A stretch of DNA of 64,000 nucleotides, taken from contig JBDHIK010000300.1 in NCBI GenBank assembly GCA_039587475.1, positions 39,450-103,449 on the forward strand. Reading direction: 5' to 3'. Shown in pieces: positions 1 to 64,000 of this stretch. The DNA comes from Gemmatimonadota bacterium (GTDB lineage: Bacteria; Gemmatimonadota; Gemmatimonadetes; Gemmatimonadales; GWC2-71-9). The number at the start of each line of letters is the position of its first letter. Positions within the stretch are counted from its first letter, which is position 1. The notes beneath the pieces are model-generated. The model saw nothing but the letters and a program-made list of their open reading frames with translations, had not been told where the DNA came from and ran no database searches. The translations under genes and the position numbers were made by a program.

Positions 1-1259
1 AGGGACGCCACATCGATCTTCAGGCCAATCTCAAGGAGGGGCGCCGGCAGGGGGAGTCCGCGTCCATCGAGCGCATGCGGTTCCAGCGTGTGTTGGTCGT
101 GGCCCAGGTGGGCATGGCGTTCATTCTGCTGGTGGGCTCCGCACTGCTGATCAACAGTTTCTGGCGCCTGGAACGGGTCGACCCAGGATTCGTGACGGAC
201 AACATCGTGCGCATGAGTTTTCGTCTTCCCGAGTCGCGCTATCCCAGAGACTTCTCGACCTATCCCAATTGGCCCAGGACGCACGACTTCAACCACCGAC
301 TCCTCGAAGCGGTCGAGGCCAGTCCCACCGTGGTGAGTGCCGCGCTGGCCGTCAATCATCCGCTGGATGGTGGCTTCACCAATTCGTTCCGCATCGTAGG
401 GCGCGAGGACGAGGCAGCGGCACAACCGGAGATGCGGATGCGCCTGGTCAGTAGTCGCTACTTCCAGACGGTGGGCGTGCCGCTGCTGGAAGGCCGCATG
501 TTCGATGAACGCGATCTGGCGGATGCTCCACTGGTGATGCTCCTCAATCAGGCAGCCGTGGACCGCTTCTTCCCCGAGGGCGACGCCCTTGGCGCCCGGA
601 TCGCGTTCTGGGGCATGCAGCGGGAGGTCGTCGGCGTCGTCGGTAATGAACGATTCCAGGGATTGGCGGAGGATGCCCCGCCGGCCATGTACGCCGCCAT
701 CAGCCAGGCACCCCCCGTCGGTGGATCGGTGCTCATGCTGCGGACGGCGGCCGAACCGATGACGGCGGTGCCCCTGGCCCGAAGCGCCATCGCCGAGCTC
801 GACGCCGACCTGGCGGTGTACGACGTGTCCACCATGGAGGCCACCCTGGCCGAGTCATTGGCTGCGGACCGGTTCATCATGGTGCTCTTGACGGCGTTCG
901 GGGCCGTGGCGGTGTTCCTGGCAGTCATCGGGGTGTACGGGACCCTGGCGTACCTGGTGGCTCGGCGCCGCCATGAACTCGGCGTACGATTGGCCATTGG
1001 CGCATCCCAGCGCCAGGTCCTGGTGTTGGTCCTGCGTCAGGGCATGAGGCTGACGCTGCTGGGTCTCGGCCTGGGGTTGGTCGGGGCCCTGGCACTCTCG
1101 GGATCGCTTCAGAGCCTGCTGTTCGAGATCTCTCCCCTGGATCCGGTCACCTGGGTTTCGGCGGTGGTGGTACTGGCGGCCGCCGCCATCCTCGCCGGCC
1201 TGGTGCCGGCGCGAAGAGCCAGTCAGGTGGACCCGCTGGAGACGATGCGGGCCGATTGA
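1..1259 (+). CDS. ABC transporter permease, FtsX/MacB-like family (5' end outside window; C-terminal 4-TM FtsX domain plus preceding extracytoplasmic domain)
   Basis: ORF 75..1259 continues open to window edge; C-terminal hydrophobic helices and the motif ...LVARRRHELGVRLAIGASQRQVLVLVLRQG... are typical of FtsX/MacB permease C-termini. Confidence 0.8.
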   Translation, partial: GRHIDLQANLKEGRRQGESASIERMRFQRVLVVAQVGMAFILLVGSALLINSFWRLERVDPGFVTDNIVRMSFRLPESRYPRDFSTYPNWPRTHDFNHRLLEAVEASPTVVSAALAVNHPLDGGFTNSFRIVGREDEAAAQPEMRMRLVSSRYFQTVGVPLLEGRMFDERDLADAPLVMLLNQAAVDRFFPEGDALGARIAFWGMQREVVGVVGNERFQGLAEDAPPAMYAAISQAPPVGGSVLMLRTAAEPMTAVPLARSAIAELDADLAVYDVSTMEATLAESLAADRFIMVLLTAFGAVAVFLAVIGVYGTLAYLVARRRHELGVRLAIGASQRQVLVLVLRQGMRLTLLGLGLGLVGALALSGSLQSLLFEISPLDPVTWVSAVVVLAAAAILAGLVPARRASQVDPLETMRAD

Positions 1260-1274
1260 TCGACCGATTCGGCG

Positions 1275-1844
1275 TCAGGGTGAAGCCAGGGCGGCCGTAG
1301 GCGGTCGAGCGAAATCGGCGCGGGTGAGGTGGTACCAGGCAACGGTGTGTTCCCGCTCCTGACGCGTGCCCTGATAGTGCATTCCCAGGCGTTCCGCGAC
1401 ACGACGGGATGCGGTGTTGTGTGGGAACATGATGGCAACGATCGATTCCACGCCCAGTTGCTTGAAGCCGTAGGTCAGCATCCCCTCCGCGGACTCGCTG
1501 GCGATGCCGAGACCCCGGTGGCCCGACCCGACCAGCCAACCCACCTCCACTTCGCCGGTGTCCATCGGCTTGAGCAACACGTGGCCGGCCAGCGCTGGCC
1601 CCGCCTTGAGTTCTACGGCGAAGATGCCATACCCCTCATGTTCATCGTAGTAGCGGCAGGTGCGCTCCAGGCACGCCTCGGCGCTGACGACATCGGTGAC
1701 CCAGGGCACGCCGCTTCCGAGCATGCGCATGCTCTCCGGGTGGCTCCAGATCGGCATGATGGCTGGGGCGTCTTCGTGCCTGAAGGGCCGTACGATGAGC
1801 CGGGGTGTCGTGAACAGCATGGTCCTCGTGTGGTCGTTGTCCAT
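1275..1844 (-). CDS. GNAT family N-acetyltransferase (RimJ/RimL-like)
   Basis: Within ORF 1275..2087; the segment from MDNDHTRTMLFTTPRLIVRPFRHEDAPAIMPIW... carries GNAT acetyl-CoA binding motifs (VGWLVGSGHRGLGIASE); the upstream 81 aa of the ORF look like noncoding read-through. Confidence 0.8.
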   Translation of the reverse strand: MDNDHTRTMLFTTPRLIVRPFRHEDAPAIMPIWSHPESMRMLGSGVPWVTDVVSAEACLERTCRYYDEHEGYGIFAVELKAGPALAGHVLLKPMDTGEVEVGWLVGSGHRGLGIASESAEGMLTYGFKQLGVESIVAIMFPHNTASRRVAERLGMHYQGTRQEREHTVAWYHLTRADFARPPTAALASP

Positions 1845-1884
1845 TGGAAGGAAGTGTAAGGTCCTAACGCGAAGGCCGAAAGCG

Positions 1885-2802
1885 CTAGGGTGGAGGCACC
1901 AGCCCGATACGGACCGCCAGCCAATCAACAAGGTCGGCCACCCGTTCCTGGGTGAGTGCATGGCCGCCTGCGTACCAGATCTGGGTCTTGGGTTGGCTCG
2001 CCGCCTGGTAATACGCTTCGGCATCCTGTTCTGGCACCAGCCGGTCACCCAGGCCGGATTGAAACAACAGGTGCGCGGGGGCGGCACTTCCGACGAAGCG
2101 GATGGGCTCGATCGGAGTCATGGCCGCCAGCCAGGCTTCCCGCTGCTCTCGAGGCAGCCGCTCGAGTGGCCCGGGGTCGTCGTCGGGCCCGGTGAAATGG
2201 GACACCAGTCCACCATCGCCAACGACGAGTACATACGCCTGGATGCGATGTTCCAGTCCGGCTAGCAGTCCGCCCATGGCGCCGCCGTAGCTCACCCCGG
2301 CATAGCCGAGGCGTTCCGAATCCACCCCCTCGTGCGCCAGCAACAGATCGACCCCGCGCCGCAGGTCGATCATCAGTTGGATCTGGTCGGTGCGGTCTTG
2401 TTCCGTAAAGAGAACCGGGTTGTTGCGGGGCCCGTCGGGCCGGGCCCATGGTGCGGACGGCGCCAGCACGACAGCGCCGCTCAGCACCAGTTGGGTTGCC
2501 AGCCGGGAGCCTCCGCTTCTGCTCCCGGGCATGCCGTGCATCAACAGCATCCCGGCATGAGGCCCAGGGGTATCGGGGACGTAGAGGTAGGCTGGAACCC
2601 GGCCGCCTTTGGGGCTGGCGTAACTCAGGTCGAGGATCCGGAAGCCGTCGCGTTGGCCCGTGCTGGCGATCCGGACGTCCAGTGGGGCCGACGCGTCATA
2701 GGCGAACAGGGCAATGGTCGCCGGATCGGGCGGTGACGATTGGGCGCGCAGCGCCGCGCCAGCGACCACCAGAAACGACAACGCTCGTACGGTCCGGGTC
2801 AT
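1885..2802 (-). CDS. secreted alpha/beta hydrolase (dienelactone hydrolase / prolyl oligopeptidase-like)
   Basis: N-terminal signal peptide (MTRTVRALSFLVVAGAALRAQS), nucleophile elbow GVSYGG, alpha/beta hydrolase fold spacing. Confidence 0.8.
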   Translation of the reverse strand: MTRTVRALSFLVVAGAALRAQSSPPDPATIALFAYDASAPLDVRIASTGQRDGFRILDLSYASPKGGRVPAYLYVPDTPGPHAGMLLMHGMPGSRSGGSRLATQLVLSGAVVLAPSAPWARPDGPRNNPVLFTEQDRTDQIQLMIDLRRGVDLLLAHEGVDSERLGYAGVSYGGAMGGLLAGLEHRIQAYVLVVGDGGLVSHFTGPDDDPGPLERLPREQREAWLAAMTPIEPIRFVGSAAPAHLLFQSGLGDRLVPEQDAEAYYQAASQPKTQIWYAGGHALTQERVADLVDWLAVRIGLVPPP

Positions 2803-2872
2803 GGGAGCTTCCGTTGCAGGGTCCTGCTCCCTACGCGATTCCGGCGTCTGGAGTTGCTCGTCACATCGCGGT

Positions 2873-3349
2873 TCAGCGGTCGTCCGAGTCAGTCGTCACA
2901 CAGTCCCGCTCGACGGTATAGACGATGCCGGCGATCTTCCACCCGTCCGCGGTCTCTATGAGGCTGAAGGCATCGACCCCACAGTGGCTGAACTCACCGT
3001 TCACGTGAAAGTCGTACGGCGTCCATACCACGGCGATGGCGCCGCGGATGCTCACCTCAGCGTCCCACATCCGTTCCTGGAGGACATCCGTTCCGCCGGC
3101 GAGTCCCTCGACGAACGCGCGATTCGTCGAACCACGGATCACCGGAACACCATCCTGCTCTCGCACGCTGAAGTAGGTGGCATCCAGGATCAGAACATCG
3201 CCCGCCAAGGCGGTATCGCGTGTGGCCATGGCGTCGAAGAAGCGTTGCACGGTTCCCAGGACCGCGGAGCGCTCGTCCTGGGCCTCCGCCACCGTCGAGA
3301 TTCCTGTCAGGAGGGTGGCGAGGAGGACACATCGGATGGTCGTCAACAT
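2873..3349 (-). CDS. secreted NTF2-like / SnoaL-like (DUF4440-like) protein
   Basis: ATG at 3349 (MLTTIRCVLLATLLTGISTVAEAQ signal peptide) preceded by AGGGAA; about 159 aa, size and composition of NTF2-fold proteins; the longer ORF to 3526 is an upstream artefact. Confidence 0.6.
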   Translation of the reverse strand: MLTTIRCVLLATLLTGISTVAEAQDERSAVLGTVQRFFDAMATRDTALAGDVLILDATYFSVREQDGVPVIRGSTNRAFVEGLAGGTDVLQERMWDAEVSIRGAIAVVWTPYDFHVNGEFSHCGVDAFSLIETADGWKIAGIVYTVERDCVTTDSDDR

Positions 3350-3501
3350 TCGGGTTCCCTGGGTCAGAGGAAGGGCGGTGAGGCCCCAAGATGAATGGAG
3401 ACGGCGTGGCCGGCCAGGGCCGTTCCTGAAACAGGTTCCCAGGCTGGACCGTACCATCCTAGAGTTCCGCGAGGATCGCCGCTGCGTTTGGCCACTACCG
3501 G

Positions 3502-4404
3502 GTGAGGGGTTCGTACATGCTGGCACTCACGACTGCCATTGTTGCGCTGGTTGGCCTGCCATCCGATTCGACCCAGGCGGTCGCCTCGAAGTACCTCGAG
3601 TTGACCTTCGCCCAGCGATATGACGACTTGCGGGGCCTCTATGCCGACGACGTCTACTTCGTGGATCCCACCGGCGACGTCTGGGGCGGGACCCTGGCCT
3701 CCGGGGTCAGGGGGGCAGACCAGGTCATCGCTCTTCAGAAGTCCTGGGGCCTGACCAGCTCCGCATTCCTGGTCGACGACCAGTTCGTCTCTGGCGAGTA
3801 CGCGCTGTTTCGCGGCACCCTGAGCTGGACGACGGTCAGCGCTCCCGACGGGGTGACGACGGACTTCGTGACCCTGCTCCGAGTGAAGGACGGCAAGGTG
3901 GTGGAGCGGCATGATTACGGGAACTATGCCGCCATTCATGCCGGCACCGACCCCGCGTTCCAGGCCGCCAACACCGCCGCGGCGAAGAGGGTTGGGGAGC
4001 GCTACCTGCAGGCCTACTTGGACCAGCGCCACAGCGACATGCTCGCCATGTATGGTCCGGCTCCGTCCTTTCAGGATCCGACGGCGGCAGTCTTCGGCCT
4101 GGAGAGCGGAGCACTGTATCGAGGGACCGAGGCCATCGCCGCCATGTTGGCGCGGGCCTTCCAGCCCATCAGCCAGTTCACCTTCGACTTCGAAGACGCG
4201 TGGTTTTCCAATCGGCACGCCGTGTTCGGGGGCACCATCCGATACACCCTGGATGGCGCTGCGCTGGGCACACCGACCGACGTGACGTTTGAGAACTCAG
4301 CGGTCTTCGTCGTCACCGTGCAAGACGGCGCGGTCGTGGCCCACCGAGACTACGTGGACTACTCGCACTTCCAGGACCAACTCGAGGCGGCCCGCAGCGA
4401 CTAG
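3502..4404 (+). CDS. tandem SnoaL-like / NTF2-like (ketosteroid isomerase-like) two-domain protein, probably secreted
   Basis: Two ~130 aa halves of similar pattern (...YLELTFAQRYDDLRGLYADDVYFVDPTGD... / ...YLQAYLDQRHSDMLAMYGPAPSFQDPT...); hydrophobic N-terminus MLALTTAIVALVGLPSDSTQA; true start may be the M at 3517. Confidence 0.6.
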   Translation: MRGSYMLALTTAIVALVGLPSDSTQAVASKYLELTFAQRYDDLRGLYADDVYFVDPTGDVWGGTLASGVRGADQVIALQKSWGLTSSAFLVDDQFVSGEYALFRGTLSWTTVSAPDGVTTDFVTLLRVKDGKVVERHDYGNYAAIHAGTDPAFQAANTAAAKRVGERYLQAYLDQRHSDMLAMYGPAPSFQDPTAAVFGLESGALYRGTEAIAAMLARAFQPISQFTFDFEDAWFSNRHAVFGGTIRYTLDGAALGTPTDVTFENSAVFVVTVQDGAVVAHRDYVDYSHFQDQLEAARSD

Positions 4405-4428
4405 TCGCTCGTGAGACCGGACGAAGAA

Positions 4429-4911
4429 CTACGGGTCCGCGGGGTCGCTGGCCCTCTCGGTAGTTGCCTTCTTGAGCTCCCTGCCCACCCACTGCAGCCT
4501 GGCCCAGACCAGCGCTCCCTGAAAGAATGAACCGGCCGTGACCGTGACCGGCCGGTCGAGATCTTCGGTCGGCGAAACGATGCCGCGCAGGGACACCCTC
4601 GTCAGAGGCCCCAGAGAAACCAGGTCGGCACGGAACTGGGCATAGGCATAGGGCGCTCGCCGTCCCATGCGCTCCGTCTCCGAGAGGACCAGGCCCTGGG
4701 CTGTCGAGGCAATGGCGACCTCGATGCCTGCCTCGGCGAACGCGTCGAGGACCATGGCGAAAGCCGTGTCGGCTTCGCGGGGTACGTCCACGACCATCAT
4801 CGAATCGGGGGCTTGTGCTTCGAGGCCGGACGCCCCGAACGAGGAGATCACAGGGGCGGTGATGGCCAGTAGCGTTGCCCATGGAACGGTACGGCGAAAC
4901 ACGTGGCGCAT
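4429..4911 (-). CDS. hypothetical secreted protein
   Basis: ATG at 4911 gives MRHVFRRTVPWATLLAITAPVISSFGASGLEAQA signal peptide; the remaining 157 N-terminal residues of ORF 4429..5382 overlap the DUF2784 gene and are low-complexity. Confidence 0.5.
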   Translation of the reverse strand: MRHVFRRTVPWATLLAITAPVISSFGASGLEAQAPDSMMVVDVPREADTAFAMVLDAFAEAGIEVAIASTAQGLVLSETERMGRRAPYAYAQFRADLVSLGPLTRVSLRGIVSPTEDLDRPVTVTAGSFFQGALVWARLQWVGRELKKATTERASDPADP

Positions 4912-4927
4912 GCACCAATCTAGAGTG

Positions 4928-5311
4928 CTAGGAAGAGCGCACGGTAGCCCGTCGTCGTCGGCGCAGCCAGGCCGCACCGTACAGGACGACGTTGAGGACG
5001 AGCACCGCGACGCCGAACGCCACCTGGTGGGAACGGGTGAGACCTTCCGGGTAGAGCACGGGGAGGACGTAGTGCTCGACGAACCCACCGGTGTAGCCCC
5101 GCTCCCCGCCGGCCTGGCGCAAGCGGTTCTCCAGGGGCGTGAGCGGGCAGATCCAGCCCTGGAACTCGATGAGGGCTCCCCACGCCGCCGCCGGGACGTG
5201 AAGGTACGCCATCCGTGGCCATCTGAGGCTGAGGGCCGCGCCGAACAAGACGAAGAGCACGAACGCGGCGTGCGTGAGGACGACGAGGTCCGCGGCGAGT
5301 CGGTAGCCCAT
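4928..5311 (-). CDS. DUF2784 family membrane protein
   Basis: 127 aa, two to three TM helices and the characteristic ...GWICPLTPLENRLR...GGFVEHYVLPVLYP... motif of DUF2784. Confidence 0.75.
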   Translation of the reverse strand: MGYRLAADLVVLTHAAFVLFVLFGAALSLRWPRMAYLHVPAAAWGALIEFQGWICPLTPLENRLRQAGGERGYTGGFVEHYVLPVLYPEGLTRSHQVAFGVAVLVLNVVLYGAAWLRRRRRATVRSS

Positions 5312-5539
5312 GGGTACGCTTGCGTTCGCCCCCGATCCTCAGGACGACTGATGGCATCCCCTGTACCGTGAGGGCACCACACTCAGGTACGCGGTGTGTC
5401 GTCGGATGCCGGCGGCGACGAAGGGACAGCGTGGCCGGATATCGATGGATCGAGCTCGAGCGTCTTCCAGGCCGTCGTCCACCACCGGCGCGTATCGCGC
5501 GTCGGCCTCATTGTCGATGATGTCGCTGCCGGCCACGGG

Positions 5540-6547
5540 CTACGTCACGCTCCAGGTTCGACCGGCCCGGATCAGGTCGTTGAGTGGCGTGTGCTGGTCG
5601 GCGGTCTCCTTGGGCACGATCTGTGATTCGTAGCTCTCCGCCGGATTGTCGTACAATACCCCCAACACCTCGGGAAATTCCGGCGGTTTGAGGGCGCCCA
5701 GCAGGCCGGCCAGGGTCTTGTCCGTCTGGTCATGTACCAGAACGTCGTCGTCCGTGATGCCGTCTGCGCCGACCACGATGGACTCCAGCTGCAAGGTCCC
5801 CGGTTTGATGCGAAGGCCCCGATTGCCATCGGCGCCGTACCGCATCGGCTTGCCGTGTTCAACGTGGAGCTGGGTATCCGTCGCGGTTGCCCGGTCGGTG
5901 AAATCGGCAAAGACGTTGTCGTTGTAGACGACACAATTCTGGAAGATCTCGACGAAGGACGCTCCCCGATGCTGCTGGGCCGCGGTCAAGACGCCGATCA
6001 GACGCTTCTGGTCGATGTCGATGGCTCGCCCGACGAAACGAGCACCGGCGCCGAGCGCCACCGCCACCGGATTGAGCGGATGTGCCACCGAGCCCCGCGG
6101 AGAGGTGGGCGACTTGGTGCCGACCCGGGATGTCGGAGAGACTTGTCCCTTCGTCAGCCCGTAGATCTCGTTGTTGAACAGAACGATCTGGAGGTCCACG
6201 TTGCGCCGCAAGACATGAAGGAGATGATTACCGCCGATGCTGAACCCGTCTCCGTCGCCGGTGATCACCCAAACGTCCAGGTCCGGGTTCGCGAGCTTCA
6301 AGCCCGTGGCAATCGCCGGGGCTCGGCCATGAATGGTGTGGAACCCGTAGGTCGACATGTAATACGGAAACCGGGACGAACACCCGATGCCCGACACGAA
6401 CACGGTACTCTCCGGGCGGGCCTCCAGGTCGGCGAGCGTCTTTTGCAGAGCCTTGAGGATGGCGTAATCACCGCAGCCAGGGCACCAGCGGACCTCCTGG
6501 TCGGAGGCGAAATCCTTGGGAGCGAGTGGCAACGTCGAGGTCGTCAT
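5540..6547 (-). CDS. korB: 2-oxoglutarate:ferredoxin oxidoreductase beta subunit (TPP-binding)
   Basis: CPGCGDY...GIGCSS...ITGDGDG TPP/FeS motifs of 2-oxoacid:ferredoxin oxidoreductase beta subunits; 4-nt overlap with upstream alpha subunit gene. Confidence 0.9.
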   Translation of the reverse strand: MTTSTLPLAPKDFASDQEVRWCPGCGDYAILKALQKTLADLEARPESTVFVSGIGCSSRFPYYMSTYGFHTIHGRAPAIATGLKLANPDLDVWVITGDGDGFSIGGNHLLHVLRRNVDLQIVLFNNEIYGLTKGQVSPTSRVGTKSPTSPRGSVAHPLNPVAVALGAGARFVGRAIDIDQKRLIGVLTAAQQHRGASFVEIFQNCVVYNDNVFADFTDRATATDTQLHVEHGKPMRYGADGNRGLRIKPGTLQLESIVVGADGITDDDVLVHDQTDKTLAGLLGALKPPEFPEVLGVLYDNPAESYESQIVPKETADQHTPLNDLIRAGRTWSVT

Positions 6548-8421
6548 GGTTGCGACTCCAGGGCCGCATCGATGGCGGCCTCGATCTCTGAGATCTTGAA
6601 CGGCTGTCCGGTCACCTTGGTCAAGGGCTCAGCGGGGACCAGGAAGGTGCTGCGCAGCATCGTCACGAGTTGCCCGTTGTTCATTTCCGGGACCAGGATT
6701 CGTTCGAAATTCCCCAGCAGGGTGCCCAGGTTGGCCGGGAACGGGTTGAGGTAGCGCAGATGGACGTGCGAGACCGCCTGCCCCTTGGCGCGGGCACGTT
6801 CTACTCCCTTGTTGATCGGCCCAAAGGTAGAGCCCCAGCCCACGACGGCCAGACGGCCGGTGTCCTCACCCAGCGCCACGGCCTGGGGCGGAACGTCGTC
6901 GGCGATGCCAGCGATCTTGGCGGCGCGGACGTCGGTCATGGTCTGGTGGTTGTCCGGATCGTAGGAGATGTGACCGGTGCCGTCCTGCTTCTCGATGCCG
7001 CCGATCCGATGCATGAGCCCCGGGGTCCCGGGCACCGCCCAGGGGCGAGCCAGCGTCACCGGATCTCGCCGGAATGGCTCAAAGCCCTCCGGGTCGGTGT
7101 GGAACCGGACCGGCCAAGTCTCCAGGCCGTCGAGGTCCGGGAGAAGCCATGGCTCGGCGGCATTGGCCAGGTAGCCGTCGGAGAGCAGGATGACCGGCGT
7201 CATGTACTTGGTGGCCAGCCGGACCGCCTCACGGCCGACCTCGAAGCAGTCCGTCGACGTCGCTGCGGCAAGGACCGCCACTGGCGTGTCTCCGTTCCGA
7301 CCGTACACGGCCTGGAACAGGTCCGACTGCTCGGTCTTGGTCGGCAGGCCGGTCGAAGGACCGGCCCGTTGCATGTTGAGGATGATCAACGGGAGTTCGG
7401 CGCTCACGGCCAGGCCGATGGCTTCGGTCTTGAGCGCGATGCCGGGTCCCGAGCTCGAGGTGACCCCGAGCGCACCGCCGTACGACGCCCCGATGGCAGA
7501 ACACACCGCCGCGATTTCGTCTTCCGCCTGGAACGTGATCACGCCGAGGTCCCGCATGGTGGCCAGAGAATGCAGCACCGGCGACGCCGGCGTAATCGGG
7601 TACGATCCGAACACCAGTCGCGGAATACCGGCGGACCGAAGGCCCGACACCAGGCCCCAGACGAGTGCCTCCGTGCCGCTGATGGTCCGGTACTCACCGG
7701 GAGGGAGGTCCGCGTCCGCGACCCGGTACCCGGTCAGGTTGCCGGACAGCTCCGCCGTTTCCCCGTACGCATGTCCGGCATTGATCGCTGCGATGTTGGC
7801 CTGCGCCAGGGTCTCGCGGCTGGCGAATTTCTTGGCGAGCCAGGACGTCGTGGCAGTGCGATCGCGGTCGTACATCCACAACATCAGTCCCAGGGCCCAC
7901 ATGTTGCGACAGCGGAGAGCCTCCTTCTTGCTCAACCCGAACGACTCAACCGCGTTCATGGTCAGCTGGGTGACGTCGAGCCGGATCACCTGATAGGGCG
8001 CCAGGGTGTTGTCTTCGAGCGGGTTGGCGTCGTAGCCGGCCTTGGCGAGGTTTCGGTCGCCGAAGCTGCCGCTGTCGGCCACGATAATCCCACCCAGACG
8101 CAGGTTCCCCAGATTCACCTTGAGCGCCGCAGGGTTCATGGCGACGAGCACGTCGATTTCGTCTCCGGCGGTCTTGACGTCCACCGAGCCGAAGTGGATC
8201 TGAAAAGCGGAAACTCCGAAGGTGGTACCGACCGGCGCCCGAATTTCTGCGGGGTAGTCGGGAAACGTGGTCAGGTCGAGGCCGGCCAGGGCCGTCTCCA
8301 GGGTGAACTGGGAGCCGGTCAACTGCATGCCGTCCCCGGAATCGCCCGCAAACCGGACGACGACGGCCTCGCGAACCTCGCGGGTCCCGGTACGGTCGTG
8401 CGTGGGTGCCGTGGTGCTCAT
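6544..8421 (-). CDS. korA: 2-oxoglutarate:ferredoxin oxidoreductase alpha subunit
   Basis: 625 aa; fused pyruvate-ferredoxin-oxidoreductase domains typical of two-subunit KorAB. Confidence 0.9.
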   Translation of the reverse strand: MSTTAPTHDRTGTREVREAVVVRFAGDSGDGMQLTGSQFTLETALAGLDLTTFPDYPAEIRAPVGTTFGVSAFQIHFGSVDVKTAGDEIDVLVAMNPAALKVNLGNLRLGGIIVADSGSFGDRNLAKAGYDANPLEDNTLAPYQVIRLDVTQLTMNAVESFGLSKKEALRCRNMWALGLMLWMYDRDRTATTSWLAKKFASRETLAQANIAAINAGHAYGETAELSGNLTGYRVADADLPPGEYRTISGTEALVWGLVSGLRSAGIPRLVFGSYPITPASPVLHSLATMRDLGVITFQAEDEIAAVCSAIGASYGGALGVTSSSGPGIALKTEAIGLAVSAELPLIILNMQRAGPSTGLPTKTEQSDLFQAVYGRNGDTPVAVLAAATSTDCFEVGREAVRLATKYMTPVILLSDGYLANAAEPWLLPDLDGLETWPVRFHTDPEGFEPFRRDPVTLARPWAVPGTPGLMHRIGGIEKQDGTGHISYDPDNHQTMTDVRAAKIAGIADDVPPQAVALGEDTGRLAVVGWGSTFGPINKGVERARAKGQAVSHVHLRYLNPFPANLGTLLGNFERILVPEMNNGQLVTMLRSTFLVPAEPLTKVTGQPFKISEIEAAIDAALESQP

Positions 8422-8597
8422 CAGGGCCTTTCATTACGTGTCTGCGGCGCCGACCCCGCCCGGGCCGAACATGCTGAATCTGCCCGGAACGGCTTCCCCG
8501 CGCCACCGTCCACCGTCACGGCGGTTGCCGATCCCCGGCGGGCGGTTACCATCTCAGCATTGCTCCCTGCCCCGTTCTACCAACAGCCGGGAAAGCC

Positions 8598-9440
8598 ATG
8601 ACACGTAAGACCGACGACTCCGCCGCGAGTCTTCCCCGAGCGGCGGACCAGCCCGCCGAGGGGATCAAGCTGACCAAGGGCGTGTACAGCAAGGAATTGC
8701 GACGCCTGCAGATCGAGCTGGTCAAGCTCCAGGAACACATCAGTGAGCATGGGCTCAAGGTGGTCGTGCTGTTCGAAGGCAGGGACGGAGCCGGGAAGGG
8801 CGGCACCATCAAACGCATCACCGAAAGCCTCAACCCCCGGATCGTCAGGGTCGTGGCGCTCGCCAAGCCAACGGAAAAGGAACGTACCCAGTGGTACTTC
8901 CAGCGTTACGTCGCTGAACTCCCCTCCGGCGGCGAGATGGTGCTGTTCGACCGGAGTTGGTACAACCGGGCCGGCGTCGAGCGGGTGATGGGGTTCTGCA
9001 CCGAGAAGGAATACGTGGAGTTCATGCGGACCGCTCCCCAGTTCGAGCGGGCCCTCATTCGCTCCGGCATCATCCTGATCAAGTACTGGTTCTCGGTCTC
9101 CGCCGAGGAGCAGGCCCGGCGCTTCCGGGATCGAATCAAGAACCCCACGAAGCGCTGGAAACTGAGTGGCATGGACCTGACGGCCCGGACCCACTGGGTC
9201 GACTACGCCAAGGCCAAGGACGAGATGTTCGCCTACACGGACATCCGGCAGTCCCCTTGGTTTGTCGTCGAATCGGACAACAAGAAGGCCGCACGGCTCA
9301 ACTGCATCAGCCATCTGCTGAGCTTGATTCCCTATGACGAGCCCAGCCACGATTCCATCTCGCTGCCGCCACTCCAGTCGGACAAGTACGTGCGAACGCC
9401 GGAAGACGAGCAGAATTTCATCCCCAGAAGGTTCGTCTAG
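8598..9440 (+). CDS. ppk2: polyphosphate kinase 2 (PPK2, single-domain)
   Basis: Walker A GRDGAGKGG, PPK2 lid region ...WYNRAGVERVMGF...; 280 aa; divergent from korA. Confidence 0.9.
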   Translation: MTRKTDDSAASLPRAADQPAEGIKLTKGVYSKELRRLQIELVKLQEHISEHGLKVVVLFEGRDGAGKGGTIKRITESLNPRIVRVVALAKPTEKERTQWYFQRYVAELPSGGEMVLFDRSWYNRAGVERVMGFCTEKEYVEFMRTAPQFERALIRSGIILIKYWFSVSAEEQARRFRDRIKNPTKRWKLSGMDLTARTHWVDYAKAKDEMFAYTDIRQSPWFVVESDNKKAARLNCISHLLSLIPYDEPSHDSISLPPLQSDKYVRTPEDEQNFIPRRFV

Positions 9441-9489
9441 GCCGGGGTCGGGTCGGGTCGTCTGCCTGCGTGGCCCCGAGGGAGCCCGG

Positions 9490-10518
9490 TCAGTTCTGTT
9501 CCATCGGTCGATAGCGCTGCCCGAAGGCGGCCTCCGCTTCCGCGGCCAGGTACCCGAACGCCGGCCACTGGCCACTGGCCAGAATGGCTTGTCGCAGATC
9601 GTTCGCGGCTGCCGGATTTCCTTGCCACTGATACCAGGCAGTAACTCCGTAGGCCTGCGTCACCTCACCGACGGCGAGGGCCGCCGTCGGTTCCAGAGCC
9701 AGCGAGTCGACCGGCAGGATGCCCCCATAGAGCAGGAGCAGCCGGTGATAGGTGTGGTTCTCAATAAGCGGCCACTGGGGGTCCACGGCCTCAACCACCG
9801 CCTGTGCCTCATCCCAGCGACCCAAGCGCGTCAGGGTCAGGAACAGCCAGTAGCGGGTTGCCACTTCCATGTCGGGCGTCGCCGACACCTCCAGGCATGC
9901 CCGGTAGGCCTCGAGGGCTCCGGCGTCGTCGCCGCTCAGGAAGCGCGCCAACCCCAGGTGGTACCAGATGTTGGACTGGAGGGTGCTGGTGGGCATGTTG
10001 CGGACGTTGGGGAGGCCGTCCGGTTCGATCTGATCCGACTGATCCGCGATCAGTGCCGCCGCCCGCTCGAGATCGATGACAGCGCTGTCGAGTTGTCGGG
10101 TCGTGATGTAGCGGTGGCCCCGGTGGCGATACAGACGCGGTTCGTCGGGGTACTGTTGCAGCCCCAGTCCGAAGATGAGGATGGCCTCCTGGTACCGGCC
10201 CAGATAGGCGGCTCGACGCCCGGCCCAGACGATAGCCTCGATGCTGGTAGGGTCCGCCACCCAGCGGAGCCGGGCCTCTTCGAATTGTTGTTCGCGCTGC
10301 GATCGGATGGCATCATCCAGGGGGATCTCGCTCAAGGTGTCACCCAGGAACGAAATCGCCTCGATCCGCCTTTCCACCGGGAGCACGGCATCGTCAGGAA
10401 CTTCGGTGGGCGGCGCCGCGTTGGTCTCATCGACCAGAGTCGGCGAAGGGGCCGGGTCGGCGGGCTTCCGATTGCATGCCGCCACCAGGACGGTCAGACA
10501 CAGCAGGCAGGTTCGCAC
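9490..10518 (-). CDS. tetratricopeptide-repeat lipoprotein
   Basis: Lipoprotein signal MRTCLLCLTVLVAAC; repeated TPR-like helices (AYRACLEVSATPDMEVATRYWLFLTL..., YQEAILIFGLGLQQYPDEPRLYRHRGHRY...). Confidence 0.75.
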   Translation of the reverse strand: MRTCLLCLTVLVAACNRKPADPAPSPTLVDETNAAPPTEVPDDAVLPVERRIEAISFLGDTLSEIPLDDAIRSQREQQFEEARLRWVADPTSIEAIVWAGRRAAYLGRYQEAILIFGLGLQQYPDEPRLYRHRGHRYITTRQLDSAVIDLERAAALIADQSDQIEPDGLPNVRNMPTSTLQSNIWYHLGLARFLSGDDAGALEAYRACLEVSATPDMEVATRYWLFLTLTRLGRWDEAQAVVEAVDPQWPLIENHTYHRLLLLYGGILPVDSLALEPTAALAVGEVTQAYGVTAWYQWQGNPAAANDLRQAILASGQWPAFGYLAAEAEAAFGQRYRPMEQN

Positions 10519-10588
10519 TAGATCATCCGCGGGAAACGGTCGACCCTAAGTTAGCCTCACTCGCGGACCACCCACAGCCCACGGAACC

Positions 10589-11038
10589 ATGAGCAAGAAC
10601 AACGACAAGACGGACGCCGAGTGGCGCCAAACCCTGACGCCCGAGCAATACCACGTGACTCGTGAGAAGGGAACCGAGCGGCCCTTCACGGGCGCCTACC
10701 TCGACAACAAAGCCGACGGGACGTACCGCTGTGTCTGTTGCGGCGCCGAGCTGTTCGATTCGGAGACCAAGTACGACTCGCGGAGCGGGTGGCCGAGCTT
10801 CACCAGCCCCGCGGCAAGCGGCGCGGTTGCGGAAGAGGCCGATGACAGCCTGGGAATGCGCCGCACCGAAGTCATGTGCGCCCAGTGCCACGCCCATCTG
10901 GGCCACGTGTTTCCAGACGGTCCGGGACCCACGGGCCTGAGGTACTGCATCAACTCGTGTGCCTTGGACTTCGAAGAGGGTGAAGAGCCGGGACCAGCGG
11001 CTCAGGAGCCCCCGGGACCATCCGGAACTCCCTCCTAG
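10589..11038 (+). CDS. msrB: peptide-methionine (R)-S-oxide reductase MsrB
   Basis: CVCCGAELF...[12 protein letters not shown] zinc site and catalytic RYCINS Cys; Cys (not Sec) at the active site. Confidence 0.9.
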
Positions 11039-11235
11039 TCACCGTCCCACATGGCCGCTTCGATGGCGGAGATGAAGCGCATCAGCCAGCCGAACCCGAA
11101 GAGTCCCAGCGCCAGGTAGGCGCCGAACTGCACGGCGGCAGCCAGGAACCGACCTTGAAACAGCTGTCCCAAACCCGGTAGGAAGAAACTGATCACGGCG
11201 GCGAGGATGTTTCCTGCCGATCCACGTCTGGACAT
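11035..11235 (-). CDS. small membrane protein (TM2-like / GxxxG-rich), hypothetical
   Basis: Within ORF 11035..11295; start taken at [49 protein letters not shown], two predicted TM helices; overlaps msrB stop by 4 nt on the opposite strand. Confidence 0.4.
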
Positions 11236-11335
11236 CGTTGCGGACCCCTGATGAGTGATGCAGGACAATACGGCGGCCCCGATGAAATGTTTCATCGGGG
11301 GACGTTGGATAGATAACTGCCTTTATGGCATCTGT

Positions 11336-12601
11336 TTACGGGTTGGACAAGTGCCCTGAAAGCGCCCGGATATCGCCACCGGTCGGGGTCTGGAACACCC
11401 GGAGGCCGAATTCGGGGGCGATGGCCAGCAGATGATCGAAGATGTCGGCCTGGATGCCCTCGTAGTTCACCCAGTTGGTATCGTTGAGGAATACGTAGAT
11501 CTCGAGTGGGAGCCCCTGTGTCGTCGGGGCCAGCTGGCGCACCATCTGGGTGAACCCGGAATGGTGAACCTTGGGATGGCGCTGGAGGTAGGCCCGAATG
11601 TACGCCCGGAACGTTCCGATGTTGGTCAGGCGTCGTACGTTGGAGATCACGTCAGGGGTGTGCACGTGTTCGGCGTTGTACTCGGCGAGTTCCCGGCGCT
11701 TGGTCGTCACGTATTCGGTCAGCAGGTCGTAGCGCTCGAAGTGATCCAGGTCGTCCGGAGTCAGGAAGCGGATCGACTCCATGTCGATGACCAATGGACG
11801 CTTGACCCGTCGTCCTCCCGACTCGGACATGAAACGCCAGTTCTTGAACGAACCCTGGGTCAGCCGGTAGGTCGGAATGGTGGTGATGGTCCGGTCCCAG
11901 TTGCGGACGCTGACCGTGAGCAGATCCACCCGTTCGACGTCGCCGTCGGCTCCGAACTCCGGCACCTCGATCCAATCGCCCACTCGCACCATGTCATACC
12001 AGGTAATCTGCAAACTGGAGACGAAGGACACGATCGTGTCGCGAAACACCAGCACCAGTACGGCCGTCGCGGCGCCGATGCCGCTGAGGAGCACGATCGG
12101 GTTCTGACCCAGCAGGGACGCCAGGAATAGCAGCCCGGCCACCACGTAGACGGCGATGGTGGCGACCTGGAAGTAGGCCCGCAGGGGTCGGCCCCGGGCC
12201 AGGTTGCTGTCGCGGGCGATGTCGGCCACGGCGCTGATAGCCGACCCGATGGCCACGGCTGCGAGCAGAATGGTCACGGCCCCGGTAATGCGCTGGGCCG
12301 CGGACGCCAGCGGGTCGCTCAGGCCGGGGACCAGCATGATGCCGTAGTACACCACCATGGCGGGCGCCAGGTGGGCCAGGCGATGGAACGCCTTGTTCTC
12401 GAGGAAGGCGTCGTCCCAGGTCGCGCTGGTCTTCTTGATGATCCGGTCGACGATGCGCACCAGGATCCGACTGGCAATGCGGTCGACCAGCCAGGCCACC
12501 ATGGCCAGGGCCACGATCCCGGCCGATGACGCGAACAGCGGGTGGGACGTGACCCGGGTGAGCCAGGAGTCGGTGGACGAAGGCGCTTGAGGAATCATCA
12601 C
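11336..12601 (-). CDS. mechanosensitive ion channel, MscS family (YnaI/YbdG-like)
   Basis: N-terminal TM helices followed by the MscS beta domain ...VRVGDWIEVPEFGADGDVERVDLLTVSVRNWDRTITTIPT... Confidence 0.85.
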   Translation of the reverse strand: MMIPQAPSSTDSWLTRVTSHPLFASSAGIVALAMVAWLVDRIASRILVRIVDRIIKKTSATWDDAFLENKAFHRLAHLAPAMVVYYGIMLVPGLSDPLASAAQRITGAVTILLAAVAIGSAISAVADIARDSNLARGRPLRAYFQVATIAVYVVAGLLFLASLLGQNPIVLLSGIGAATAVLVLVFRDTIVSFVSSLQITWYDMVRVGDWIEVPEFGADGDVERVDLLTVSVRNWDRTITTIPTYRLTQGSFKNWRFMSESGGRRVKRPLVIDMESIRFLTPDDLDHFERYDLLTEYVTTKRRELAEYNAEHVHTPDVISNVRRLTNIGTFRAYIRAYLQRHPKVHHSGFTQMVRQLAPTTQGLPLEIYVFLNDTNWVNYEGIQADIFDHLLAIAPEFGLRVFQTPTGGDIRALSGHLSNP

Positions 12602-12723
12602 GTGATGCGACAGGTGGATGGTTCGAAGGACGACGAACGAACGCGCTGGCGCCCACCGGCGTCAGCGGGCATACTGATCGGTTCCGACGATAGACCTTCC
12701 TTCACCGACTTACAAGGGCAGGC

Positions 12724-13455
12724 GTGATGTACGGACTTCTTCTCGGGCTTCTCGCCGTGCTGTCACCAGGTCAGGCTCAGGACGAGGGCACGTATCGGGC
12801 TCTGTTGCTCCGGGCGGCGCCCGGCCATCTCACCGAGCTGATCGACCTCTACCGGGAGCGGGTTGGCCTGTTGACGGCCCTCGGCGAAGATCCCCCGGTG
12901 TTCATGCGGCACAGCCAGGGCGATCAATGGGATCTGATGCTGTTGTTTCCGATCGAGAGCCTGGAGCACTACTTCTCGGCCGAGCGTGCTGAGAGGCTCG
13001 CCCAGGCCGGTGGTGTCGGGTTCGTAGACCGGGTCCGGGCCATCACCGCCTGGCAAGAGGAACTGTTCGTCGCCGGCCCGCCAGTGGACACTGTGGCGGC
13101 GCGGAATGCCGAGGCCGGGTTCTACCACGTCGAGATCTTCCGGGCGCTGCCGGGACGGTATGACGCTCTCGTCGAACAGCGTGTCATGGAGAATCGCTAC
13201 TACCACCGATCCGAACGGGATGGCAACCTCATATTCACTCGTCTCGCGGGGGCGGCGTGGGATGTCTTCACGCTGGGCTTCTACCGCGACATCCAGCATT
13301 TCGTCGCGACCCCCGACCTGGCTCCCGAGGTATTCGAGCAGGCCGCTGTCGACGCCGGGTTTGAATCCCGTGGCGCCATCGGGACGTATCTCCGAACACT
13401 GATCGACGCCCATCACGATACTCTGGCGAACCGGGTCGCGTTCGAAAGCGACTGA
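12724..13455 (+). CDS. hypothetical secreted protein with two tandem ~100-aa alpha+beta (NIPSNAP/ABM-like) repeats (tentative)
   Basis: Signal peptide MMYGLLLGLLAVLSPGQAQ; two internally similar halves (GTYRALLLRAAPGHLTELIDLYRERV... / GFYHVEIFRALPGRYDALVEQRV...). Confidence 0.5.
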   Translation: MMYGLLLGLLAVLSPGQAQDEGTYRALLLRAAPGHLTELIDLYRERVGLLTALGEDPPVFMRHSQGDQWDLMLLFPIESLEHYFSAERAERLAQAGGVGFVDRVRAITAWQEELFVAGPPVDTVAARNAEAGFYHVEIFRALPGRYDALVEQRVMENRYYHRSERDGNLIFTRLAGAAWDVFTLGFYRDIQHFVATPDLAPEVFEQAAVDAGFESRGAIGTYLRTLIDAHHDTLANRVAFESD

Positions 13456-13594
13456 TTCCGGGGGCTAAGCCGCTCCCGGACAGCAGGTTACGCGTCGGCG
13501 CCGCGGCGCATTCCACCCGGTGTCCGGACGGACCGCCATCCGGCCGACAGTCCGCCTCTTCCATCCACCCCAACGTTGCTCTAGCGTTCGTGCC

Positions 13595-14401
13595 ATGACC
13601 CCTTGGGTAAAGCGACTTCTGATCGCCAATTTCGCCGTGTTCTTCATCAGCACGGCCGTCGCCACCGTGCCGGTTGCCGGGACCACCATGGACCGGGCCA
13701 TCATGTACTGGGGTGCGTTCATCCCGGCCCTGGCCCTGGTCCATCCATGGTCGGTGATCAGCTACATGTTCCTGCACGGCGGGTTCATGCACATCTTCTT
13801 CAACATGTTGGGGTTGTTCTTCTTCGGCCCCAGGCTCGAAGTGCGGCTTGGACACAAACGTTTCCTCACCCTCTATCTCCTGGCAGGGGTCACCGGTGCC
13901 TTGCTCTACCTGCCGACCCAATGGGGCAGCGTCATCCCCATGGTCGGGGCCTCCGGCGCCGTGTACGGCGTGCTACTGGGATTTGCCTATTTCTGGCCGA
14001 GGGAAAAGATCTTCATCTGGGGCGTTCTGCCCGTCGAAGCGCGGATCCTGGTAGCGGTCTTTACGGCCATCTCCCTGTACTCCGGCGTACGCGGTGGTGG
14101 TGTCGTCGCGCACTTCGCCCACCTCGGTGGCTTCCTCGGCGCCTATCTCTACCTCAAGTACCTGGAGCACAATTCGCCGGCCAAGAAATGGCAGCGGCAA
14201 ATGCAACCGCAGGTACCCGTGGGCCACGGCGGCAATCATTCGGAAATGGAGCGATGGACCCGCATTCGTCCGGACGATCTCCATCCTGTCAACCGTGATG
14301 AGGTGCTGCGCCTCCTCGAGAAGGTGCGCCAGCACGGCGCTTCCGGGCTGACGCCCACCGAGCGCGACACGCTGAACCGCTTCACGCCCATTCTGCACTG
14401 A
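13595..14401 (+). CDS. rhomboid family intramembrane serine protease with C-terminal soluble extension
   Basis: ATG at 13595 (MTPWVKRLL...); catalytic GASGAVYG serine and AHLGGFLGAY histidine in TM helices; ~90 aa hydrophilic C-terminal tail. Confidence 0.85.
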   Translation: MTPWVKRLLIANFAVFFISTAVATVPVAGTTMDRAIMYWGAFIPALALVHPWSVISYMFLHGGFMHIFFNMLGLFFFGPRLEVRLGHKRFLTLYLLAGVTGALLYLPTQWGSVIPMVGASGAVYGVLLGFAYFWPREKIFIWGVLPVEARILVAVFTAISLYSGVRGGGVVAHFAHLGGFLGAYLYLKYLEHNSPAKKWQRQMQPQVPVGHGGNHSEMERWTRIRPDDLHPVNRDEVLRLLEKVRQHGASGLTPTERDTLNRFTPILH

Positions 14402-14515
14402 CGGCCGCCGCCCTGGTCGCCGGGCGTGCCGCACACGAGGGGCAGGCAGAGCGCTCGACACTCCCGGTGGTGGCTCCTACCTTGGGGCCAACGCGGACAT
14501 CGCCCGGGAGCCGAC

Positions 14516-14776
14516 ATGTCCAAGCCTGACCGGCGCCACTACTGGCGCACCAACCTCCGATATCTCTCGATCCTTCTCACCATCTGGTTCGTGGTGAGCT
14601 ACGGTTTCGGTATCCTGCTGGTCGACCAACTCGACACCGTCCGCATCGGCGGCTTCAAGCTGGGCTTCTGGTTCGCGCAACAGGGCTCCATCTACGTCTT
14701 CATCGTTCTCATTTTCGTGTACGTCCGGTTGATGAACCGGCTCGACAAGCGCTTCGGCGTGGACGAGAGCGAATGA
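14516..14776 (+). CDS. DUF4212 protein (putative small subunit of sodium:solute symporter)
   Basis: ATG at 14516; MSKPDRRHYWRTNLRYLSILLTIWFVVSYGFGILLVDQLDTVRIGGFKLGFWFAQQGSIYVF... matches the DUF4212 pattern; ATGA overlap with downstream SSS gene. Confidence 0.75.
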   Translation: MSKPDRRHYWRTNLRYLSILLTIWFVVSYGFGILLVDQLDTVRIGGFKLGFWFAQQGSIYVFIVLIFVYVRLMNRLDKRFGVDESE

Positions 14777-16479
14777 ACGTTCAAGCATGGACCTTCACCC
14801 TCGTCGGCCTGTCCTTCGCGCTCTACATCGGTGTGGCCATCTGGTCCCGCGCCCGCTCGACCGGCGAGTTCTACGTGGCTGGCGCGAAAGTCCATCCGGT
14901 CCTGAACGGCATGGCGACCGCGGCCGACTGGATGTCGGCCGCATCCTTCATCTCCATGGCCGGCCTTATTTCCTTCATGGGCCGCGATGGCTCGGTGTAT
15001 CTCATGGGCTGGACGGGTGGGTACGTCCTGCTGGCGTTACTCCTGGCACCCTATCTTCGGAAGTTCGGCAAGTTCACGGTCCCCGACTTCGTGGGCGACC
15101 GGTACTACTCCAGAGTGGCGCGTGTGGTCGCCGTGGTGTGCGCCCTGTTCGTGTCCTTCACCTACGTCGCCGGCCAGATGCGCGGCGTCGGCATCGTGTT
15201 CTCCCGCTTCCTGAACGTCGACATCAATCACGGCGTCTTCATCGGCATGGGCATCGTGTTCTTCTATGCCGTCCTCGGCGGCATGAAAGGCATCACGTAC
15301 ACCCAGGTGGCGCAGTACTGCGTCCTCATCTTTGCCTACCTGGTGCCGGCCATCTTCATTTCCCTTCTCATGACCGGTGTGGCACTGCCGCAGCTTGGAT
15401 TCGGGTCCACGCTGGCCGACGGATCCGGCGTCTACCTCCTCGACAAGCTGGACGGCTTGAGCCGAGAGCTGGGATTCCACGAATACACGTCAGGCCAGAA
15501 GGGTACGCTGGACGTGTTCTTCATTACCGCCGCGCTCATGGTGGGGACGGCCGGGCTGCCGCACGTCATCGTGCGGTTCTATACGGTGCCCAAAGTCGCG
15601 GCTGCACGGAGTTCCGCCGGGTGGGCTCTCGTGTTCATCGCCCTGCTGTACACCACGGCGCCCGCCGTCGCGGCGTTTGCCCGGACCAACCTCCTCACCA
15701 CGATCGAGGATGTTCCGTACCGTGAGGCCCCGGGCTGGTTCACCAACTGGGAACTGACGGGACTCATCGAGTATCAGGACCTGAATGGCGACGGCCGGGT
15801 CCAGTACCGTGGCCCCGCTTCCGATGTGGCCAACGAAGTCGCCATCGACCCGGATATCATGGTATTGGCGAATCCAGAAATCGCCCGACTCCCCAACTGG
15901 GTCGTGGCCCTCGTGGCCGCGGGAGCCCTGGCCGCGGCGCTGTCCACCGCTGCCGGATTGCTCCTCGTCATCTCCACCTCGATCGCCCACGACCTGCTGA
16001 AGCGCACCCTCAAACCGGACATCGATGAGAAACACGAACTCATCGCCGCCCGAGTCGCCGCCGGTGTCGCGGTGATTGTCGCGGGTCACTTCGGTATCCA
16101 CCCTCCAGGATTCGTGGCCCAAGTGGTAGCCCTGGCGTTCGGCCTGGCCGCTGCCTCGTTCTTCCCGGTGATCATCCTGGGGATATTCACCAAGCGAACG
16201 AACACCTACGGTGCGGTGGCTGGAATGCTGACCGGGATCGTGTTTACCGGCGGCTACATCGTGTGGTTCAAGGGTTTGTACCCCGAACTCAACACCGCAG
16301 AGCACTGGTTGTTGGGGATCAGTCCCGAAGGGATCGGGACGTTGGGGATGGTATTGAACTTCATCGTCGCGATCACGGTGTCGCGCCTCACACGCCCACC
16401 GCCGGATGCCGTGCAGCGGATGGTCGAAGAGATCCGAGTGCCGCGCGGCGCCGGCGAGGCCCACGAGATCCGCGCCTAG
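14773..16479 (+). CDS. sodium:solute symporter family (SSS) transporter
   Basis: 568 aa, 13+ TM helices, SSS signature region, translationally coupled to DUF4212 gene. Confidence 0.9.
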   Translation: MNVQAWTFTLVGLSFALYIGVAIWSRARSTGEFYVAGAKVHPVLNGMATAADWMSAASFISMAGLISFMGRDGSVYLMGWTGGYVLLALLLAPYLRKFGKFTVPDFVGDRYYSRVARVVAVVCALFVSFTYVAGQMRGVGIVFSRFLNVDINHGVFIGMGIVFFYAVLGGMKGITYTQVAQYCVLIFAYLVPAIFISLLMTGVALPQLGFGSTLADGSGVYLLDKLDGLSRELGFHEYTSGQKGTLDVFFITAALMVGTAGLPHVIVRFYTVPKVAAARSSAGWALVFIALLYTTAPAVAAFARTNLLTTIEDVPYREAPGWFTNWELTGLIEYQDLNGDGRVQYRGPASDVANEVAIDPDIMVLANPEIARLPNWVVALVAAGALAAALSTAAGLLLVISTSIAHDLLKRTLKPDIDEKHELIAARVAAGVAVIVAGHFGIHPPGFVAQVVALAFGLAAASFFPVIILGIFTKRTNTYGAVAGMLTGIVFTGGYIVWFKGLYPELNTAEHWLLGISPEGIGTLGMVLNFIVAITVSRLTRPPPDAVQRMVEEIRVPRGAGEAHEIRA

Positions 16480-16500
16480 CGCCCCCGATCTCCTCACCGG

Positions 16501-17916
16501 ATGACCTCCACCGATTCGACTGCCGGGGCGCCCTTTCGCCTCTGGCCCGCCCTCAAGGAAGCCGTTCGCGGCTCGCAACAGGACTACACCACCGGCCCCA
16601 TCGGGCGGGCGGTCCTGCTGCTGGCCGTGCCGATGGTGCTGGAGACGGCCATGGAATCGGTGTTCGCCGTCGTGGACGTGTTCTTCGTGTCCCGGTTGGG
16701 GCCCGAGGCGGTCGCGACGGTCGGGCTGACCGAATCAATGCTCACGTTGATCTACACGGTCGCCCTTGGCCTTTCGATCGGCGTGACCGCCATGGTGGCG
16801 CGCCGCATCGGCGAGAAGGATCCGGAGGGAGCGGCCGCGACGGCGGTACAAGCCATTCTGCTCGGCGTGGGAATCGCGGTCGGGCTCGGCGTTCTCGGTG
16901 CCATGTTTGCACCCCAGCTCCTCGGCCTGATGGGAGCGGCGCCGGAGGTCATCAGCGCCGGGGCCCCGTACACCAGAATCATGCTGGGCGGGAACGCCAC
17001 CGTGCTGCTCCTGTTCATGATCAATGCCATCTTCCGTGGTGCCGGCGATGCCGCGGTCGCCATGCGCGTGTTGTGGCTGGCAAACGGGATCAACATCGTG
17101 CTCGACCCGATGCTCATCTTCGGGATCGGACCGTTCCCGGAGCTCGGCATCCAGGGCGCCGCGGTCGCGACGAACATCGGCCGCGGGACGGCGGTCGTGT
17201 TCCAGTTCTATCTCCTGGCCCAACGGCATGGCCGCATCCGGATCCAGGCCCGGCATCTTGTCGTTCGCGTGGCGGTGATGTGGCAACTGGTGCGCCTGTC
17301 GTCGACCGGGATGTTCCAGGTGTTCATCGGCATGGCCAGTTGGGTGGGCCTGATACGGATCCTCGCTGGCTTCGGGAGCGAGGTGCTGGCCGGGTACACG
17401 ATCGGCATTCGACTGATCATCTTCGCGCTGCTGCCCAGCTGGGGCATGTCCAACGCCGCCGCCACCATGGTGGGGCAGGCCCTTGGCGCCGGAAAGCCGG
17501 ATCGTGCGGAACGGGCGGTCTGGATCGCGGGCGCGCTCAACATGGTATTTCTGGGCATCGTGGGATTGTGTTTCGTGGTGTTCGCTCCGCAGTTGGTGTC
17601 GATTTTCACCAGCGACCCCGAGCCGACTCGCTACGCCATTCTGTGTCTGCGGGTGGTGAGCTCGGGCTTCCTGTTCTACGCCTATGGCATGGTGCTGACC
17701 CAGTCGTTCAATGGCGCTGGAGACACCTGGACTCCCACCTATATCAACCTGTTCGTGTTCTGGTTGTTCGAGCTTCCCTTCGCCTACCTGATGGCACACA
17801 CCCTGGGTGTTGGTCCCCTGGGGGTGTTCTTGGCGATGACCATCGCCTTTTCCTCTTTGGCGGTCATCAGTGCCATCATCTTCCGGCGGGGTCACTGGAA
17901 GCTCAAGAGGGTGTGA
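16501..17916 (+). CDS. MATE family efflux transporter
   Basis: 471 aa, 12 TM, N-terminal ...GRAVLLLAVPMVLETAMESVFAVVDVFFVSRLG... typical MATE motif. Confidence 0.9.
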   Translation: MTSTDSTAGAPFRLWPALKEAVRGSQQDYTTGPIGRAVLLLAVPMVLETAMESVFAVVDVFFVSRLGPEAVATVGLTESMLTLIYTVALGLSIGVTAMVARRIGEKDPEGAAATAVQAILLGVGIAVGLGVLGAMFAPQLLGLMGAAPEVISAGAPYTRIMLGGNATVLLLFMINAIFRGAGDAAVAMRVLWLANGINIVLDPMLIFGIGPFPELGIQGAAVATNIGRGTAVVFQFYLLAQRHGRIRIQARHLVVRVAVMWQLVRLSSTGMFQVFIGMASWVGLIRILAGFGSEVLAGYTIGIRLIIFALLPSWGMSNAAATMVGQALGAGKPDRAERAVWIAGALNMVFLGIVGLCFVVFAPQLVSIFTSDPEPTRYAILCLRVVSSGFLFYAYGMVLTQSFNGAGDTWTPTYINLFVFWLFELPFAYLMAHTLGVGPLGVFLAMTIAFSSLAVISAIIFRRGHWKLKRV

Positions 17917-17999
17917 CCGAGCCTGCAGAGGGACGGAACTGCCGGGCCGTGGTTGCCGTTTGCTAGGACGACGCGGTCTTCACATTCGGAGGTGGCGCG

Positions 18000-18608
18000 A
18001 TGGTGTACGACTTTCTGGTGGACACCTATGCCACGGAACGCCTGAAGGTGCTGGCGATGTGGAGCATGTTCCGGGGCGACGATCTCCCGACCAGGCCGCA
18101 CCCTTCCGACAGGCGCGGGCGCAGTGTCCTGGAACACATGGTCCACCAGTGCCTCTCGGAGGACATCTGGTTTCGGACCATGCTGGGCATCGATGTCGGA
18201 GCCCCACCCGTGCCGGCCAACGAGACGCGGGTCGGTTTTCTGCAACAGTACGCCTTGGATTCGACTGCGCGGCTCATCGTGTTGCGAGCCAAGCCTGCAA
18301 CGTGGTGGGAGGGTGAGGTGCCGTTCTTTGAGGTCCAGCGGAGCCGGGCCTGGGTCATGGTGCGGCGGATCGCCCACACGGCGCATCACCGGGGACAGCA
18401 GGCGGTCCTGCTTCGCGTGCTGGGTCGAGACGTCTACAGCACCTACGGTCCCACGGCGGATACCGGCGGGCTGATGAAGGACCATGCCCCCACGGTCTAT
18501 CCCTGGGTGACCGAAGAGGAGCTCCTGGCCGGCGAGTCGTCGGGCGGGGCCAAGCGGGCGTTGCACGGTCGTGCCGGTGCCGTCGTCACTGAACGCCCCG
18601 ACCGATGA
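18000..18608 (+). CDS. DinB/YfiT-like (DinB_2, DUF664) metal-dependent protein
   Basis: Conserved His positions (LEHMVHQ..., IAHTAHHRGQ) of DinB_2 four-helix bundle proteins. Confidence 0.75.
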   Translation: MVYDFLVDTYATERLKVLAMWSMFRGDDLPTRPHPSDRRGRSVLEHMVHQCLSEDIWFRTMLGIDVGAPPVPANETRVGFLQQYALDSTARLIVLRAKPATWWEGEVPFFEVQRSRAWVMVRRIAHTAHHRGQQAVLLRVLGRDVYSTYGPTADTGGLMKDHAPTVYPWVTEEELLAGESSGGAKRALHGRAGAVVTERPDR

Positions 18609-18671
18609 ACCCTGCCGGCACACCCCGCGCTCACCGCAGGATACTCAACCCGCTCTCGCGGAGATCTGTCC

Positions 18672-19901
18672 ATGTCGACTGAACGCCTGACGTTCCCGGG
18701 AGCTCTGGGAGATGCCCTCGCCGCCCGCCTCGACCGACCGGCCACGGCACCTCGAGCCACCGCTCTCTTTGCCCATTGCTTCACGTGCTCCAAGGACTTC
18801 AAGGCCGTGCGTCGCATCAGCCAGGCGCTGATTGATGAGGGCATTGCCGTGCTGTCGTTCGATTTCACCGGGTTGGGTGAGAGCGAGGGCGACTTCGCCG
18901 ACACCAATTTTTCCTCCAACGTCGACGACCTCGAAGCGGCGGCACGGTTCCTCGAGGAAGGCGTCGGCGCGCCGTCCCTGCTCATTGGTCATAGCCTGGG
19001 TGGCGCCGCCGCACTGGCGGTGGCCCACCGTCTCGATTCGGTCCGTGCGGTGGCCTCCATCGCCGCCCCGAGCGATCCCGCCCACCTGGTGTCCACGCTG
19101 GAGCGCGCCGCCCCGGCGTTGGGGACCAGCGACGAGGCGGAGGTGACCCTGGCCGGAAGGTCGTTCACCATCAGGCGACAACTGTTGGAGGACCTCGAAG
19201 CCCAGCGGCTCACGACGCTGGTGCGCGACCTGGGCCGTCCGCTGATGATCTTTCATTCCCCAGTCGATGCCATCGTGGGCATCGAACACGCCGCGGCTCT
19301 GTATCAGGCGGCAAGGCATCCCAAGAGCTTTGTCTCACTGGATACCGCTGATCACCTGCTCCTGAACGATCCGGCGGACGCGGCCCTGGTCGGTTCCGTG
19401 ATGGCTGCCTGGGCCGGACGGTATCTCCCCGAGGTCCCCGGACATGGCGATCAGGAGGGTACCGTGGTGGTCGAAACGGGTGCCTCCGGGTACTTCACCG
19501 ACATCCATGCTGGCCACCATCACCTGGCGGCGGACGAGCCGAGGTCGGTGGGAGGCAGCGACCGCGGACCGACCCCCTACGACCTCCTCCTCAGCGCGCT
19601 CGGCGCCTGTACCACCATGACGCTTCGCATGTACGCCGACCGAAAGGGCTGGCCGCTCGAGGGCGTCCGGGCCAGGCTCCGGCACGAGAAGATCCACGCC
19701 ACTGACTGCGCTGACTGTGAGACGACCGCTGGGTTCATTGACCGGATCGAACGCGATCTGGAGTTGACCGGGCCGCTCGATGACGGTCAACGACGCCGGT
19801 TGCTAGACATCGCGGACAAGTGCCCGGTGCACAAGACGCTGTCGTCGGAGACTGTGGTGGCGACCCGGGAAGTGACCACCGTTCAGGACGACGAGTCGTA
19901 G
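18672..19901 (+). CDS. bifunctional alpha/beta hydrolase - OsmC/Ohr family fusion protein
   Basis: N-terminal alpha/beta hydrolase with GHSLGG nucleophile elbow; C-terminal OsmC domain with conserved [14 protein letters not shown] Cys. Confidence 0.85.
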
Positions 19902-19987
19902 CGAAGCGCACCGGGACCGCCCGCTGAATCCTTCCTCGCTGCGGACCCGTACGGCCCGGTCGCATCCCCTCACCCGACAGGAGGTCG

Positions 19988-20445
19988 TCATGTTCGGTCC
20001 CGTGCGTCGCTTTGGCTGGGCCCTGTTCGCTCCAGCCTTGTTCCTGCTGCCCTCCGCCGCCAGCGCCCAGTCGGACGCTGACCGGGCGGGTGTCGAGGCT
20101 GCCGTCCTCGACTACGTCGAGGGGATCTACCTGGTCCAGCCCGAGCGGATCGAACGCAGCGTCCACAAGGACTTGCGGAAGGTCGGTTATTGGCGGCAGG
20201 ACAGTGCGTCGGACTACCAGGAAGCTCCGATGACCTATCAGCAGTTGTACGACCTTGCGGCTCGCTGGAATGCCAATGGTCAGGTCGATCCCGAGACGGC
20301 GCCCAAAGACATCGTCGTGTTCGACGTACTCGACAAGACCGCCGCAGCCAAGCTGACCGCGGCCTGGGGTGTCGACTACTTCCAACTCGGCAAGTACGAT
20401 GGCACATGGATGATCGTCAACGTGCTGTGGCAGAGCGTCGACTAG
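19988..20445 (+). CDS. secreted NTF2-like protein (putative lumazine-binding / DUF4878-like)
   Basis: Signal peptide [27 protein letters not shown]; ~125 aa mature NTF2-fold pattern ...[25 protein letters not shown]...[10 protein letters not shown]. Confidence 0.6.
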
Positions 20446-20563
20446 ACGGCCCGGCAGGTGTTCGCTTCGGGGTGAGCCGGAGGGAGAACCAGGGGATAGT
20501 GGCGGCCGGCTGGGAGCGGGGCTACCTTCGGGACTCGTCCTTCCCCAGACACAGCGCACGCCG

Positions 20564-21265
20564 ATGCCTCACGACTCCGGTCCCGAACCGCCCGAGTGGC
20601 AGCAACCCGACCTCATCCCGCTCGAGGACTATCGGGAATACCCCGTGGCCGACATGCGAACCCGGGCGCTGGAGTTCTATCAGGAGCTGAATCGTCGCCG
20701 TACGGTCCGGGAGTTTTCGTCCCGGGAGGTTCCCCGCGACGTCCTGGAACACTGTCTCCTGGCCGCCGGGACCGCACCATCGGGCGCCCACCGGCAACCC
20801 TGGCGTTTCGTGGTGGTGTCTGACCCCGGACTCAAGAAGCGCATTCGCGAGGCCGCCGAACTCGAGGAACAGGAGTTTTACGAAAGTCGGGCGCCCGAAG
20901 AATGGCTCGAAGCCTTGGCGCCCCTGGGGACCGATGCTCGGAAACCGTTCCTCGAGACTGCGCCGTGCCTGATCGCCATATTCGCCGAACGATTCGGTCT
21001 CAGGCACGACGGCTTTCATGTGCAGAACTACTATGTCAGCGAGTCCGTCGGAATCGCCACGGGCATGCTGATTGCCGCACTCCATCGTGCCGGCCTCGCC
21101 ACCTTGACGCATACGCCCAGTCCCATGGGGTTTCTCAACGAACTTCTGGACCGGCCCAAGAACGAACGCCCCTTTCTCCTTCTGGTCGTGGGGTTCCCCG
21201 ACCCGGAGGCGAAGGTCCCCAACCTCACACGAAAGCCGCTCGACGCCATCGCCGACTTTCGCTGA
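20564..21265 (+). CDS. nitroreductase family protein (iodotyrosine-deiodinase-like)
   Basis: RRTVREFS...[13 protein letters not shown]... FMN-binding nitroreductase motifs. Confidence 0.85.
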
Positions 21266-21291
21266 CCCGTTCCCGAACCCCACAGGCGGAC

Positions 21292-21780
21292 ATGAGCACC
21301 ATCACGCTGACGACATCACACGGCGACATCCTCATCGAATTGCATGCCAACGAGGCCCCGGTCACGGTGGAGAACTTCCTGGCCTACGTCGACGCGGGTC
21401 ACTTCGACGGCACCATCTTCCATCGGGTCATCCCCGGCTTCATGGTCCAGGGTGGCGGGTTCGAGGCCAACATGAACCAGAAGGCGACGCGCGACCCCAT
21501 CAAGAACGAGGCGGACAACGGGCTCAAGAACAAGCGAGGAACGTTGTCGATGGCCCGGACATCGGACGTCAACAGTGCCACCAGCCAGTTCTTCATCAAC
21601 CTCACGGACAACGTGTTCCTGGATCATGGATCCAGGGACTTCGGCTATGCCGTGTTCGCCAGTGTGGTGGACGGGATGGACGTGGTGGACGCCATCGCGG
21701 GCGTCGCCACGGGGAACCACGGTGGGCATTCAGACGTCCCGGTCGAACCGGTGAGAATCGAGAAGGCCGTCAGGGCCTGA
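21292..21780 (+). CDS. ppiB: peptidyl-prolyl cis-trans isomerase, cyclophilin type
   Basis: ATG at 21292; [14 protein letters not shown]...GTLSMAR...SQFFIN cyclophilin signatures; the 130 codons upstream in ORF 20902..21780 overlap the nitroreductase gene in another frame. Confidence 0.9.
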
Positions 21781-23284
21781 GGTCGGTCTCGCCGAATACC
21801 TGCTGCATGATGCGTCTGGCCTGGGGGGGCATCCCGGTGATTTCCACCTCCAGGCCCGCCAGCCGAGCCTCGTTGCTTACCGTCTTCATCGCCAACGCGC
21901 CGGTATAATCGATTCGTCCCAGGCTCGACATGTCGAGGAGCAGCCTGCTGGCGTTTGGGTGGGCCGCCAGTTGGTTCAGAAGCGCCTCTTCCAGGCCGGG
22001 CGCGGAGGCGAAGAACAGGACCCCCATCGGCTCCAGGCGAAGGGTCCCATTCTCCGCGCTGGAGCGGACATCGACGTGCAGCTCGCGCCATACGTGAACC
22101 ATGGTGGCGGCGCCGATCCCCAGAATCACCGCATACTCCACGTGGGGCGCCAGCCACAGGGTGGCGATGGCCGTGGTCCACGCGACGAAAGCCTGCGGCC
22201 GTGATTTCGCCACCAGGCGAACCATGCGCGGGATGGCGATCAGCTGAAGGACCGCGGCGATGACGATGGCCCCGAGGATGGCGCGGGGTAGCGGGGCCAG
22301 GATGCCGGCGAACGGAAGAAACAGCAGCAACGTCAGGCCGGTGATTGCTCCGGCCCACTGAGAACGCGCGCCCGCCAGCCGGCTCACCGATGTCCGGGAG
22401 AACGATCCGCCAACCGGAAAGCCACCCGACAACCCCGAGGCCAGGTTGGCGACCCCCTGTGAGACGAACTCCCGGCTGGGATTCCAACGCTCGCGATCCT
22501 GGGCTGCAAAGGTCCGTGCGATCGCTGCCGGTTCGGCGAAGCCGACCAGCGCGATGATGGCCGCCGGGATGAGGAGGCCGCCGACGGCGGTCCAGGGAAC
22601 GTCGAGCGAGATCGGCGGCAGGCCCGCGGGCAAGCTGCCGACCACCGTGCCGCCGTACCCGGTGATCACGCTGTATCCCATGCCAAGGAGTACCGCCACG
22701 AGCACGCCGGGAAACAGACGGTGCAGCCGCCGGCCTCCCAGAATGGCCAGGACCGTGAACGCCGCCAGCGCGACGGCCGTCGGCTCCCACTCCCCCGGGT
22801 GGGCCAGCGCCCAGACGGCTCGACCGAGGAGCGTCCCGTCCGGCGGTTGGGCGCCGAGCGCGGTGGGGAGTTGCGAGGAGATGATGAGAATCGCGGCGGC
22901 GGTGGTGAAGCCGACGAGTACCGGTTCCGACATGAGGTACGACAGCCAGCCCGCCTTCATGAAGCCCAGGGCCACCCGGATGACTCCGACCAGTATGGCC
23001 AACAGGGCGGCCAGGGCGACATACTCGGAACTGAGCGGGGCGGCCATCGTTCCCAGGGCCCCGAAGGTCAGCAAACTGGTAATGGCGACCGGACCTGTTT
23101 GCAGGTACCGGGAGGAGGCGACGGCCGCGGCGATCAGGGCAGGAAGGGCAGCAGCATACAGCCCGTGCTGGGCCGGCATGCCCGCCAGGTCGGCATAGGC
23201 CACCGCCTGGGGAATCAGGACGGCGGCGACGCTCAGGCCTGCGACGAGGTCCCCGGCTGTGATGCGCACCCACGGTCTCCGCAT
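21770..23284 (-). CDS. SulP family inorganic anion transporter with C-terminal STAS domain
   Basis: 504 aa; N-terminal SulP signature ...[31 protein letters not shown]...; C-terminal STAS (...[20 protein letters not shown]...). Confidence 0.9.
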
Positions 23285-23388
23285 TGAAGTGTTCGGAATG
23301 TAACGCTACCGGCCAAGCACCGAGGCCGGTGCCCGGGTCTCTCCTGCCGCCCTGGCACCGGCCTCGTTCCCGCGTGGGAGCGGTGGCG

Positions 23389-24726
23389 CTAGATCTGCCC
23401 CCGCGTGACGTAGGAGAACTGGGGCTGGATCGAATCCTCGTGCATCGTGTTGGTGACACTGCTGCCCGGAACTGGCCCGGATGGACCGTAGATGGGTCCG
23501 GATCCGCTGTTCTCGAACACGTGGTAGTACCCGACGGTGATCTCGAGATGCCGGGTCGGACGGATCCCCACGCCGAAGGTGGCGTGGTGCTGGACCACGG
23601 CCGGCGCCGGCACGTTGATCATGGACCATTCATCGGGAATCGGGTTCTGGGAGTAGTTGTAGCCGCCGTACAGCGCGAACAGGGACGAGGCATCGAACTT
23701 GAGTCCCGTGGCGATGGAGTAGATGTTCTGCCACGCGAAGCCCGAGACGGATCCGTCAGCATTGAAGGGGCTCGATCCCTGCAGTTCGAAGCCGGGGGTA
23801 CTCTCGTAGAAGTAGTACTTGAAGTCCCCGGTGAGGAGCAGTGACGGAAGAGCCTGCACGCCGATGCCGGCTCCGGCGATGGCAGGGGCGTTCAACTTGA
23901 ACTTGATGGTCCGCGGTTCGCCGAAGTTGGCCAGGTTGGGATTGGCGTGCGTGGAGTTCCATTCGAAGGAGCTGAACCACTGCTCGCTCGCGTAGGAAGC
24001 GCCCAGGGCGATCATGTCGTTGACGTTGTAGAGCAATCCGAGCTGGAAGCCATACCCGAAGGCGCCGTCCGCCGCGCCGGCCTGTGGGAAGTAGGCGGTG
24101 CCACTCCCGGAGTCGAAGTCCGGTGCCGCGACAGGAGCCGGGATGATGGCGAGCTGTGCCCAGTCGATATTGACTGCGGCGCCCAGCCACAGTTTCTCCG
24201 TCGCCTCCCAGGCCACCGACGGCGTCACCTTGAGCAGCGAGTAGTTGCTGTAGACCTGCCCGAAGCCGTTGGGTTGCGGAAACAGAATGGGGTTGGTGCC
24301 GTTGGGTGGATTCTGCTCGGCTGGGTAGTCAACGCCGAAGCCGCCGATCCCCAGGCCGCCCAATCCGAGCACGACGCGTTCGCTCGACAACTTGTAGGTG
24401 GCGCCGAAGGCCGGAATCGGGACCCAGTCACTCACGCTGGTCGTGGAGCCACTGAACGGGCCGGCGCTGCTGGCCACGCTGCGGTCGGCCTTGAAGGCTT
24501 CCATGCTGAATTCCATGCGCGTCCCGTCGAAGGCCATCAGGCCAGCGGGATTCAGGGCAAACGTCCCCAGCAGACTGGCGGGTGCGGCAATGCCCGCGCC
24601 GCCCATCGCGGCGTTGATGGCTCCCACGCCGTGCAGGAAGTGGCCATCCGTGGCCTCGGCCGTGGGCGCGCTCGCCAGCAGCAGCAGGCCGACGAGGCCC
24701 ATGCCTGACAAATGACGACGGATCAT
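23389..24726 (-). CDS. putative outer-membrane beta-barrel transport protein (FadL/TodX/OMPP1-like)
   Basis: Signal peptide MIRRHLSGMGLVGLLLLASAPTAEA; Gly/aromatic-rich alternating beta-strand pattern, N-terminal GVGAINAAMGGAGIA reminiscent of the FadL family; family assignment tentative. Confidence 0.5.
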   Translation of the reverse strand: MIRRHLSGMGLVGLLLLASAPTAEATDGHFLHGVGAINAAMGGAGIAAPASLLGTFALNPAGLMAFDGTRMEFSMEAFKADRSVASSAGPFSGSTTSVSDWVPIPAFGATYKLSSERVVLGLGGLGIGGFGVDYPAEQNPPNGTNPILFPQPNGFGQVYSNYSLLKVTPSVAWEATEKLWLGAAVNIDWAQLAIIPAPVAAPDFDSGSGTAYFPQAGAADGAFGYGFQLGLLYNVNDMIALGASYASEQWFSSFEWNSTHANPNLANFGEPRTIKFKLNAPAIAGAGIGVQALPSLLLTGDFKYYFYESTPGFELQGSSPFNADGSVSGFAWQNIYSIATGLKFDASSLFALYGGYNYSQNPIPDEWSMINVPAPAVVQHHATFGVGIRPTRHLEITVGYYHVFENSGSGPIYGPSGPVPGSSVTNTMHEDSIQPQFSYVTRGQI

Positions 24727-24769
24727 GTTTCCTCCTTGGATTGTATCCATGCGGTGGCCTGGGCCACGT

Positions 24770-25324
24770 TTAGTACAAGCTTTCCTCGACCTTGTCCCGT
24801 ACCTCGTTTTCGATGGACCCCGGCATCCGCATGTTGGCGGCGAATTTCATCTTGCCGGCGTCTTCGAAGTACATCTTCATGCGGAACATGCTGTCGACCA
24901 TGTAGATGGTGATCTCCTCTCCCGTGCGCGTCAGAAGAATCGCGAAGGGGAAGGCTGCGGCGTGGTCGAGACCGGGGCACGTCAGATCGGAGCGCGAGTC
25001 GTCGTTGCCCGCCCCCACGATGGCAAAGGCGCGGCTCTCGATCGGCGCGCCGGTGATCCCGATGAGGGCGACGTTGCGATCTGCGTAGTCGAGCAGGAAG
25101 ACAGGCCGCGTCTCCCACTTGCGATCTCCGCCCTTGGCTGTGAGGGCTTCATAGAGGGCGGTGGCCACCTCCAGCAGGCCGTTGTCGCCTTGAAGCTTCA
25201 CCGAGGCGATCTTCTCGATCTTGTCTTCGAACGGACCACCGGCCACGACACCCATCGTCTTGCTGATGAGACCCCGATCACGCATCTGGCCGTACTGGCG
25301 GTTGGCGAGATGATCCTTGAACAC
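24770..25324 (-). CDS. hypothetical protein (cytoplasmic, no signal peptide)
   Basis: 184-aa ORF with coding-like composition and GC3 bias; no recognisable motif. Confidence 0.45.
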   Translation of the reverse strand: MFKDHLANRQYGQMRDRGLISKTMGVVAGGPFEDKIEKIASVKLQGDNGLLEVATALYEALTAKGGDRKWETRPVFLLDYADRNVALIGITGAPIESRAFAIVGAGNDDSRSDLTCPGLDHAAAFPFAILLTRTGEEITIYMVDSMFRMKMYFEDAGKMKFAANMRMPGSIENEVRDKVEESLY

Positions 25325-25497
25325 CCCTCCGCGGCGTATGAGCGTTCGATGAAGGCCGTTGGAGAGGCCTTCAGAGGGCTGTCACGGCGCCACAATCCGC
25401 GCTATCATGACGGGGAGGACAGACGCACGAGCCCGACACGAATTGGGCAACCAGTTTCGGGGGAACGCGCATGTGCGATCGGGATCCGGGTATACGG

Positions 25498-26541
25498 ATG
25501 GTTCTGGCGACTGCGGTCGCGCTCATGGCTGCGGTGACGTTTGCCGCGCCAACCGTTGCCGCGGCCCAGGGTCAGGCAGGCGCTCACCAGTGGCGATTCC
25601 AATCCCGGGCCCACGTCGACCTGTGGTTCCATGGGCTGGCCGTCGTCGGCTACGAGGGGTTTGGTCTCCTGCCGCTCTACGACCCGGGGTACGCCGATGC
25701 CGTGCGCTCCCTGAAGGAGACCCGCGGCGTCGCACCAACCCCGCTGGACGTCGCCGCTCCCCGGCTCCTGGAGGCGTTCGACCGGGACAGTCTTTTCGAA
25801 GTGCTACACTTCGTCCCTCTCTACTTCGAACATGGGACCGTCGAAAGCGTCCTTGGCGCACTTGACGCCGTGGCCCTGGGGCAGGAGCCTCAGGCGCTCG
25901 GCGCGGAGATCGTCGTGGCCGTGATCACGGGAGATGCACGCCGGCAGGTGTTGGGAGAATTCGTGGCGGCCCTACGTGCCGAGTGGAGCCTGTTCTTCGA
26001 GGCCGTGTGGCAGGAGCAGACGGATGCCCGTCAGGTGCGACTCGAGGAGGCGCAACGGTTCTGGGGCGCTGTGCTGGAGCCGTCGCTGGCACCGTTCCTT
26101 GCGCGACGTGGGCTGGGTGGTGGCGCAGTGTACGCATCCGCCGCTCTCGGTGCGGAAGGCCGGGTCTTCGCCGGTGCGCCGGGCAATCAACTGGACAATC
26201 GGGCGGCGGGAGCCCTTCCGCCGCCTCCGGTGAGTGACGATGTCATGGCGTTCGCGCTGGTTCGGGAGGTGTGCTTTCCGCTCGTGAGCCAGGTGGTGGC
26301 TCGCTCCCGCGCCGGCCACTGGGATCGCGTCGTGGCGGAACGGATGAGCAGCATCGGCGCGGTGCGTTGCGGCGCCGCCTTGCTGGATCGCCATGTCCCC
26401 GACCAGGCCACGCCGTATCGCATGGCGTTCCTGCGGGCCGCGGATGTACCGGAGGCCTCGCCCGAGGATTTTGCTGCGGTCTTCCCGTTGGACCCGAGTG
26501 TCGAGCAGGGAATCGAAGACGCGCTCGATCTCGATGCCTGA
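25498..26541 (+). CDS. hypothetical secreted protein
   Basis: Start at MVLATAVALMAAVTFAAPTVAAAQ signal peptide within ORF 25471..26541; no recognisable domain. Confidence 0.5.
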   Translation: MVLATAVALMAAVTFAAPTVAAAQGQAGAHQWRFQSRAHVDLWFHGLAVVGYEGFGLLPLYDPGYADAVRSLKETRGVAPTPLDVAAPRLLEAFDRDSLFEVLHFVPLYFEHGTVESVLGALDAVALGQEPQALGAEIVVAVITGDARRQVLGEFVAALRAEWSLFFEAVWQEQTDARQVRLEEAQRFWGAVLEPSLAPFLARRGLGGGAVYASAALGAEGRVFAGAPGNQLDNRAAGALPPPPVSDDVMAFALVREVCFPLVSQVVARSRAGHWDRVVAERMSSIGAVRCGAALLDRHVPDQATPYRMAFLRAADVPEASPEDFAAVFPLDPSVEQGIEDALDLDA

Positions 26542-26621
26542 CGCGGGCGGCCGTGCCGGAAGGCCGGGTGCGGCCCCGGTGAACTCGAGCGCCGTGCTTT
26601 GTGAGGAGGGTGCATAACACC

Positions 26622-28148
26622 GTGACGGAGTCCACTGCCTCTACCGTCGCCCAATGGGCCAAGGCCATCGACCACACGCGGTGTATCGGGTGTCACGCAT
26701 GCAGCACCGCCTGCAAGTCCGAGAACGACGTCCCGCTCTCCGTGAACCGTACCTATGTGAAGTACGTCGATGTCGGCGCCTTTCCCCAGGCGCGGCGGGC
26801 CTTCCAGGTCACTCGCTGCAATCAATGCGCCGACCCTCCCTGTGTGGCGGCCTGTCCCACCGCGGCGATGTATCAGCGGGACGACGGGATCGTCGATTTT
26901 GACAAGGCGGCCTGTATTGGATGCAAGGCCTGCATCGCCGCGTGCCCCTACGACGCCATCTTCATCAATCCGGACGACCATTCCGCCGAGAAGTGCAACT
27001 TCTGCGCTCATCGCATCGACATGGGATTGGAACCGGCTTGTGTCGTGGTGTGCCCGACCCAGGCCATCGTGGTCGGCGATCTCCAGGATCCCACGGCACG
27101 GGTTACCCAGTTGGCCCAACGTGAAGCCGTCGCCGTCCGCAGGCCTGAAAAGGAGACCCGGCCCAAGCTGTTCTACCTCGGCGCCCATCACGCCACGCTC
27201 GACCCCATCGCGGCCACCCGTCCGGACGGCGGTCTCTTCATGTGGAGTGAGCAGGCCACCGGACCGCATTCGGTCGTGTCCGGCCACCCGGGGGCGACGA
27301 CCAGTTCCGCTGCTGCGATCTTGTCTTACGACGTGCCGCACAAGGCGCCGTGGGACTGGCGTGTCAGTCTGTACACCTGGACCAAGGGCATCGCCGCGGG
27401 AGCCTACCTGGTCCCACTGCTGCTCGTGGTGCTCGGCGTGCTGGATCCTGCCAGTGCCTTGTGGCACTATGGCGCGCCGGTCATGGGCGGCGCCTTCCTG
27501 GGGTTGACCGGCCTGCTCCTCATCTGGGATCTGGAACACCCCGGCCGCTTCTGGTACATCTTCGCCCGCCCCCAGCTACGGAGTTGGCTCGTTCGTGGCG
27601 GATTCATCATCGGGGGCTACTCGGTTGTGCTTGCCGGGCACTTTGCCGCGGTCCTGGCAGGTGTCGATGGTGCGCTCATGTGGCTGGCCTTCGCAGGCGT
27701 GCCACTGGCAGCTCTCACCGCGATCTATACGGCCTACCTGTTTGCCCAGGCCAAGGGACGGGACTTGTGGCAGAACCCGCTCCTGCCCCCTCAGTTGCTG
27801 GTGCAGACCATCCTGGTCGGGGCCGCGGCGTTCTTGCCCCTGGCGGCTGTATGGGAACCATCCGTCGCGCCGGTGTTGCTCCGTCTCGTGGCCGGTGGCG
27901 CCAGTCTGTATCTCCTGCTGGTCCTGGGCGAGATGACGTTGGCTCACCCGACCGCGCATGCCAAGCTGGCCGCCTGGGAGATGACCTCCGGGCGTTACCG
28001 TCACTATTTCTGGGCCGGGATGGTGCTGCTTGCGGCGGCCGTCACCGCCCCCTGGCTCGGGATCACCGCCGCGCCACTGGCTCTGGCCGGGGTCCTGGCG
28101 CACGAGCACGCCTACGTGCAGGCGGGGCAAGCCGTCCCGCTGGCATGA
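26622..28148 (+). CDS. fusion protein: 4x[4Fe-4S] ferredoxin subunit (PsrB/TtrB/SoeB-like) fused to NrfD/PsrC-type 8-TM quinone-interacting membrane anchor
   Basis: Four Cys clusters (CIGCHACSTAC, CNQCADPPCVAACP, CIGCKACIAACP, CNFC...CVVVCP); C-terminal ~265 aa with ~8 TM helices; SD GAGGAGGG at 26603-26610 then GTG 26622 (ORF-track start is 26601); no Tat/Sec signal. Confidence 0.85.
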   Translation: MTESTASTVAQWAKAIDHTRCIGCHACSTACKSENDVPLSVNRTYVKYVDVGAFPQARRAFQVTRCNQCADPPCVAACPTAAMYQRDDGIVDFDKAACIGCKACIAACPYDAIFINPDDHSAEKCNFCAHRIDMGLEPACVVVCPTQAIVVGDLQDPTARVTQLAQREAVAVRRPEKETRPKLFYLGAHHATLDPIAATRPDGGLFMWSEQATGPHSVVSGHPGATTSSAAAILSYDVPHKAPWDWRVSLYTWTKGIAAGAYLVPLLLVVLGVLDPASALWHYGAPVMGGAFLGLTGLLLIWDLEHPGRFWYIFARPQLRSWLVRGGFIIGGYSVVLAGHFAAVLAGVDGALMWLAFAGVPLAALTAIYTAYLFAQAKGRDLWQNPLLPPQLLVQTILVGAAAFLPLAAVWEPSVAPVLLRLVAGGASLYLLLVLGEMTLAHPTAHAKLAAWEMTSGRYRHYFWAGMVLLAAAVTAPWLGITAAPLALAGVLAHEHAYVQAGQAVPLA

Positions 28149-28158
28149 GGAAACGACC

Positions 28159-31080
28159 ATGACGTCGAACGAACTGAACGAGCGGGTCACCGCTGCCCGG
28201 GACCAGGTAGAACGACGAGGGGAGACGTTCTACCCGGGTCCCAGCCGGATCCACCTCGCCGCGTTCCCGCCAAAGGAGCGCTGGGATGATTGGGTCGAGC
28301 TGGACTCGAAGGCATGGCCCGAGGCCAGCGAGCGGCGTTATACCCTGATCCCCACGACCTGCTTCAACTGCGAGTCCGCGTGCGGCCTGCTGGCGTACGT
28401 AGACCGCGACACGCTCGGGGTTCGGAAGTTCGAGGGGAATCCGGAGCATCCCGGGTCCCGGGGGCGCAATTGTGCCAAGGGACCGGCGACCCTGAACCAG
28501 ATTACCGATCCCGACCGTATCCTGGCGCCGCTCAAGCGCGCCGGGGCTCGCGGGGAAGGCCGGTGGGTCGAAGTGGGATGGGATGAAGCCCTGGACGACA
28601 TCGCGGGCCGCATCCGGAAGGCCATCCAGGAGAAGCGTCACAACGAGATCATGTATCACGTGGGGCGCCCTGGCGAGGACGGCTACACCGAACGCATCAT
28701 GGCGGCCTGGGGTGTGGACGGGCACAACTCGCACACCAACGTGTGTTCCTCCAACGCAAGAGCCGGCTACCAGTACTGGAGTGGTATCGACCGTCCCAGT
28801 CCGGATTTCGCCAACGCCCGGGTGATCCTGTTGGTGTCGGCGCACCTCGAGACCGGCCACTACTTCAACCCCCATGCCCAGCGCATCATGGAGGGGAAAC
28901 AGGACGGCGCCAAACTGGTGGTGTTCGATACCCGGCTGTCCAACACCGCCACCCACGCCGACCACTGGGTATCGCCCCATCCCGGGTCGGAGGCCGCGGT
29001 CTTTCTTGCCATCGCCAACGACCTGATTCAGCACGACCGCTACGACCGGGATTTCGTCCGTCGCTGGTGGAACTGGTCCGAGTACCTCGAGGCGGAATAC
29101 CCGGACCGGGCGGCGACGTTCGAGACGTTCGAGGAGGTTCTCAAGGAACTCTACGCCGATTACACCTTCGCGTTCGCGGCGCAGGAGTCCGGCGTGGACG
29201 AAGAGACGCTGAGAGACATCTCCCGACTGGTCGCGTCCGCGGGGACCCGGCTGGCCACGCATAACTGGCGCAGTGCCGCGGCCGGCAACGAAGGTGGATG
29301 GCAGGTCAGCCGCACGCTCTTTCTGCTGAATGCGTTGCTGGGAGCCATCGCCACCGAGGGCGGCACCACTCCCAACGCCTGGAACAAGTTCGTTCCCAAG
29401 CCCATTCACCTGCCGCCACACCCCAATGTCTGGAATCCGTTGACTTGGCCGGGAGAGTATCCACTGGCCATGAACGAGTTGTCCTTCCTGCTGCCGCATT
29501 TTCTGAAGGAGGGTCGCGGCCGACTGGATGTCTATTTCACACGCGTCTACAACCCGGTCTGGACCAATCCGGATGGGTTTTCGTGGATCGAGGTTCTGTC
29601 GGACGAGTCCCTCATCGGGATGCACGTCGCACTGACGCCCACCTGGAACGAGTCGGCCTACTTCGCCGACTACGTCCTTCCCATGGGGCACAGTTCCGAG
29701 CGGCACGACCTGACCTCCTACGAGACGGCCAACGGCCAGTGGATCGGCTTTCGCCAGCCGGTCCTGCGTGCCATGCGTGAGCGGCTCGGACAGCCCGTGT
29801 CGGATACCCGCGAAACCAACCCGGGCCAGGTCTGGGAGGAAAACGAGTTCTGGATCGACCTCACCTGGCGCATCGACCCCGACGGGTCATTGGGAATCCG
29901 CCAGTATGTGGAATCGAGATCCGCACCCGGAACGAAACTCGGCGTCGACGAATACTATGGCTATGCCTTCGAGCACTCGGTCCCGGGGCTGCCGGAGCGA
30001 GCCCAGGCCGAAGGCCTGACACCCCTCGAGTACATGCGGCGCTACGGTGCGTTCAGTGTCACGGCCAACGTGGATCCACCATACGAACGCGCGGTCCCCA
30101 CCGAGGAACTGGAGGACCCCGCAGAGTCAGCCCATGGGAGGGTCTTCACCCGGGCTCACAAGCCGCCCAATCCCAACATTGCCCCGCAGGCCGCGCCAGA
30201 GGGAGATGCCGAGGGCCGGCGCCCGGTCGGCGTCAATGTGGACGGGACGGTCCTGCGCGGCTTCCCCACTCCCAGCGGACGGCTGGAGTTCTACTCTACC
30301 ACGCTCGCCCAATGGGGCTGGCCCGAGTTTGCGCTTCCGACGTACATCAAGAGCCATGTCCACCCCGACCGGTTGGCCGACGACCAGGTCGTCCTGATTT
30401 CGACGTTCCGCCTGCCGGTGCACATCCACACCCGGAGTGCCAACGCCAAGTGGCTCACGGAAATCGCCCACACCAATCCCCTGTGGCTGCACCCGGACGA
30501 CGCGGGACCGCTCGGTGTCGGGACGGGCGATCTGATGCGTGTCGAGACGGAGATCGGCCATTTCGTCGTCAAGGCCTGGGTGACGGACGGCATCCGCCCC
30601 GGGGTGGTGGCCTGCAGCCATCACATGGGCCGCTGGAAACTCTCGGCGGAAGCCCATGGGACCATCACCGCCACGGCCGACCTGAATCATCAGGGGCACG
30701 ATTGGCGCCTGCGCCGCTCCAGCGGATCCACCAGGCCCGGCGCCGGAAGCGCAGAGGCCGCCCGGATCTGGTGGACCGACGTCGGTGTCCATCAAAACCT
30801 GACGTTCCCCGTGCATCCCGACCCGGTGACCGGACAACACTGTTGGCACCAGGCGGTGCGTGTTCGCAGGGCCCTTCCCAGCGATTGCCACGGCGACGTC
30901 TCGGTCGATAGCGCCAAGGCCGGGGCCGTTTACCGTGCCTGGCTGCAGAGGACCCGGTCGGCGCAAGAGCACTCTCCGGACGGGACCCGGAGACCGTTCT
31001 GGCTCATCCGCCCGCTCAAGCCTCCCAAGGAGGTGTTCCGGCTACCGGGGACCCCGGCTACCCGGGCAGGCTCGGAATAG
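28159..31080 (+). CDS. molybdopterin (bis-MGD) oxidoreductase catalytic subunit, DMSO-reductase superfamily (Psr/Ttr/Soe-like), no Tat signal
   Basis: ATG 28159 after GAGGAA; N-terminal FeS motif CFNCESACGLLAYVD...x26...CAKG; MopB core; C-terminal molybdopterin-dinucleotide-binding domain (...GDLMRVETEIGHFVVKAWVTDGIRPGVVACSHHMG); N-terminus MTSNELNERVTAARDQVERRGETFYPG lacks an RRxFLK Tat motif; extra ~150 aa C-terminal tail. Confidence 0.9.
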   Translation: MTSNELNERVTAARDQVERRGETFYPGPSRIHLAAFPPKERWDDWVELDSKAWPEASERRYTLIPTTCFNCESACGLLAYVDRDTLGVRKFEGNPEHPGSRGRNCAKGPATLNQITDPDRILAPLKRAGARGEGRWVEVGWDEALDDIAGRIRKAIQEKRHNEIMYHVGRPGEDGYTERIMAAWGVDGHNSHTNVCSSNARAGYQYWSGIDRPSPDFANARVILLVSAHLETGHYFNPHAQRIMEGKQDGAKLVVFDTRLSNTATHADHWVSPHPGSEAAVFLAIANDLIQHDRYDRDFVRRWWNWSEYLEAEYPDRAATFETFEEVLKELYADYTFAFAAQESGVDEETLRDISRLVASAGTRLATHNWRSAAAGNEGGWQVSRTLFLLNALLGAIATEGGTTPNAWNKFVPKPIHLPPHPNVWNPLTWPGEYPLAMNELSFLLPHFLKEGRGRLDVYFTRVYNPVWTNPDGFSWIEVLSDESLIGMHVALTPTWNESAYFADYVLPMGHSSERHDLTSYETANGQWIGFRQPVLRAMRERLGQPVSDTRETNPGQVWEENEFWIDLTWRIDPDGSLGIRQYVESRSAPGTKLGVDEYYGYAFEHSVPGLPERAQAEGLTPLEYMRRYGAFSVTANVDPPYERAVPTEELEDPAESAHGRVFTRAHKPPNPNIAPQAAPEGDAEGRRPVGVNVDGTVLRGFPTPSGRLEFYSTTLAQWGWPEFALPTYIKSHVHPDRLADDQVVLISTFRLPVHIHTRSANAKWLTEIAHTNPLWLHPDDAGPLGVGTGDLMRVETEIGHFVVKAWVTDGIRPGVVACSHHMGRWKLSAEAHGTITATADLNHQGHDWRLRRSSGSTRPGAGSAEAARIWWTDVGVHQNLTFPVHPDPVTGQHCWHQAVRVRRALPSDCHGDVSVDSAKAGAVYRAWLQRTRSAQEHSPDGTRRPFWLIRPLKPPKEVFRLPGTPATRAGSE

Positions 31081-31083
31081 TCG

Positions 31084-31941
31084 ATGGAGTTGTTCAGGGC
31101 CCTGGGCGCCCTGGCCGAGCGGCCTGATGCCGCGACGACCAGGCTGGCGGAAATCCTCGGCCTCGATCGGGCGCCGACGGCGGAGGAACACACGGCCCTG
31201 TTCCACCTGGAACTGTCCCCGTATGCCTCGGTCTATCTCAATCCCGAAGGCATGCTTGGTGGGGAAGCGCGCGACCGCGTGGCCGGCTTCTGGCGCGCGG
31301 TGGGCCAGGATCCGCCGGGGGAGACGGATCATGTCGCGGTCCTCATGGCCACCTATGCCAGCCTGGCGGACCTGGAGCAGGCAGAGCAGCAGGAGCGCCA
31401 ACAGGCCGCCTTCAGCCGCATGCGATCCGCGTTTCTGTGGGAACACCTCCTCAGTTGGCTTCCGCCGTTTCTCGATGCCGTTCAGGCCGTCGGCCCCGCA
31501 CCGTACCGCCAATGGGGCCGGCTGGTGGATGAGGCCCTCGAGACCGAGGCCCGTCGCACCACGCCTCCGGATAGTCTCTCCATGCACCTGAAACAGCACC
31601 TGCCTCTCGCCTCGTCTGATGAGGATACCGACGCGTTGCTGGCCGGTCTTCTGGCTCCGGTTCGGAGCGGTCTCGTGCTGACGGGCTCGGATCTGGTTCG
31701 GGCCGCGCGGGACACCGGGCTGGCTCGCCGGGCCGGCGAGCGCCGGTTCGTCCTGCGAGCCTTCCTGGAGCAGGATCCGTCGCGTGTCTGGCCCTGGTTG
31801 GCGGAGGAGGCGAACCGGTGGGCCATCCGGCACGAGGCTCGGCGGCCCTGGTTGGCCTCGATCGCAGCGGAGTGGGCCGCCCGCGCCCGCGCCACCGCCC
31901 GGTTGTTGAGCAGCCTCAGCCCATCTGGCGCCGGCCGCTGA
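31084..31941 (+). CDS. TorD/DmsD/NarJ-family molybdoenzyme maturation chaperone
   Basis: ...HLELSPYASVYLNPEGMLGGEA... and GETDHVAVLMATYASLADLE resemble the TorD-family E(P)xDH region; directly follows the catalytic subunit gene (3-nt gap). Confidence 0.65.
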   Translation: MELFRALGALAERPDAATTRLAEILGLDRAPTAEEHTALFHLELSPYASVYLNPEGMLGGEARDRVAGFWRAVGQDPPGETDHVAVLMATYASLADLEQAEQQERQQAAFSRMRSAFLWEHLLSWLPPFLDAVQAVGPAPYRQWGRLVDEALETEARRTTPPDSLSMHLKQHLPLASSDEDTDALLAGLLAPVRSGLVLTGSDLVRAARDTGLARRAGERRFVLRAFLEQDPSRVWPWLAEEANRWAIRHEARRPWLASIAAEWAARARATARLLSSLSPSGAGR

Positions 31942-31951
31942 TTTCTCCAGA

Positions 31952-32146
31952 TTGGGAGGTAGAGACGTGGCCTTGCAGATGAAGTCGCAGTGTGAGCAGT
32001 GCGGAACGGCCCTGGGCCTCCACGAAGCGGCAGCCATGTGCAGCTACGAATGCACGTTCTGCCCTGTGTGTGCCAAGGACATGTCGTTCGTCTGTCCCAA
32101 TTGTGGGGGGGAATTGGTTGCGAGGCCCCGGCGTACCAGTCCCTGA
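31952..32146 (+). CDS. DUF1272 zinc-ribbon protein
   Basis: CEQCG...CSYECTFCPVCAKDMSFVCPNCGGELVARPRR matches the DUF1272 CxxC x4 pattern; TTG at 31952 or ATG at 31979. Confidence 0.7.
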   Translation: MGGRDVALQMKSQCEQCGTALGLHEAAAMCSYECTFCPVCAKDMSFVCPNCGGELVARPRRTSP

Positions 32147-32185
32147 CTGACGTTCCCACCTGTTTCATCGTGGATCGCGAGTGAG

Positions 32186-33034
32186 GTGTGCCGCATGCGG
32201 GTTGTTTGTTCTGCGCTCACGCTATTGATGACCATCGGCGGCACGCTCGAGGCGCAGATTCCGTTCGATCCCTGTGTGGACAGGGAGGCGCAACCCATCC
32301 GGGGGGTGGTCGACAATACCCTCCCGTATGCCGGCGCGGCCACGGTCGCTCTCGATGGCGAGCCCGTCATCGTGTACAACAAGTCCAGCCTCAGCAGATC
32401 GTCACCGCAGGTGCGCCGGTTCATCTATCTCCACGAGTGCGGCCATCACGCGCTTCGCCACGTGTGGAAGGACGCCTCACGTCTCCGCGAGATGGAGGCC
32501 GACTGTTGGGCCATCCAGCACATGGTCGAGCAGGGGCTCGTCGAGGAGCGCAAGGTCGATGAGTTGCAGGCCGAGATCGGCGTCGCGCGTGGCATCGGAA
32601 GCCTCAAAGGCTGTATCGACGTCAAGACCGATGAGGAGTTATGGCGCCGCCGTCTGGACCTGCTTTCTCTGGCAGGCACCCATGCGTTCGATGCCATCCG
32701 GGGTGATCCCATCATCGAGGACCCCGAGCCCGGCTATTTCGAATCGACGCTCGATCTGCCTGGCATTTTCAATTGCGAGTTGACTCCCAAGGACACCTTC
32801 ACGTGTGTCATCTTCGACGGCCGAGACGAAGGTTCGGCCATCGGCCACTTCGGCACCGTGCGTTCCGTCATCGAGACCTGGTTGACGGACGACTGGCTCA
32901 CGTTCGAGCGGACGCGGGCCCGGCCGACCGAGTTGCGGCGTTTCGTGGCCCAGGCCATCGAGTCCGGTGCCCTGCTGACGCTGGTGATCACCAGCGAGTA
33001 CGATATCCGCTTCGAGTACCAGCCGGTCCCCTAG
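32186..33034 (+). CDS. secreted putative zinc metallopeptidase-like protein (HExxH motif)
   Basis: Signal peptide (MRVVCSALTLLMTIGGTLEAQ); FIYLHECGHHALRH HExxH motif followed by EMEADCWAIQ; no confident family match (ImmA/IrrE-like at best). Confidence 0.5.
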   Translation: MCRMRVVCSALTLLMTIGGTLEAQIPFDPCVDREAQPIRGVVDNTLPYAGAATVALDGEPVIVYNKSSLSRSSPQVRRFIYLHECGHHALRHVWKDASRLREMEADCWAIQHMVEQGLVEERKVDELQAEIGVARGIGSLKGCIDVKTDEELWRRRLDLLSLAGTHAFDAIRGDPIIEDPEPGYFESTLDLPGIFNCELTPKDTFTCVIFDGRDEGSAIGHFGTVRSVIETWLTDDWLTFERTRARPTELRRFVAQAIESGALLTLVITSEYDIRFEYQPVP

Positions 33035-33106
33035 CGCGCTCCCAGGGCAAGAAGCACCTTGAGGCCTGGACCAGACTCTCGAGGAGCGAGCGTGCCTGAT
33101 GCTTCG

Positions 33107-33778
33107 ATGACCCCCAAGGCTCCCGGTGAAGTGGTCGACCCCCGGCCCCTCGTCATTGGGGTCGCCGGAGGCAGCGGGTCGGGCAAGACGACCGTCGCAC
33201 ACGCCATCACTGCGCCGCTCCAACTCGACGCCGTTCTCATCGACGCCGACGCCTACTACCGGGATCAGAGCCACTTGAGCCTCGAGGAGCGCCGCCGGGT
33301 CAACTTCGATCATCCCGACGCGCTCGACATCCCGTTGTTGGCAGAACACCTGGAGCGACTGGGGGCAGGCCTCTCCATCGAGAAACCCACCTATGACTTT
33401 GCCGCCCATACGCGGACGGCCCGAACCGTCCTGGTGGAGCCTCGTGACGTGGTGCTGGTCGATGGCATTCTGTTGTTTGCGGACAGTCGGCTGCGGCCCC
33501 GTTTCGATATCAAGATCTTCGTCGATGTCGCCGCCGACGTGCGGTTCATCAGACGTTTGCGTCGCGACATGCAGGAGCGGGGACGCCAGTTGGCCGACGT
33601 GGTCGGTCAGTACTTGACGACCGTTCGCCCGATGCACCTGGAGTTCGTCGAGCCTTCCAAGCGGTACGCCGACATCATCCTGCCCGAGGGCGGGAGCAAC
33701 GAGGTTGGTGTGGGGATGATCCGTGACCGCGTGGCGGCGGAGCTTCGACGTCGGAGCCAGGCCCCGGCCACGCCTTAG
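33107..33778 (+). CDS. udk: uridine kinase
   Basis: P-loop GVAGGSGSGKTT, ...DHPDALD..., ...ILPEGGSN... uridine/cytidine kinase motifs; start at ATG 33107 within ORF 33059..33778. Confidence 0.85.
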   Translation: MTPKAPGEVVDPRPLVIGVAGGSGSGKTTVAHAITAPLQLDAVLIDADAYYRDQSHLSLEERRRVNFDHPDALDIPLLAEHLERLGAGLSIEKPTYDFAAHTRTARTVLVEPRDVVLVDGILLFADSRLRPRFDIKIFVDVAADVRFIRRLRRDMQERGRQLADVVGQYLTTVRPMHLEFVEPSKRYADIILPEGGSNEVGVGMIRDRVAAELRRRSQAPATP

Positions 33779-35358
33779 GCGTCGACGCCCTGTCGTTCAG
33801 GTCCTTCCGCCGGCAGCAGGAACCAGAAGCAACTGCCCGATCCGAAAATGGACTCGGCGCCAATGGTCCCTCCGTGCATTTCCACGAACTTCTTGGACAG
33901 GGCCAGGCCCAAGCCGGTCCCGCGCTGGCGGCGACTGGCGGAGCTGTCCACCTGGGTGAACTCCGTGAAGAGCCGGGACAGATCGTCATCCTTGATGCCG
34001 ATGCCATCGTCGGCGACCGAGACCCAGATCGCCTCCCGATTGACGAGACGAGGGGAGCTGGTGCCCTGATCGTCGGACTGGCGGGTCGCCGGCACCGGAA
34101 GGGGCACCAGGGTCCGAACCACGGAGAGAGTGATGTGGCCCTCTTCCTGGGTGAACTTGGACGCATTCGACAGGAGATTGAACAGGATCTGGCGCACCCG
34201 GTGGCCATCCGCCACGGCCATGAACGGCTCGTCGTTCATCTGAATCTGGCACTCCTGGGCCTTGCCGGCACGAAGGCTGGCGGTGTCCGCCACCGCCCCC
34301 GTCACGGCCTGGCGCAGGTCGGTCGGCGCCAGGTCCAGCTGGGCGTGCCCTGCTTCGATCTTCGACAGGTCCAGGACGCTGTTGATGAGGGAGAGCAAGT
34401 GCCGTCCATTGCGCAGCACCGACTCGAGGAAGTCGCGCTGCTGATCGTTGAGCGGGCCGGGGTGATCCGTCAGGAGCAAGTCGGAGAACCCGATGATGGC
34501 ATTGAGCGGCGTGCGTAGCTCGTGGGACATGTTGGCCAGGAACTCGCTCTTGAGGCGCGTGGCTCGTTGCAGTTCCACGTTCTTGGCGGTGAGCGCCGCT
34601 TCATTCTGCTTGAGCTCCTGCAGGACGCTGGCGCGGTCGAGTCCCAGGGCGACCAGGTCTCCAAGAGCGTCCAGCAGATTGACGTCCGCCTGCGAGAATG
34701 GTCGGCCATCGATGCGGTTGTAGGCACTGACCGTCCCGATGTTGATCCCGCCGGACCGTAGGGGGACGATGGCGCAGGATTTCAGGCGGATGGGAGAATG
34801 GGCCAGCTGATAGTCACGCAGGTCCGACTCCATGTCGGCCGACAGGACCGGCTCGTCCTCCGTGACCGACCAGCCAACCAGAGAATGGTCGGCCGGGACC
34901 AGCGAGCCGACCACGGAGGCCATCGGGCCGGAGGCGGCCACGACTTTCACGAAGCGCCCTTCCTCGACCACCATCGTGACGACCCCGGTCTCGGCCTGGA
35001 GGAGGTCCATCGCGGCATCGGCCACCTGGCCACACAACTCCAGGAACTCTCGGCCCGAAAGGAGTGAGCCGGCCAGCGAGCGCAGTGTCTCCAGTTCCTG
35101 ATTGCGCAGGTCCGCACTGAACAGGGCCGCCCGCAGACCCTCGCTGCGGGCCCGAGCCAGGGTGCGGCCGCGATGCGTTGCCAGGACGGCCATGGCCGTC
35201 GTGACCACCACCAGGAACCATCCGAGCCAATGCTGACGGGCCAGCAACACGACACCGGACCAGCCGGTGATGAGCGCGAGAATGACGATGGGGACGGGAC
35301 GGTACAACCGGCGCTCGACAAAGCGCTGCCATCGGGTGGACGGCCCTGGCGGGCTCAC
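33775..35358 (-). CDS. GAF-domain sensor histidine kinase (2 N-terminal TM helices, GAF, HisKA, HATPase_c)
   Basis: H-box ANMSHELRTPLNAI, N/G1/G2 boxes (LLSNASKF..., VADDGIGI..., GTGLGLALS); GAF segment between TM region and HisKA; no adjacent response regulator. Confidence 0.9.
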   Translation of the reverse strand: MSPPGPSTRWQRFVERRLYRPVPIVILALITGWSGVVLLARQHWLGWFLVVVTTAMAVLATHRGRTLARARSEGLRAALFSADLRNQELETLRSLAGSLLSGREFLELCGQVADAAMDLLQAETGVVTMVVEEGRFVKVVAASGPMASVVGSLVPADHSLVGWSVTEDEPVLSADMESDLRDYQLAHSPIRLKSCAIVPLRSGGINIGTVSAYNRIDGRPFSQADVNLLDALGDLVALGLDRASVLQELKQNEAALTAKNVELQRATRLKSEFLANMSHELRTPLNAIIGFSDLLLTDHPGPLNDQQRDFLESVLRNGRHLLSLINSVLDLSKIEAGHAQLDLAPTDLRQAVTGAVADTASLRAGKAQECQIQMNDEPFMAVADGHRVRQILFNLLSNASKFTQEEGHITLSVVRTLVPLPVPATRQSDDQGTSSPRLVNREAIWVSVADDGIGIKDDDLSRLFTEFTQVDSSASRRQRGTGLGLALSKKFVEMHGGTIGAESIFGSGSCFWFLLPAEGPERQGVDA

Positions 35359-35588
35359 GATCCGGGAGACTCCAGGGACGTCGGCTCAGGCGGAAGCAAT
35401 TCGTGGAACTCCGTCGTCCCGTCGGCCAGCATGACGCGAAGATAGGGCCGGCACAGTCCGCATTGGTCGCCACATCCCGTCTGAGCCATTACATCCTCCA
35501 GGGTCCAGGCCTGGTGACGTGCCAGGTCGCGCAGGTGCGCGAACGGCATCCCTTGACATACGCAATGGGTGATGTGGACGCCGGCCAC
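35355..35588 (-). CDS. BFD-like [2Fe-2S]-binding domain protein
   Basis: 77 aa with CxC...CGDQCGLC pattern of bacterioferritin-associated-ferredoxin-like domains; 4-nt overlap with the start of the histidine kinase gene. Confidence 0.7.
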   Translation of the reverse strand: MAGVHITHCVCQGMPFAHLRDLARHQAWTLEDVMAQTGCGDQCGLCRPYLRVMLADGTTEFHELLPPEPTSLESPGS

Positions 35589-35591
35589 GCG

Positions 35592-36302
35592 TCAGGGGTT
35601 GGTGGGGCGAATATCCAGCTCGCTCACCGTCGCCCGGGACGGCATGGACAAGAGATCCAACACGACGCGCGCCACGTCGTCCGGTTGGAGGATGCGCTCG
35701 AGATCCGGTTGCATCACGTCCTGATTCCTGATCAACGGGGTATCGACCGACCCCGGGCACACCGCCACGACCCGAATGCCGTCCCCGCGAGCCTCCAGCA
35801 TCAGCGCCCTGCTGAACCCGAGGACGCCGTGCTTTGACGCGCAATAGGCCGTTCCGCCCACGAAACCATTGCGGCCGGCGAGGCTGGCGATATTGATGAT
35901 CGTGCCGTGACTACGCCGCCGCATGCCAGGGAGGACCGCTCTGGTGACGAGGAACGTGCCTCTGAGATTGGTGGACATGGTGGCATCCCAATCGTCGACC
36001 GACAGGTCTTCGAGTGGGCCCATGCGCGCGATACCGGCATTGTTGACGAGGACTTCGATTGGCCCCAGGGTGCTTTGGACGGTATCCACGACAGCGGCCA
36101 CGTCCGCTTCCTGCCCAACGTCGGCTGCGCCTCCGGCCGCATCGATCCCTTGCGCCTCGAGCTCCGTCAACAACAACTCGACCGTGGCCTCATGACGGGC
36201 GCACACCCCTATCCGGTAGCCTTTGCGTCCCAGGAGGAACGCCACGGCCCGGCCGATTCCTTCCGTGGCCCCAGTGACGAATGCAGTGGATGGTCCAGAC
36301 AT
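35592..36302 (-). CDS. SDR family short-chain dehydrogenase/reductase
   Basis: TGATEGIGRA Rossmann motif, NNAG, catalytic S...YCASK triad. Confidence 0.9.
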   Translation of the reverse strand: MSGPSTAFVTGATEGIGRAVAFLLGRKGYRIGVCARHEATVELLLTELEAQGIDAAGGAADVGQEADVAAVVDTVQSTLGPIEVLVNNAGIARMGPLEDLSVDDWDATMSTNLRGTFLVTRAVLPGMRRRSHGTIINIASLAGRNGFVGGTAYCASKHGVLGFSRALMLEARGDGIRVVAVCPGSVDTPLIRNQDVMQPDLERILQPDDVARVVLDLLSMPSRATVSELDIRPTNP

Positions 36303-36312
36303 GGGCTGAAAG

Positions 36313-36651
36313 CTAATAGCGGAGGTCCGGAGGGTGAACGGGACCCCGCTCCCGGGGCACGGTCTGGCGCCGGAGATAGAAGGCGATCCGGTACGCCAGC
36401 TTGCGCACGACGAGCACCTCTCCCGGATCCAGCCAGCCCTGATCCTCGGCGACCATGGCCAGGCGGTGGAGCGCCTGGATGCGGTGCCGGGAGGCGGCGG
36501 GCCGTTCGGCGTGGAGGGCGTTCTGCACCGATCGCAGCGCCCGTGCCAGGCCGTGGGTGGGGCGGCGGGCCAGGCGCGTGGCCAAGCGGTCCAGTTCGCC
36601 CGTCAGGGCTTCCACGTAGGCGTGAAGCGCCTCCTCGCAACCCAGCCACAT
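36313..36651 (-). CDS. hypothetical protein (weak call)
   Basis: 112-aa C-terminal part of ORF 36313..36933 from MWLGCEEALHAYVEALTGELDRL...; sits in an otherwise 500-nt gap; Arg-rich N-terminal part of the ORF looks non-coding. Confidence 0.25.
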   Translation of the reverse strand: MWLGCEEALHAYVEALTGELDRLATRLARRPTHGLARALRSVQNALHAERPAASRHRIQALHRLAMVAEDQGWLDPGEVLVVRKLAYRIAFYLRRQTVPRERGPVHPPDLRY

Positions 36652-36746
36652 GCCGCCAGCATGTCGTGGCGGGCGCCTGTATCCCGTACCACAACGGCGC
36701 CGCCGGGTCCGAAAACATGGCCTCGCAGAGGGAGGCGGCACGTCAT

Positions 36747-36775
36747 TTGACATCTTCCGCGTCTGCCTCCAAGAT
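36747..36775 (+). promoter_or_regulatory. candidate sigma70-type promoter of the EF-G paralog (TTGACA -35, 17-nt spacer, weak CAAGAT -10)
   Basis: Perfect TTGACA at 36747-36752, 35 nt upstream region to ATG 36810; -10 element poor, so low confidence. Confidence 0.25.
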
Positions 36776-36809
36776 CCAGATCTCAACATCTGAAGGAGGT
36801 GGGACCGCG

Positions 36810-38861
36810 ATGAAGGTCTACGATACCACACATATCCGGAACGTTGCCTTCGTCGGACACGGTGGCAGCGGCAAGACGACTCTGGTCGATGCCCTTGCCT
36901 TCGTGTCCGGCTCCAGCCGCAGGCACGGCACAATCACTGACGGCACGACCCTGACGGACTACTCCCAGGATGAAATCGAACGGCAACACTCCATCGGATT
37001 GGGGATGGGGTTCGCCGAGTGGATGGACACCAAGATCAACATGATCGACACGCCCGGTTACCTCGACTTCTTTGGCGAGGCGGTTACCGGATTGCATGCG
37101 GCCGACGCCGCCGTCGTGGTGCTCAGTGGCACCGGCGGTGTGGAAGTCGGCACGGAGAAGGTGTGGGAGATGTGTGACCGGCTGCATCTTCCGCGGATGC
37201 TGTTCGTGTCGCTGATGGACAAGGAGCATGCGGACTTCGAGCGAGTCTTCGCCGACGTGAAGGAGCATCTCTCGCCCAAGGTGTTGCCGGTCGAGATTCC
37301 CGTCGGAGACGGCCATGACTTCCATGGCATCATCAATCTGTTTTCGGGCAAAGCGCACATGTACAAGGCCGGCACACCGACCGGCGAGTACGACGAGGTG
37401 GATGTCCCCGACGAATATGCCGAACGATTTCGTGCCTACAGCGAACAGCTGACCGAGACCGTGGCTTCGACGGATGACACGCTCATCGAACGGTATCTCG
37501 AAGGGGAATCGATTTCCCGGGCCGAAGTGATCACGACCATGAAGCGGGCTATGCTCGCCGGCGAGATCGTGCCACTCTTCGTTGGCAGCGGGGAACTCAC
37601 CTTCGGCATGCGGGCGCTGTTGGCCAAGATGGTGGAACTGTTGCCTTCTCCCGACGAGGTGGAGACCCCCTCGGACGCCCCGCTTGTCGGACGTGTCTTC
37701 AAGACGGTGTCCGAGCCGCATGTCGGCGACGTGAGCCTGTTCCGGGTCTATCAGGGCACGATCAAGAACGGCGATGCGGTGTTTAACGCCGAACACGAGG
37801 TGGTGGAAAAGCTGAACCATCTGTCGGTGCAGCAGGGTCGTGACCGGCACGAGGTGGCCGAATTGGCGCGCGGAGACATCGGGTCCGTCGCCAAGCTGAA
37901 GGACACCCATACCAACGACACCTTCTGTAGCCAGGCGACACCGGTGCATCTCGACCCGATCCCGTTTCCCGAACCCGTCGCAACCTCAGCTGTCCGGGTC
38001 AAGGCCCGGGGCGAGGAGGACAAGCTGGCGGCAGGGCTCCACAAGTTGCACGAGGAGGATCCCACGTTCCACTTCGAGTACAACTCGGAATTGGGGCAGA
38101 CCTTGATCCACGGAATGGGGGAGCGGCACTTCGAGATCCTGCTGAAACGCCTCGAAGGGAAATTCGGGGTCGCGGCCGAACTCCTGCGCCCCAAGATCGC
38201 CTATCGGGAGACCTTGCGAGGACGGGCCGAGGGGCAGGGCAAGCACAAGAAACAGTCGGGAGGGCGGGGCCAGTTCGGTGACTGCTGGATTCGCCTGGCG
38301 CCGCGATCGCGAGGAGAGGGCTACGAGTTCCAGAACAAGATCGTCGGCGGCGTCATCCCCAGTAAGTATGTCCCCGCGGTCGACAAGGGCGTCCGGGAAG
38401 CCGCGGCGCGCGGTGTCGTCGCCGGATATCCGATGGTCGATTTCGCCGCCGAATGTTTCGACGGGTCCCACCATTCCGTCGACTCGAACGAGATGTCGTT
38501 CAAGATGGCGGGCATTCTGGCGTTTCGTAACGTCGCGCCTCAGGCCAGGCCCGCCCTTCTCGAGCCCCTCGACGATGTCGAAGTCTGGACACCGGAAGAC
38601 ACCCTCGGCGACGTGATGGGGGACCTGAGCGGGCGCCGGGGCCAGATCCTCGGCACGGAGCAGGACGGACGGCTGACCAAGATCACCGCCATCGTGCCGC
38701 AATCCGAACTCTATAAGTACTCCACCACGTTGCACTCCATGACCCACGGACGCGGGACGTTCCACCGCAAGTTCCACGGGTACGTGGAAGCGCCACCCGA
38801 GGTCGCCGCCAAGGTGGCCGAGGACACCAAAGCGGAGCGGACTCCCGCCGGCGCCACCTAG
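36810..38861 (+). CDS. elongation factor G paralog (EF-G-like GTPase) with degenerate G3/G4 motifs
   Basis: ATG 36810 preceded by AGGAGG; five-domain EF-G architecture; P-loop GHGGSGKTT; switch II DTPGYLDF (canonical DTPGHVDF); G4 SLMD (canonical NKMD); the 301 upstream codons of ORF 35907..38861 overlap SDR gene antisense and are not coding. Confidence 0.9.
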   Translation: MKVYDTTHIRNVAFVGHGGSGKTTLVDALAFVSGSSRRHGTITDGTTLTDYSQDEIERQHSIGLGMGFAEWMDTKINMIDTPGYLDFFGEAVTGLHAADAAVVVLSGTGGVEVGTEKVWEMCDRLHLPRMLFVSLMDKEHADFERVFADVKEHLSPKVLPVEIPVGDGHDFHGIINLFSGKAHMYKAGTPTGEYDEVDVPDEYAERFRAYSEQLTETVASTDDTLIERYLEGESISRAEVITTMKRAMLAGEIVPLFVGSGELTFGMRALLAKMVELLPSPDEVETPSDAPLVGRVFKTVSEPHVGDVSLFRVYQGTIKNGDAVFNAEHEVVEKLNHLSVQQGRDRHEVAELARGDIGSVAKLKDTHTNDTFCSQATPVHLDPIPFPEPVATSAVRVKARGEEDKLAAGLHKLHEEDPTFHFEYNSELGQTLIHGMGERHFEILLKRLEGKFGVAAELLRPKIAYRETLRGRAEGQGKHKKQSGGRGQFGDCWIRLAPRSRGEGYEFQNKIVGGVIPSKYVPAVDKGVREAAARGVVAGYPMVDFAAECFDGSHHSVDSNEMSFKMAGILAFRNVAPQARPALLEPLDDVEVWTPEDTLGDVMGDLSGRRGQILGTEQDGRLTKITAIVPQSELYKYSTTLHSMTHGRGTFHRKFHGYVEAPPEVAAKVAEDTKAERTPAGAT

Positions 38862-38929
38862 GAGACAATCCACGCCGCGGGAGCCTCATGTGTCTGAAGA
38901 GGTTCCCGCGGCCATCCCGACCCTTCCAT

Positions 38930-39025
38930 GCCTCGATCCGCTTGCCCCCGGTAATTCCGACTAATAGATTCCGATATCAAAACTAGTTGATAATCAATCT
39001 CATTTACGGGATCGACACTACCTCT
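38930..39025 (+). promoter_or_regulatory. AT-rich promoter island upstream of porin operon containing inverted repeat TTGATaATCAA (38987-38997)
   Basis: Local AT-rich stretch (ctaatagattccgatatcaaaactagttgataatcaatctcatttac) in a ~70% GC genome; perfect 5-bp inverted repeat with 1-nt spacer. Confidence 0.4.
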
Positions 39026-40489
39026 ATGCCTGGTGCAGTTCTGAGCCTCATCGGGACCCCCCCGCTCTTGGGTGTCCGCAGTCGCCCACGACGGATAGGA
39101 CGCCGCACCCTGCCGGCCCTGGCGATAGCGCTCGCCGCTCTGGCCGGCCTCGGTGTGCCACGAGCCGCCGCACAGGAATCCGACAGCATCAGGATCGAGA
39201 CCCTGGAACGTCAGGTGGCGGGCCTCCAGGCCCAGCTGGACTCGCTGCGCGGGGCAGCGCCCGACGCCGAGCGGCTGGACGAGCTGAGGCGTCAGATCGA
39301 CGCCATCAGCCGGCAGATCGAATCACTACAACTGGGACAGGACGTCGTGGAGGCGCGCGATGGCCGGTTCGGGCTCGGGCCTGCCGCCTCGAAGGTGTAT
39401 CAGGTGGAGCGTGGAGTCTCGATCGGTGGATATGGCGAGATGCTGTATCGCAACTACTCGAAGACACGACAGGACGGCAGCGCGTCCGGGGAGAAAGACC
39501 AACTCGACTTCCTGCGCGGCGTGTTCTACGTCGGCTACAAGTTCAACGACAGGATCCTCTTCAATTCGGAGATCGAACTGGAGCACGCCGCCACTAGCAA
39601 CAGCGGCTCGGTATCCCTGGAGTTCGCCTATCTGGACTTCTTCTTCACGTCGTGGCTGGGGGCCCGGGGCGGCTTGGTACTGATTCCCATGGGTTTTCTC
39701 AACGAACTTCACGAGCCTCCCATCTACCTTGGCACCGAGCGTCCAGAAACCGAGCGCCTCATCATTCCGACGACATGGCGAGAGAATGGGGTCGGGGTGT
39801 TCGGAGAAACCGGAGGCTTCGCCTTCCGGGGGTTTGTCGTCAATTCGTTCGATGCCGTGGGAGGCGGCACGTCCAACGCCAAGGGCTTCAATGCCGAGGG
39901 CCTGCGCGACGGTCGCCAGAAAGGCTCCAAGGCGGTCATCGAGAACGTGGCCGGGGTGGCTCGGCTGGACTACGTGGGGCAGCGTGGTGCGACGATCGGG
40001 CTGTCGGCATTCTACGGGAATACCGGACAGGGGAATACCGATCCGGCCGGTCAGGTCATCGCCGCACCGACCTTCATCGGCGAAGTACACGCGGAGTACC
40101 GCTCACGGGGGTGGTGGCTTCGCGGCCTGTACACCTTGTCCACCGTTGGAGACGTCCCCCAGCTCAACGCGGCCCGGAACCTCACCGGTGCGGAGTCCAT
40201 CGGTGAGCGTCTCACCGGGTGGTATCTCGAGGCCGGTTACGATGTGTTGCGATCCGTGGCGACGACTCACCAGCTGATTCCCTACCTGCGCTACGAACAG
40301 CTCAATACGCAGGACCAGGTGCCGGCAGGGTTCAGCGCCAATCCCGCGAACGACCAGACCATCACGACGGTGGGCGCCATGTGGAAGCCCATCGCCAACA
40401 TTTCCGTCAAGGCGGACTACCAGATCCGGACCAACGGCGCTCGGACCGGTGTCGATCGGCTCAACCTCAACCTCGGGTACCTGTTTTGA
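39026..40489 (+). CDS. outer-membrane porin with N-terminal coiled coil (phosphate-selective-porin O/P-like)
   Basis: Signal peptide (RRIGRRTLPALAIALAALAGLGVPRAAAQ); coiled coil IETLERQVAGLQAQLDSLRG...; beta-barrel pattern ending ...LNLNLGYLF; start may instead be TTG ~39068. Confidence 0.7.
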   Translation: MPGAVLSLIGTPPLLGVRSRPRRIGRRTLPALAIALAALAGLGVPRAAAQESDSIRIETLERQVAGLQAQLDSLRGAAPDAERLDELRRQIDAISRQIESLQLGQDVVEARDGRFGLGPAASKVYQVERGVSIGGYGEMLYRNYSKTRQDGSASGEKDQLDFLRGVFYVGYKFNDRILFNSEIELEHAATSNSGSVSLEFAYLDFFFTSWLGARGGLVLIPMGFLNELHEPPIYLGTERPETERLIIPTTWRENGVGVFGETGGFAFRGFVVNSFDAVGGGTSNAKGFNAEGLRDGRQKGSKAVIENVAGVARLDYVGQRGATIGLSAFYGNTGQGNTDPAGQVIAAPTFIGEVHAEYRSRGWWLRGLYTLSTVGDVPQLNAARNLTGAESIGERLTGWYLEAGYDVLRSVATTHQLIPYLRYEQLNTQDQVPAGFSANPANDQTITTVGAMWKPIANISVKADYQIRTNGARTGVDRLNLNLGYLF

Positions 40490-40503
40490 GGCTGTGGTAT
40501 GCG

Positions 40504-41043
40504 ATGGTGCTGACCGCCACCGTGACCGGCGCGGCCTGGGGACAGGGGGTGGTCACCCAGGAGGAGGCCTTGGCGCAGGCGGTGCCGGGGGCTATCTGGG
40601 ATCGCCGGACGGCCTACCTGTCGGAGCAGGACCTGGTGGCCATTGCCGGTCTGGCACATCCAACGGCCGCGCACGATCGGCCGGTCGTCAGTTACTACCT
40701 GGCCTGCCAGAACGGTATCGCCAGTCATGTGGCCTATTTCGAGGCCCATCCGGTACGCACGCTCCCGGAAGTCTTGATGGTCGTCGTCGGGCCCGATGGC
40801 CGGGTGGAGCGGGTCGCCGTCCTGAAGTTCTCGGAGCCACCGGAGTATAGGGCCCCGGAAGGCTGGCTTCGACAGTTCGTGGATCACGGTCTGGATGACG
40901 CACTATCCCTGAAGCAGGACATCGATGGCATGACCGGGGCGACGCTCACCGCCAACGCGGTGACGGACGCCGTGCGGAGGCTCCTTGCACTCCACGCTCA
41001 CCTCGATCCCTTCGAGACAGGCGCGGGCGGGGCCGCACCGTGA
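40504..41043 (+). CDS. FMN-binding domain (FMN_bind) extracytoplasmic protein with flavinylation motif
   Basis: Signal-like N-terminus MVLTATVTGAAWGQG; FMN_bind fold pattern; DGMTGATLTANAV contains the [S/T]GA[T/S] ApbE flavinylation motif; alternative TTG start at 40486 overlaps porin stop. Confidence 0.7.
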   Translation: MVLTATVTGAAWGQGVVTQEEALAQAVPGAIWDRRTAYLSEQDLVAIAGLAHPTAAHDRPVVSYYLACQNGIASHVAYFEAHPVRTLPEVLMVVVGPDGRVERVAVLKFSEPPEYRAPEGWLRQFVDHGLDDALSLKQDIDGMTGATLTANAVTDAVRRLLALHAHLDPFETGAGGAAP

Positions 41044-41561
41044 GCCGGTTCGAGCGCTGGAACCTGTGGGTGACCTCGGCACTCGTCGTGATTACGGGGA
41101 TTGGCCTCTTCGGCGTCAAGTACCTCATGACCCCAGTCGAGCCATGGGCGGTCATCAACCACCCGGTCCAACCGTGGTTGCTCAAGACCCACATCCTCGT
41201 CGCGCCATTCATGGTCTTTGCGGTCGGCAGCATCACCCTGCGCCATGTGTGGCAACACTATCGCAGCGGACAGCCGCAGGGCCGCACCAGCGGGATAGCC
41301 ACCGCGCTCGTGGTGGTCCCCATGATCGTGACGGGGTACCTGATCCAGGTCGTCACGTCTGTCGGATGGTTGCAGGCGATGGTGGTCGTCCACCTCGTCA
41401 CCGGGACGGTGTACGCCCTGGCGTTGAGCCTTCACCAGGCGGCGAATCGGTCCAGGGGGCCCTCGGATGTCCGGCCCGAGCCTCCGCGCCCTGCTCGGCG
41501 CCCGCGCCGAGACAGCCCCCGGCGCGGCCGAGCCCCCGATCGACCTCACGCCACGCCCTAG
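41040..41561 (+). CDS. 4-TM membrane protein with conserved intramembrane His (DUF4405-like / putative b-type haem membrane protein)
   Basis: GTGA start/stop overlap with FMN_bind gene; four predicted TM helices carrying His (KTHILVAPF, LRHVWQHY, VVVHLVTG); Arg/Pro-rich C-terminal tail. Confidence 0.55.
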   Translation: MSRFERWNLWVTSALVVITGIGLFGVKYLMTPVEPWAVINHPVQPWLLKTHILVAPFMVFAVGSITLRHVWQHYRSGQPQGRTSGIATALVVVPMIVTGYLIQVVTSVGWLQAMVVVHLVTGTVYALALSLHQAANRSRGPSDVRPEPPRPARRPRRDSPRRGRAPDRPHATP

Positions 41562-41567
41562 AACGTC

Positions 41568-42149
41568 CTAGTCGGCGGGATCCCGGTCCGGGGTCAGCAT
41601 GCTCGTTTCGGGATAGGCCCTGGCACCGGGGAAATCTGCCGCGACGGTCTTGCGCTTCCCCACCCACTCCTCGATGTCGACCCGAAACACGGAAGTGCGC
41701 TTGAGCTCTTCCGCGGTGATGGCATGGTAGTCACGTCCCGGGGCCAGGTCGTCGAAGTACTTGTCCAGCAACAGCTGCAGTCCGTACTCGGCTTCGCCGG
41801 GGACCGTGACCACCTGCCCGCGCCCGAAGGCCATGACGGAGGCGTATTCGGTACTGAACTCGAGCGCGGTGTCCGCCGGAAGGAGCCGGCCCAGCTCCAT
41901 GACCGTAAAGGCGACGCGATCGTTGCGTTCGACGACGTCTCGGGTATGCCCCCGCCGAGCGGTGTGCAGATAGATGGCGTGACGGGCCTCGTCATAGACG
42001 AACAGGTTGGCATTCAGGAACGGCTGACCGTCCTGGACGGTGGCAAGCACTCCGGTTGCCGCCGTGCTCAGCATGGCCTTCATCCAGGCCTCATCCTGAA
42101 CGGCGCGGTCTCGTCTGCGGACTTCCGTGCGGTCGCCGGGTTGGGCCAT
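41568..42149 (-). CDS. pyridoxamine 5'-phosphate oxidase family FMN-binding split-barrel protein
   Basis: 193 aa; PNPOx-like pattern ...ATVQDGQPFLNANLFVYDEARHAIYLHTARRGHTRDVV... Confidence 0.75.
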   Translation of the reverse strand: MAQPGDRTEVRRRDRAVQDEAWMKAMLSTAATGVLATVQDGQPFLNANLFVYDEARHAIYLHTARRGHTRDVVERNDRVAFTVMELGRLLPADTALEFSTEYASVMAFGRGQVVTVPGEAEYGLQLLLDKYFDDLAPGRDYHAITAEELKRTSVFRVDIEEWVGKRKTVAADFPGARAYPETSMLTPDRDPAD

Positions 42150-42180
42150 GGCGCCCCCAGAGCGGTGGGTTGAGGGTGGA

Positions 42181-42210
42181 ACGTGAAACCGCCCGGCGAC
42201 GGCCGGGCGG
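42181..42210 (-). terminator. candidate rho-independent terminator after folA (thyA-folA operon)
   Basis: Perfect 9-bp GC stem CCGCCCGGC-GACG-GCCGGGCGG at ~42189-42210, followed on the minus strand by UUUCACGUU; ~115 nt downstream of folA stop. Confidence 0.35.
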
Positions 42211-42324
42211 GGCTCTCAAAACGCAGCGAGGTTCGTCGCTTCGCTCGTACAATCTGGTGCTGACTCCGATCCCACCGCTGCTTGTGGATCGGGCTCGCTG
42301 TGATCCGAAAGCGCTACCCGAAAA

Positions 42325-42855
42325 CTAGCCTCTTCCCGTCGGCGGGACCACTGCCTCGCCAGTGGCGCTGCGCACACGATCCAACTGCTGGAACGTGAAG
42401 TCGTAGGGGTGCTGGGCATCGGCGCTATGACGTTCCTCCCAAACCAGTCGCCATTGGGTGGGATCCCAGGTCGGGAAGGTGACGTCCCCCTCCACGGTGG
42501 CGTGGACTCGGGTCAGGTAGAGCCGGTTCGCCAGCGGCAGGGCTTCCCGGTAGATGGCGGCTCCCCCCACGATGAACACCTCCGCCTCGTCGCTCACCAG
42601 GGCCAGGGCGGCCTCGAGGCTCCCGGCGACGTCGACGCCGGCACTTCGGTACTCCGTGTTGCGGCTGACGACGATAGTCCGGCGCTTGGGAAGCGGCTTC
42701 CCGATCGATTCGAAGGTCTTCCGGCCCATGATGATGGCATGGCCAGTCGTCAGACGTTTGAACCACTGCAGATCCAGGGGAAGCCGCCACGGCAGGTCGC
42801 CGTCCCGCCCGATGACGCCGTTTTCCGCGGCGGCCACCAGGAGGGCGATGATCAC
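42325..42855 (-). CDS. folA: dihydrofolate reductase
   Basis: [52 protein letters not shown]... canonical DHFR N-terminus; 4-nt overlap with thyA. Confidence 0.9.
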
Positions 42856-43646
42856 ACTGCCACCGTGGCTCGGATGGCGGGGTGTGGGTCGTATCCGTGC
42901 AGGGTGAAGTCTTCGAACACGAAGTCATCGAGAGACGTCACGTCCGGCCTGATCTCCATGGTCGGGAGGGACCGAGGTTCGCGCCCCAATTGGGTGCGCA
43001 CCTGCTCGAAGTGGTTGCGGTAGATATGCGCGTCGCCGAACGTATGGATGAATTCTCCCGGTGCCAACCCGGTGACCTGGGCCATCATCATCGTCAAGAG
43101 TGCGTAGGATGCGATGTTGAACGGTACGCCGAGAAAGAGATCGGCGCTGCGCTGATAGAGTTGGCACGACAAGCGGCCGTCCGCGACATGGAACTGGAAC
43201 AGGGTGTGGCACGGGGCGAGGGCCATCTTGGGGAGCTCGGATACATTCCAGGCGCTCACGATCAGGCGCCGGGAGTTGGGGTTGGCGCGGATCTCCTCGA
43301 CGACTCGCGCGATCTGGTCGATCGATCCACCCTCCCGCGTCGGCCACGACCGCCACTGGGCTCCATAGATCGGCCCCAGGCTCCCCTCGGAGTCGGCCCA
43401 CTCATCCCAGATGGTGACGCCGCGCTCGTTCAGCCAGCCGACGTTGCTTTCTCCCCTGAGAAACCACAGGAGTTCATGGATGATGGACTTGAGGTGCACC
43501 TTCTTGGTCGTCACCAGAGGAAAACCGTCCGCCAGATCGAACCGGAGCTGATGGCCGAAGATCGCCACGGTCCCGGTGCCGGTCCGGTCTGCCCGGGCCA
43601 CCCCGGTGTCGAGCACGGTCTGCAGCAGATCGAGATAGCTTCGCAT
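42852..43646 (-). CDS. thyA: thymidylate synthase
   Basis: 264 aa; ...[59 protein letters not shown]... ThyA active-site region. Confidence 0.95.
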
Positions 43647-43648
43647 GG

Positions 43649-45265
43649 TCAGTTCCAGTCAGCCAGGCCGAGCCGGGGCCTCGAGTACTCGGCAGCACTC
43701 TCGAGGCGCCGTAAGGCAGCGGCGATGTCGTTGGGAAGGACGGCGACGCCCGCTCCCGTCTTGAGCCGCTCGAGTGGGGCCCAGTCCTGTGGAAATATGG
43801 TGCCGGGGTTCAGCATGTGCCCGGGGTCGAAGGCGTCCTTGACCTGGAGCAACAGGGTCATGACCTCCCCTCCATAGACACGTTCCACCAGTCCGGCACG
43901 AAGCCGTCCATCGCCATGTTCGCCGGCGGTGGTCCCGCCAAGGCGCAGCACTTCGTCGGTCACCTCGAAGAGCAGGGCGCGCACGGCCTCCTCCCAGCCA
44001 GGGTCGGACACATCCGGGAGGAGGTTCACATGCAAATGCCCGTCACCGGCATGCCCGAATATAACGACGGGAATCCCGGCGTTCTTCGCCGCCGCCCGGA
44101 TGAAGGAGAGGTAGTCGGTCAGTCGCTCGAGCGGAACACACCCGTCCTCGATGACTTGCAAGGAACGTCGCGAGTCGGGGAGGCGCGCCAGGGTGGGGCT
44201 GGCAGCGTGGCGGAGCCGCCAGAGTTCGGCGACCTCCTCGGCGGTCAGCGCGGTGCGGACGTCATCGACCCGGTCCTCGATCGCCCGCACCGCATCACCC
44301 ACCCTGCCACGGAGCGCGGCCTGGTCGTCGCCCTCGAACTCCACCAGTAACACGGCGTCACCGCCGGGTCGCTGTTCTTCCGGGACGACCTCCAGAAAGC
44401 TTCGATCCAGGAGTTCCACCGCGGAGGGGCCCAGGCGCAACAGTGCCGTCACCACCTCGACCAGCGCCGACAGGTCTCGCAATTGCACCAGCATGCCGGC
44501 CTGGTGCCCTGGAATCGGGGCCAGGCGCCACTCGATGCTGGTGATGAGGCCCAGGGTTCCCTCTGATCCGATGATGAGGTCGAGCACGTCGCCCGAGTCG
44601 AGATAGGCATCCAGCCCCAGCCCGGCAGTGTTCTTCGTGGTCCTGGGGAACCGGCTCCGGATGAGACGCCGCGCCTTGTGGATACCATCCGCCACGCCGT
44701 CCTGGAACCGCACCAGGGCGGCGCAGTCCATAAGCGCCGCTCCGCGCTCCAGACGCGCCGGTTCCCCATCGGCCGTAACCATTTCGACGGCTCGGACCCA
44801 GGCGCGGACTGGTCCGTGCCGGAGCGATCGTGCGCCTGCGGCGTTGGTGGCAACCATGCCACCCAACGTAGCGAAGGCGCCACTGGACGGGTCCGGAGGG
44901 AGTCGCAGGCCATGGATTGCCGCGGCCTCGGTCAACCTCCCCCAGGTGACGCCAGGCCGGGTCACCGCCACAGCGGCTTGGGGATCGACCGTCACCTCCG
45001 CTCCCCCAAGCTGGTTGAGGTCGACGATGACACCGCTCCCCACGGAACTTCCCGAGACCGCGCTCCCGGCGCCTCGGGCGATCAGGGGGTGGCCCTGTGA
45101 CCGAGCCCAGGTCACCAGAGTACGGAGGTCCCGGTCGGTTTCCGGTATGGCGACCGCCATGGGCATCATGCGATAGATGCCTGCGCCCTCGGCATAGGCG
45201 GCCCGGGCCCGCTGGTCGGTTCGGAAGATCCCTTCGAATCCGGGTGGGGCTGCGACCGTTGCCAT
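43649..45265 (-). CDS. FAD-linked oxidase (GlcD / D-lactate dehydrogenase-like)
   Basis: FAD_binding_4 region ...[12 protein letters not shown]... and C-terminal FAD-oxidase_C (...[11 protein letters not shown]...[14 protein letters not shown]...). Confidence 0.85.
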
Positions 45266-45272
45266 GGTTGCG

Positions 45273-46346
45273 TTACGACCACCGGCTCAGTCGCCGGAAG
45301 TACCAGCGAATCAGGGTGTTGCTCGGGGCGACGAAAAAGCTCATGGCCAGAATACGGTAGACCTCTCGGCGAGAGATCTTGACGGTACGCCCTTCGACGA
45401 GGCCGCCGTCTTCAGCGGCAGCCAGTCGCAGCGTCCGCACGGCGAAGAACAGCGATGTCATGCAGAAGAGCCGCACCCGGTACTGCGTGGCCGGCAGCGT
45501 GGTGGTGTAGTCCAGGGCGTCCTGCAAATGCCCACGCGCCTTGGTGATGAGCTCCGCGAACACCCTTCGTGACGGTTCCTGCCGATCGGGCCCGAACAGG
45601 CTCTCGACGTCGATGCCCTCTCGTTCGCACAGCTCTCGGGGGATGAAGCTCCAACCCCGACGATGATCCTGGGAGGCGTCCTTGATGATGTTCGTGAGCT
45701 GGAGGCCCAGGCCGAAACTGGTCGCGTTGGCCGAAAGGCGGGGGATGCGATCCTGATCTCGCCGTCGAAACCTGAGACCATACAGGCCGGTCAGGAGATG
45801 CCCTACCGTCCCGGCGACGTAGTAGCAGTAGCGGTCGAGATCCTCCAGGGTCGCCAGGGTCGGCAAGCCGCTGTCGGACCCTTCAGGCCCGCGGCTGAAT
45901 TCGATCATCCCCCGGGCCATTTCTTCGACCCAGGGCCGGATCGCCTCCTGCTCGGCCGGCGTCAATCGCTGGAAGGTTCGGAGCACCCGGTCGGCGTGAC
46001 GGCACAGGTGGTCTTCGGCGTTCCCCGACGCGTCGAAGGTCCGGCGCAAGTATTCCACGTCGTCCCCGGGGGATCGCAGAGACAGGGCGAACTGTTCCAG
46101 GAGATGATGCTTGTCTGCCAGCGGGAGCGTGGCGTCATCCTCGATCGTGTCGGCAATCCGGCACAGGAGATACGACACGGTCACGGATCGCTTGAGATCC
46201 GCGGGAAGGAGTCGGATGCACAACGCGAAGGTGCGTGACACCTTCGGCAAGGCCGCCACACAATAGGCCCAATCAGCGCCCGCGTCCGCCGGGTGCGGTG
46301 CCAGGGGCGGGGTCTCCGGAGTCTGAGGTCGAACGCTGGATGTCAC
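45273..46346 (-). CDS. squalene/phytoene synthase family (trans-isoprenyl diphosphate synthase, head-to-head)
   Basis: ...VSRTFALCIRLLP...YLLCRIADTIEDD... and ...YCYYVAGTVGHLL... Asp-rich motifs of SQS/PSY family. Confidence 0.85.
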   Translation of the reverse strand: MTSSVRPQTPETPPLAPHPADAGADWAYCVAALPKVSRTFALCIRLLPADLKRSVTVSYLLCRIADTIEDDATLPLADKHHLLEQFALSLRSPGDDVEYLRRTFDASGNAEDHLCRHADRVLRTFQRLTPAEQEAIRPWVEEMARGMIEFSRGPEGSDSGLPTLATLEDLDRYCYYVAGTVGHLLTGLYGLRFRRRDQDRIPRLSANATSFGLGLQLTNIIKDASQDHRRGWSFIPRELCEREGIDVESLFGPDRQEPSRRVFAELITKARGHLQDALDYTTTLPATQYRVRLFCMTSLFFAVRTLRLAAAEDGGLVEGRTVKISRREVYRILAMSFFVAPSNTLIRWYFRRLSRWS

Positions 46347-46399
46347 GGCTGGAAGTTAGTTGCGGGCCATTGGCGCAGCCACCGGGCCAGAAGAACGAC

Positions 46400-46897
46400 T
46401 CAGCCCCCCGTCCTGGTGCCATAGCGCAGTCGTATCGCCTCCAGGCTGCGGATGACGCGGAGCAGGGCGGGGTTGTCGTTGGGCACCTGTTGATCCAGCT
46501 CCCTGGGTGGCAGTGACGGATCGGCCAGAGGCCGATACACCAGCTCGACCGTCACGTGGCTGTGTCGCGGAGCCCCAGGCTCGACCCAGCCTTGCAGCCT
46601 CACGACATCGGGGCCGAGGGGCCAGGCCTCGGTGGGATCGCCAGTGTTCGCGTCGAACCACGGCGAGGCCAGGTAGCCGTCCTGGGGCTCAACGATGTCC
46701 ACCGGAATGGAATCCAGAGACAACTGATCGGCCACCTCCTGGGTGGCCCGAGCGCGTTCCAGTCCCAACTCGATTCTCACGGCCCCGGTGACGGGCACGA
46801 CCTGCGGTGGCCGGGTGCTGTTGGGGTTGCAACCCGCCACCCCCGCCACCACGACGACGGCCACTCGCCGCGCCAGGCCCCCGCGCTCGCCGGGCAC
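46400..46897 (-). CDS. hypothetical lipoprotein
   Basis: GTG 46897 gives MPGERGGLARRVAVVVVAGVAGC lipobox; the upstream 196 codons of ORF 46400..47485 overlap hbd in a different frame. Confidence 0.4.
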   Translation of the reverse strand: MPGERGGLARRVAVVVVAGVAGCNPNSTRPPQVVPVTGAVRIELGLERARATQEVADQLSLDSIPVDIVEPQDGYLASPWFDANTGDPTEAWPLGPDVVRLQGWVEPGAPRHSHVTVELVYRPLADPSLPPRELDQQVPNDNPALLRVIRSLEAIRLRYGTRTGG

Positions 46898-46899
46898 GT

Positions 46900-47787
46900 T
46901 CAGAGACCGAGTTCCATCGGGGTGGGCGGGTTGTCGCCGTAGTCGTAGAAGCCCTTGCCGCTCTTGCGGCCATACAGGCCCGCCATGACCATGCGCTTGA
47001 GCAACGGCGGTGGCGCATAGCGCTGCTCGCGATACTCCTCGAACATGATCTCGGCAATCTTGTACGTGGTGTCGTTGCCGACGAAGTCGAGCAGCGTCAG
47101 CGGCCCCATCGGGTAGCCGCAACCCAGCTGCATGGCCTGATCGATATCGGTGATCGACGCGACGCCGGTCTCCAGGGCGCGAATGGCGTCGAGCAGATAG
47201 GGCACCAGCAGGAGGTTCACGATGAACCCCGAATTGTCCTTCGCGGCGACCGCCACCTTCCCGAGACTCTTGGCGAACGCGAACGCGCGATCGAACGGCT
47301 CCTGCCCCGTCGTGACGGTCCGAACCACCTCGACCAGCTTCATGAGGGGCACGGGATTGAAGAAGTGCAGGCCGACGAAGTGGTCCGGCCGCGACGTGGC
47401 GGCGGCCATGGCGGCGATCGTCAGGCTCGAAGTGTTCGACGCGAAGATCGTGTGTGGCGCACACTGCCCATCGAGCTCCTTCCACATGGTGTTCTTGAGC
47501 TCCAGGTCCTCCGTCACGGCCTCGATGATGATGTCGCAGCCCGCCACCGCGCCGAGGTCCGTGACGAAGGACAAACGCCCCAGGGCGGCATCGCGCTCGT
47601 CATCGGTCATCTTGCCCTTCTCGACGAACTTGCCGAGCGATTTCTCGATTCCGGCTCGCCCCTTGTCGAGCGGCGCCTGAGCGACTTCGCGTACCGTCGT
47701 CGCATAGCCCGCCGCAGCGGCCACCTGTGCGATGCCGCTGCCCATGAGCCCGCAGCCGAGTACTCCGACCTTCGAAATGTCCGTCAT
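46900..47787 (-). CDS. hbd: 3-hydroxybutyryl-CoA / 3-hydroxyacyl-CoA dehydrogenase (NAD-binding)
   Basis: VGVLGCGLMGSGIAQV Rossmann fold, ...NTSSL... and C-terminal 3HCDH_C domain. Confidence 0.9.
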   Translation of the reverse strand: MTDISKVGVLGCGLMGSGIAQVAAAAGYATTVREVAQAPLDKGRAGIEKSLGKFVEKGKMTDDERDAALGRLSFVTDLGAVAGCDIIIEAVTEDLELKNTMWKELDGQCAPHTIFASNTSSLTIAAMAAATSRPDHFVGLHFFNPVPLMKLVEVVRTVTTGQEPFDRAFAFAKSLGKVAVAAKDNSGFIVNLLLVPYLLDAIRALETGVASITDIDQAMQLGCGYPMGPLTLLDFVGNDTTYKIAEIMFEEYREQRYAPPPLLKRMVMAGLYGRKSGKGFYDYGDNPPTPMELGL

Positions 47788-47812
47788 TGCATGCGTATCC
47801 GTGTTGGAAGGT

Positions 47813-48646
47813 TCAGGATCCGAGAGCCTTTCGTACTTCGTTCGTTACGACCTGGAGCAGGCTGGCCTGTCCGGACGGCAGTTCGTGTCCCGGTTTGACC
47901 GTGCCCCGCTCGAGATGGTCCAGCGCGCGCTCCAGCCCCAACCGTGTGCGTGCCAGGGTGGGACGGTAGCTCCGCCAGATCACACTGGCGAGGGCTGCAC
48001 CCGCGATGACCGGGATCGGCATGAGCACCAGCAGGGCTCCGGTGCTGGCAAGCACGGCCGTGCCGACCGCGCCCCCACCAAGAAACAGTGCACCAAAACC
48101 GAGATGCTCGTTGCGCGGGGTCTTCAGGTCGGCCTGCAACCGGACGTGGCAGTAGCCGGGCTCCAACTCCGTGATGATGGCGGTCACCTGCTTGGCTTTG
48201 GCCAGCATGAAGGGTTTCCGGCCCCCGCCCAGAGCTGCCGAGGAACGCTTGAAGGCCACTTGGAGTCCCGGCAACGGTTCCCAGTCGATCCGTCCGGGCC
48301 GTTGCCGCTGAATGGCCAGCAGTTCCTCGTCCTCGACCCACTTCATCATCGTCCGCTCGATCCCGGCCCGCTCGCCACGGATGACCCGCTCGGCTTCGGC
48401 GGTCGCCGTGCCGACGACCCGCTCCACCACACCCGAGGCAATGACCTCGGGCGACCTGTTCTGCTCCTCCAGCAGGGCTTGTTGCAGGAATCGACCCGGA
48501 ATACCCACTTCTTTGCCAAGCTGTCGTACCTCGTCCCACGTCAGATCGTCGCCAACCTCCCGTTCCGCGGTTTGCAGTTCCGCGGCGCGCATGATGATGC
48601 GCTCCAATGCGGCCCGGTCGACACGTCGTGGGACGAGGTCGCTCAT
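47813..48646 (-). CDS. hypothetical membrane-anchored protein (soluble N-domain + 2 C-terminal TM helices), SPFH partner
   Basis: Start abuts stop of upstream SPFH gene (48646/48647); TM region ...FGALFLGGGAVGTAVLASTGALLVLMPIPVIAGAALASVIW... Confidence 0.55.
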   Translation of the reverse strand: MSDLVPRRVDRAALERIIMRAAELQTAEREVGDDLTWDEVRQLGKEVGIPGRFLQQALLEEQNRSPEVIASGVVERVVGTATAEAERVIRGERAGIERTMMKWVEDEELLAIQRQRPGRIDWEPLPGLQVAFKRSSAALGGGRKPFMLAKAKQVTAIITELEPGYCHVRLQADLKTPRNEHLGFGALFLGGGAVGTAVLASTGALLVLMPIPVIAGAALASVIWRSYRPTLARTRLGLERALDHLERGTVKPGHELPSGQASLLQVVTNEVRKALGS

Positions 48647-49507
48647 CTAGTCGGTGCGCTTGGCCGGGTCGGGTTCGCGCTGTTCCTCCACCTGGACCTT
48701 GGGTAACGCGTCGAGGAGGCTGCCGGCGGTCAGCGCCTCCGGGGCCGCCGCGGCGCTGGTTTCGCCGCCGCCGGTTCGCGTGAGAAACGGCTTGAACAAC
48801 TCGATCGGAATGGGGAAGATCGTCGTGGAGTTGTTCTCCGCAGCGATTTCGGTCACGGTCTGGAGGTAGCGCAACTGGATGGCGCTTGGTTCCGTCGCCA
48901 GGGTGGCCGCCGCCTGGGCCAGCGTGGTCGAGGCCTGCAGCTCGCCCTGGGCAGCGATGACCTTGCCGCGCCGTTCCCGCTCCGCTTCCGCTTGCCGCGC
49001 CATGGCGCGCTTCATCAGTTCGGGGAGATCGACGTCTTTGACTTCCACCGCCGACACCTCGATACCCCAGGGATCGGTGCGCTCATCGATGATGGTCTTG
49101 AGGATGCCGTTGATCTTCTCGCGATCGGACAACAGTTCGTCCAGTTCGACCTCGCCCAGCACGGCCCGGAGGGTGGTTTGCGCCAGCTGACTCGTGGCGT
49201 AGAGATAGTCTTCGATGTCGATCACCGCACGCGCCGGCTCCGTCACCCTCATGTAGAGGACGGCATTGACCTTGACCGAGACGTTGTCTCGGGTGATGAC
49301 GTCCTGTGGCGGGATATCCAATGCCATGATGCGGAGCGATACCCGCTTCTGGACGGCAAGACCGAGGGGGAGAAAGATCAGGCCCGGCCCCTTGGTGCGT
49401 TGATACTTGCCAAGAAAGAACACCACGCCACGCTCGTACTGCCGCAAGACCCTCAAGCTGGCGAATATGTAGCCGACCCCGAGGCCGGCGGCGATGAGAA
49501 GTTCCAT
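48647..49507 (-). CDS. SPFH / band-7 (stomatin-like, slipin) family protein
   Basis: N-terminal TM, ...[17 protein letters not shown]... then SPFH core and coiled-coil ...[24 protein letters not shown]... Confidence 0.9.
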
Positions 49508-49519
49508 GACAACCTCGCT

Positions 49520-50731
49520 CTAGGGCGCGAACGCCTCGACGATGACCGCTGCTCCCTGTCCGCCTCCGATACAAGCGCTTCCCACACCAAACCTGCCGCC
49601 GGTGCGTCGCAAAGCGTGAAGGAGGTGCAGCGTAATACGGGTGCCGCTGGCGGCGAGCGGATGTCCGATGGCGATGGCCCCGCCATCGGTGTTGGTCTTG
49701 TCGCGGTCGAGTCCCATCTCACGCTCCACCGCGAGATATTGGGCCGAGAACGCCTCGTTGACTTCGACGAGATCCATGTCGCTCAACGCCATGTCCGCCT
49801 TGCTCAGGGCCTTGGCGATGGCCGGAGCCGGGCCGATGCCCATGTACTTCGGTTCTACGCCGACGAGGCCCCAGGCGACGAGCCGCCCGATGGGGGTGAG
49901 GCCATGGTCCCTGGCAGCCGCCTCGGAGGCGATGACCACCGCCGCACCACCGTCACAGATGCCCGAGGCGTTGCCGGCTGTAACCACCCCATCCGCCTTG
50001 AAGTACGGTGGCAGCTTCGCCAGGCCCTCAGGAGTCGTGTCGGGTCGCATGTGCTCATCGGCGCGCCACGGCTCCATCGCCTTGGTTTTGCGGTTCTTGA
50101 TGGGGACGGGGATCACTTCGTCATCGAAATGCCCTCCGTTCCAGGCTGCCTGCGCCGCCAACTGGCTGCGAAGGGCGTATTCGTCCACGGCCTCACGCGG
50201 GATGGCGTACTTGTCGGCCAGGTTCTCGGCCGTCTCGGCCATGGAGAAGCCGCACTGCGGGTCTTGCAGCGATTCCCACAGCAAGTCCTCGAACGGCGGC
50301 GCCGGGCCCAGCCGGAGCCCCCACCTGGCCCCGCGGACGACATGCGGCGCTTGACTCATGGATTCGGCGCCGCCGGCCAGCACCGTCGCCGATTCACCCA
50401 GCATGATCTGTTGCGCGCCTTGGATGATCGACTCGAAGCCGGAACCGCACAGTCGGTTCACGGTGACCGCCGGGGTTTCGATGGGGAGGCCGGCGTGCAG
50501 GGCGACGTGCCGGGCCATATAGATGGCGTCCGCCGAGGTCTGGAGGGCGTTCCCGAACACGACGTGGTCTACCTTGCCGGCCTCCACGCCGGCCCGTTCG
50601 AGGGCCTGCTGGGCCGCTATGGTGCCTAGATCGATGGCGCTGTGGTTCTTGAGGGTGCCGCCAAAACTGCCAAAACCCGTCCGCACCCCGGACAGGAACA
50701 CTACATCGGTATCGTGACCCTGGGTCTTCAT
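49520..50731 (-). CDS. acetyl-CoA C-acetyltransferase (thiolase II)
   Basis: Active-site NRLCGSGFESI (Cys), ...GNASGICDGGAAV..., C-terminal ...GHPLAASGTRI...GVGSACIGGGQGAAV... Confidence 0.9.
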   Translation of the reverse strand: MKTQGHDTDVVFLSGVRTGFGSFGGTLKNHSAIDLGTIAAQQALERAGVEAGKVDHVVFGNALQTSADAIYMARHVALHAGLPIETPAVTVNRLCGSGFESIIQGAQQIMLGESATVLAGGAESMSQAPHVVRGARWGLRLGPAPPFEDLLWESLQDPQCGFSMAETAENLADKYAIPREAVDEYALRSQLAAQAAWNGGHFDDEVIPVPIKNRKTKAMEPWRADEHMRPDTTPEGLAKLPPYFKADGVVTAGNASGICDGGAAVVIASEAAARDHGLTPIGRLVAWGLVGVEPKYMGIGPAPAIAKALSKADMALSDMDLVEVNEAFSAQYLAVEREMGLDRDKTNTDGGAIAIGHPLAASGTRITLHLLHALRRTGGRFGVGSACIGGGQGAAVIVEAFAP

Positions 50732-50812
50732 GTGTTGCAGGCTCCACGCGCGAGGAATCGTTGTCGAGCCCTGAAATATGGTCGGTTCCGGAGGGAACCG
50801 GGAGGCGGCCCT

Positions 50813-51865
50813 TCAGGCCTGGGTGACGGCCTCTTCCAGCGCCCGTGCCACCTCACGAGTCCCGGACGTCCCGCCGATATCGCCCGTGGTCGGTCCGTCC
50901 TCCAGGACCAGTTGGACGGCCCTCTCGAGCCGCAGGCCTGCGGGTTCGTGTCCCAGGGACCTGAGCAGCAGTGCGCCGGTCAGCACCATGGCCATGGGGT
51001 TGGCCACGTTTCTGCCGGCCAAGGGAGGGGCTGATCCGTGGACCGGTTCGAACAACCCCGGTGCCCCCGGGCGGAGGTTGGCGGAGGCAGCCATGCCCAG
51101 CCCACCGACCAGGCCGGCGCCCAGATCGGACAGGATGTCGCCGTACAGGTTGTTGGCCACGATGACGGAGAACCGTTCCGGGTCGCGGACCAACTCCATG
51201 GCGAGGGCATCGACGTAGCGGTGCTCCCGTTCCACCTGAGGGAAGTCGCCCCCAACGGCTTCGAACACCTCTCTCCAGATCCGCTGGAACGGGATGGCGT
51301 TGGACTTGTCGCTGAGCGTGACGCGTGTCCGGTCGTGGTCCCTGGCCCAGGCGAACGCGGCGCGGATGATCCGTGTCACGCCCGTCCTCGAGTTGATCTC
51401 CTCCGAGATGTGCTCTTCATCCTCGGAACCGACGTTTCGGGACTCTCCACGCCCGGTGTACTGTCCCTCGGTGTTCTCCCGGAAGATGGCGAAATCGATG
51501 TTGCACGCGTCTCGCAACGGAGTCAGCCGCGGGTGCCACAGGCGAACCGGGCGGAAGTTGATGTAGAGGTCGAGGCGGAAGCGCAGGCCCAGCAGAATGT
51601 CACGGGCGTGTTCGTTGTTGGGGACGCGCGGATCGCCCATCGCTCCCACGACGATGGCATCGGACTCATCCCGAAGGGAAGCGAACGCCTGATCGGGGAG
51701 GGTTTCTCCTGTTGCCAGGAAATGGTCTGCCGAGTAGGGAAGGTGCTCGACCTGTAGTGAGGCGCCGTCGAGGGCGGCGGCCCGATCGATGACCGGCCAG
51801 GCGGCTTCGACCACCTCGGGGCCGATTCCGTCACCGGCGATGATGGCGATGCGGTGCGTGGTCAT
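50813..51865 (-). CDS. isocitrate/isopropylmalate dehydrogenase family (3-isopropylmalate or tartrate dehydrogenase-like)
   Basis: Start at MTTHRIAIIAGDGIGPEVV (ATG ~51865; ORF-track ORF extends to 52036); ...NLYGDILSDL... signature. Confidence 0.85.
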   Translation of the reverse strand: MTTHRIAIIAGDGIGPEVVEAAWPVIDRAAALDGASLQVEHLPYSADHFLATGETLPDQAFASLRDESDAIVVGAMGDPRVPNNEHARDILLGLRFRLDLYINFRPVRLWHPRLTPLRDACNIDFAIFRENTEGQYTGRGESRNVGSEDEEHISEEINSRTGVTRIIRAAFAWARDHDRTRVTLSDKSNAIPFQRIWREVFEAVGGDFPQVEREHRYVDALAMELVRDPERFSVIVANNLYGDILSDLGAGLVGGLGMAASANLRPGAPGLFEPVHGSAPPLAGRNVANPMAMVLTGALLLRSLGHEPAGLRLERAVQLVLEDGPTTGDIGGTSGTREVARALEEAVTQA

Positions 51866-51873
51866 GTCTGTTG

Positions 51874-52629
51874 TCAGGTTGGGGATGTGGGGCGACCGCA
51901 CTCGACGCAGTGCCGCCACCCCGGTTCGAGTACCGCATCGCAATCGAGGCACCGGCTGGCGTCCCGGCTGCGACCGCAATGAGGACAGAAACTGACCCGT
52001 CGATTGGTCGGGATCTCGCCGCCACAGGCACCGCATGTTGGCAGGACATCTTCGGCGACATCCTCCGGTACGGCGTCGTCCGGTGCGATCTCAAAAGTGA
52101 TGTCCGGTGGCACGTCTCGGGTGGTTTCCACCGGGGCTGGATCGACGGGTGTCGGCTCCGGGATGGGCGGTGGTGTCGGTAGCCCAGGGGGGTCCTCGAG
52201 CGGGGTGAAGGCAATCACCGTCGCCTGGCCGCCTGCCGCGTCTTCCTCGTTGTCACGCTCGCCGGGAGGGCGATAGGCCTTCATGGTCTGGGCCGGGTCG
52301 GAGGCCTTGCCGGACGCGAGATTCAGGTCCACGGCCACGGTTGCGTATGTCGAGAGAACGGCCAGGTCGGGGTTGATCTCCCCGGTCTCACGGAGGAAAG
52401 CCTCCTGCGCCTTGGCCTCGTGCAGGGTCACGAAGCCGCCTTCGCCGGCGCACAGACGCAGCAGGAGCATCTCGTGATCCTCGCTGCACTCCAGGGCCAG
52501 GCGATCCCGCACGCGACGGTACGGAATCAGGGAGTGCTGAAGGTCGTACACCGTCACGGGGTCTCCGCGACGGTCGACGTCCGCCTGCACCGCCTCGATC
52601 AGTTCGTTGAACAGTCGATCCAGGGTCAT
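51874..52629 (-). CDS. hypothetical protein with Pro/Glu-rich linker and C-terminal double zinc ribbon
   Basis: ATG 52629 (MTLDRLFNELIEAV...) preceded by GGAG; C-terminus CGACGGEIPTNRRVSFCPHCG...CLDCDAVLEPGWRHCVECG; N-terminal 122 codons of ORF 51874..52995 rejected. Confidence 0.5.
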   Translation of the reverse strand: MTLDRLFNELIEAVQADVDRRGDPVTVYDLQHSLIPYRRVRDRLALECSEDHEMLLLRLCAGEGGFVTLHEAKAQEAFLRETGEINPDLAVLSTYATVAVDLNLASGKASDPAQTMKAYRPPGERDNEEDAAGGQATVIAFTPLEDPPGLPTPPPIPEPTPVDPAPVETTRDVPPDITFEIAPDDAVPEDVAEDVLPTCGACGGEIPTNRRVSFCPHCGRSRDASRCLDCDAVLEPGWRHCVECGRPTSPT

Positions 52630-52646
52630 CGGGGCTCCGTCGGTCC

Positions 52647-53270
52647 TCACCCGACCATGCGCAACGGCAGTGGAGAGCCCGTTGCCAGCTCGTGCTCGAG
52701 AACGGCGAATGCTTCGTCGGGATCGTACTCGAGATAGCGATTCTTGGCCGTGTGTTCCGCCAGCCATGCAGGAAAGCCCGACGGGATGGCGCCATCCGAC
52801 GAATGTTGTTCGGTGGCCGCCTGCACGGCGAGATCGTTCGAGTATTCGTTCTTCACGTGTCCCTTGTGTCCCCGCACCCAGGTCCACTGCACGTCGTGGC
52901 GGGACGCGGCGTCGACGAGTTCTTGCCACAAGGACAGGTTTTCGACCGGGCCGCCCTTGCGTTTCCACCCCCGGGCACGCCACGAGGGCACCCACTCGCG
53001 CATGCCGCGTACAAGGTATTGCGAATCGGATACGATGGCGACGCGAAATCGTTCCCCTTTGGCGGACAACGCCTTCAGGGTCACGATGGCGCCCGCGATG
53101 GCCATGCGGTTGTTGGTGGTGTCGGGGTCGTGCAGGTAGATGTCACGTCGCTGAACGCCCTGGGTCGTGCGGATCTCGATGAGTCCACCGGCCCCCCCCG
53201 GGTTGGCGCCTTCTCGGCCGTTTCCCAGGCAACTCTCGTCGAGATGCACCACCACGACCGACGGCGTCAT
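52647..53270 (-). CDS. rnhA: ribonuclease HI with ~60-aa C-terminal extension
   Basis: VVVHLDESCLGNGREGANPGGAGGLIEIR...TNNRMAIAGAIVTLKAL...WVRGHKGHVKNEYSNDLA; catalytic D/E/D residues present. Confidence 0.85.
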   Translation of the reverse strand: MTPSVVVVHLDESCLGNGREGANPGGAGGLIEIRTTQGVQRRDIYLHDPDTTNNRMAIAGAIVTLKALSAKGERFRVAIVSDSQYLVRGMREWVPSWRARGWKRKGGPVENLSLWQELVDAASRHDVQWTWVRGHKGHVKNEYSNDLAVQAATEQHSSDGAIPSGFPAWLAEHTAKNRYLEYDPDEAFAVLEHELATGSPLPLRMVG

Positions 53271-53503
53271 CCGTCCTCCGGGTCGATGACCTGAAAGGCG
53301 GTCAGGTCGTTGAGGGCAAACGTCAACTCTTCACCGGTCATCGGCAGGCGCCCGATGAGGGATTCCTGTGACCCGACCATGCGAAGGTCGACGGCGATGA
53401 CGACATACTCGGTGCCGCGCCGTTCCAGGGCGACGCGCTTGCCGGATCGTGTTGCGGACTCCAGCTGGTCGTAGCGATCGCTCGACCATCGCATGGCACT
53501 CAT
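53267..53503 (-). CDS. small hypothetical protein (78 aa)
   Basis: 4-nt overlaps with both selD (upstream) and rnhA (downstream) imply translational coupling; no recognised motif. Confidence 0.45.
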   Translation of the reverse strand: MSAMRWSSDRYDQLESATRSGKRVALERRGTEYVVIAVDLRMVGSQESLIGRLPMTGEELTFALNDLTAFQVIDPEDG

Positions 53504-54576
53504 TCGGAAGGACGGTTGCCGCGGCGAACCAACACGTCACCTGAAGGGCCCTCGACCAGCCGCCCGATGTGCGCCTGTGCGTGGGTCCCCGCTGCCGCAA
53601 GATCAGCCTGCACCAGGTCGAGGTGCTCCGGTGCCACAGCCAGGAGCAGCCCGCCCGAGGTCTGGGCGTCGGCGCATACCAGCCGCCCCGCCTCCGGGAT
53701 GTTCTCCCAGCGTACCCGGCTGGCATGGTCGAGATTGCGGCGGGTGCCGCCGGGGACCACGCCTCGCTCGGCCAGGGAGAGCGTACCGTCCAACACCGGG
53801 AGGGCATCAAAGTCGATTTCGGCCGCGAGCCCGCTTGCCACCAGCATGTTGTTCAGGTGGCCCAGGAGCCCGAATCCGGTGACATCGGTCGCGGCCTTGA
53901 CCCCGTGGCGGACCGCCACGGCCGCGGCATCACGATTGAGCGATTGCATGACGGCGATGGTCTGTACCAGGGCTTCCTCCGCGATCTCGTCGCGCTTCCG
54001 GGCGGTGGTCATGATACCGCTTCCCAGCGGCTTGGTGAGGACCAGTTCCTGGCCCGCGCGGGCCCCCGCCGTGGTCATCATGTGATCAGGATGGACTTCC
54101 CCGACGACCGCAAGGCCGAACTTGGGCTCCGGATCGTCCACCGAGTGGCCTCCCAGCAGCAGGCAGCCCGCGTCACGGGCAACGTCCGCCGCGCCCTCGA
54201 GGACTTCGCCCAGGATCTCGAGCGGAACGGTGTCGCGAGGCCACGCGACCAGGTTGAGTGCGAACAGCGGTGTTCCTCCCATGGCGTAGATGTCACTCAA
54301 GGCATTGGCGCAGGCAATGCGGCCCCAGGCCCCGGCGTCATCGACGATGGGCGTGAAGAAGTCGGTCGTCGCCACGAGCGCTCGATCGGACGACAACAGA
54401 AAGACGGCCGCGTCATCGTGTGACGCGGCCTCCACCAGGACTCGAGTGTCCTCGACCACAGGCAAGTAGCGCAGAACCTGCGCCAGCTCGGCTGCGCCGA
54501 GCTTACTGGCTCAACCGGCGCCGTGCGCCAGGGTGGTCAGCCGGATGCGTGGTCGCTGATCGGCGAGATCGTTCAT
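53500..54576 (-). CDS. selD: selenide, water dikinase (selenophosphate synthetase) SelD, selenocysteine-containing (in-frame TGA at ~54511-54513)
   Basis: ATG 54576: MNDLADQRPRIRLTTLAHGAG-[TGA]-ASKLGAAELAQVLRYLPVVEDTRVLVEAASHDDAAV... aligns with E. coli SelD [30 protein letters not shown]...DDAAV, placing TGA at catalytic Cys17; downstream DFFTPIVDD and IACANALSDIYAMGG SelD motifs; the ORF track splits the gene at the TGA. Confidence 0.8.
54469..54502 (-). promoter_or_regulatory. candidate SECIS-like element: two GC-rich hairpins 11-45 nt downstream of the selD UGA
   Basis: mRNA UGAGCCAGUAA-GCUCGGC-GCA-GCCGAGC-UG-GCGCAG-GUU-CUGCGC: perfect 7-bp and 6-bp stems in the position expected of a bacterial SECIS. 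Confidence 0.45.
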
Positions 54577-54588
54577 GCGTCCGAAGGG

Positions 54589-55506
54589 CTATCCTCGTGT
54601 GCGTGCCCAGAGGAACGCCCGCAACCCGATGAGGGCTCGCTCCTCCTGGGCGGTGGTCCCAAAGGTACCGTCGCTGCGCTGCTGCTCGAGCAGGGCTGGA
54701 ACGGCCCGGCACACGGCGAACTTGGCCTTGGCCGTTCCGGCCGCGACCAGATGGTCCAGCACGTGGAACAGGTCGGCATTGGGCCAGGTGCCGTCACGGT
54801 TCTGGTGGCCGGCGATGAACGCAGCCGCCTCGGGTATGTGGTCGCGAAACGGTGGTGGAGCTACCGCAAGTGGCCCCAGTGCGCTCACGATGGCGTCGGG
54901 AGAAAAATAGCCGTCCCACCGTGTCGAGGTCTCCCGGAGCAGGATCAGGCTTTCCAGATGCTTCCGGACGGCCGGGCGGGCGTCGTGCCCGGCCATGAGG
55001 GAGGCGCGAAGCGCCAGGCAACTGACGGCGAACCGTGCCGCGCCTTCGGAGCGGAACACCTTGCCGCTGGGCAATGAGACCGGAGACAGCCGTTCCGAGG
55101 GCAGGGCCGGCGAGAAGAACCCGCCGACGAAGTGCTCACAGACTTTGTTGGCGTGCCGGGCCTCGTCGCATCCCTGTCCAAAGGCCCCGGGTTGATCCTG
55201 AAGTCCGAGGACCCATCCCACCACCCGAATGACGCCCGCCTCGTCCCGGCGGTGCCCCAATTCCATCAGCTCGATGACGCGCCAGATCGTGGGCACGACC
55301 GCCCCGCCCAGACTCCCGTCCAGGCGGGTTTCCCCCCTGAGCTCGCGTATGAGCCGCGTTCGCAGGATTTCGTCTCCGGCAACGAGCCGGTCCAGGGCAC
55401 GCCTCGCCAGCAGGCCCTGTCGGGTGGCCCGGGACTCGAAGAACGCGCCCAGGCGGTCGATGCCGTCCTGCAGGCCCGGGATCCGGTGTTTGACGAGGGT
55501 CATCAT
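54589..55506 (-). CDS. hypothetical protein with prenyltransferase/squalene-oxidase-like alpha-alpha toroid repeats (tentative)
   Basis: Repeated ...DGS(L/F)G..., RDGTWPN, SDGTFG motifs reminiscent of terpenoid cyclase/prenyltransferase repeats. Confidence 0.45.
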   Translation of the reverse strand: MMTLVKHRIPGLQDGIDRLGAFFESRATRQGLLARRALDRLVAGDEILRTRLIRELRGETRLDGSLGGAVVPTIWRVIELMELGHRRDEAGVIRVVGWVLGLQDQPGAFGQGCDEARHANKVCEHFVGGFFSPALPSERLSPVSLPSGKVFRSEGAARFAVSCLALRASLMAGHDARPAVRKHLESLILLRETSTRWDGYFSPDAIVSALGPLAVAPPPFRDHIPEAAAFIAGHQNRDGTWPNADLFHVLDHLVAAGTAKAKFAVCRAVPALLEQQRSDGTFGTTAQEERALIGLRAFLWARTRG

Positions 55507-55608
55507 CCGTGGTTCCCGGCAGCCAATCGGCCGCCGGGCTTCTCCTCCTTTGACGCTGGTATGTTATCCCGAATGAGGCCAGTCAGCCAGCGAGGCCAGG
55601 CCGGGCGG

Positions 55609-56964
55609 CTACCATTGGTCCTTGACGGTCTCGACCAACATCAAGCGGCCGCGGTACATCACGTTGATGACCGCCCGGGTGTTGCGGATGTCCTGGAGGG
55701 GGTCCGCTGCCAGGACGACCAGGTCGGCGACCTGGCCCCCCATGAGGATCCCCAGTGAGTCGAGCCCCATGGCGGCCGCGTTGCCCGAGGTCGCCGCCAT
55801 GAGGACCACCATCGGCTCCAGGCCGGCCCGGACCAGCAGCTCCATCTCCTGGTGCAGGCTCATGCCCGGTACCAGGTAGGGCTGAGGGGCTCCGGTCCCC
55901 ACGGTGATGGTGCCTCCCTGGGCCTGGAACTGCTCCACGAAGCGGTCCTGTACCGGACGGCTCTGTCGGAAGGCCCTGAGGTCGGCCGCCGACCAGCGAC
56001 GTTCCCGCATGAGAGAGGCACCGTCCCAGCCGAGAGCGATCTCCGAAGGCACCGCGTCCGGGTCGGGGCGTTCCAGTTGTCCCGGATCGTCGAGATTGGC
56101 CGTGGTCTCGTGGAGAATGAGCGCTGGTGTGATCGTGACGTGGAGATCGGCCAGTTCCTTGGCGACGCGGTCGACGCTGGCGGGACGGAGCCGACTCCAG
56201 GCCTGTTGCTCGTAGCCCCAACCCTGGTTGAACGACTGCCGGTAGGCGCTGTAGAACGGCGTCGCAGAACCGGCGGCAGCTTGAGGGATCCCGCTCAATC
56301 GCTCGATGGAGTGCATGCCAGCTCGCGCCGCGCTCACGGCATCCGTGAGACCGAGTATGCCACCGACCTTCAACTCGAAGGAGGTCGCTTCGTCGATGAC
56401 CGCTGCGAGGAGATTGCCGGACAACGATGGGTCCACCGAGATATAGTGCGTCCCGGCGATGCTATTGTCGTCCACGGCCCGTCGTGCATCGACCGTGCTC
56501 ATGCCCTGTCCGGCATGACCATCACCAACAGGCGTCCCCGCGAAGTAGATCCTGGGACTGACCAAAGCGCCCAGATCCACGTCCTGCGCCAGGACCTGGA
56601 TCGCCTCCGTCTGGCTGGAAAGGTCGCGTACCGAGGTCACCCCGTACGCGAGAAAGCGCGGCAGGGCCCAGGCGGCCGCTTCGACGTCGGCGTCGATCAA
56701 CCCCGGGATGATCCAGTGACCGGTGAGGTCGATCGTCTGAGCCGATCCCGGGACCGACACGGCGTCGGCGCTTCCCACGACCTCGACGTGCTCTCCGTCG
56801 ATGATGATGACGGCATCGTGAATGGGGGGGCGGCCGCTTCCGTCGATGACCGTGGCACCAACCAGGGCAATTCTTGGTGCTTCACCCGAACCGCACCCAA
56901 GAACGGTTGCGACGGCGAGGGCCATCACAACGGGGGCGCGTGACGTCAGAATCCAACCTGGCAT
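55609..56964 (-). CDS. amidohydrolase family lipoprotein (metal-dependent hydrolase)
   Basis: Lipoprotein signal ...VMALAVATVLGC; N-terminal ...IDGEHVEVVG...IDLTGHWIIPGLID... and C-terminal ...VADLVVLAADPLQDI... amidohydrolase motifs. Confidence 0.85.
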   Translation of the reverse strand: MPGWILTSRAPVVMALAVATVLGCGSGEAPRIALVGATVIDGSGRPPIHDAVIIIDGEHVEVVGSADAVSVPGSAQTIDLTGHWIIPGLIDADVEAAAWALPRFLAYGVTSVRDLSSQTEAIQVLAQDVDLGALVSPRIYFAGTPVGDGHAGQGMSTVDARRAVDDNSIAGTHYISVDPSLSGNLLAAVIDEATSFELKVGGILGLTDAVSAARAGMHSIERLSGIPQAAAGSATPFYSAYRQSFNQGWGYEQQAWSRLRPASVDRVAKELADLHVTITPALILHETTANLDDPGQLERPDPDAVPSEIALGWDGASLMRERRWSAADLRAFRQSRPVQDRFVEQFQAQGGTITVGTGAPQPYLVPGMSLHQEMELLVRAGLEPMVVLMAATSGNAAAMGLDSLGILMGGQVADLVVLAADPLQDIRNTRAVINVMYRGRLMLVETVKDQW

Positions 56965-57041
56965 TGATGGCTCCCGCGAGCGTCCTCCCAGACGCGACGA
57001 GGCGCCGCGGTGAGGCGACGCCCTGTCTACGCCGGCGGCCG

Positions 57042-57540
57042 CTACTTCTTACGTGTCGGCCGTTTGGCCTTCTTGGTGGTCCGCTTGCTGGCCTTCTTGA
57101 CCTTCCGGGCCGTCGTCCTGGCCGTCTTCTTGGCCTTCCGGGCCGTTGTCCTGGCCGATTTCTTGGCCGTTCTGGCCGTCGACCGTGCTTTCTTCTTCAC
57201 CTTCCGCGCGGTTGATCGGGCAGCCTTCTTGGCCTTCCGGACGGTCTTCCTGGCTTTGGCCCGGGTCTTCTTCACCGCCCGCTTGGCAACCTTCTTCGCG
57301 GCCTTCTTACCCTTGGTAGCCTGGCGCTTCGCCTTCTTCGCTACCTTCTTGACCGCCTTCTTGACCTTCTTCTTCGTCTTCTTCACAGCCTTCTTGGTGG
57401 CCCGCTTGGCCCGGGAGACCCGCTTGGCGGCGGTCGGTTTCGGAGCGGCCTTCTTCGGCGTGGCCTTTCGCGCCGTCGCCTTGGCCGGCGCGGGGGCAGG
57501 CTCAGGTTTGGGAGCCTGGGCCGGTTCCGGCTCTGTCCCG
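57042..57540. repeat. in-frame imperfect tandem nucleotide repeats (GGCCTTCTTGGCC/GTCCTGGCC-type) encoding the Lys/Ala repeats of the histone-like gene
   Basis: Visible periodic CTTCTTGGCC / CCTTCCGGGCCGT units on the + strand; coding low-complexity, not a CRISPR (no spacers, no cas). Confidence 0.6.
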
Positions 57541-57644
57541 CTGTCCTGAGGCATCTGTTCCGGTGTCGGCTCGCTTGCCAAGGGCATGGGATCCATCCAC
57601 CCAGAGCCCGACCACCCCAACTCAGTATCGTTCTGTTCTGCCAT
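57042..57644 (-). CDS. histone H1-like / AlgP-like Lys/Ala-rich nucleoid-associated protein
   Basis: ATG 57644 preceded by GGAGGAGG; acidic N-terminal ~70 aa followed by ~130 aa of KKAxKKxAR-type repeats; extra 23 codons of ORF 57042..57713 rejected. Confidence 0.75.
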   Translation of the reverse strand: MAEQNDTELGWSGSGWMDPMPLASEPTPEQMPQDSGTEPEPAQAPKPEPAPAPAKATARKATPKKAAPKPTAAKRVSRAKRATKKAVKKTKKKVKKAVKKVAKKAKRQATKGKKAAKKVAKRAVKKTRAKARKTVRKAKKAARSTARKVKKKARSTARTAKKSARTTARKAKKTARTTARKVKKASKRTTKKAKRPTRKK

Positions 57645-57963
57645 GTCTACCTCCTCCACCACGGTGTACGGCTCCTCCCAGTGGCTGGGCCGTTGGGTTG
57701 CCGGTCCTGGCACCCGAAACAGTGTGCAGCAAATCGCCTATAACATGCCAACAAATGAAGCGCGTGCAAGTAGTTAGACCACGCGGCGGGTGCCAATTCA
57801 GGCCTGCAATGAATTGCACTACGCCAAGTCACATACCCGCTTGAACTTAACCAGGTCGACCCCGACACGCGAAGTCGGTGACCCAGCGGTGATTTGCGGC
57901 ACCTCGAAGCAGGAGCCGATTAGGTAACACCTTGTATGTCAAAGGCTTAACGCAATTTGTGAT
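57645..57963. promoter_or_regulatory. ~320-nt relatively AT-rich divergent intergenic region between histone-like gene (-) and Big_2/TolB gene (+)
   Basis: No convincing ORF; lower GC than surroundings (…cctataacatgccaacaaatgaag…gcaatttgtgatgtgg…); expected to carry two divergent promoters. Confidence 0.4.
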
Positions 57964-59694
57964 GTGGCCCACACTTTGCCTCCCAAACAGGTCATGCCCA
58001 TCCACGCGCTACCGGGAATGGTCGCCACCCTCTGCCTCACCGGGGTAGTGGCCTCGTTCCCAGGACCCCTGCACGCCCAGGAAGTCGTCGAGGTCCAGGT
58101 GTCTCCTCAGGTATTGGCCCTTCAGGTCGGCGGCCGCGAACGGCTGTTCTTTTCCGCCTTCGACGGCAGGGGCAACCTGGCGGACGCACCCGTCTTCCAG
58201 TTGACGACTTCGGACGCCGGCGTCGCCAGAGTCGATTCGGATGGGACGGTGACCGGCATGGCGACCGGTCGGGCTACCCTCGTCGTTCGGTCCGGCAGCG
58301 GTTCAGCCACGGTGGACGTGATCGTAGGCCCCGTACCGGGAGCCTCGACCGTGGCCGGAGGAGTCCAGTCCGTCGACCGGATCGTGGTGTCACCGCCGCC
58401 AACACCCGAACCGGTGCCGTTGATGGTGGGATCCACGTTCGCCGTCGATGTCCGACTGCTGGGGCCGGACTCGCTCCTTCCACCGCCAGTCACCTGGTCG
58501 GTTTCAGACAGCCAGGTTGCACGTTTCGATGCTGGTTCCAAGACGCTTCACGCCACGGCTCCCGGGCTGACGGTTCTCACCGCTCGGGTCGCGGGGCTGG
58601 CGGAACTGCAGTGGCGATTCAGTGTCGCCGCCGCGGCTCTGTCCCTCCCGGATGTGGTTGCGGTGAGCCTTGGCGCCAGCCCCGACTTCGAAGCCACTGT
58701 CGTCGGCAACGCCGGCGGTGCACCGTTTCCTGCCGGAAGGCGACGATGGTCGAGTGACGACCCCGCGGTGATCAGCATCGATGATTCGGGCGTCGCCAGG
58801 GCGCTGGACTTGGGACGGGCCACCGTCACGGCCATGGCGGGTGAAGCCAGAGCCTCGACGACGGTGTACGTCGTCGCCGACATGGTGGTCTCCTTGCAGG
58901 GACGGGACCGGCGGGGCCGTGGACTGTATCAAGTTGACCTTGCGTCAGGCACCCTGACGCCCCTGCTGGTCGATTCAGCGAGCAACCTCTACGCCGCCCG
59001 TTCGCCGTCGCGTGATGCGCTGGCGTTCGCGTCAGACCGCGAGGGGTTGTTTCACCTCTACACGATGCGGCCTGACGGGACTGGAGGGGCTCGGCTCACG
59101 ACGTCCTCTGGCCATCAGACCCAACCCGCGTGGTCCCCCGACGGCCAGTCCCTGGTCTATACGGCCACGTCTTCCGGAACGGCTCAGTTGTTCGAGGTGA
59201 GGCTCGACGGTACCAACCCACATCAGCGTACCTTCGGGGACGTACCGAGTCACTCGCCGGCCGTGTCGAACGATGGACGATCGGTGGCCTTCACTCGCGG
59301 AACGGGAGCGGCGGACCGCGTCTACTTGATGGACCGTGAAGGCGGGAACGTCCGCCCGGTGTCATTGGCCGAGGCGGGTCGGTTCGAGCGGACACCACGT
59401 TTCTTCCCCAACGGGGACCTGGCCGCGGTGATTCAGATCGGCACGCGCGCCTCGGCCATCGTCCGGTGGGACCGCCTTCGGGATCGACGAGTCTCCCTGG
59501 TGACGTCGGACGGCACGATTCAATCGTATGCCGTTTCCAGGGATGGACGAACCCTGGTGGCTGTGGTAGAGTCCAGCCCACACGACCCTGCCGGGAAGGC
59601 GGAGTTGCTCGTGGTCGACCTCCCGACGCGACAAGCGCGGTCGCTCGTCCTCGACGTACCGCCCGGGACCCACCTGTCCCACCCGTCCTTCTAA
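57964..59694 (+). CDS. secreted protein with Ig-like (Big_2) domains and C-terminal TolB-like WD40/PD40 beta-propeller
   Basis: Signal peptide ...MVATLCLTGVVASFPGPLHAQ; Big_2-like segments (...VTGMATGRATLVVRSGSGSATVDV...); PD40 repeats (...SPDGQSLVYTATSSG..., ...SNDGRSVAFTRGTG...); GTG 57964 or ATG 57994 start. Confidence 0.7.
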   Translation: MAHTLPPKQVMPIHALPGMVATLCLTGVVASFPGPLHAQEVVEVQVSPQVLALQVGGRERLFFSAFDGRGNLADAPVFQLTTSDAGVARVDSDGTVTGMATGRATLVVRSGSGSATVDVIVGPVPGASTVAGGVQSVDRIVVSPPPTPEPVPLMVGSTFAVDVRLLGPDSLLPPPVTWSVSDSQVARFDAGSKTLHATAPGLTVLTARVAGLAELQWRFSVAAAALSLPDVVAVSLGASPDFEATVVGNAGGAPFPAGRRRWSSDDPAVISIDDSGVARALDLGRATVTAMAGEARASTTVYVVADMVVSLQGRDRRGRGLYQVDLASGTLTPLLVDSASNLYAARSPSRDALAFASDREGLFHLYTMRPDGTGGARLTTSSGHQTQPAWSPDGQSLVYTATSSGTAQLFEVRLDGTNPHQRTFGDVPSHSPAVSNDGRSVAFTRGTGAADRVYLMDREGGNVRPVSLAEAGRFERTPRFFPNGDLAAVIQIGTRASAIVRWDRLRDRRVSLVTSDGTIQSYAVSRDGRTLVAVVESSPHDPAGKAELLVVDLPTRQARSLVLDVPPGTHLSHPSF

Positions 59695-59714
59695 ACTCCA
59701 ACCGCTCCCCTCCC

Positions 59715-60755
59715 ATGAAGGCACTGGTCCTGCATGCCGTCGGCGGGATGGAACACCTCGCCGTCGCCGATATCCCTGAACCCGTCCTGACGTCCCCCAA
59801 CGACGTGATGGTCCGGGTGGCCCGGGCAGCACTGAACCACCTCGACCTATGGGTGGTTCGCGGCCTCCCCGGTGTGGAGTACACCTTCCCGCACGTGATG
59901 GTCGGTGATGGTGCCGGCGAGGTGGTGGAGGTTGGCGCCAACGTCGAGGGGGTGTCCGTTGGGGATCGCGTCATGCTCAATCCGGGCGTGTCGTGCTACC
60001 AGTGCGCGGCCTGCCGGGCCGGGGAACATTCGCTGTGCTCCACGTACCGACTGCTGGGTGAACATCTGTCCGGGACGGCGGCAGAGTACATCACTGTACC
60101 GGGGCGAAACTGCGCCCTGGCACCTGACGGCATGCCGTGGGAACAGGCCGCCGCGTTTTCCCTCGCGAACCTGACCGCCTGGCGCATGCTGACCAGACGT
60201 GCTCACCTCACGGCTGGAGAGACGGTACTGATCTGGGGGATCGGCGGAGGGGTCGCACAGGCGGCGCTCCGGATTGCCAAGCATCGCGGCGCTCGCACCA
60301 TCGTCACGAGTTCCTCGGATGTGAAGCTGCAACGGGCCGCAGAGGCGGGCGCCGACGTCACCCTCAATCACGCCACGCTCGACGTCGCCAGAGAGGTCCG
60401 GGCACTGACCGAAAGACGCGGCGTCGATGTCGTCGTCGACAATGTGGGTGAGGCGACCTGGCAGCAGTCGTTGCGCTGTCTCGCGCCGGCCGGTCGACTG
60501 GTCACCTGCGGCGGAACGTCCGGCCCTCTGGTCACGACCGATGTGCGGCGACTCTTCTGGTACCAATACGACATCATGGGTTCGACCATGGGCAACGCCG
60601 AAGAATATCGGCGCATTGCCGAACTGGCCGGCGAAGGGCATCTCTGGCCGGTCATCGACTCATGTGTTCCGCTGGAAGAGGGACGAGCCGCATTCGAGCG
60701 CCTCGAGCGGGCCGATCAGTTCGGTAAGGTCGTGATCGATGTGTCGGGAGCTTGA
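59715..60755 (+). CDS. zinc-binding alcohol dehydrogenase family (MDR) oxidoreductase
   Basis: ATG 59715 (MKALVLHAVGG...); ...GDGAGEVVEVG...; Rossmann IWGIGGGVAQAA; first 83 codons of ORF 59466..60755 rejected. Confidence 0.9.
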   Translation: MKALVLHAVGGMEHLAVADIPEPVLTSPNDVMVRVARAALNHLDLWVVRGLPGVEYTFPHVMVGDGAGEVVEVGANVEGVSVGDRVMLNPGVSCYQCAACRAGEHSLCSTYRLLGEHLSGTAAEYITVPGRNCALAPDGMPWEQAAAFSLANLTAWRMLTRRAHLTAGETVLIWGIGGGVAQAALRIAKHRGARTIVTSSSDVKLQRAAEAGADVTLNHATLDVAREVRALTERRGVDVVVDNVGEATWQQSLRCLAPAGRLVTCGGTSGPLVTTDVRRLFWYQYDIMGSTMGNAEEYRRIAELAGEGHLWPVIDSCVPLEEGRAAFERLERADQFGKVVIDVSGA

Positions 60756-61798
60756 GCGTTCCGGAACTGCCATAGCCGCACACCGCCGATGACGGGCTCG
60801 GCAACCAGGACCAGGTCCGGGCCGACGGCGAGAATGCGGGCCGCGACCGGCACCTGAATGAGGGCCTCGAGGGCGCCATCCCGGCCGACGCGATGATAGA
60901 TCTGTACGCTGTCCGTCAGTTCCCGGCTTTTTTCGAGCCACACCTTGCCGTCCCCGCCCGTGAGGCCAGACCGGAATGGCGGCTTGATGTCTGCAAAGGG
61001 AAGCCGTTCCGCCGTACCGCGCATGCCTTCGGGGAACTGCCTCAAGAACACCTCCCGGTCGGCCCGCGTCACGGGATAGACCGGATCGGGCAACATGGGG
61101 CCACGAGTGACCGTGGAGTCATCCACCCACCAGACCCGGTTGTGTTTGATCCGTGCAATCCACAACGCACCGTCCGGAAGGACGCCCCAGGCGTCCTCCC
61201 CGGAGAAGATGCGTCGCTCAAAACGACGACCGGCGTCCCCGAAGACTTCCTCGATGTCGAGTGGTGCCAGCATCGCGAGGTTGTCCGCGCGTGTCAGGCT
61301 CGGGTCGGTTCTGAGCACGGCAGCAGAGTCGGCGTTGCCGGACCCATCCGGACCGGGATGCGGCCGGACGGCGACGTAATAGCGGCCGGCGGCATCTCTG
61401 GCTCGCGGCAGCGCGCCGCGAGTGACGTCGGTGGCCCGGGTCGAGTCCAGCAGCCGTCCCTCCATCGACCAGACCGTAGTGCGGCCCATGCCCCAGTCGT
61501 TGACGAACACCGTGTCGGCGAACCCGAACACACCATGAGGGTTGCGGTAGGAGACGCCAGGGGTCCCGAGCGGCCGGGGCGATCGGGTGGCAAAATCGAC
61601 CAGCCACACGGTGGCATCGTCCGGGCCGAGGACGGCCCAGATCTGATCCCGGAGCCAGGCGCCTTCGGTCAGGGCCCCCGAAGCCATCGTCAGGGTATCG
61701 GTCGTCGACTCAAGGGAGAGAGTGGGAGCCTCGACCTGATTGCGGCACCCAAGCAGCGCAACAGCGAGTACTCCCCCAAGACAGATATGGCGGCTCAT
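60716..61798 (-). CDS. hypothetical lipoprotein (possible beta-propeller)
   Basis: MSRHICLGGVLAVALLGC lipobox; 360 aa; convergent 40-nt overlap with MDR gene end. Confidence 0.55.
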   Translation of the reverse strand: MSRHICLGGVLAVALLGCRNQVEAPTLSLESTTDTLTMASGALTEGAWLRDQIWAVLGPDDATVWLVDFATRSPRPLGTPGVSYRNPHGVFGFADTVFVNDWGMGRTTVWSMEGRLLDSTRATDVTRGALPRARDAAGRYYVAVRPHPGPDGSGNADSAAVLRTDPSLTRADNLAMLAPLDIEEVFGDAGRRFERRIFSGEDAWGVLPDGALWIARIKHNRVWWVDDSTVTRGPMLPDPVYPVTRADREVFLRQFPEGMRGTAERLPFADIKPPFRSGLTGGDGKVWLEKSRELTDSVQIYHRVGRDGALEALIQVPVAARILAVGPDLVLVAEPVIGGVRLWQFRNAQAPDTSITTLPN

Positions 61799-61848
61799 CG
61801 TGCCCGGCAATGTAATGGATCTCGTGGCCCGGCCCAGCCCGGTTCACA

Positions 61849-62583
61849 TCACCCGTCGCGAAGGATGTCCTCGTAGATGGCAATGGCGCGGGCCCGATCG
61901 GTCTGTCCCAGCCAAAAGAGCGCCGTCTTGCGGAGATGCACCGGGTGGTCTCCTTCGATCACCCGGACCAATGCGGGGACCGCTTCTCGCATGGGTCTTT
62001 GGGACAGGGCGAAGACGGCGCTTTCACGGAAGTCGCCGCCGTGGCCGGTTTCGTCCGGCCCAAGGGCCTCTCCCGCCGCGAACCCCAGCCACAGAACAGC
62101 GTCATCACGGATGTCCTCGTTCACGGTCGTGGCCCGCGCCAGGGCGAGGAGTCCAGGCCATACGACTGCGCTGTCAGCCAGCACCGCCCCCAAGATCAGT
62201 TCGTCTCCGCGGGTGTCGGGCCGTCTGGCCAGGGCCAGGAACGCCTCTGCCGCATCGGGGGCGCTGACGGTGCCCAGGTTACGGGTGGCTGTCCCCTCCC
62301 ACACGCCACCAACCTTGATGTCGGCATCGCGGATCTCCCCGTTCCGTACCGTCAGGGTCATTCGGGCAGGCCCGGGCTGGCAGCGCGAATCCTGGTGACC
62401 CTTCCAGTGCCTGCCGGCGGTGTTGATCATTCCTTGACCGTCTCCACAGACACCATTCTTGGTCCGATAACTGAGGCGCACGTCTCCATCGGTGCTGGTG
62501 ATCCGGTCCGCCAGCTCCTGTCCGGCCATGGAGCCGGGAACGAGGACCGCCAGGGCCATGATCCAGGATGCGCATTTCCTCAT
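61849..62583 (-). CDS. secreted HEAT-repeat (PBS-lyase-like) protein, short paralog
   Basis: Signal peptide MRKCASWIMALAVLVPGSMAGQ; N-terminal Cys-containing domain; HEAT-like repeats with DAVLWLGF / TALFWLGQTD motifs. Confidence 0.65.
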   Translation of the reverse strand: MRKCASWIMALAVLVPGSMAGQELADRITSTDGDVRLSYRTKNGVCGDGQGMINTAGRHWKGHQDSRCQPGPARMTLTVRNGEIRDADIKVGGVWEGTATRNLGTVSAPDAAEAFLALARRPDTRGDELILGAVLADSAVVWPGLLALARATTVNEDIRDDAVLWLGFAAGEALGPDETGHGGDFRESAVFALSQRPMREAVPALVRVIEGDHPVHLRKTALFWLGQTDRARAIAIYEDILRDG

Positions 62584-62606
62584 TGGTCGGTCCTCCGGTT
62601 GGTCCC

Positions 62607-63941
62607 TCAGTTGGTGATCAGGTCTTCCAGGTAGGCCAGTGCGGCAGGGTCGTCCGATTGCCCCAGCCAGAAGACGGCGTTCTCGCGCAGGTCATGGTCA
62701 CGCTCCGTCTTCGCAATGTCCATCAGCTTGGCCAGAGCGTCGGCATCGTCCATTTGCGAGTACACGAAGATCAATTGCTGCTTGAGTTCCCGGTCCTGGA
62801 CTCCGTCGTACGCTTCCAACAGACGACCCTCGGCCCCACCGGTCTGGCCGACCCAGAACAGGGCGTTCTTGCGGAGCGCTACGGGTTCGGCGGCATCGCC
62901 GGCAAGGGCCATGAGCCAATCGATGGCGGTCTCGGTCCCCACCTGGGCCATACTGAAGATGACCTTCTCCCTGAGATCCTCGATCTCCAGGTGCGGGTAC
63001 ACCGCGGCGAGGAAGGAAACGGTCTCTCGCTCGCCTCCCTGTCCCAACCAGAAAATGGCGTTCTCTCGCCGCTCGGTGGCGACCGAACGGTCGACGACCA
63101 GCGCCTCGAGCGCGGCATGCGCCTCCGGGCTGTCGTGCTGTGACAAGGCGAACACTGCGTTCTCGCCCAGTGCGTCGGACTCGCGAGCCAGGGCTTCGAG
63201 GAAGGCCACGATATCGGGAGCGTCGGTCTGGCCCAGCCAGAAGACGGCGTTCTCCCGCAGGTCCGTCGGTGCGCCGATCTGGGCAATGCGTTTGAGAGCC
63301 GCTGCGCCTCCGTGGTCACTTTCCTGGGACAGCCCGAAGACCGCTGCCTCGCGGACATCCATCGGGAGCCCCTCGTCCATGGCCAGGACCTCGAGCTCTT
63401 CGGCCACCTCGGCATCCGTGCCGTGACTGAGCCAGAAGACCGCGGCTTTTCTGGTGTCGGTCGTGGGAGCGGATGACCGAGCCAGTCGCAGGAGCGGCGC
63501 AGCCAATTCGATGCTGTCTGCCAGAACGGCGGCGAAGACCAGGTCCTCGCCGCTGTCCGCCGAGGCGGACTCCGCCAGGCGCAAGAGATCCCTGGCTGCT
63601 GCTGGCGCCGGAACCAGGCCCACATCGGTGATGGGTCCGCTGGCGGCCGGCCAGGACGCACGTCCGACCCGGACGTGAGACTCGACGACTCGTCCATTTC
63701 GGACACTCAGCTGGAGAAACGCCGGCCCCTCGATACAGGGTTCATCGTTCCATCTGCCACGGTGGACGTCCTGGGTGACGAGTTGGATGTTGTCCCGGGT
63801 GCCACAGGTTCCGGGACGGGTCTGGTACGTTGCCCGAACTACACCGCGCTCGACCTGTGAGACCTGATCCGTCAGGTCCTGCGCGCCGGCGGGTATTGCT
63901 CCGAGGACGCCGGCCACGGCAGCGACGAAGAGGTGTCTCAT
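62607..63941 (-). CDS. secreted HEAT-repeat (PBS-lyase-like) protein, long paralog
   Basis: Signal peptide MRHLFVAAVAGVLGAIPAGAQ; same N-terminal domain as 61849..62583; six or more repeats carrying (E/K)NA(V/I/L)FWLGQ motif. Confidence 0.7.
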   Translation of the reverse strand: MRHLFVAAVAGVLGAIPAGAQDLTDQVSQVERGVVRATYQTRPGTCGTRDNIQLVTQDVHRGRWNDEPCIEGPAFLQLSVRNGRVVESHVRVGRASWPAASGPITDVGLVPAPAAARDLLRLAESASADSGEDLVFAAVLADSIELAAPLLRLARSSAPTTDTRKAAVFWLSHGTDAEVAEELEVLAMDEGLPMDVREAAVFGLSQESDHGGAAALKRIAQIGAPTDLRENAVFWLGQTDAPDIVAFLEALARESDALGENAVFALSQHDSPEAHAALEALVVDRSVATERRENAIFWLGQGGERETVSFLAAVYPHLEIEDLREKVIFSMAQVGTETAIDWLMALAGDAAEPVALRKNALFWVGQTGGAEGRLLEAYDGVQDRELKQQLIFVYSQMDDADALAKLMDIAKTERDHDLRENAVFWLGQSDDPAALAYLEDLITN

Positions 63942-64000
63942 GGGAACCGCCCTTTGGCTGAAGAGGCCGGGCGCGAGGGAAATCCTTCCCGCGCGCCCCC

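Follow-up and report, generated by a model that had tools for sequence, protein, structure and literature searches.

A conserved porin–FMN_bind–membrane protein operon of Gemmatimonadota, a candidate Fur-repressed module for reductive iron acquisition

Introduction

Why should an outer-membrane porin be encoded in one operon with a predicted secreted flavoprotein and a small membrane protein? The question is raised by a locus in a 64,000-nucleotide stretch of a Gemmatimonadota contig (the window; positions are counted from its first nucleotide). A first-pass annotation, made from the sequence alone, had proposed that the three products carry out either redox chemistry on an imported substrate or electron transfer through an envelope conduit. 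Gene clusters for ApbE-dependent extracytosolic electron transfer have been described (Meheust et al., 2021, eLife, PMC8238504; Huang et al., 2024, mSystems, PMC11334425), and a connection between flavinylated systems and iron reduction has been drawn (PMC8238504); neither article mentions a porin or Gemmatimonadota. The reading that we favour, and that we rate as an even call, is that the operon encodes a periplasmic module for ferric reduction, repressed by Fur and dependent on ApbE, by which iron is acquired reductively.

Results and discussion

A three-gene operon conserved in Gemmatimonadota

A promoter and operator followed by three coupled genes, for the porin, the FMN_bind protein and a four-transmembrane (4-TM) protein, occupy positions 38940–41561 of the forward strand, with the following features.

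38939..39035, + strand: AT-rich promoter/operator region
38942..38947, + strand: putative -35, TTGCCC, placed by cross-locus alignment on the box; relatives have cTTGAC at the same relative place
38965..38970, + strand: putative -10, TAGATT, placed likewise, 17 nt after the -35; TAGnTT-like in relatives
38986..39004, no strand assigned: Fur-box-like operator GTTGATAATCAATCTCATT, a 7-1-7 inverted repeat that contains the palindrome TTGATAATCAA
39026..40489, + strand: outer-membrane porin with a signal peptide (cleavage at about AAA/QE), a periplasmic coiled coil and a 16-strand barrel
40486..41043, + strand: predicted secreted FMN_bind protein, 185 aa from TTG 40486, with a Pfam FMN_bind match
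40924..40950 (aa 147–155), + strand: ApbE flavinylation motif DGMTGATLT; the predicted FMN-bearing Thr153 is codon 40942–40944
41040..41561, + strand: 4-TM membrane protein, a candidate di-haem cytochrome b whose family is unclassified
41190 (H51), 41244 (H69), 41391 (H118) and 41433 (H132), + strand: invariant His codons of the 4-TM gene

The first-pass annotation had described an operon of three genes with TTG or ATG starts at the porin stop and a GTGA overlap, and the ORF coordinates bear this out. The porin gene runs from ATG 39026 to TGA 40487–40489; TTG 39068 is equivalent to the start called by JGI on a near-identical contig, and the mature protein is the same from either start. TTG 38987, which opens a 500-aa ORF, is not a credible start because it lies inside the operator. 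Two starts are possible for the FMN_bind gene, ATG 40504 and TTG 40486; the latter overlaps the stop of the porin gene (TTGA). The FMN_bind gene stops at TGA 41041–41043. The 4-TM gene starts at GTG 41040 and ends at 41561; its 4-nt overlap with the FMN_bind gene (GTGA) is kept in most related loci.

The window was compared with 88 related loci (89 sequences in all). The order apbE–porin–FMN_bind–4-TM, with apbE directly upstream of the other three genes, was found in 62 of these sequences, and porin–FMN_bind–4-TM on a single strand in a further 20. The porin–FMN_bind–4-TM module is a real and widely conserved operon of Gemmatimonadota; a lineage of 49% GC keeps it as porin–FMN_bind–4-TM::ApbE. 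By clustering of the neighbour genes, no other gene was common to more than 29 loci, and those that were shared were unrelated housekeeping or regulatory genes. Candidates for additional conserved partners (a regulator, a transporter, a TonB system) were rejected, as the clustering gave lineage synteny only (sigma-54 activator, ClpXP, trigger factor, GTPase). Genes for iron transporters, siderophores or TonB components were not among the conserved neighbours of the module in the related loci; the link to iron comes from regulation only. One of the module carriers (L076) bears the name Candidatus Carthagonibacter metallireducens; a literature search on Candidatus Carthagonibacter and on Gemmatimonadota together with ApbE returned nothing relevant.

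The FMN_bind protein and its link to ApbE

The second protein matched Pfam FMN_bind (PF04205) over aa 97–167 with an E-value of 9.3e-10 and 39.5 bits, compared with a cut-off of 22. The TGA[TS]LT core of the flavinylation motif was kept in 82 of 87 homologues, TGATLT being conserved at 90% or more. The identification of an FMN_bind protein carrying an ApbE motif in the first-pass annotation is thereby upheld. NCBIfam gave weak matches to RnfG/NqrC, and the search of the profile against solved structures gave RnfG only, at E 0.66. The N-terminus, MRLWYAMVLTATVTGAAWG, resembles a signal peptide as judged by eye. Given its motif, the protein is probably flavinylated by ApbE at Thr153, the choice of the flavin-bearing Thr within the motif being taken from the NqrC/RnfG literature.

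A tblastn search of the 64-kb window with the ApbE sequences of four related proteins, taken from the related loci, detected no apbE gene. In the 4-TM family, seven of the scanned cluster representatives ended in an ApbE domain (E 1e-20 to 1e-64), and the three fusions inspected all had the same layout, the 4-TM part being followed by a fifth TM segment and then by ApbE. These fusions and the 62 sequences (of 89) in which apbE precedes the module, together with the His layout and the b-type cytochrome fold matches presented below, support the earlier proposal that a flavinylated FMN_bind protein with a small His-bearing membrane partner is tied here to a porin.

Flavins could also be what the porin carries. 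The porin would then move free flavins across the outer membrane, either for uptake or for release as iron-reducing shuttles, and the cytochrome b and the FMN_bind protein would reduce or load them. Several bacteria secrete flavins in response to low iron, and ApbE requires periplasmic FAD. A flavin transporter is often present in DUF4405 clusters (PMC11334425). However, genes for the synthesis or transport of flavins are not conserved near the module in the related loci, and the FMN_bind motif stands for covalent attachment, that is, for a fixed cofactor. We consider flavin handling improbable.

The 4-TM protein is a candidate di-haem cytochrome b

The third protein belongs to a family that has no Pfam or NCBIfam model and counts about 1200 cluster representatives at 50% identity. 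Only G20, H51, P56, H69, H118 and H132 were invariant across 131 representatives (mutual identity of 50% or less). H51 and H69 lie on TM2, H118 and H132 on TM4, and they are paired near the two membrane faces. The first-pass annotation had placed a His in each helix; this was incorrect, as TM1 and TM3 lack a conserved His and H41, also conserved, is in the first periplasmic loop. The spacing of the invariant His is 18 residues on TM2 compared with 14 on TM4, which is unusual for a two-haem bundle. The C-terminal tail is rich in Arg and Pro and variable.

The AlphaFold2 (AF2) model of the protein (pLDDT 87) has four helices arranged in a four-helix membrane bundle fold. In a Foldseek search of this model against the PDB the best probability was obtained for HyaC, with no significant E-value, and the best natural fold matches were b-type cytochromes. 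The window protein had no Pfam match at E≤1, and the search of its profile against solved structures gave noise only (CP43 at E about 1). Among the 131 family members, 31 gave sub-threshold matches to Ni_hydr_CYTB (best 27.3 bits, cut-off 30.1) and 20 to DUF4405 (best E 2.7e-4; at most 17.2 bits in the individually scanned members, cut-off 26.7). Both sets of matches cover TM3–TM4; they were the only recurrent weak matches, and no match to a family without a redox role was found. Fold and sub-threshold matches point to the prokaryotic cytochrome b561 group (HyaC/FdnI/CybB) and to DUF4405. Membership in DUF4405 itself, which the first-pass annotation had raised as a possibility, does not hold, the window protein giving no match to that family.

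Four invariant His in a two-haem layout and the b-type cytochrome fold matches support the candidate b-haem site of the first-pass annotation, and we infer from them that the 4-TM protein is probably a di-haem cytochrome b. NapH-like, MsrQ-like (PF01794), PepSY-like, DsbD (PF02683) and NQR/RNF-like proteins, the five membrane classes of Meheust et al., gave no match in the window protein, and the same classes are absent among the 25 families most frequently matched by its 131 relatives.

The porin

The AF2 model of the porin is a 16-strand barrel with an inward-folded constriction loop, and has helices at 39–61 and 67–92. These helices and the Pfam matches at aa 50–110, which are of the coiled-coil type only, confirm the coiled coil noted by the first-pass annotation. 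No barrel family, including Porin_O_P (PF07396), matched the porin at E≤1 in Pfam or NCBIfam, and its profile retrieved coiled coils only, and no solved porin, from the solved structures. The top structural match was OprP, an anion (phosphate) channel. In the alignment of the 34 closest homologues the mean column identity was 65%; a charged segment of the constriction loop was invariant, and invariant Arg, Lys, Glu and His residues were present.

Several known porins invite comparison. No sequence similarity of the window porin to a solved porin or to Porin_O_P could be detected, which sets it apart from the phosphate-specific porins OprP and OprO and from the coiled-coil porin DcaP. DUF3570 is an outer-membrane barrel. 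Like the porin described here, DUF3570 (about 420 aa) is encoded next to apbE, but it has two conserved [S/T]GA[S/T] sites of its own (PMC8238504). The possibility that the window porin is a flavinylated barrel of this kind was rejected: there was no Pfam DUF3570 match to it, it contains no [S/T]GA[S/T], and occurrences in 8 of the 34 homologues were not aligned, so that no site is conserved. The psp porin of Geobacter metallireducens and Desulfuromonas, likened here by description, is OprP-like and was predicted to be under Fur boxes, and a role in iron uptake has been suggested for it (Rodionov et al., 2004, PMC545781), but it was not reported with flavinylation genes.

The barrel size bears on the two functions put forward by the first-pass annotation. 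In a dissimilatory conduit, a flavin analogue of the MtrAB-like porin–cytochrome complexes, electrons would leave the cell for external minerals; the co-encoding of a porin and a redox protein fits such a device, as does the species name carried by L076. The sheaths of the MtrB type, however, have 26 strands, whereas 16 strands are typical of diffusion porins, too narrow to sheathe an FMN domain of roughly 100 residues. In addition, the module has only one flavin and neither a wire of several haems or flavins nor a redox partner exposed at the surface, and a Fur-type operator points to assimilation. A conduit is therefore very unlikely. There is no room for a redox protein inside a 16-strand porin; of the two earlier proposals, that of redox chemistry on an imported substrate is the better fit.

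A Fur-type operator in an AT-rich promoter

The first-pass annotation had called the promoter strikingly AT-rich. Indeed, nowhere in the 64-kb window except at 38939–39035 does the GC content of a 60-nt stretch drop to 40% or less (minimum 32%). A strict sigma-70 promoter scan found nothing, and the -35 and -10 elements were instead deduced from the cross-locus alignment. No RNA family of Rfam, and in particular no FMN riboswitch, was found in 38500–42300.

The perfect inverted repeat TTGATaATCAA reported earlier is present at 38987–38997 and corresponds to half of a Fur box. This palindrome is not significant alone; it is part of a 17–19 bp operator, TTGATAATCAATCTCAT, which is significant because it is conserved across loci and which has a single match in the 64-kb window. 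The window sequence TGATAATCAATCTCA has one mismatch to TGAnAATnATTnTCA, and related loci carry TTGAGAATGGTTCTCAA, a string that occurs in the table of Caulobacter Fur sites (PMC2724300). The box was found in 63 of 70 testable module promoters, compared with about 2% of random windows, and in related loci it is placed after the cTTGAC -35 and the -10. Of the 53 strong sites found in 1.3 Mb, 51 are module promoters, and the only one without an attached module precedes a gene for an FTR1 permease (L020). The seven closest high-GC FTR1 relatives that have upstream DNA all carry the box at the same promoter position. In L169, a divergent copy of the module adjoins a fur gene, which carries a box of its own; the encoded regulator has Fur sequence features (typed as Pfam FUR family only).

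Judged by the Caulobacter Fur sites, the inverted repeat is a Fur box by its motif. This identification points to iron-limited expression, and the operon is probably repressed by Fur.

Fur-family paralogues have similar 7-1-7 boxes. A PerR-like paralogue could thus control a periplasmic device against oxidative stress, either a CybB-like superoxide oxidase or an MsrPQ-like repair reductase. We give this very little weight, as the same box precedes FTR1 iron permease genes, the regulator adjoining the module in L169 has Fur features and the module encodes no repair enzyme.

Fur control may also mean iron sparing. The same chain of quinol, cytochrome b and flavoprotein could act on a substrate of the porin other than iron, or it could serve as a low-iron substitute for a periplasmic carrier with haem c or Fe-S. 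In some bacteria Fur acts on genes other than uptake genes, in Caulobacter on sdh and nuo (PMC2724300); respiratory genes do occur in Fur regulons, and redundancy between flavins and cytochromes has been described by Meheust et al. (PMC8238504); the module has no conserved iron transporter partner, and the top structural match of the porin is an anion channel. On the other hand, the module itself would spend two haems, the porin's conservation, the highest among the partners, favours an imported substrate over an internal carrier, and apart from the module the box was found at this promoter position only before FTR1 iron permease genes and the fur gene. We regard a non-iron or iron-sparing role as unlikely, though deserving of more weight than the other alternatives.

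Proposed mechanism

In the ferric-reductase reading that we favour, Fur would leave the operator, just downstream of the -10, when iron is scarce, and the operon would be transcribed. A trimeric OprP-like porin with a periplasmic coiled-coil stalk would admit a small solute, most likely a small iron species. In the inner membrane, the 4-TM di-haem cytochrome b would have one haem site near the periplasmic face (H51/H118) and one near the cytoplasmic face (H69/H132), and would carry electrons across, presumably from the quinol pool. They would pass to the secreted FMN_bind protein, to which ApbE would have attached FMN covalently at Thr153; apbE, which opens the operon in most relatives, would lie elsewhere in the source genome. 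The flavoprotein would reduce its probable substrate, Fe(III), to Fe(II) in the periplasm, and separate permeases would take up the product. On this reading one would expect the 4-TM protein to contain haem b, Thr153 to bear FMN, iron to repress transcription, and the reduction of Fe(III) to depend on quinol.

A wider claim, about which we are somewhat more doubtful than even, is that the module is a TonB- and siderophore-independent, Fur-controlled iron route that spans the envelope, with a dedicated and strongly conserved porin, a flavinylated reductase and a new 4-TM di-haem cytochrome b as a sixth flavinylation-associated class, its parts possibly joined through the coiled-coil stalk of the porin, in Gemmatimonadota and at least one lower-GC lineage. 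If true, a new family of membrane cytochromes would be added to the carriers that feed ApbE-flavinylated proteins, and an outer-membrane porin would for the first time be a fixed member of an ApbE-type cluster. Gemmatimonadota have few cultured representatives; the candidate Fur box also allows a Fur regulon of the phylum to be sketched for the first time.

Comparison with known flavinylation clusters and cytochromes

Like the module, the clusters of Meheust et al. and Huang et al. combine apbE, a secreted FMN_bind protein with [S/T]GA[S/T] and a membrane electron carrier, for which the 4-TM protein is the candidate here, and their haem-type carriers use conserved His pairs, such as are present in the 4-TM protein. 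For some of the described classes (PepSY-like, MsrQ-like with VIT1, P19), iron reduction for assimilation has been proposed, as here (PMC8238504, PMC11334425). The module differs from them in its porin, and the 4-TM protein in belonging to none of the five described classes, in not being Pfam DUF4405 and in having 4 TM instead of 6.

The DUF4405 (PF14358)/FezC haem-b cytochromes (PMC11334425) share with the 4-TM family the association with apbE, the invariant His pairs and the hairpin of TM3–TM4 on which the sub-threshold matches fall. They were described as 6-TM proteins with Flavodoxin_4 substrates in Proteobacteria and Firmicutes (PMC11334425), in contrast to the four TM, the FMN_bind partner and the Gemmatimonadota hosts found here.

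Cytochrome b561 (PF01292; CybB, HyaC, FdnI) resembles the 4-TM protein in its four-helix bundle, in a TM4 His pair 14 residues apart and in a His at the periplasmic end of TM2. The fourth conserved His, however, is H69, at the cytoplasmic end of TM2 and not on TM1, and no scanned family member reached the Pfam cut-off. The partners differ as well, the 4-TM protein being encoded with a flavoprotein, whereas cytochrome b561 serves a hydrogenase or a formate dehydrogenase.

Organization of the module in the window

The window has a GC content of about 65%, and within its 64 kb a GC content of 40% or less over 60 nt was found only at 38939-39035 (minimum 32%), in the gap of 125-165 nt that separates the end of an EF-G-like gene (38861) from three plus-strand genes.

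Features of the module region
36783-38861, + strand: EF-G-like GTPase gene (Pfam, full-length, all five EF-G domains)
38942-38947, + strand: putative -35, TTGCCC
38965-38970, + strand: putative -10, TAGATT
38986-39004: Fur-type box
39026 (ATG), or 39068 (TTG, JGI call on a near-identical contig), to 40489 (TGA), + strand: porin gene
40486 (TTG, overlapping the porin stop) or 40504 (ATG), to 41043 (TGA), + strand: FMN_bind gene
41040 (GTG) to 41561, + strand: 4-TM gene, with a GTGA overlap with the FMN_bind stop

The first-pass annotation had described an AT-rich promoter region followed by three coupled genes, and this anatomy was correct, save for the placement of histidines in the 4-TM protein. 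A mechanical 500-aa ORF starts the porin at TTG 38987, which is not credible because this codon lies inside the operator.

The EF-G-like gene, which may encode an EF-G paralogue, immediately precedes the module both in the window and in L002, the window's closest syntenic relative, at the site where most relatives have apbE. Between it and a short-chain dehydrogenase gene (35592-36302, - strand), the segment 36300-36780 is 70-75% GC and holds no clear gene, only overlapping low-complexity Arg/Pro/Gly-rich ORFs on both strands. On the other side, the module faces a converging gene (41568-42149, - strand) for a PNPOx-like FMN-binding protein (Pfam Pyridox_ox_2, E 1e-19). Its stop codon comes 6 nt after that of the 4-TM gene, and its presence beside the module is not conserved across loci.

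Conservation of the operon and association with apbE

The 77 word-index homologues of the 4-TM protein all came from Gemmatimonadota-type sources, and none had a Pfam domain. An exhaustive profile search (E ≤ 1e-3) recovered 1203 cluster representatives of the family, and when a single genome per species was scanned, 315 stretches encoding relatives were obtained. The best 80 of these 315 were almost all Gemmatimonadota MAGs, one of them titled Candidatus Carthagonibacter metallireducens; titles other than Gemmatimonadota among these 80 were one Thermoanaerobaculia MAG, 'Bacterium HR33' and one 'uncultured bacterium' MAG. ORFs were called in 88 loci and in the window, and the four families were located with HMMs.

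Gene orders in 88 loci and the window
apbE, porin, FMN_bind, 4-TM: 62 sequences
porin, FMN_bind, 4-TM: 20 sequences
FMN_bind, 4-TM: 4 sequences (in one of them, locus L068, masked bases hide part of a full module)
4-TM alone: 2 sequences
4-TM, porin, FMN_bind: 1 sequence

Several of the 20 sequences with the order porin, FMN_bind, 4-TM are cut by contig ends; an adjacent apbE is truly absent from some, including the window and L002, and tblastn found no apbE within the 64-kb window. No other gene family was common to more than 29 loci, and the neighbour families that do recur (sigma-54 activator, ClpX/ClpP, trigger factor, GTPase) reflect lineage synteny. That apbE and the porin, FMN_bind and 4-TM genes form a conserved operon is, in our judgement, almost certain.

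Seven of the scanned 4-TM cluster representatives carry a C-terminal ApbE domain (E 1e-20 to 1e-64). In the three fusions inspected, a fifth hydrophobic segment stands between the 4-TM domain and the ApbE domain, and in two fusions, one of them on a contig of 49% GC (L169), the order is porin, FMN_bind, 4-TM::ApbE. With the topology of these fusions, the C-terminus of the 4-TM protein must lie in the cytoplasm, consistent with its positive-inside charge distribution.

In the annotation of another family representative, P0322 (445 aa), the 4-TM domain and a Phenol_MetA_deg-type outer-membrane barrel form one protein. It probably represents two adjacent genes read through, and hints that the cytochrome is combined with another barrel family in some lineages. 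Locus L006 has, upstream of apbE (4515-4860), a dense set of short direct repeats (GACTGCGGACTTT, GGCGGGTGAA-like units); with their reverse complements (TCACCCGCCG..., CCGCAGTCAAAAA), which come next, they make up a large imperfect palindrome.

The flavoprotein and the 4-TM protein

The FMN_bind domain was matched above the Pfam threshold, and the protein shows weak similarity to RnfG and NqrC; its N-terminus resembles a cleavable signal peptide, as judged by eye. The target motif of the flavin transferase ApbE, DGMTGATLT, is at aa 147-155. In 87 module homologues TGATLT is at least 90% conserved, and the Asp three residues upstream is not conserved.

The 4-TM protein had no match in Pfam or NCBIfam. 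Its AF2 model, built with 26 homologues, is a confident four-helix bundle (pLDDT 87; helices 3-28, 44-76, 79-104 and 108-138). Among 131 representatives at most 50% identical to each other, the only invariant columns are G20, H51, P56, H69, H118 and H132, and H41-P42 in the first periplasmic loop is at least 90% conserved. The earlier description of a histidine in each helix was thus wrong, as the invariant histidines are confined to TM2 and TM4. H51 and H118 are 7-10 residues from the periplasmic ends of these helices, and H69 and H132 are 6-7 residues from their cytoplasmic ends, the layout expected if the membrane were spanned by a stacked pair of bis-His haems b, as in cytochrome b of the bc1 complex, where helices B and D contribute two histidines each. 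A caveat is the spacing between histidines, 18 residues on TM2 versus 14 on TM4, although P56 may kink TM2.

A Foldseek search with the 4-TM model gave no significant E-value, the highest probability (0.89) being for HyaC. When all 131 members were compared with Pfam at E ≤ 1, the two most widely matched families were Ni_hydr_CYTB (31/131) and DUF4405 (20/131), both across the TM3-TM4 hairpin; with membrane helices, composition bias readily affects the E-values of such weak matches. The best Ni_hydr_CYTB match among the 131 members scored 27.3 bits, below the cut-off of 30.1, and the highest DUF4405 score of members scanned individually was 17.2 bits against a cut-off of 26.7. We conclude that the 4-TM protein is a distinct family with a remote relation to the prokaryotic b561/DUF4405 group, and it is a strong candidate for a di-haem cytochrome b.

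The porin

More than 5800 porin homologues were found, none with a Pfam domain, and the porin has no detectable sequence similarity to solved structures. Its 34 closest homologues, which share 56-70% identity with the window protein, align with a mean column identity of 65%, and many charged residues are invariant, notably in the region between strands 5 and 6 (NELHEPP...TERPETER...TWRENG) and in GLRGGRQKGSKA. According to the AF2 model (pLDDT 82), the protein has a signal peptide, some 55 residues of coiled coil and 16 strands. With only 16 strands, the barrel makes an Mtr-type conduit sheathed by the porin unlikely. A flavinylated barrel of the DUF3570 type was rejected, since the porin lacks a conserved [S/T]GA[S/T] motif.

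A Fur-type operator at the module promoter and at iron genes

Upstream regions of different loci share the sequence TTGAGAAT-N-ATTCTCAA. The inverted repeat pointed out by the first-pass annotation belongs to this Fur-type box, which is kept, with a match of at least 12/16 and about 30-300 nt from the first gene, in 63 of the 70 loci whose upstream DNA was long enough; among random 480-nt windows, about 2% reach this match. At 13/16 or better, 51 of 53 sites in 1.3 Mb of loci were module promoters. When the promoters were aligned on the box, a cTTGAC element and a TAGnTT-like -10 separated by about 17 nt became apparent, with the box after the -10, a position that fits repression. The sequence TTGAGAATGGTTCTCAA, present in L014, L022, L084 and L085, and close variants are listed among Caulobacter crescentus Fur sites (PMC2724300), and the variant in L002 is similar to Fur boxes of Deltaproteobacteria (PMC545781).

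An additional string, AATTCCGAC(A/T)AATAGATTC, is conserved between the -35 and the box in the window (38955-38975), L002, L010, L011 and L050, and is absent from more distant loci; it could be a promoter element specific to this lineage, or else a second binding site.

A weight matrix of the module sites detected three strong sites off the expected promoter position: between apbE and the porin gene in locus L039, in the masked L068 module, and immediately upstream of an FTR1 iron-permease gene on contig L020 (7798-7816; Pfam FTR1, E 2e-23). The box was present at 27-32 bits in 7/7 of the closest high-GC metagenomic FTR1 relatives with upstream DNA (L089-L093, L095, L097), right behind a cTTGAC/-10 promoter and 10-60 nt ahead of the first candidate start codon; the lineage of these contigs was judged by GC content and protein similarity only. 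The FTR1 genes with this box encode a long N-terminal periplasmic extension, and their contigs are high-GC, like Gemmatimonadota. More distant, low-GC FTR1 genes have classical ATTGATAATCATTTTCAAT boxes, which the matrix scored highly, with scores inflated by a background set for high-GC DNA. On L169, tandem classical boxes precede the porin gene, and in the region 6730-7195 a Pfam FUR family gene, convergent and with its own box just upstream of the start, overlaps the end of the fusion gene.

Because of the matches at the module, FTR1, L169 and Caulobacter sites, the operator is a Fur-type box common to iron-transport genes. Judging from sequence, the module is probably under Fur/iron control, where both the regulator that binds the box and the sign of its effect are inferred. 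The boxes before FTR1 genes offer an initial sketch of a Gemmatimonadota Fur regulon.

Proposed function of the module

Sequence, predicted structure, gene order and motif conservation are the basis of all functional claims made here. They make it very probable that this is an ApbE-dependent electron-transfer module. Electrons would pass from the quinol pool to the di-haem cytochrome b and on to covalent FMN on the periplasmic protein, ApbE would be the maturation factor of the flavoprotein, and the dedicated porin would supply or remove a small solute. The module would work like flavinylation-associated extracytosolic reductases. When tested for membership, its 4-TM carrier fell outside all five published flavinylation-associated transmembrane classes and outside DUF4405. 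Neither a porin nor Gemmatimonadota is mentioned in two papers on flavinylation systems (PMC8238504, PMC11334425), and a literature search on Gemmatimonadota and ApbE found nothing relevant.

The module would be expressed at low iron, and Fe(III) reduction for assimilation would be the most parsimonious terminal reaction. We regard the case for ferric reduction as the function of the module as about evenly balanced: an argument against is that no module carries an iron permease of its own; in its favour, there are precedents for iron reduction in PepSY-like, MsrQ-like/VIT1 and P19-linked flavinylation clusters (PMC8238504), and Fur-controlled OprP-like porins have been predicted in metal reducers (PMC545781).

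What the first reader, a model, noticed from the sequence alone, without database searches (positions are those of the whole stretch)
54466..54576. selD is a selenoprotein: in-frame UGA at the catalytic Cys position plus SECIS-like hairpins, and the ORF track splits the gene there
The N-terminal 37 codons reconstructed upstream of the annotated ORF align with the E. coli SelD N-terminus and put TGA exactly where Cys17 (GAGCGCK) sits (…LAHGAG-U-ASKLGAAEL…). Immediately 3' of the UGA the mRNA folds into two perfect GC-rich hairpins at +12 to +45, the expected SECIS location. Sec-containing SelD is known in some bacteria and implies a complete Sel machinery (selA, selB, tRNA-Sec) and probably other selenoproteins elsewhere, which standard gene callers will have truncated.
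Basis: partly seen in the sequence, partly recalled or inferred. Interest (0 to 1): 0.7.

Follow-up and report, generated by a model that had tools for sequence, protein, structure and literature searches.

The report
Selenocysteine-coding selD gene with SECIS hairpin
The selD gene of this soil-type Gemmatimonadales bacterium does carry an in-frame UGA that is read as selenocysteine with the help of one conserved RNA hairpin, which is correct but ordinary because SelD is one of the two most widespread bacterial selenoproteins.

Summary
Confirmed, but ordinary. On the minus strand, selD runs from ATG 54576 to the stop codon at 53502-53500 (358 codons). Its codon 22 is TGA (54513-54511), which aligns with catalytic Cys17 of E. 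coli SelD and with Cys in over 100 full-length Gemmatimonadales homologs. All DNA-verified members of the immediate clade keep the TGA. So do 89 of 124 classifiable SelD loci from many phyla.

Both flanks of the TGA evolve mainly by synonymous change. TGA is the normal stop for 28 of 58 window genes. Sequencing error, pseudogene and code reassignment are therefore excluded.

Hairpin 2 (54484-54468; 7-bp stem, GUU loop, 33 nt after UGA, -9.6 kcal/mol) meets every published bSECIS constraint. It is 92% paired in TGA-type genes against 49% in Cys-type genes, with compensatory changes in 6 of 7 pairs. Hairpin 1 (54503-54485) shows no synonymous-site covariation and looks like a by-product of the K-L-G..E-L codons.

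No selA, selB or tRNA-Sec lies in the 72 kb of this contig I could read. Sec-SelD and its SECIS are already described (Zhang 2006; Mariotti 2015).

The parts
53500..54576 (-). Full-length selD (selenide, water dikinase): 358 codons including Sec22, plus the stop codon
   Evidence: Translation. AIRS and AIRS_C domains. TIGR00476 selD equivalog 380 bits (cut-off 125) and NF002098 360 bits (cut-off 299). E = 1.9e-78 to E. coli SelD 3U0O.
54574..54576 (-). True ATG start codon, 12 nt after the stop codon of the upstream gene
   Evidence: The N-terminus MN(D/E)..ADQ(R/K)PRIRLT is shared with the clade loci L166, L161 and L081. An ungapped comparison of the 30 nt before the ATG shows about one-third identity, meaning no conservation.
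54511..54513 (-). In-frame UGA read as selenocysteine (residue 22, equivalent to E. coli Cys17)
54468..54484 (-). SECIS element (hairpin 2): GGCGCAG / GUU loop / CUGCGCU. It lies within the codons for L-A-Q-V-L-R-Y, and the stem pairs with the stem of itself across the A-Q-V-L-R codons. The apical loop is at 54477-54475.
   Evidence: Paired in 91.7% of cells in TGA-type genes against 48.6% in Cys-type; 6 of 7 pairs change on both sides. It is the only RNAalifold consensus helix. MFE -9.6 kcal/mol, and at least 6 of 7 pairs in 89% against 3% of genes. Synonymous covariation OR 18.6, p = 7e-5. An independent covariance model places its top hit here: 34 bits, E = 7e-8.
54485..54503 (-). Hairpin 1: AGCUCGGC / GCA / GCCGAGCU, within the codons K-L-G-A-A-E-L. 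It is stable in this sequence but is probably a by-product of the codons, not part of the family-wide SECIS.
   Evidence: -13.2 kcal/mol. Paired in 74% against 59% of cells. No synonymous covariation (OR 1.2, p = 0.75). Absent from the RNAalifold consensus. Still perfect in the Cys-type gene L001.
53500..54435 (-). Truncated public gene call (P0001, 311 aa, GTG start), which lacks the catalytic loop
   Evidence: Thirteen further close homolog clusters are truncated in the same way (P0002-P0006, P0009-P0011, P0013, P0020, P0023, P0030, P0082).

Best explanation
This is an intact selD gene whose catalytic residue is selenocysteine.

Shown:
- The UGA at 54513-54511 occupies the Cys17 position of the glycine-rich N-terminal loop (H-G-A-G-U-A-S-K; Lys25 corresponds to E. 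coli Lys20).
- 26 nt further on sits a 7-bp hairpin with a G-U-N apical loop (54484-54468). It is conserved in structure, with compensatory changes, in genes that carry UGA. It is degraded in relatives that carry Cys.

Inferred from the established bacterial mechanism:
- SelB.GTP.Sec-tRNA(Sec) binds the apical part of this hairpin while the ribosome approaches. It then delivers Sec to the UGA in the A site in competition with RF2.
- The hairpin lies inside the reading frame, so it fixes the peptide A-Q-V-L-R. That peptide is present in 45 of 88 distinct TGA-type genes and in 1 of 35 Cys-type genes.
- The enzyme makes selenophosphate, which is needed to make its own Sec residue. Its synthesis is therefore self-dependent on selenium supply.

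Gene callers stop at the UGA and restart downstream, so the annotated protein lacks the active-site loop.
For: - Position: the TGA aligns with Cys17 of E. coli SelD and with Cys in every full-length homolog listed (SHGAGCACKLG).
- Family: the protein passes both SelD equivalog models.
- Conservation of the TGA: it is present in the immediate clade from independent assemblies (L081/L162, L161, L163-L166) and in 89 of 124 classifiable SelD loci from many phyla. The window sits in a 22-member clade with no Cys form.
- Translation through the UGA: against L166, the upstream 21 codons show 8 synonymous and 2 non-synonymous differences. The downstream 50 codons show 22 and 7.
- Genetic code: 28 of 58 window genes end in TGA, so the code is standard.
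- Hairpin 2 meets all published bSECIS constraints (PMC13188914 Fig. 2A; numbers).
- Hairpin 2 pairing: 91.7% against 48.6% of cells, with compensatory changes in 6 of 7 pairs; 0 of 500 shuffles reach the observed values for four of the five measures, and 3 of 500 for the count of pairs changed on both sides. Slid controls give 27-41%.
- RNAalifold finds only this helix. Stability differs between TGA-type and Cys-type genes (Mann-Whitney p = 3.6e-12).
- Synonymous Gln/Leu covariation gives OR 18.6.
- A covariance model built without the window or its clade ranks this site first in 128 kb (34 bits). It finds the held-out clade loci at 33-39 bits.
- In other lineages, TGA-type selD lies next to selA, selB and tRNA-Sec.
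- Literature: 19% of prokaryotic SelD genes have Sec, always at this position, with a bSECIS (PMC4561486).
Against: - No selA, selB or tRNA-Sec lies in the window or in the 8 kb upstream, 72 kb in all. The rest of the genome could not be examined.
- The single-sequence fold is not significant (z = -1.56).
- No Rfam family matches.
- Part of the covariance-model score comes from conserved coding sequence. The Cys-type gene L001, which encodes the same peptide, still scores 31.6 bits.
- The shuffle and Fisher statistics are not corrected for phylogeny.
- There is no experimental evidence of selenium incorporation.
Confidence: 0.93

Rival explanations
1. The UGA terminates translation. A shortened SelD is made from an internal start (TTG 54465 or GTG 54435), as the public annotation implies.
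For: Open frames with start codons exist at these positions. No Sec machinery was seen in 72 kb.
Against: - Such a product lacks the whole loop that carries the catalytic Sec/Cys17 and Lys20.
- The 21 codons before the UGA and the 15-25 codons between the UGA and the internal starts are conserved at protein level, with mostly synonymous DNA changes.
- The internal start positions differ between homologs.
Confidence: 0.02
2. The UGA is read through without selenocysteine (near-cognate Trp or Cys insertion, helped by the hairpins), in a genome without selA, selB and selC. This would be comparable to insect SPS1-UGA.
For: The Sec machinery was not found in the accessible 72 kb. SECIS-independent read-through of the homologous UGA is proposed for Hymenoptera (PMC4561486).
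Against: - The conserved hairpin has the G-U apical loop and the spacing of SelB-dependent bSECIS elements (PMC13188914).
- The same element accompanies selD genes that lie beside selA, selB and tRNA-Sec in other phyla.
- In the genomes surveyed, Sec-form SelD went together with the Sec-decoding trait (PMC1794560; PMC4561486).
Confidence: 0.03
3. The TGA is a sequencing or assembly error, or the gene is a decaying pseudogene.
For: It is a single stop codon in an otherwise open frame of a metagenome contig.
Against: - The same TGA is present in independent assemblies of the clade (ENA, NCBI and three Logan runs) and in 89 other loci.
- There are no further stops or frameshifts, and the full length matches the SelD models.
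- The substitution pattern is synonymous-biased on both sides of the TGA.
Confidence: 0.01

Closest known systems
Sec-containing bacterial SelD (for example Haemophilus influenzae and Aquifex aeolicus SelD), as surveyed by Zhang et al. 2006 (PMC1794560) and Mariotti et al. 2015 (PMC4561486)
   Same: UGA at the single invariant position (E. coli Cys17) in the N-terminal Gly-rich loop, a conserved Lys three residues later, a bSECIS inside the reading frame directly downstream, and gene calls that are routinely truncated. It aligns over most of its length with A. aeolicus SelD 2YYE/2ZOD (E = 7e-61).
   Different: The lineage is an uncultured Gemmatimonadales clade. The phylum is not mentioned in the two surveys I searched. 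The second Cys of the C-x-C-K motif is Ser here (U-A-S-K). A non-Cys residue at that position occurs in 27 of 88 TGA-type genes against 2 of 35 Cys-type genes.
Bacterial SECIS consensus model (bSECISearch model, as summarised in PMC13188914 Fig. 2A)
   Same: Hairpin 2 has a 3-nt apical loop beginning G-U, a 7-bp upper stem, 33 nt between the UGA and the loop, and an MFE of -9.6 kcal/mol. All four constraints are met.
   Different: The spacing is near the upper end of the allowed 16-37 nt range. The interval is filled by a second stable hairpin that is not conserved across the family. No Rfam model matches the region.
E. coli fdhF SECIS (the best-studied bSECIS)
   Same: A stem-loop inside the coding region after the UGA, with G and U exposed in the apical loop for SelB. 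This comparison is from my own knowledge of the E. coli system.
   Different: From my own knowledge, the essential upper stem-loop in fdhF starts about 11 nt after the UGA and carries a bulged U. Here the stem starts 26 nt after the UGA and has no bulge. I did not test this comparison with a tool.
Cys-type SelD of related Gemmatimonadales (for example L001 = JAHECL010000002.1, P0007, P0008)
   Same: 62-67% identical proteins, some encoding the same L-A-Q-V-L-R-H peptide.
   Different: TGC in place of TGA. In L001, hairpin 2 is weakened by synonymous codon changes (CUC and CGG in place of CUG and CGC; 5 of 7 pairs; -4.3 kcal/mol). This fits the SECIS remnants after Sec-to-Cys conversion described in PMC1794560.

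Membership tests
SelD / selenophosphate synthetase (TIGR00476, NF002098) | Scores above the curated cut-off of the equivalog HMMs | tested here: met
   TIGR00476 380.2 bits (cut-off 125); NF002098 360.3 bits (cut-off 299).
SelD / selenophosphate synthetase (TIGR00476, NF002098) | AIRS N-terminal plus AIRS C-terminal two-domain architecture | tested here: met
   PF00586 at residues 54-161 and PF02769 at residues 173-349.
SelD / selenophosphate synthetase (TIGR00476, NF002098) | Gly-rich N-terminal loop with Sec or Cys at the E. coli Cys17 position and Lys at the Lys20 position | tested here: met
   HGAG-U-ASK aligns with HGAGCGCK of 3U0O; query residue 22 corresponds to chain residue 17.
SelD / selenophosphate synthetase (TIGR00476, NF002098) | ATP-dependent synthesis of selenophosphate from selenide | not testable with these tools
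   This needs an enzyme assay.
Bacterial selenoprotein gene (Sec-decoded UGA) | In-frame UGA aligned with Cys in homologs | tested here: met
Bacterial selenoprotein gene (Sec-decoded UGA) | UGA conserved in orthologs from independent sources | tested here: met
   Clade loci L081 and L161-L166; 89 loci in total.
Bacterial selenoprotein gene (Sec-decoded UGA) | Protein-level constraint on both sides of the UGA | tested here: met
   Against L166: 8 synonymous and 2 non-synonymous differences upstream, 22 and 7 downstream.
Bacterial selenoprotein gene (Sec-decoded UGA) | UGA is otherwise a stop codon in the genome (no code reassignment) | tested here: met
   28 of 58 window genes end in TGA.
Bacterial selenoprotein gene (Sec-decoded UGA) | selA, selB and tRNA-Sec present in the same genome | not testable with these tools
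   They are absent from the 72 kb of contig Ga0451564_000619 that could be read. That is uninformative, because none of the Gemmatimonadota loci showed linkage.
Bacterial selenoprotein gene (Sec-decoded UGA) | Selenium actually incorporated (75Se labelling or mass spectrometry) | not testable with these tools
   This needs an experiment.
bSECIS consensus model (PMC13188914 Fig. 2A) | Apical loop of 3-9 nt and upper stem of 4-16 bp | tested here: met
   Hairpin 2 has a 3-nt loop and a 7-bp stem.
bSECIS consensus model (PMC13188914 Fig. 2A) | G in the first two loop positions, usually followed by G or U | tested here: met
   The loop is GUU. G37 is invariant and U38 is at least 90% conserved in the 90 TGA-type sequences. 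A G[GU] loop start occurs in 97% of TGA-type against 57% of Cys-type genes.
bSECIS consensus model (PMC13188914 Fig. 2A) | 16-37 nt between the UGA and the apical loop | tested here: met
   33 nt for hairpin 2. Hairpin 1 has 15 nt and fails this criterion.
bSECIS consensus model (PMC13188914 Fig. 2A) | MFE of -7.5 kcal/mol or lower | tested here: met
   -9.6 kcal/mol.
bSECIS consensus model (PMC13188914 Fig. 2A) | Structure supported by covariation, and specific to the UGA form | tested here: met
   The statistics are not phylogeny-corrected.
Any Rfam family (including the SECIS families) | Match to a curated covariance model | tested here: not met
   No hit at gathering score in the window. 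Only two chance hits (E = 6.7 and 9) appear in 54300-54700.

The most novel reading that the evidence does not exclude
This bacterial clade might keep a conserved UGA and hairpin in selD without having selA, selB and tRNA-Sec. The hairpin would then drive SelB-independent read-through, a bacterial counterpart of insect SPS1-UGA. My evidence cannot exclude this, because only 72 kb of the genome was visible and it holds no Sec machinery. A milder novel reading (probability about 0.1) is that hairpin 1 acts as a lineage-specific spacer that brings the distal SECIS, 33 nt from the UGA, within reach of SelB.
Probability: 0.02. Interest if true: 0.8.

Novelty: new member of a known kind. Interest (0 to 1): 0.2.

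Why it matters
The main value is practical.
- **Annotation:** the public annotation of this gene, and of 13 further closely related protein clusters, lacks the active-site loop. Automated metabolic reconstructions of these Gemmatimonadales would therefore carry a crippled SelD and miss the selenocysteine trait.
- **Lineage:** the result adds an uncultured Gemmatimonadales clade to the lineages with Sec-form SelD. It implies that these organisms decode UGA as Sec.
- **By-product:** the 88-sequence alignment and the hairpin-2 model give a compact selD-SECIS signature (GCGCAG-GUN-CUGCGC, coding A-Q-V-L-R). It is shared across many phyla, has no Rfam counterpart, and could be used to rescue truncated selD calls.

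None of this changes the current understanding of selenoprotein synthesis.

Tried and rejected
- **Rfam:** scans of the window and of 54300-54700 found nothing relevant.
- **Single-sequence folding:** not significant on its own.
- **Genome and metagenome scans with the SelD protein:** swamped by the universal DFFTPIVD pattern.
- **Look-up of P0001:** not on record. ThyA and a peptidase gene did locate the contig.
- **Other possible split selenoprotein genes, all rejected:**
  - Rhomboid and DUF4212 at 13520-14776 share a frame across a TGA but are separate genes.
  - Three further TGA sites are antisense frames of minus-strand genes.
  - The in-frame 93-aa plus AhpC-like pair beside selD in L161-L165 has its WCPGC motif intact in the second ORF.
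- **The molybdopterin oxidoreductase at 28030-31080:** no internal stop, so it is not a Sec enzyme.
- **Off-target covariance-model hits** (window 54749-54774, L054:17193, L103:1983): no in-frame TGA at SECIS distance upstream (none within 60 nt for the two locus hits; the window hit lies in an open ORF).
- **SelA profile search:** I extracted SelA and SelB from other phyla but did not spend a whole-database search on them. The tool scores only the 8,000 candidates sharing most words and lists the best 120. These would be relatives of the seeds, not Gemmatimonadota, so the same-genome question would stay open.

Full report
**What is in the sequence.** The feature lies on the minus strand. Translation from ATG 54576 gives MNDLADQRPRIRLTTLAHGAG*ASKLGAAELAQVLRYLPVV..., with a single in-frame TGA at 54513-54511 (codon 22). 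The frame is then open to the stop codon at 53502-53500. The 100%-identical database protein P0001 begins later still, at residue 48 (311 aa). With the TGA read as a residue, the 358-aa protein has the AIRS and AIRS_C domains. It passes both NCBIfam SelD equivalog models: TIGR00476 at 380 bits against a cut-off of 125, and NF002098 at 360 against 299. It aligns over most of its length with E. coli SelD 3U0O (E = 1.9e-78). Query residue 22 falls on Cys17, and Lys25 falls on Lys20 of HGAGCGCK.

**Is the TGA real and decoded?**
- All full-length homologs among the 120 best database hits carry Cys at that position (SHGAGCACKLG). They are 61-67% identical, and those with names are labelled Gemmatimonadales. 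The 14 clusters closest to the window (69-100% identity) are all called N-terminally truncated.
- I fetched DNA for members of that group: L081/L162, L161, L163-L165, and the syntenic L166. These come from ENA, NCBI and Logan assemblies. Each reads AHGAG-TGA-ASKLG.
- In a neighbour-joining tree, the window sits in a clade of 22 sequences that are all TGA-verified or truncated calls. The next sister group is 10 Cys-type Gemmatimonadales.
- Against L166, the 21 codons upstream of the TGA differ by 8 synonymous and 2 non-synonymous changes. The next 50 codons differ by 22 and 7. An ungapped comparison of the 30 nt before the ATG shows no conservation.
- TGA ends 28 of the 58 genes I called in the window, so the genetic code is standard.

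Together these results exclude a sequencing error, a pseudogene and a reassigned codon. They also make an internally initiated, loop-less product very unlikely.

**How general is it?** I fetched 160 SelD loci from genomes and metagenomes.

| Codon at the catalytic position | Loci |
|---|---|
| TGA | 89 |
| TGC or TGT | 35 |
| No match to my motif filter | 36 |

By record title, the TGA-type loci include Gemmatimonadota, Actinomycetota, Verrucomicrobiota, Neomarinimicrobiota, Chloroflexota (Dehalococcoidia), Planctomycetota, Latescibacterota and others. In several of these lineages selD lies beside tRNA-Sec, selA and selB: Verrucomicrobia (L045, L052, L059), Thermoleophilaceae and Actinomycetes (L033, L078), Dehalococcoidia (L068, L157), and Planococcaceae (L074, L079).

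| | Hairpin 1 | Hairpin 2 |
|---|---|---|
| Position from the U of UGA | nt 11-29 | nt 30-46 |
| Window coordinates | 54503-54485 | 54484-54468 |
| Stem and loop | 8 bp, loop GCA | 7 bp, loop GUU |
| MFE | -13.2 kcal/mol | -9.6 kcal/mol |
| Cells paired, TGA-type against Cys-type | 74.3% against 58.9% | 91.7% against 48.6% |
| Synonymous-site covariation | OR 1.2, p = 0.75 | OR 18.6, p = 7e-5 |
| UGA-to-loop spacing | 15 nt (outside 16-37) | 33 nt (inside) |

The region of this one sequence does not fold better than shuffles (z = -1.56). The test therefore has to be comparative.
- The 60 nt from the codon align without gaps in 90 TGA-type sequences (A1) and in 35 Cys-type sequences (A2).
- In hairpin 2 of the TGA-type genes, 6 of 7 pairs change on both sides. 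For the named two-hairpin structure, 0 of 500 shuffles reach the observed value for four of the five measures, and 3 of 500 do for the count of pairs changed on both sides. Sliding the partners drops pairing to 27-41%. The Cys-type genes show no excess over shuffles.
- RNAalifold, given no structure, returns only hairpin 2.
- At least 6 of 7 hairpin-2 pairs are kept in 89% of TGA-type genes against 3% of Cys-type genes. The hairpin-2 MFE differs with p = 3.6e-12.
- At the purely synonymous pair of hairpin 2, the third base of Gln CAR pairs with the first base of Leu YUG. CAA goes with UUG in 10 of 12 cases, and CAG goes with UUG in 14 of 66. The equivalent pair of hairpin 1 (Lys AAR with Leu YUG) shows no association.
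- Hairpin 1 is also intact in the Cys-type gene L001.
- Hairpin 2 satisfies all four published bSECIS constraints: loop of 3-9 nt, stem of 4-16 bp, G then G or U at the start of the loop, 16-37 nt from the UGA, and MFE of -7.5 kcal/mol or lower (PMC13188914, Fig. 2A legend; numbers).

My conclusion is that hairpin 2 is the SECIS. Hairpin 1 is most simply a by-product of the palindromic codons AAG-CUC-GGC...GCC-GAG-CUG. A lineage-specific helper role is not excluded.

**Independent model.** I built a covariance model of the 26 nt around hairpin 2 from 88 TGA-type genes, leaving out the window and its clade.
- With filters off, its best hit in both strands of the window is 54489-54464 on the minus strand, at 34.0 bits and E = 7e-8.
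- The runner-up (22.2 bits, two broken pairs) lies inside the neighbouring ORF, which encodes DLFHVLDHL and has no upstream TGA.
- The held-out clade loci score 32.8-38.8 bits at the right place.
- Caveat: the Cys-type gene L001 encodes the same A-Q-V-L-R peptide but uses CUC and CGG codons, and it still scores 31.6 bits. Part of the score therefore reflects conserved coding sequence, or a SECIS remnant after a Sec-to-Cys switch. Such remnants are described in PMC1794560.
- Of the 35 Cys-type genes, 28 give no hit at the homologous site.

**Mechanism.** Two things are shown: the position of the UGA, and the conserved, UGA-specific hairpin with its G-U loop. The rest is inferred from the established bacterial pathway (summarised in PMC13188914 and PMC5029168). 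SelB.GTP.Sec-tRNA(Sec) binds the hairpin and delivers Sec at the UGA in competition with release factor 2. The hairpin lies inside the frame, so it constrains the peptide. A-Q-V-L-R occurs in 45 of 88 distinct TGA-type genes. The most frequent peptide at that site in Cys-type genes occurs only four times, and A-Q-V-L-R occurs once. The stem begins 26 nt after the UGA. From my own knowledge, this is further than in E. coli fdhF, but it is within the published range.

**Context and the Sec machinery.** The window is the last 64 kb of JGI metagenome contig 3300041024 Ga0451564_000619, which is 103,477 bp long. Window position 1 corresponds to contig position 39,478.
- ARAGORN finds no tRNA in the window.
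- Pfam scans of the genes I called found no SelA or SelB. Neither did the gene table for the 8 kb upstream or a motif scan for the SelA PLP site and the SelB GTPase site.
- No other ORF in the window is interrupted by a TGA with coding-like sequence on both sides.
- selD lies 12 nt after a prenyl-cyclase-like gene. Its stop overlaps by 4 nt a conserved 78-aa ORF of unknown function, which is followed by RNase H. The same order is found in L166.
- None of the neighbours is selenium-related.

**What is known.**
- Zhang et al. 2006 (PMC1794560) call FdhA and SelD the most widespread bacterial selenoproteins. They describe Sec-to-Cys conversions in SelD that leave SECIS remnants.
- Mariotti et al. 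2015 (PMC4561486) found Sec in 19% of the SelD genes detected in their reference prokaryotic genomes, "always in the same position". They recovered the bSECIS of Sec-containing SelD genes with RNAz, and they note that such genes are usually misannotated.
- Gemmatimonadetes or Gemmatimonadota are not mentioned in PMC5029168 or PMC13188914. Three full-text searches turned up no report of Sec-form SelD in that phylum among the titles and abstracts listed, and I read only one of those papers.

**Verdict.** Only the second hairpin is the SECIS, and the trans-acting machinery is inferred rather than seen. This is a new member, in a little-studied lineage, of a thoroughly known kind. It is useful for fixing annotation but not surprising. 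Interest is 0.2.

Noticed in passing
window 54511-54507 (-), compared across A1 and A2: The second Cys of the SelD C-x-C-K motif (E. coli Cys19) is Ser in the window (U-A-S-K). A non-Cys residue at this position occurs in 27 of 88 TGA-type genes but in only 2 of 35 Cys-type genes (Fisher p = 0.002, not phylogeny-corrected). This suggests the second thiol is more dispensable when residue 17 is Sec.
   Followed up: partly
L001:10064-10123 (JAHECL010000002.1, Gemmatimonadetes MAG): This Cys-type selD encodes the same L-A-Q-V-L-R-H peptide as the Sec forms. Hairpin 2 is weakened only by synonymous codons (5 of 7 pairs, -4.3 kcal/mol), and it still scores 31.6 bits with the SECIS model. It looks like a recent Sec-to-Cys conversion with a decaying SECIS.
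   Followed up: partly
window 53267-53503 (-): A 78-aa ORF overlaps the selD stop by 4 nt (ATGA). It has no Pfam or NCBIfam match and is conserved in position in the syntenic locus L166 (73 aa). It is probably co-transcribed with selD. Its function is unknown.
   Followed up: partly
window 54749-54774 (-): The second-best hit of the selD-SECIS model (22.2 bits) lies inside the upstream prenyl-cyclase-like gene, where the peptide DLFHVLDHL mimics ELAQVLRHL. There is no TGA upstream and two pairs are broken. The homologous site in L166 scores 14.6 bits. I judge it a chance resemblance.
   Followed up: yes
window 25471-31941 (+): A molybdopterin oxidoreductase cluster: an ORF with no Pfam match (25471-26541), a 4Fe-4S/NrfD fusion (26583-28148), a 1016-aa catalytic subunit of the PhsA/DMSO-reductase type (28030-31080), and a TorD-like chaperone (31084-31941). 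The catalytic subunit has no internal TGA, so it is not a Sec enzyme. Its substrate is unknown.
   Followed up: partly
window 35907-38861 (+): The EF-G ORF appears to have a 300-codon N-terminal extension. That extension has non-coding composition (GC2 0.77, GC3 0.52). A start at ATG 36810 is preceded by GAAGGAGGTG. This is an over-long ORF, not an unusual EF-G.
   Followed up: yes
window 10589-11038 (+): An MsrB (SelR-domain) gene. The family is a selenoprotein in mammals. Here the frame is intact and the catalytic motif is RYCIN, so it is the Cys form.
   Followed up: yes
window 13520-14776 (+): A rhomboid protease ORF ends in TGA at 14399-14401, and the DUF4212 ORF follows in the same frame. 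It looks like a split selenoprotein, but these are two unrelated genes.
   Followed up: yes
L161:4709-5494 (-) and the same genes in L162-L165: Beside selD in the sister lineage, a 93-aa ORF and a 161-aa AhpC/redoxin ORF are in frame across a TGA. The WCPGC redox motif is intact in the second ORF, so this is not a Sec-peroxiredoxin.
   Followed up: yes
window 64000 = end of contig Ga0451564_000619; window 45273-46346 and 54589-55506 (-): The window ends exactly at the contig end, so gene 62607-63998 is cut off. The window also carries a squalene/phytoene synthase gene and a weak squalene-cyclase-repeat gene directly upstream of selD. This hints at terpenoid metabolism, which I did not pursue.
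   Followed up: no
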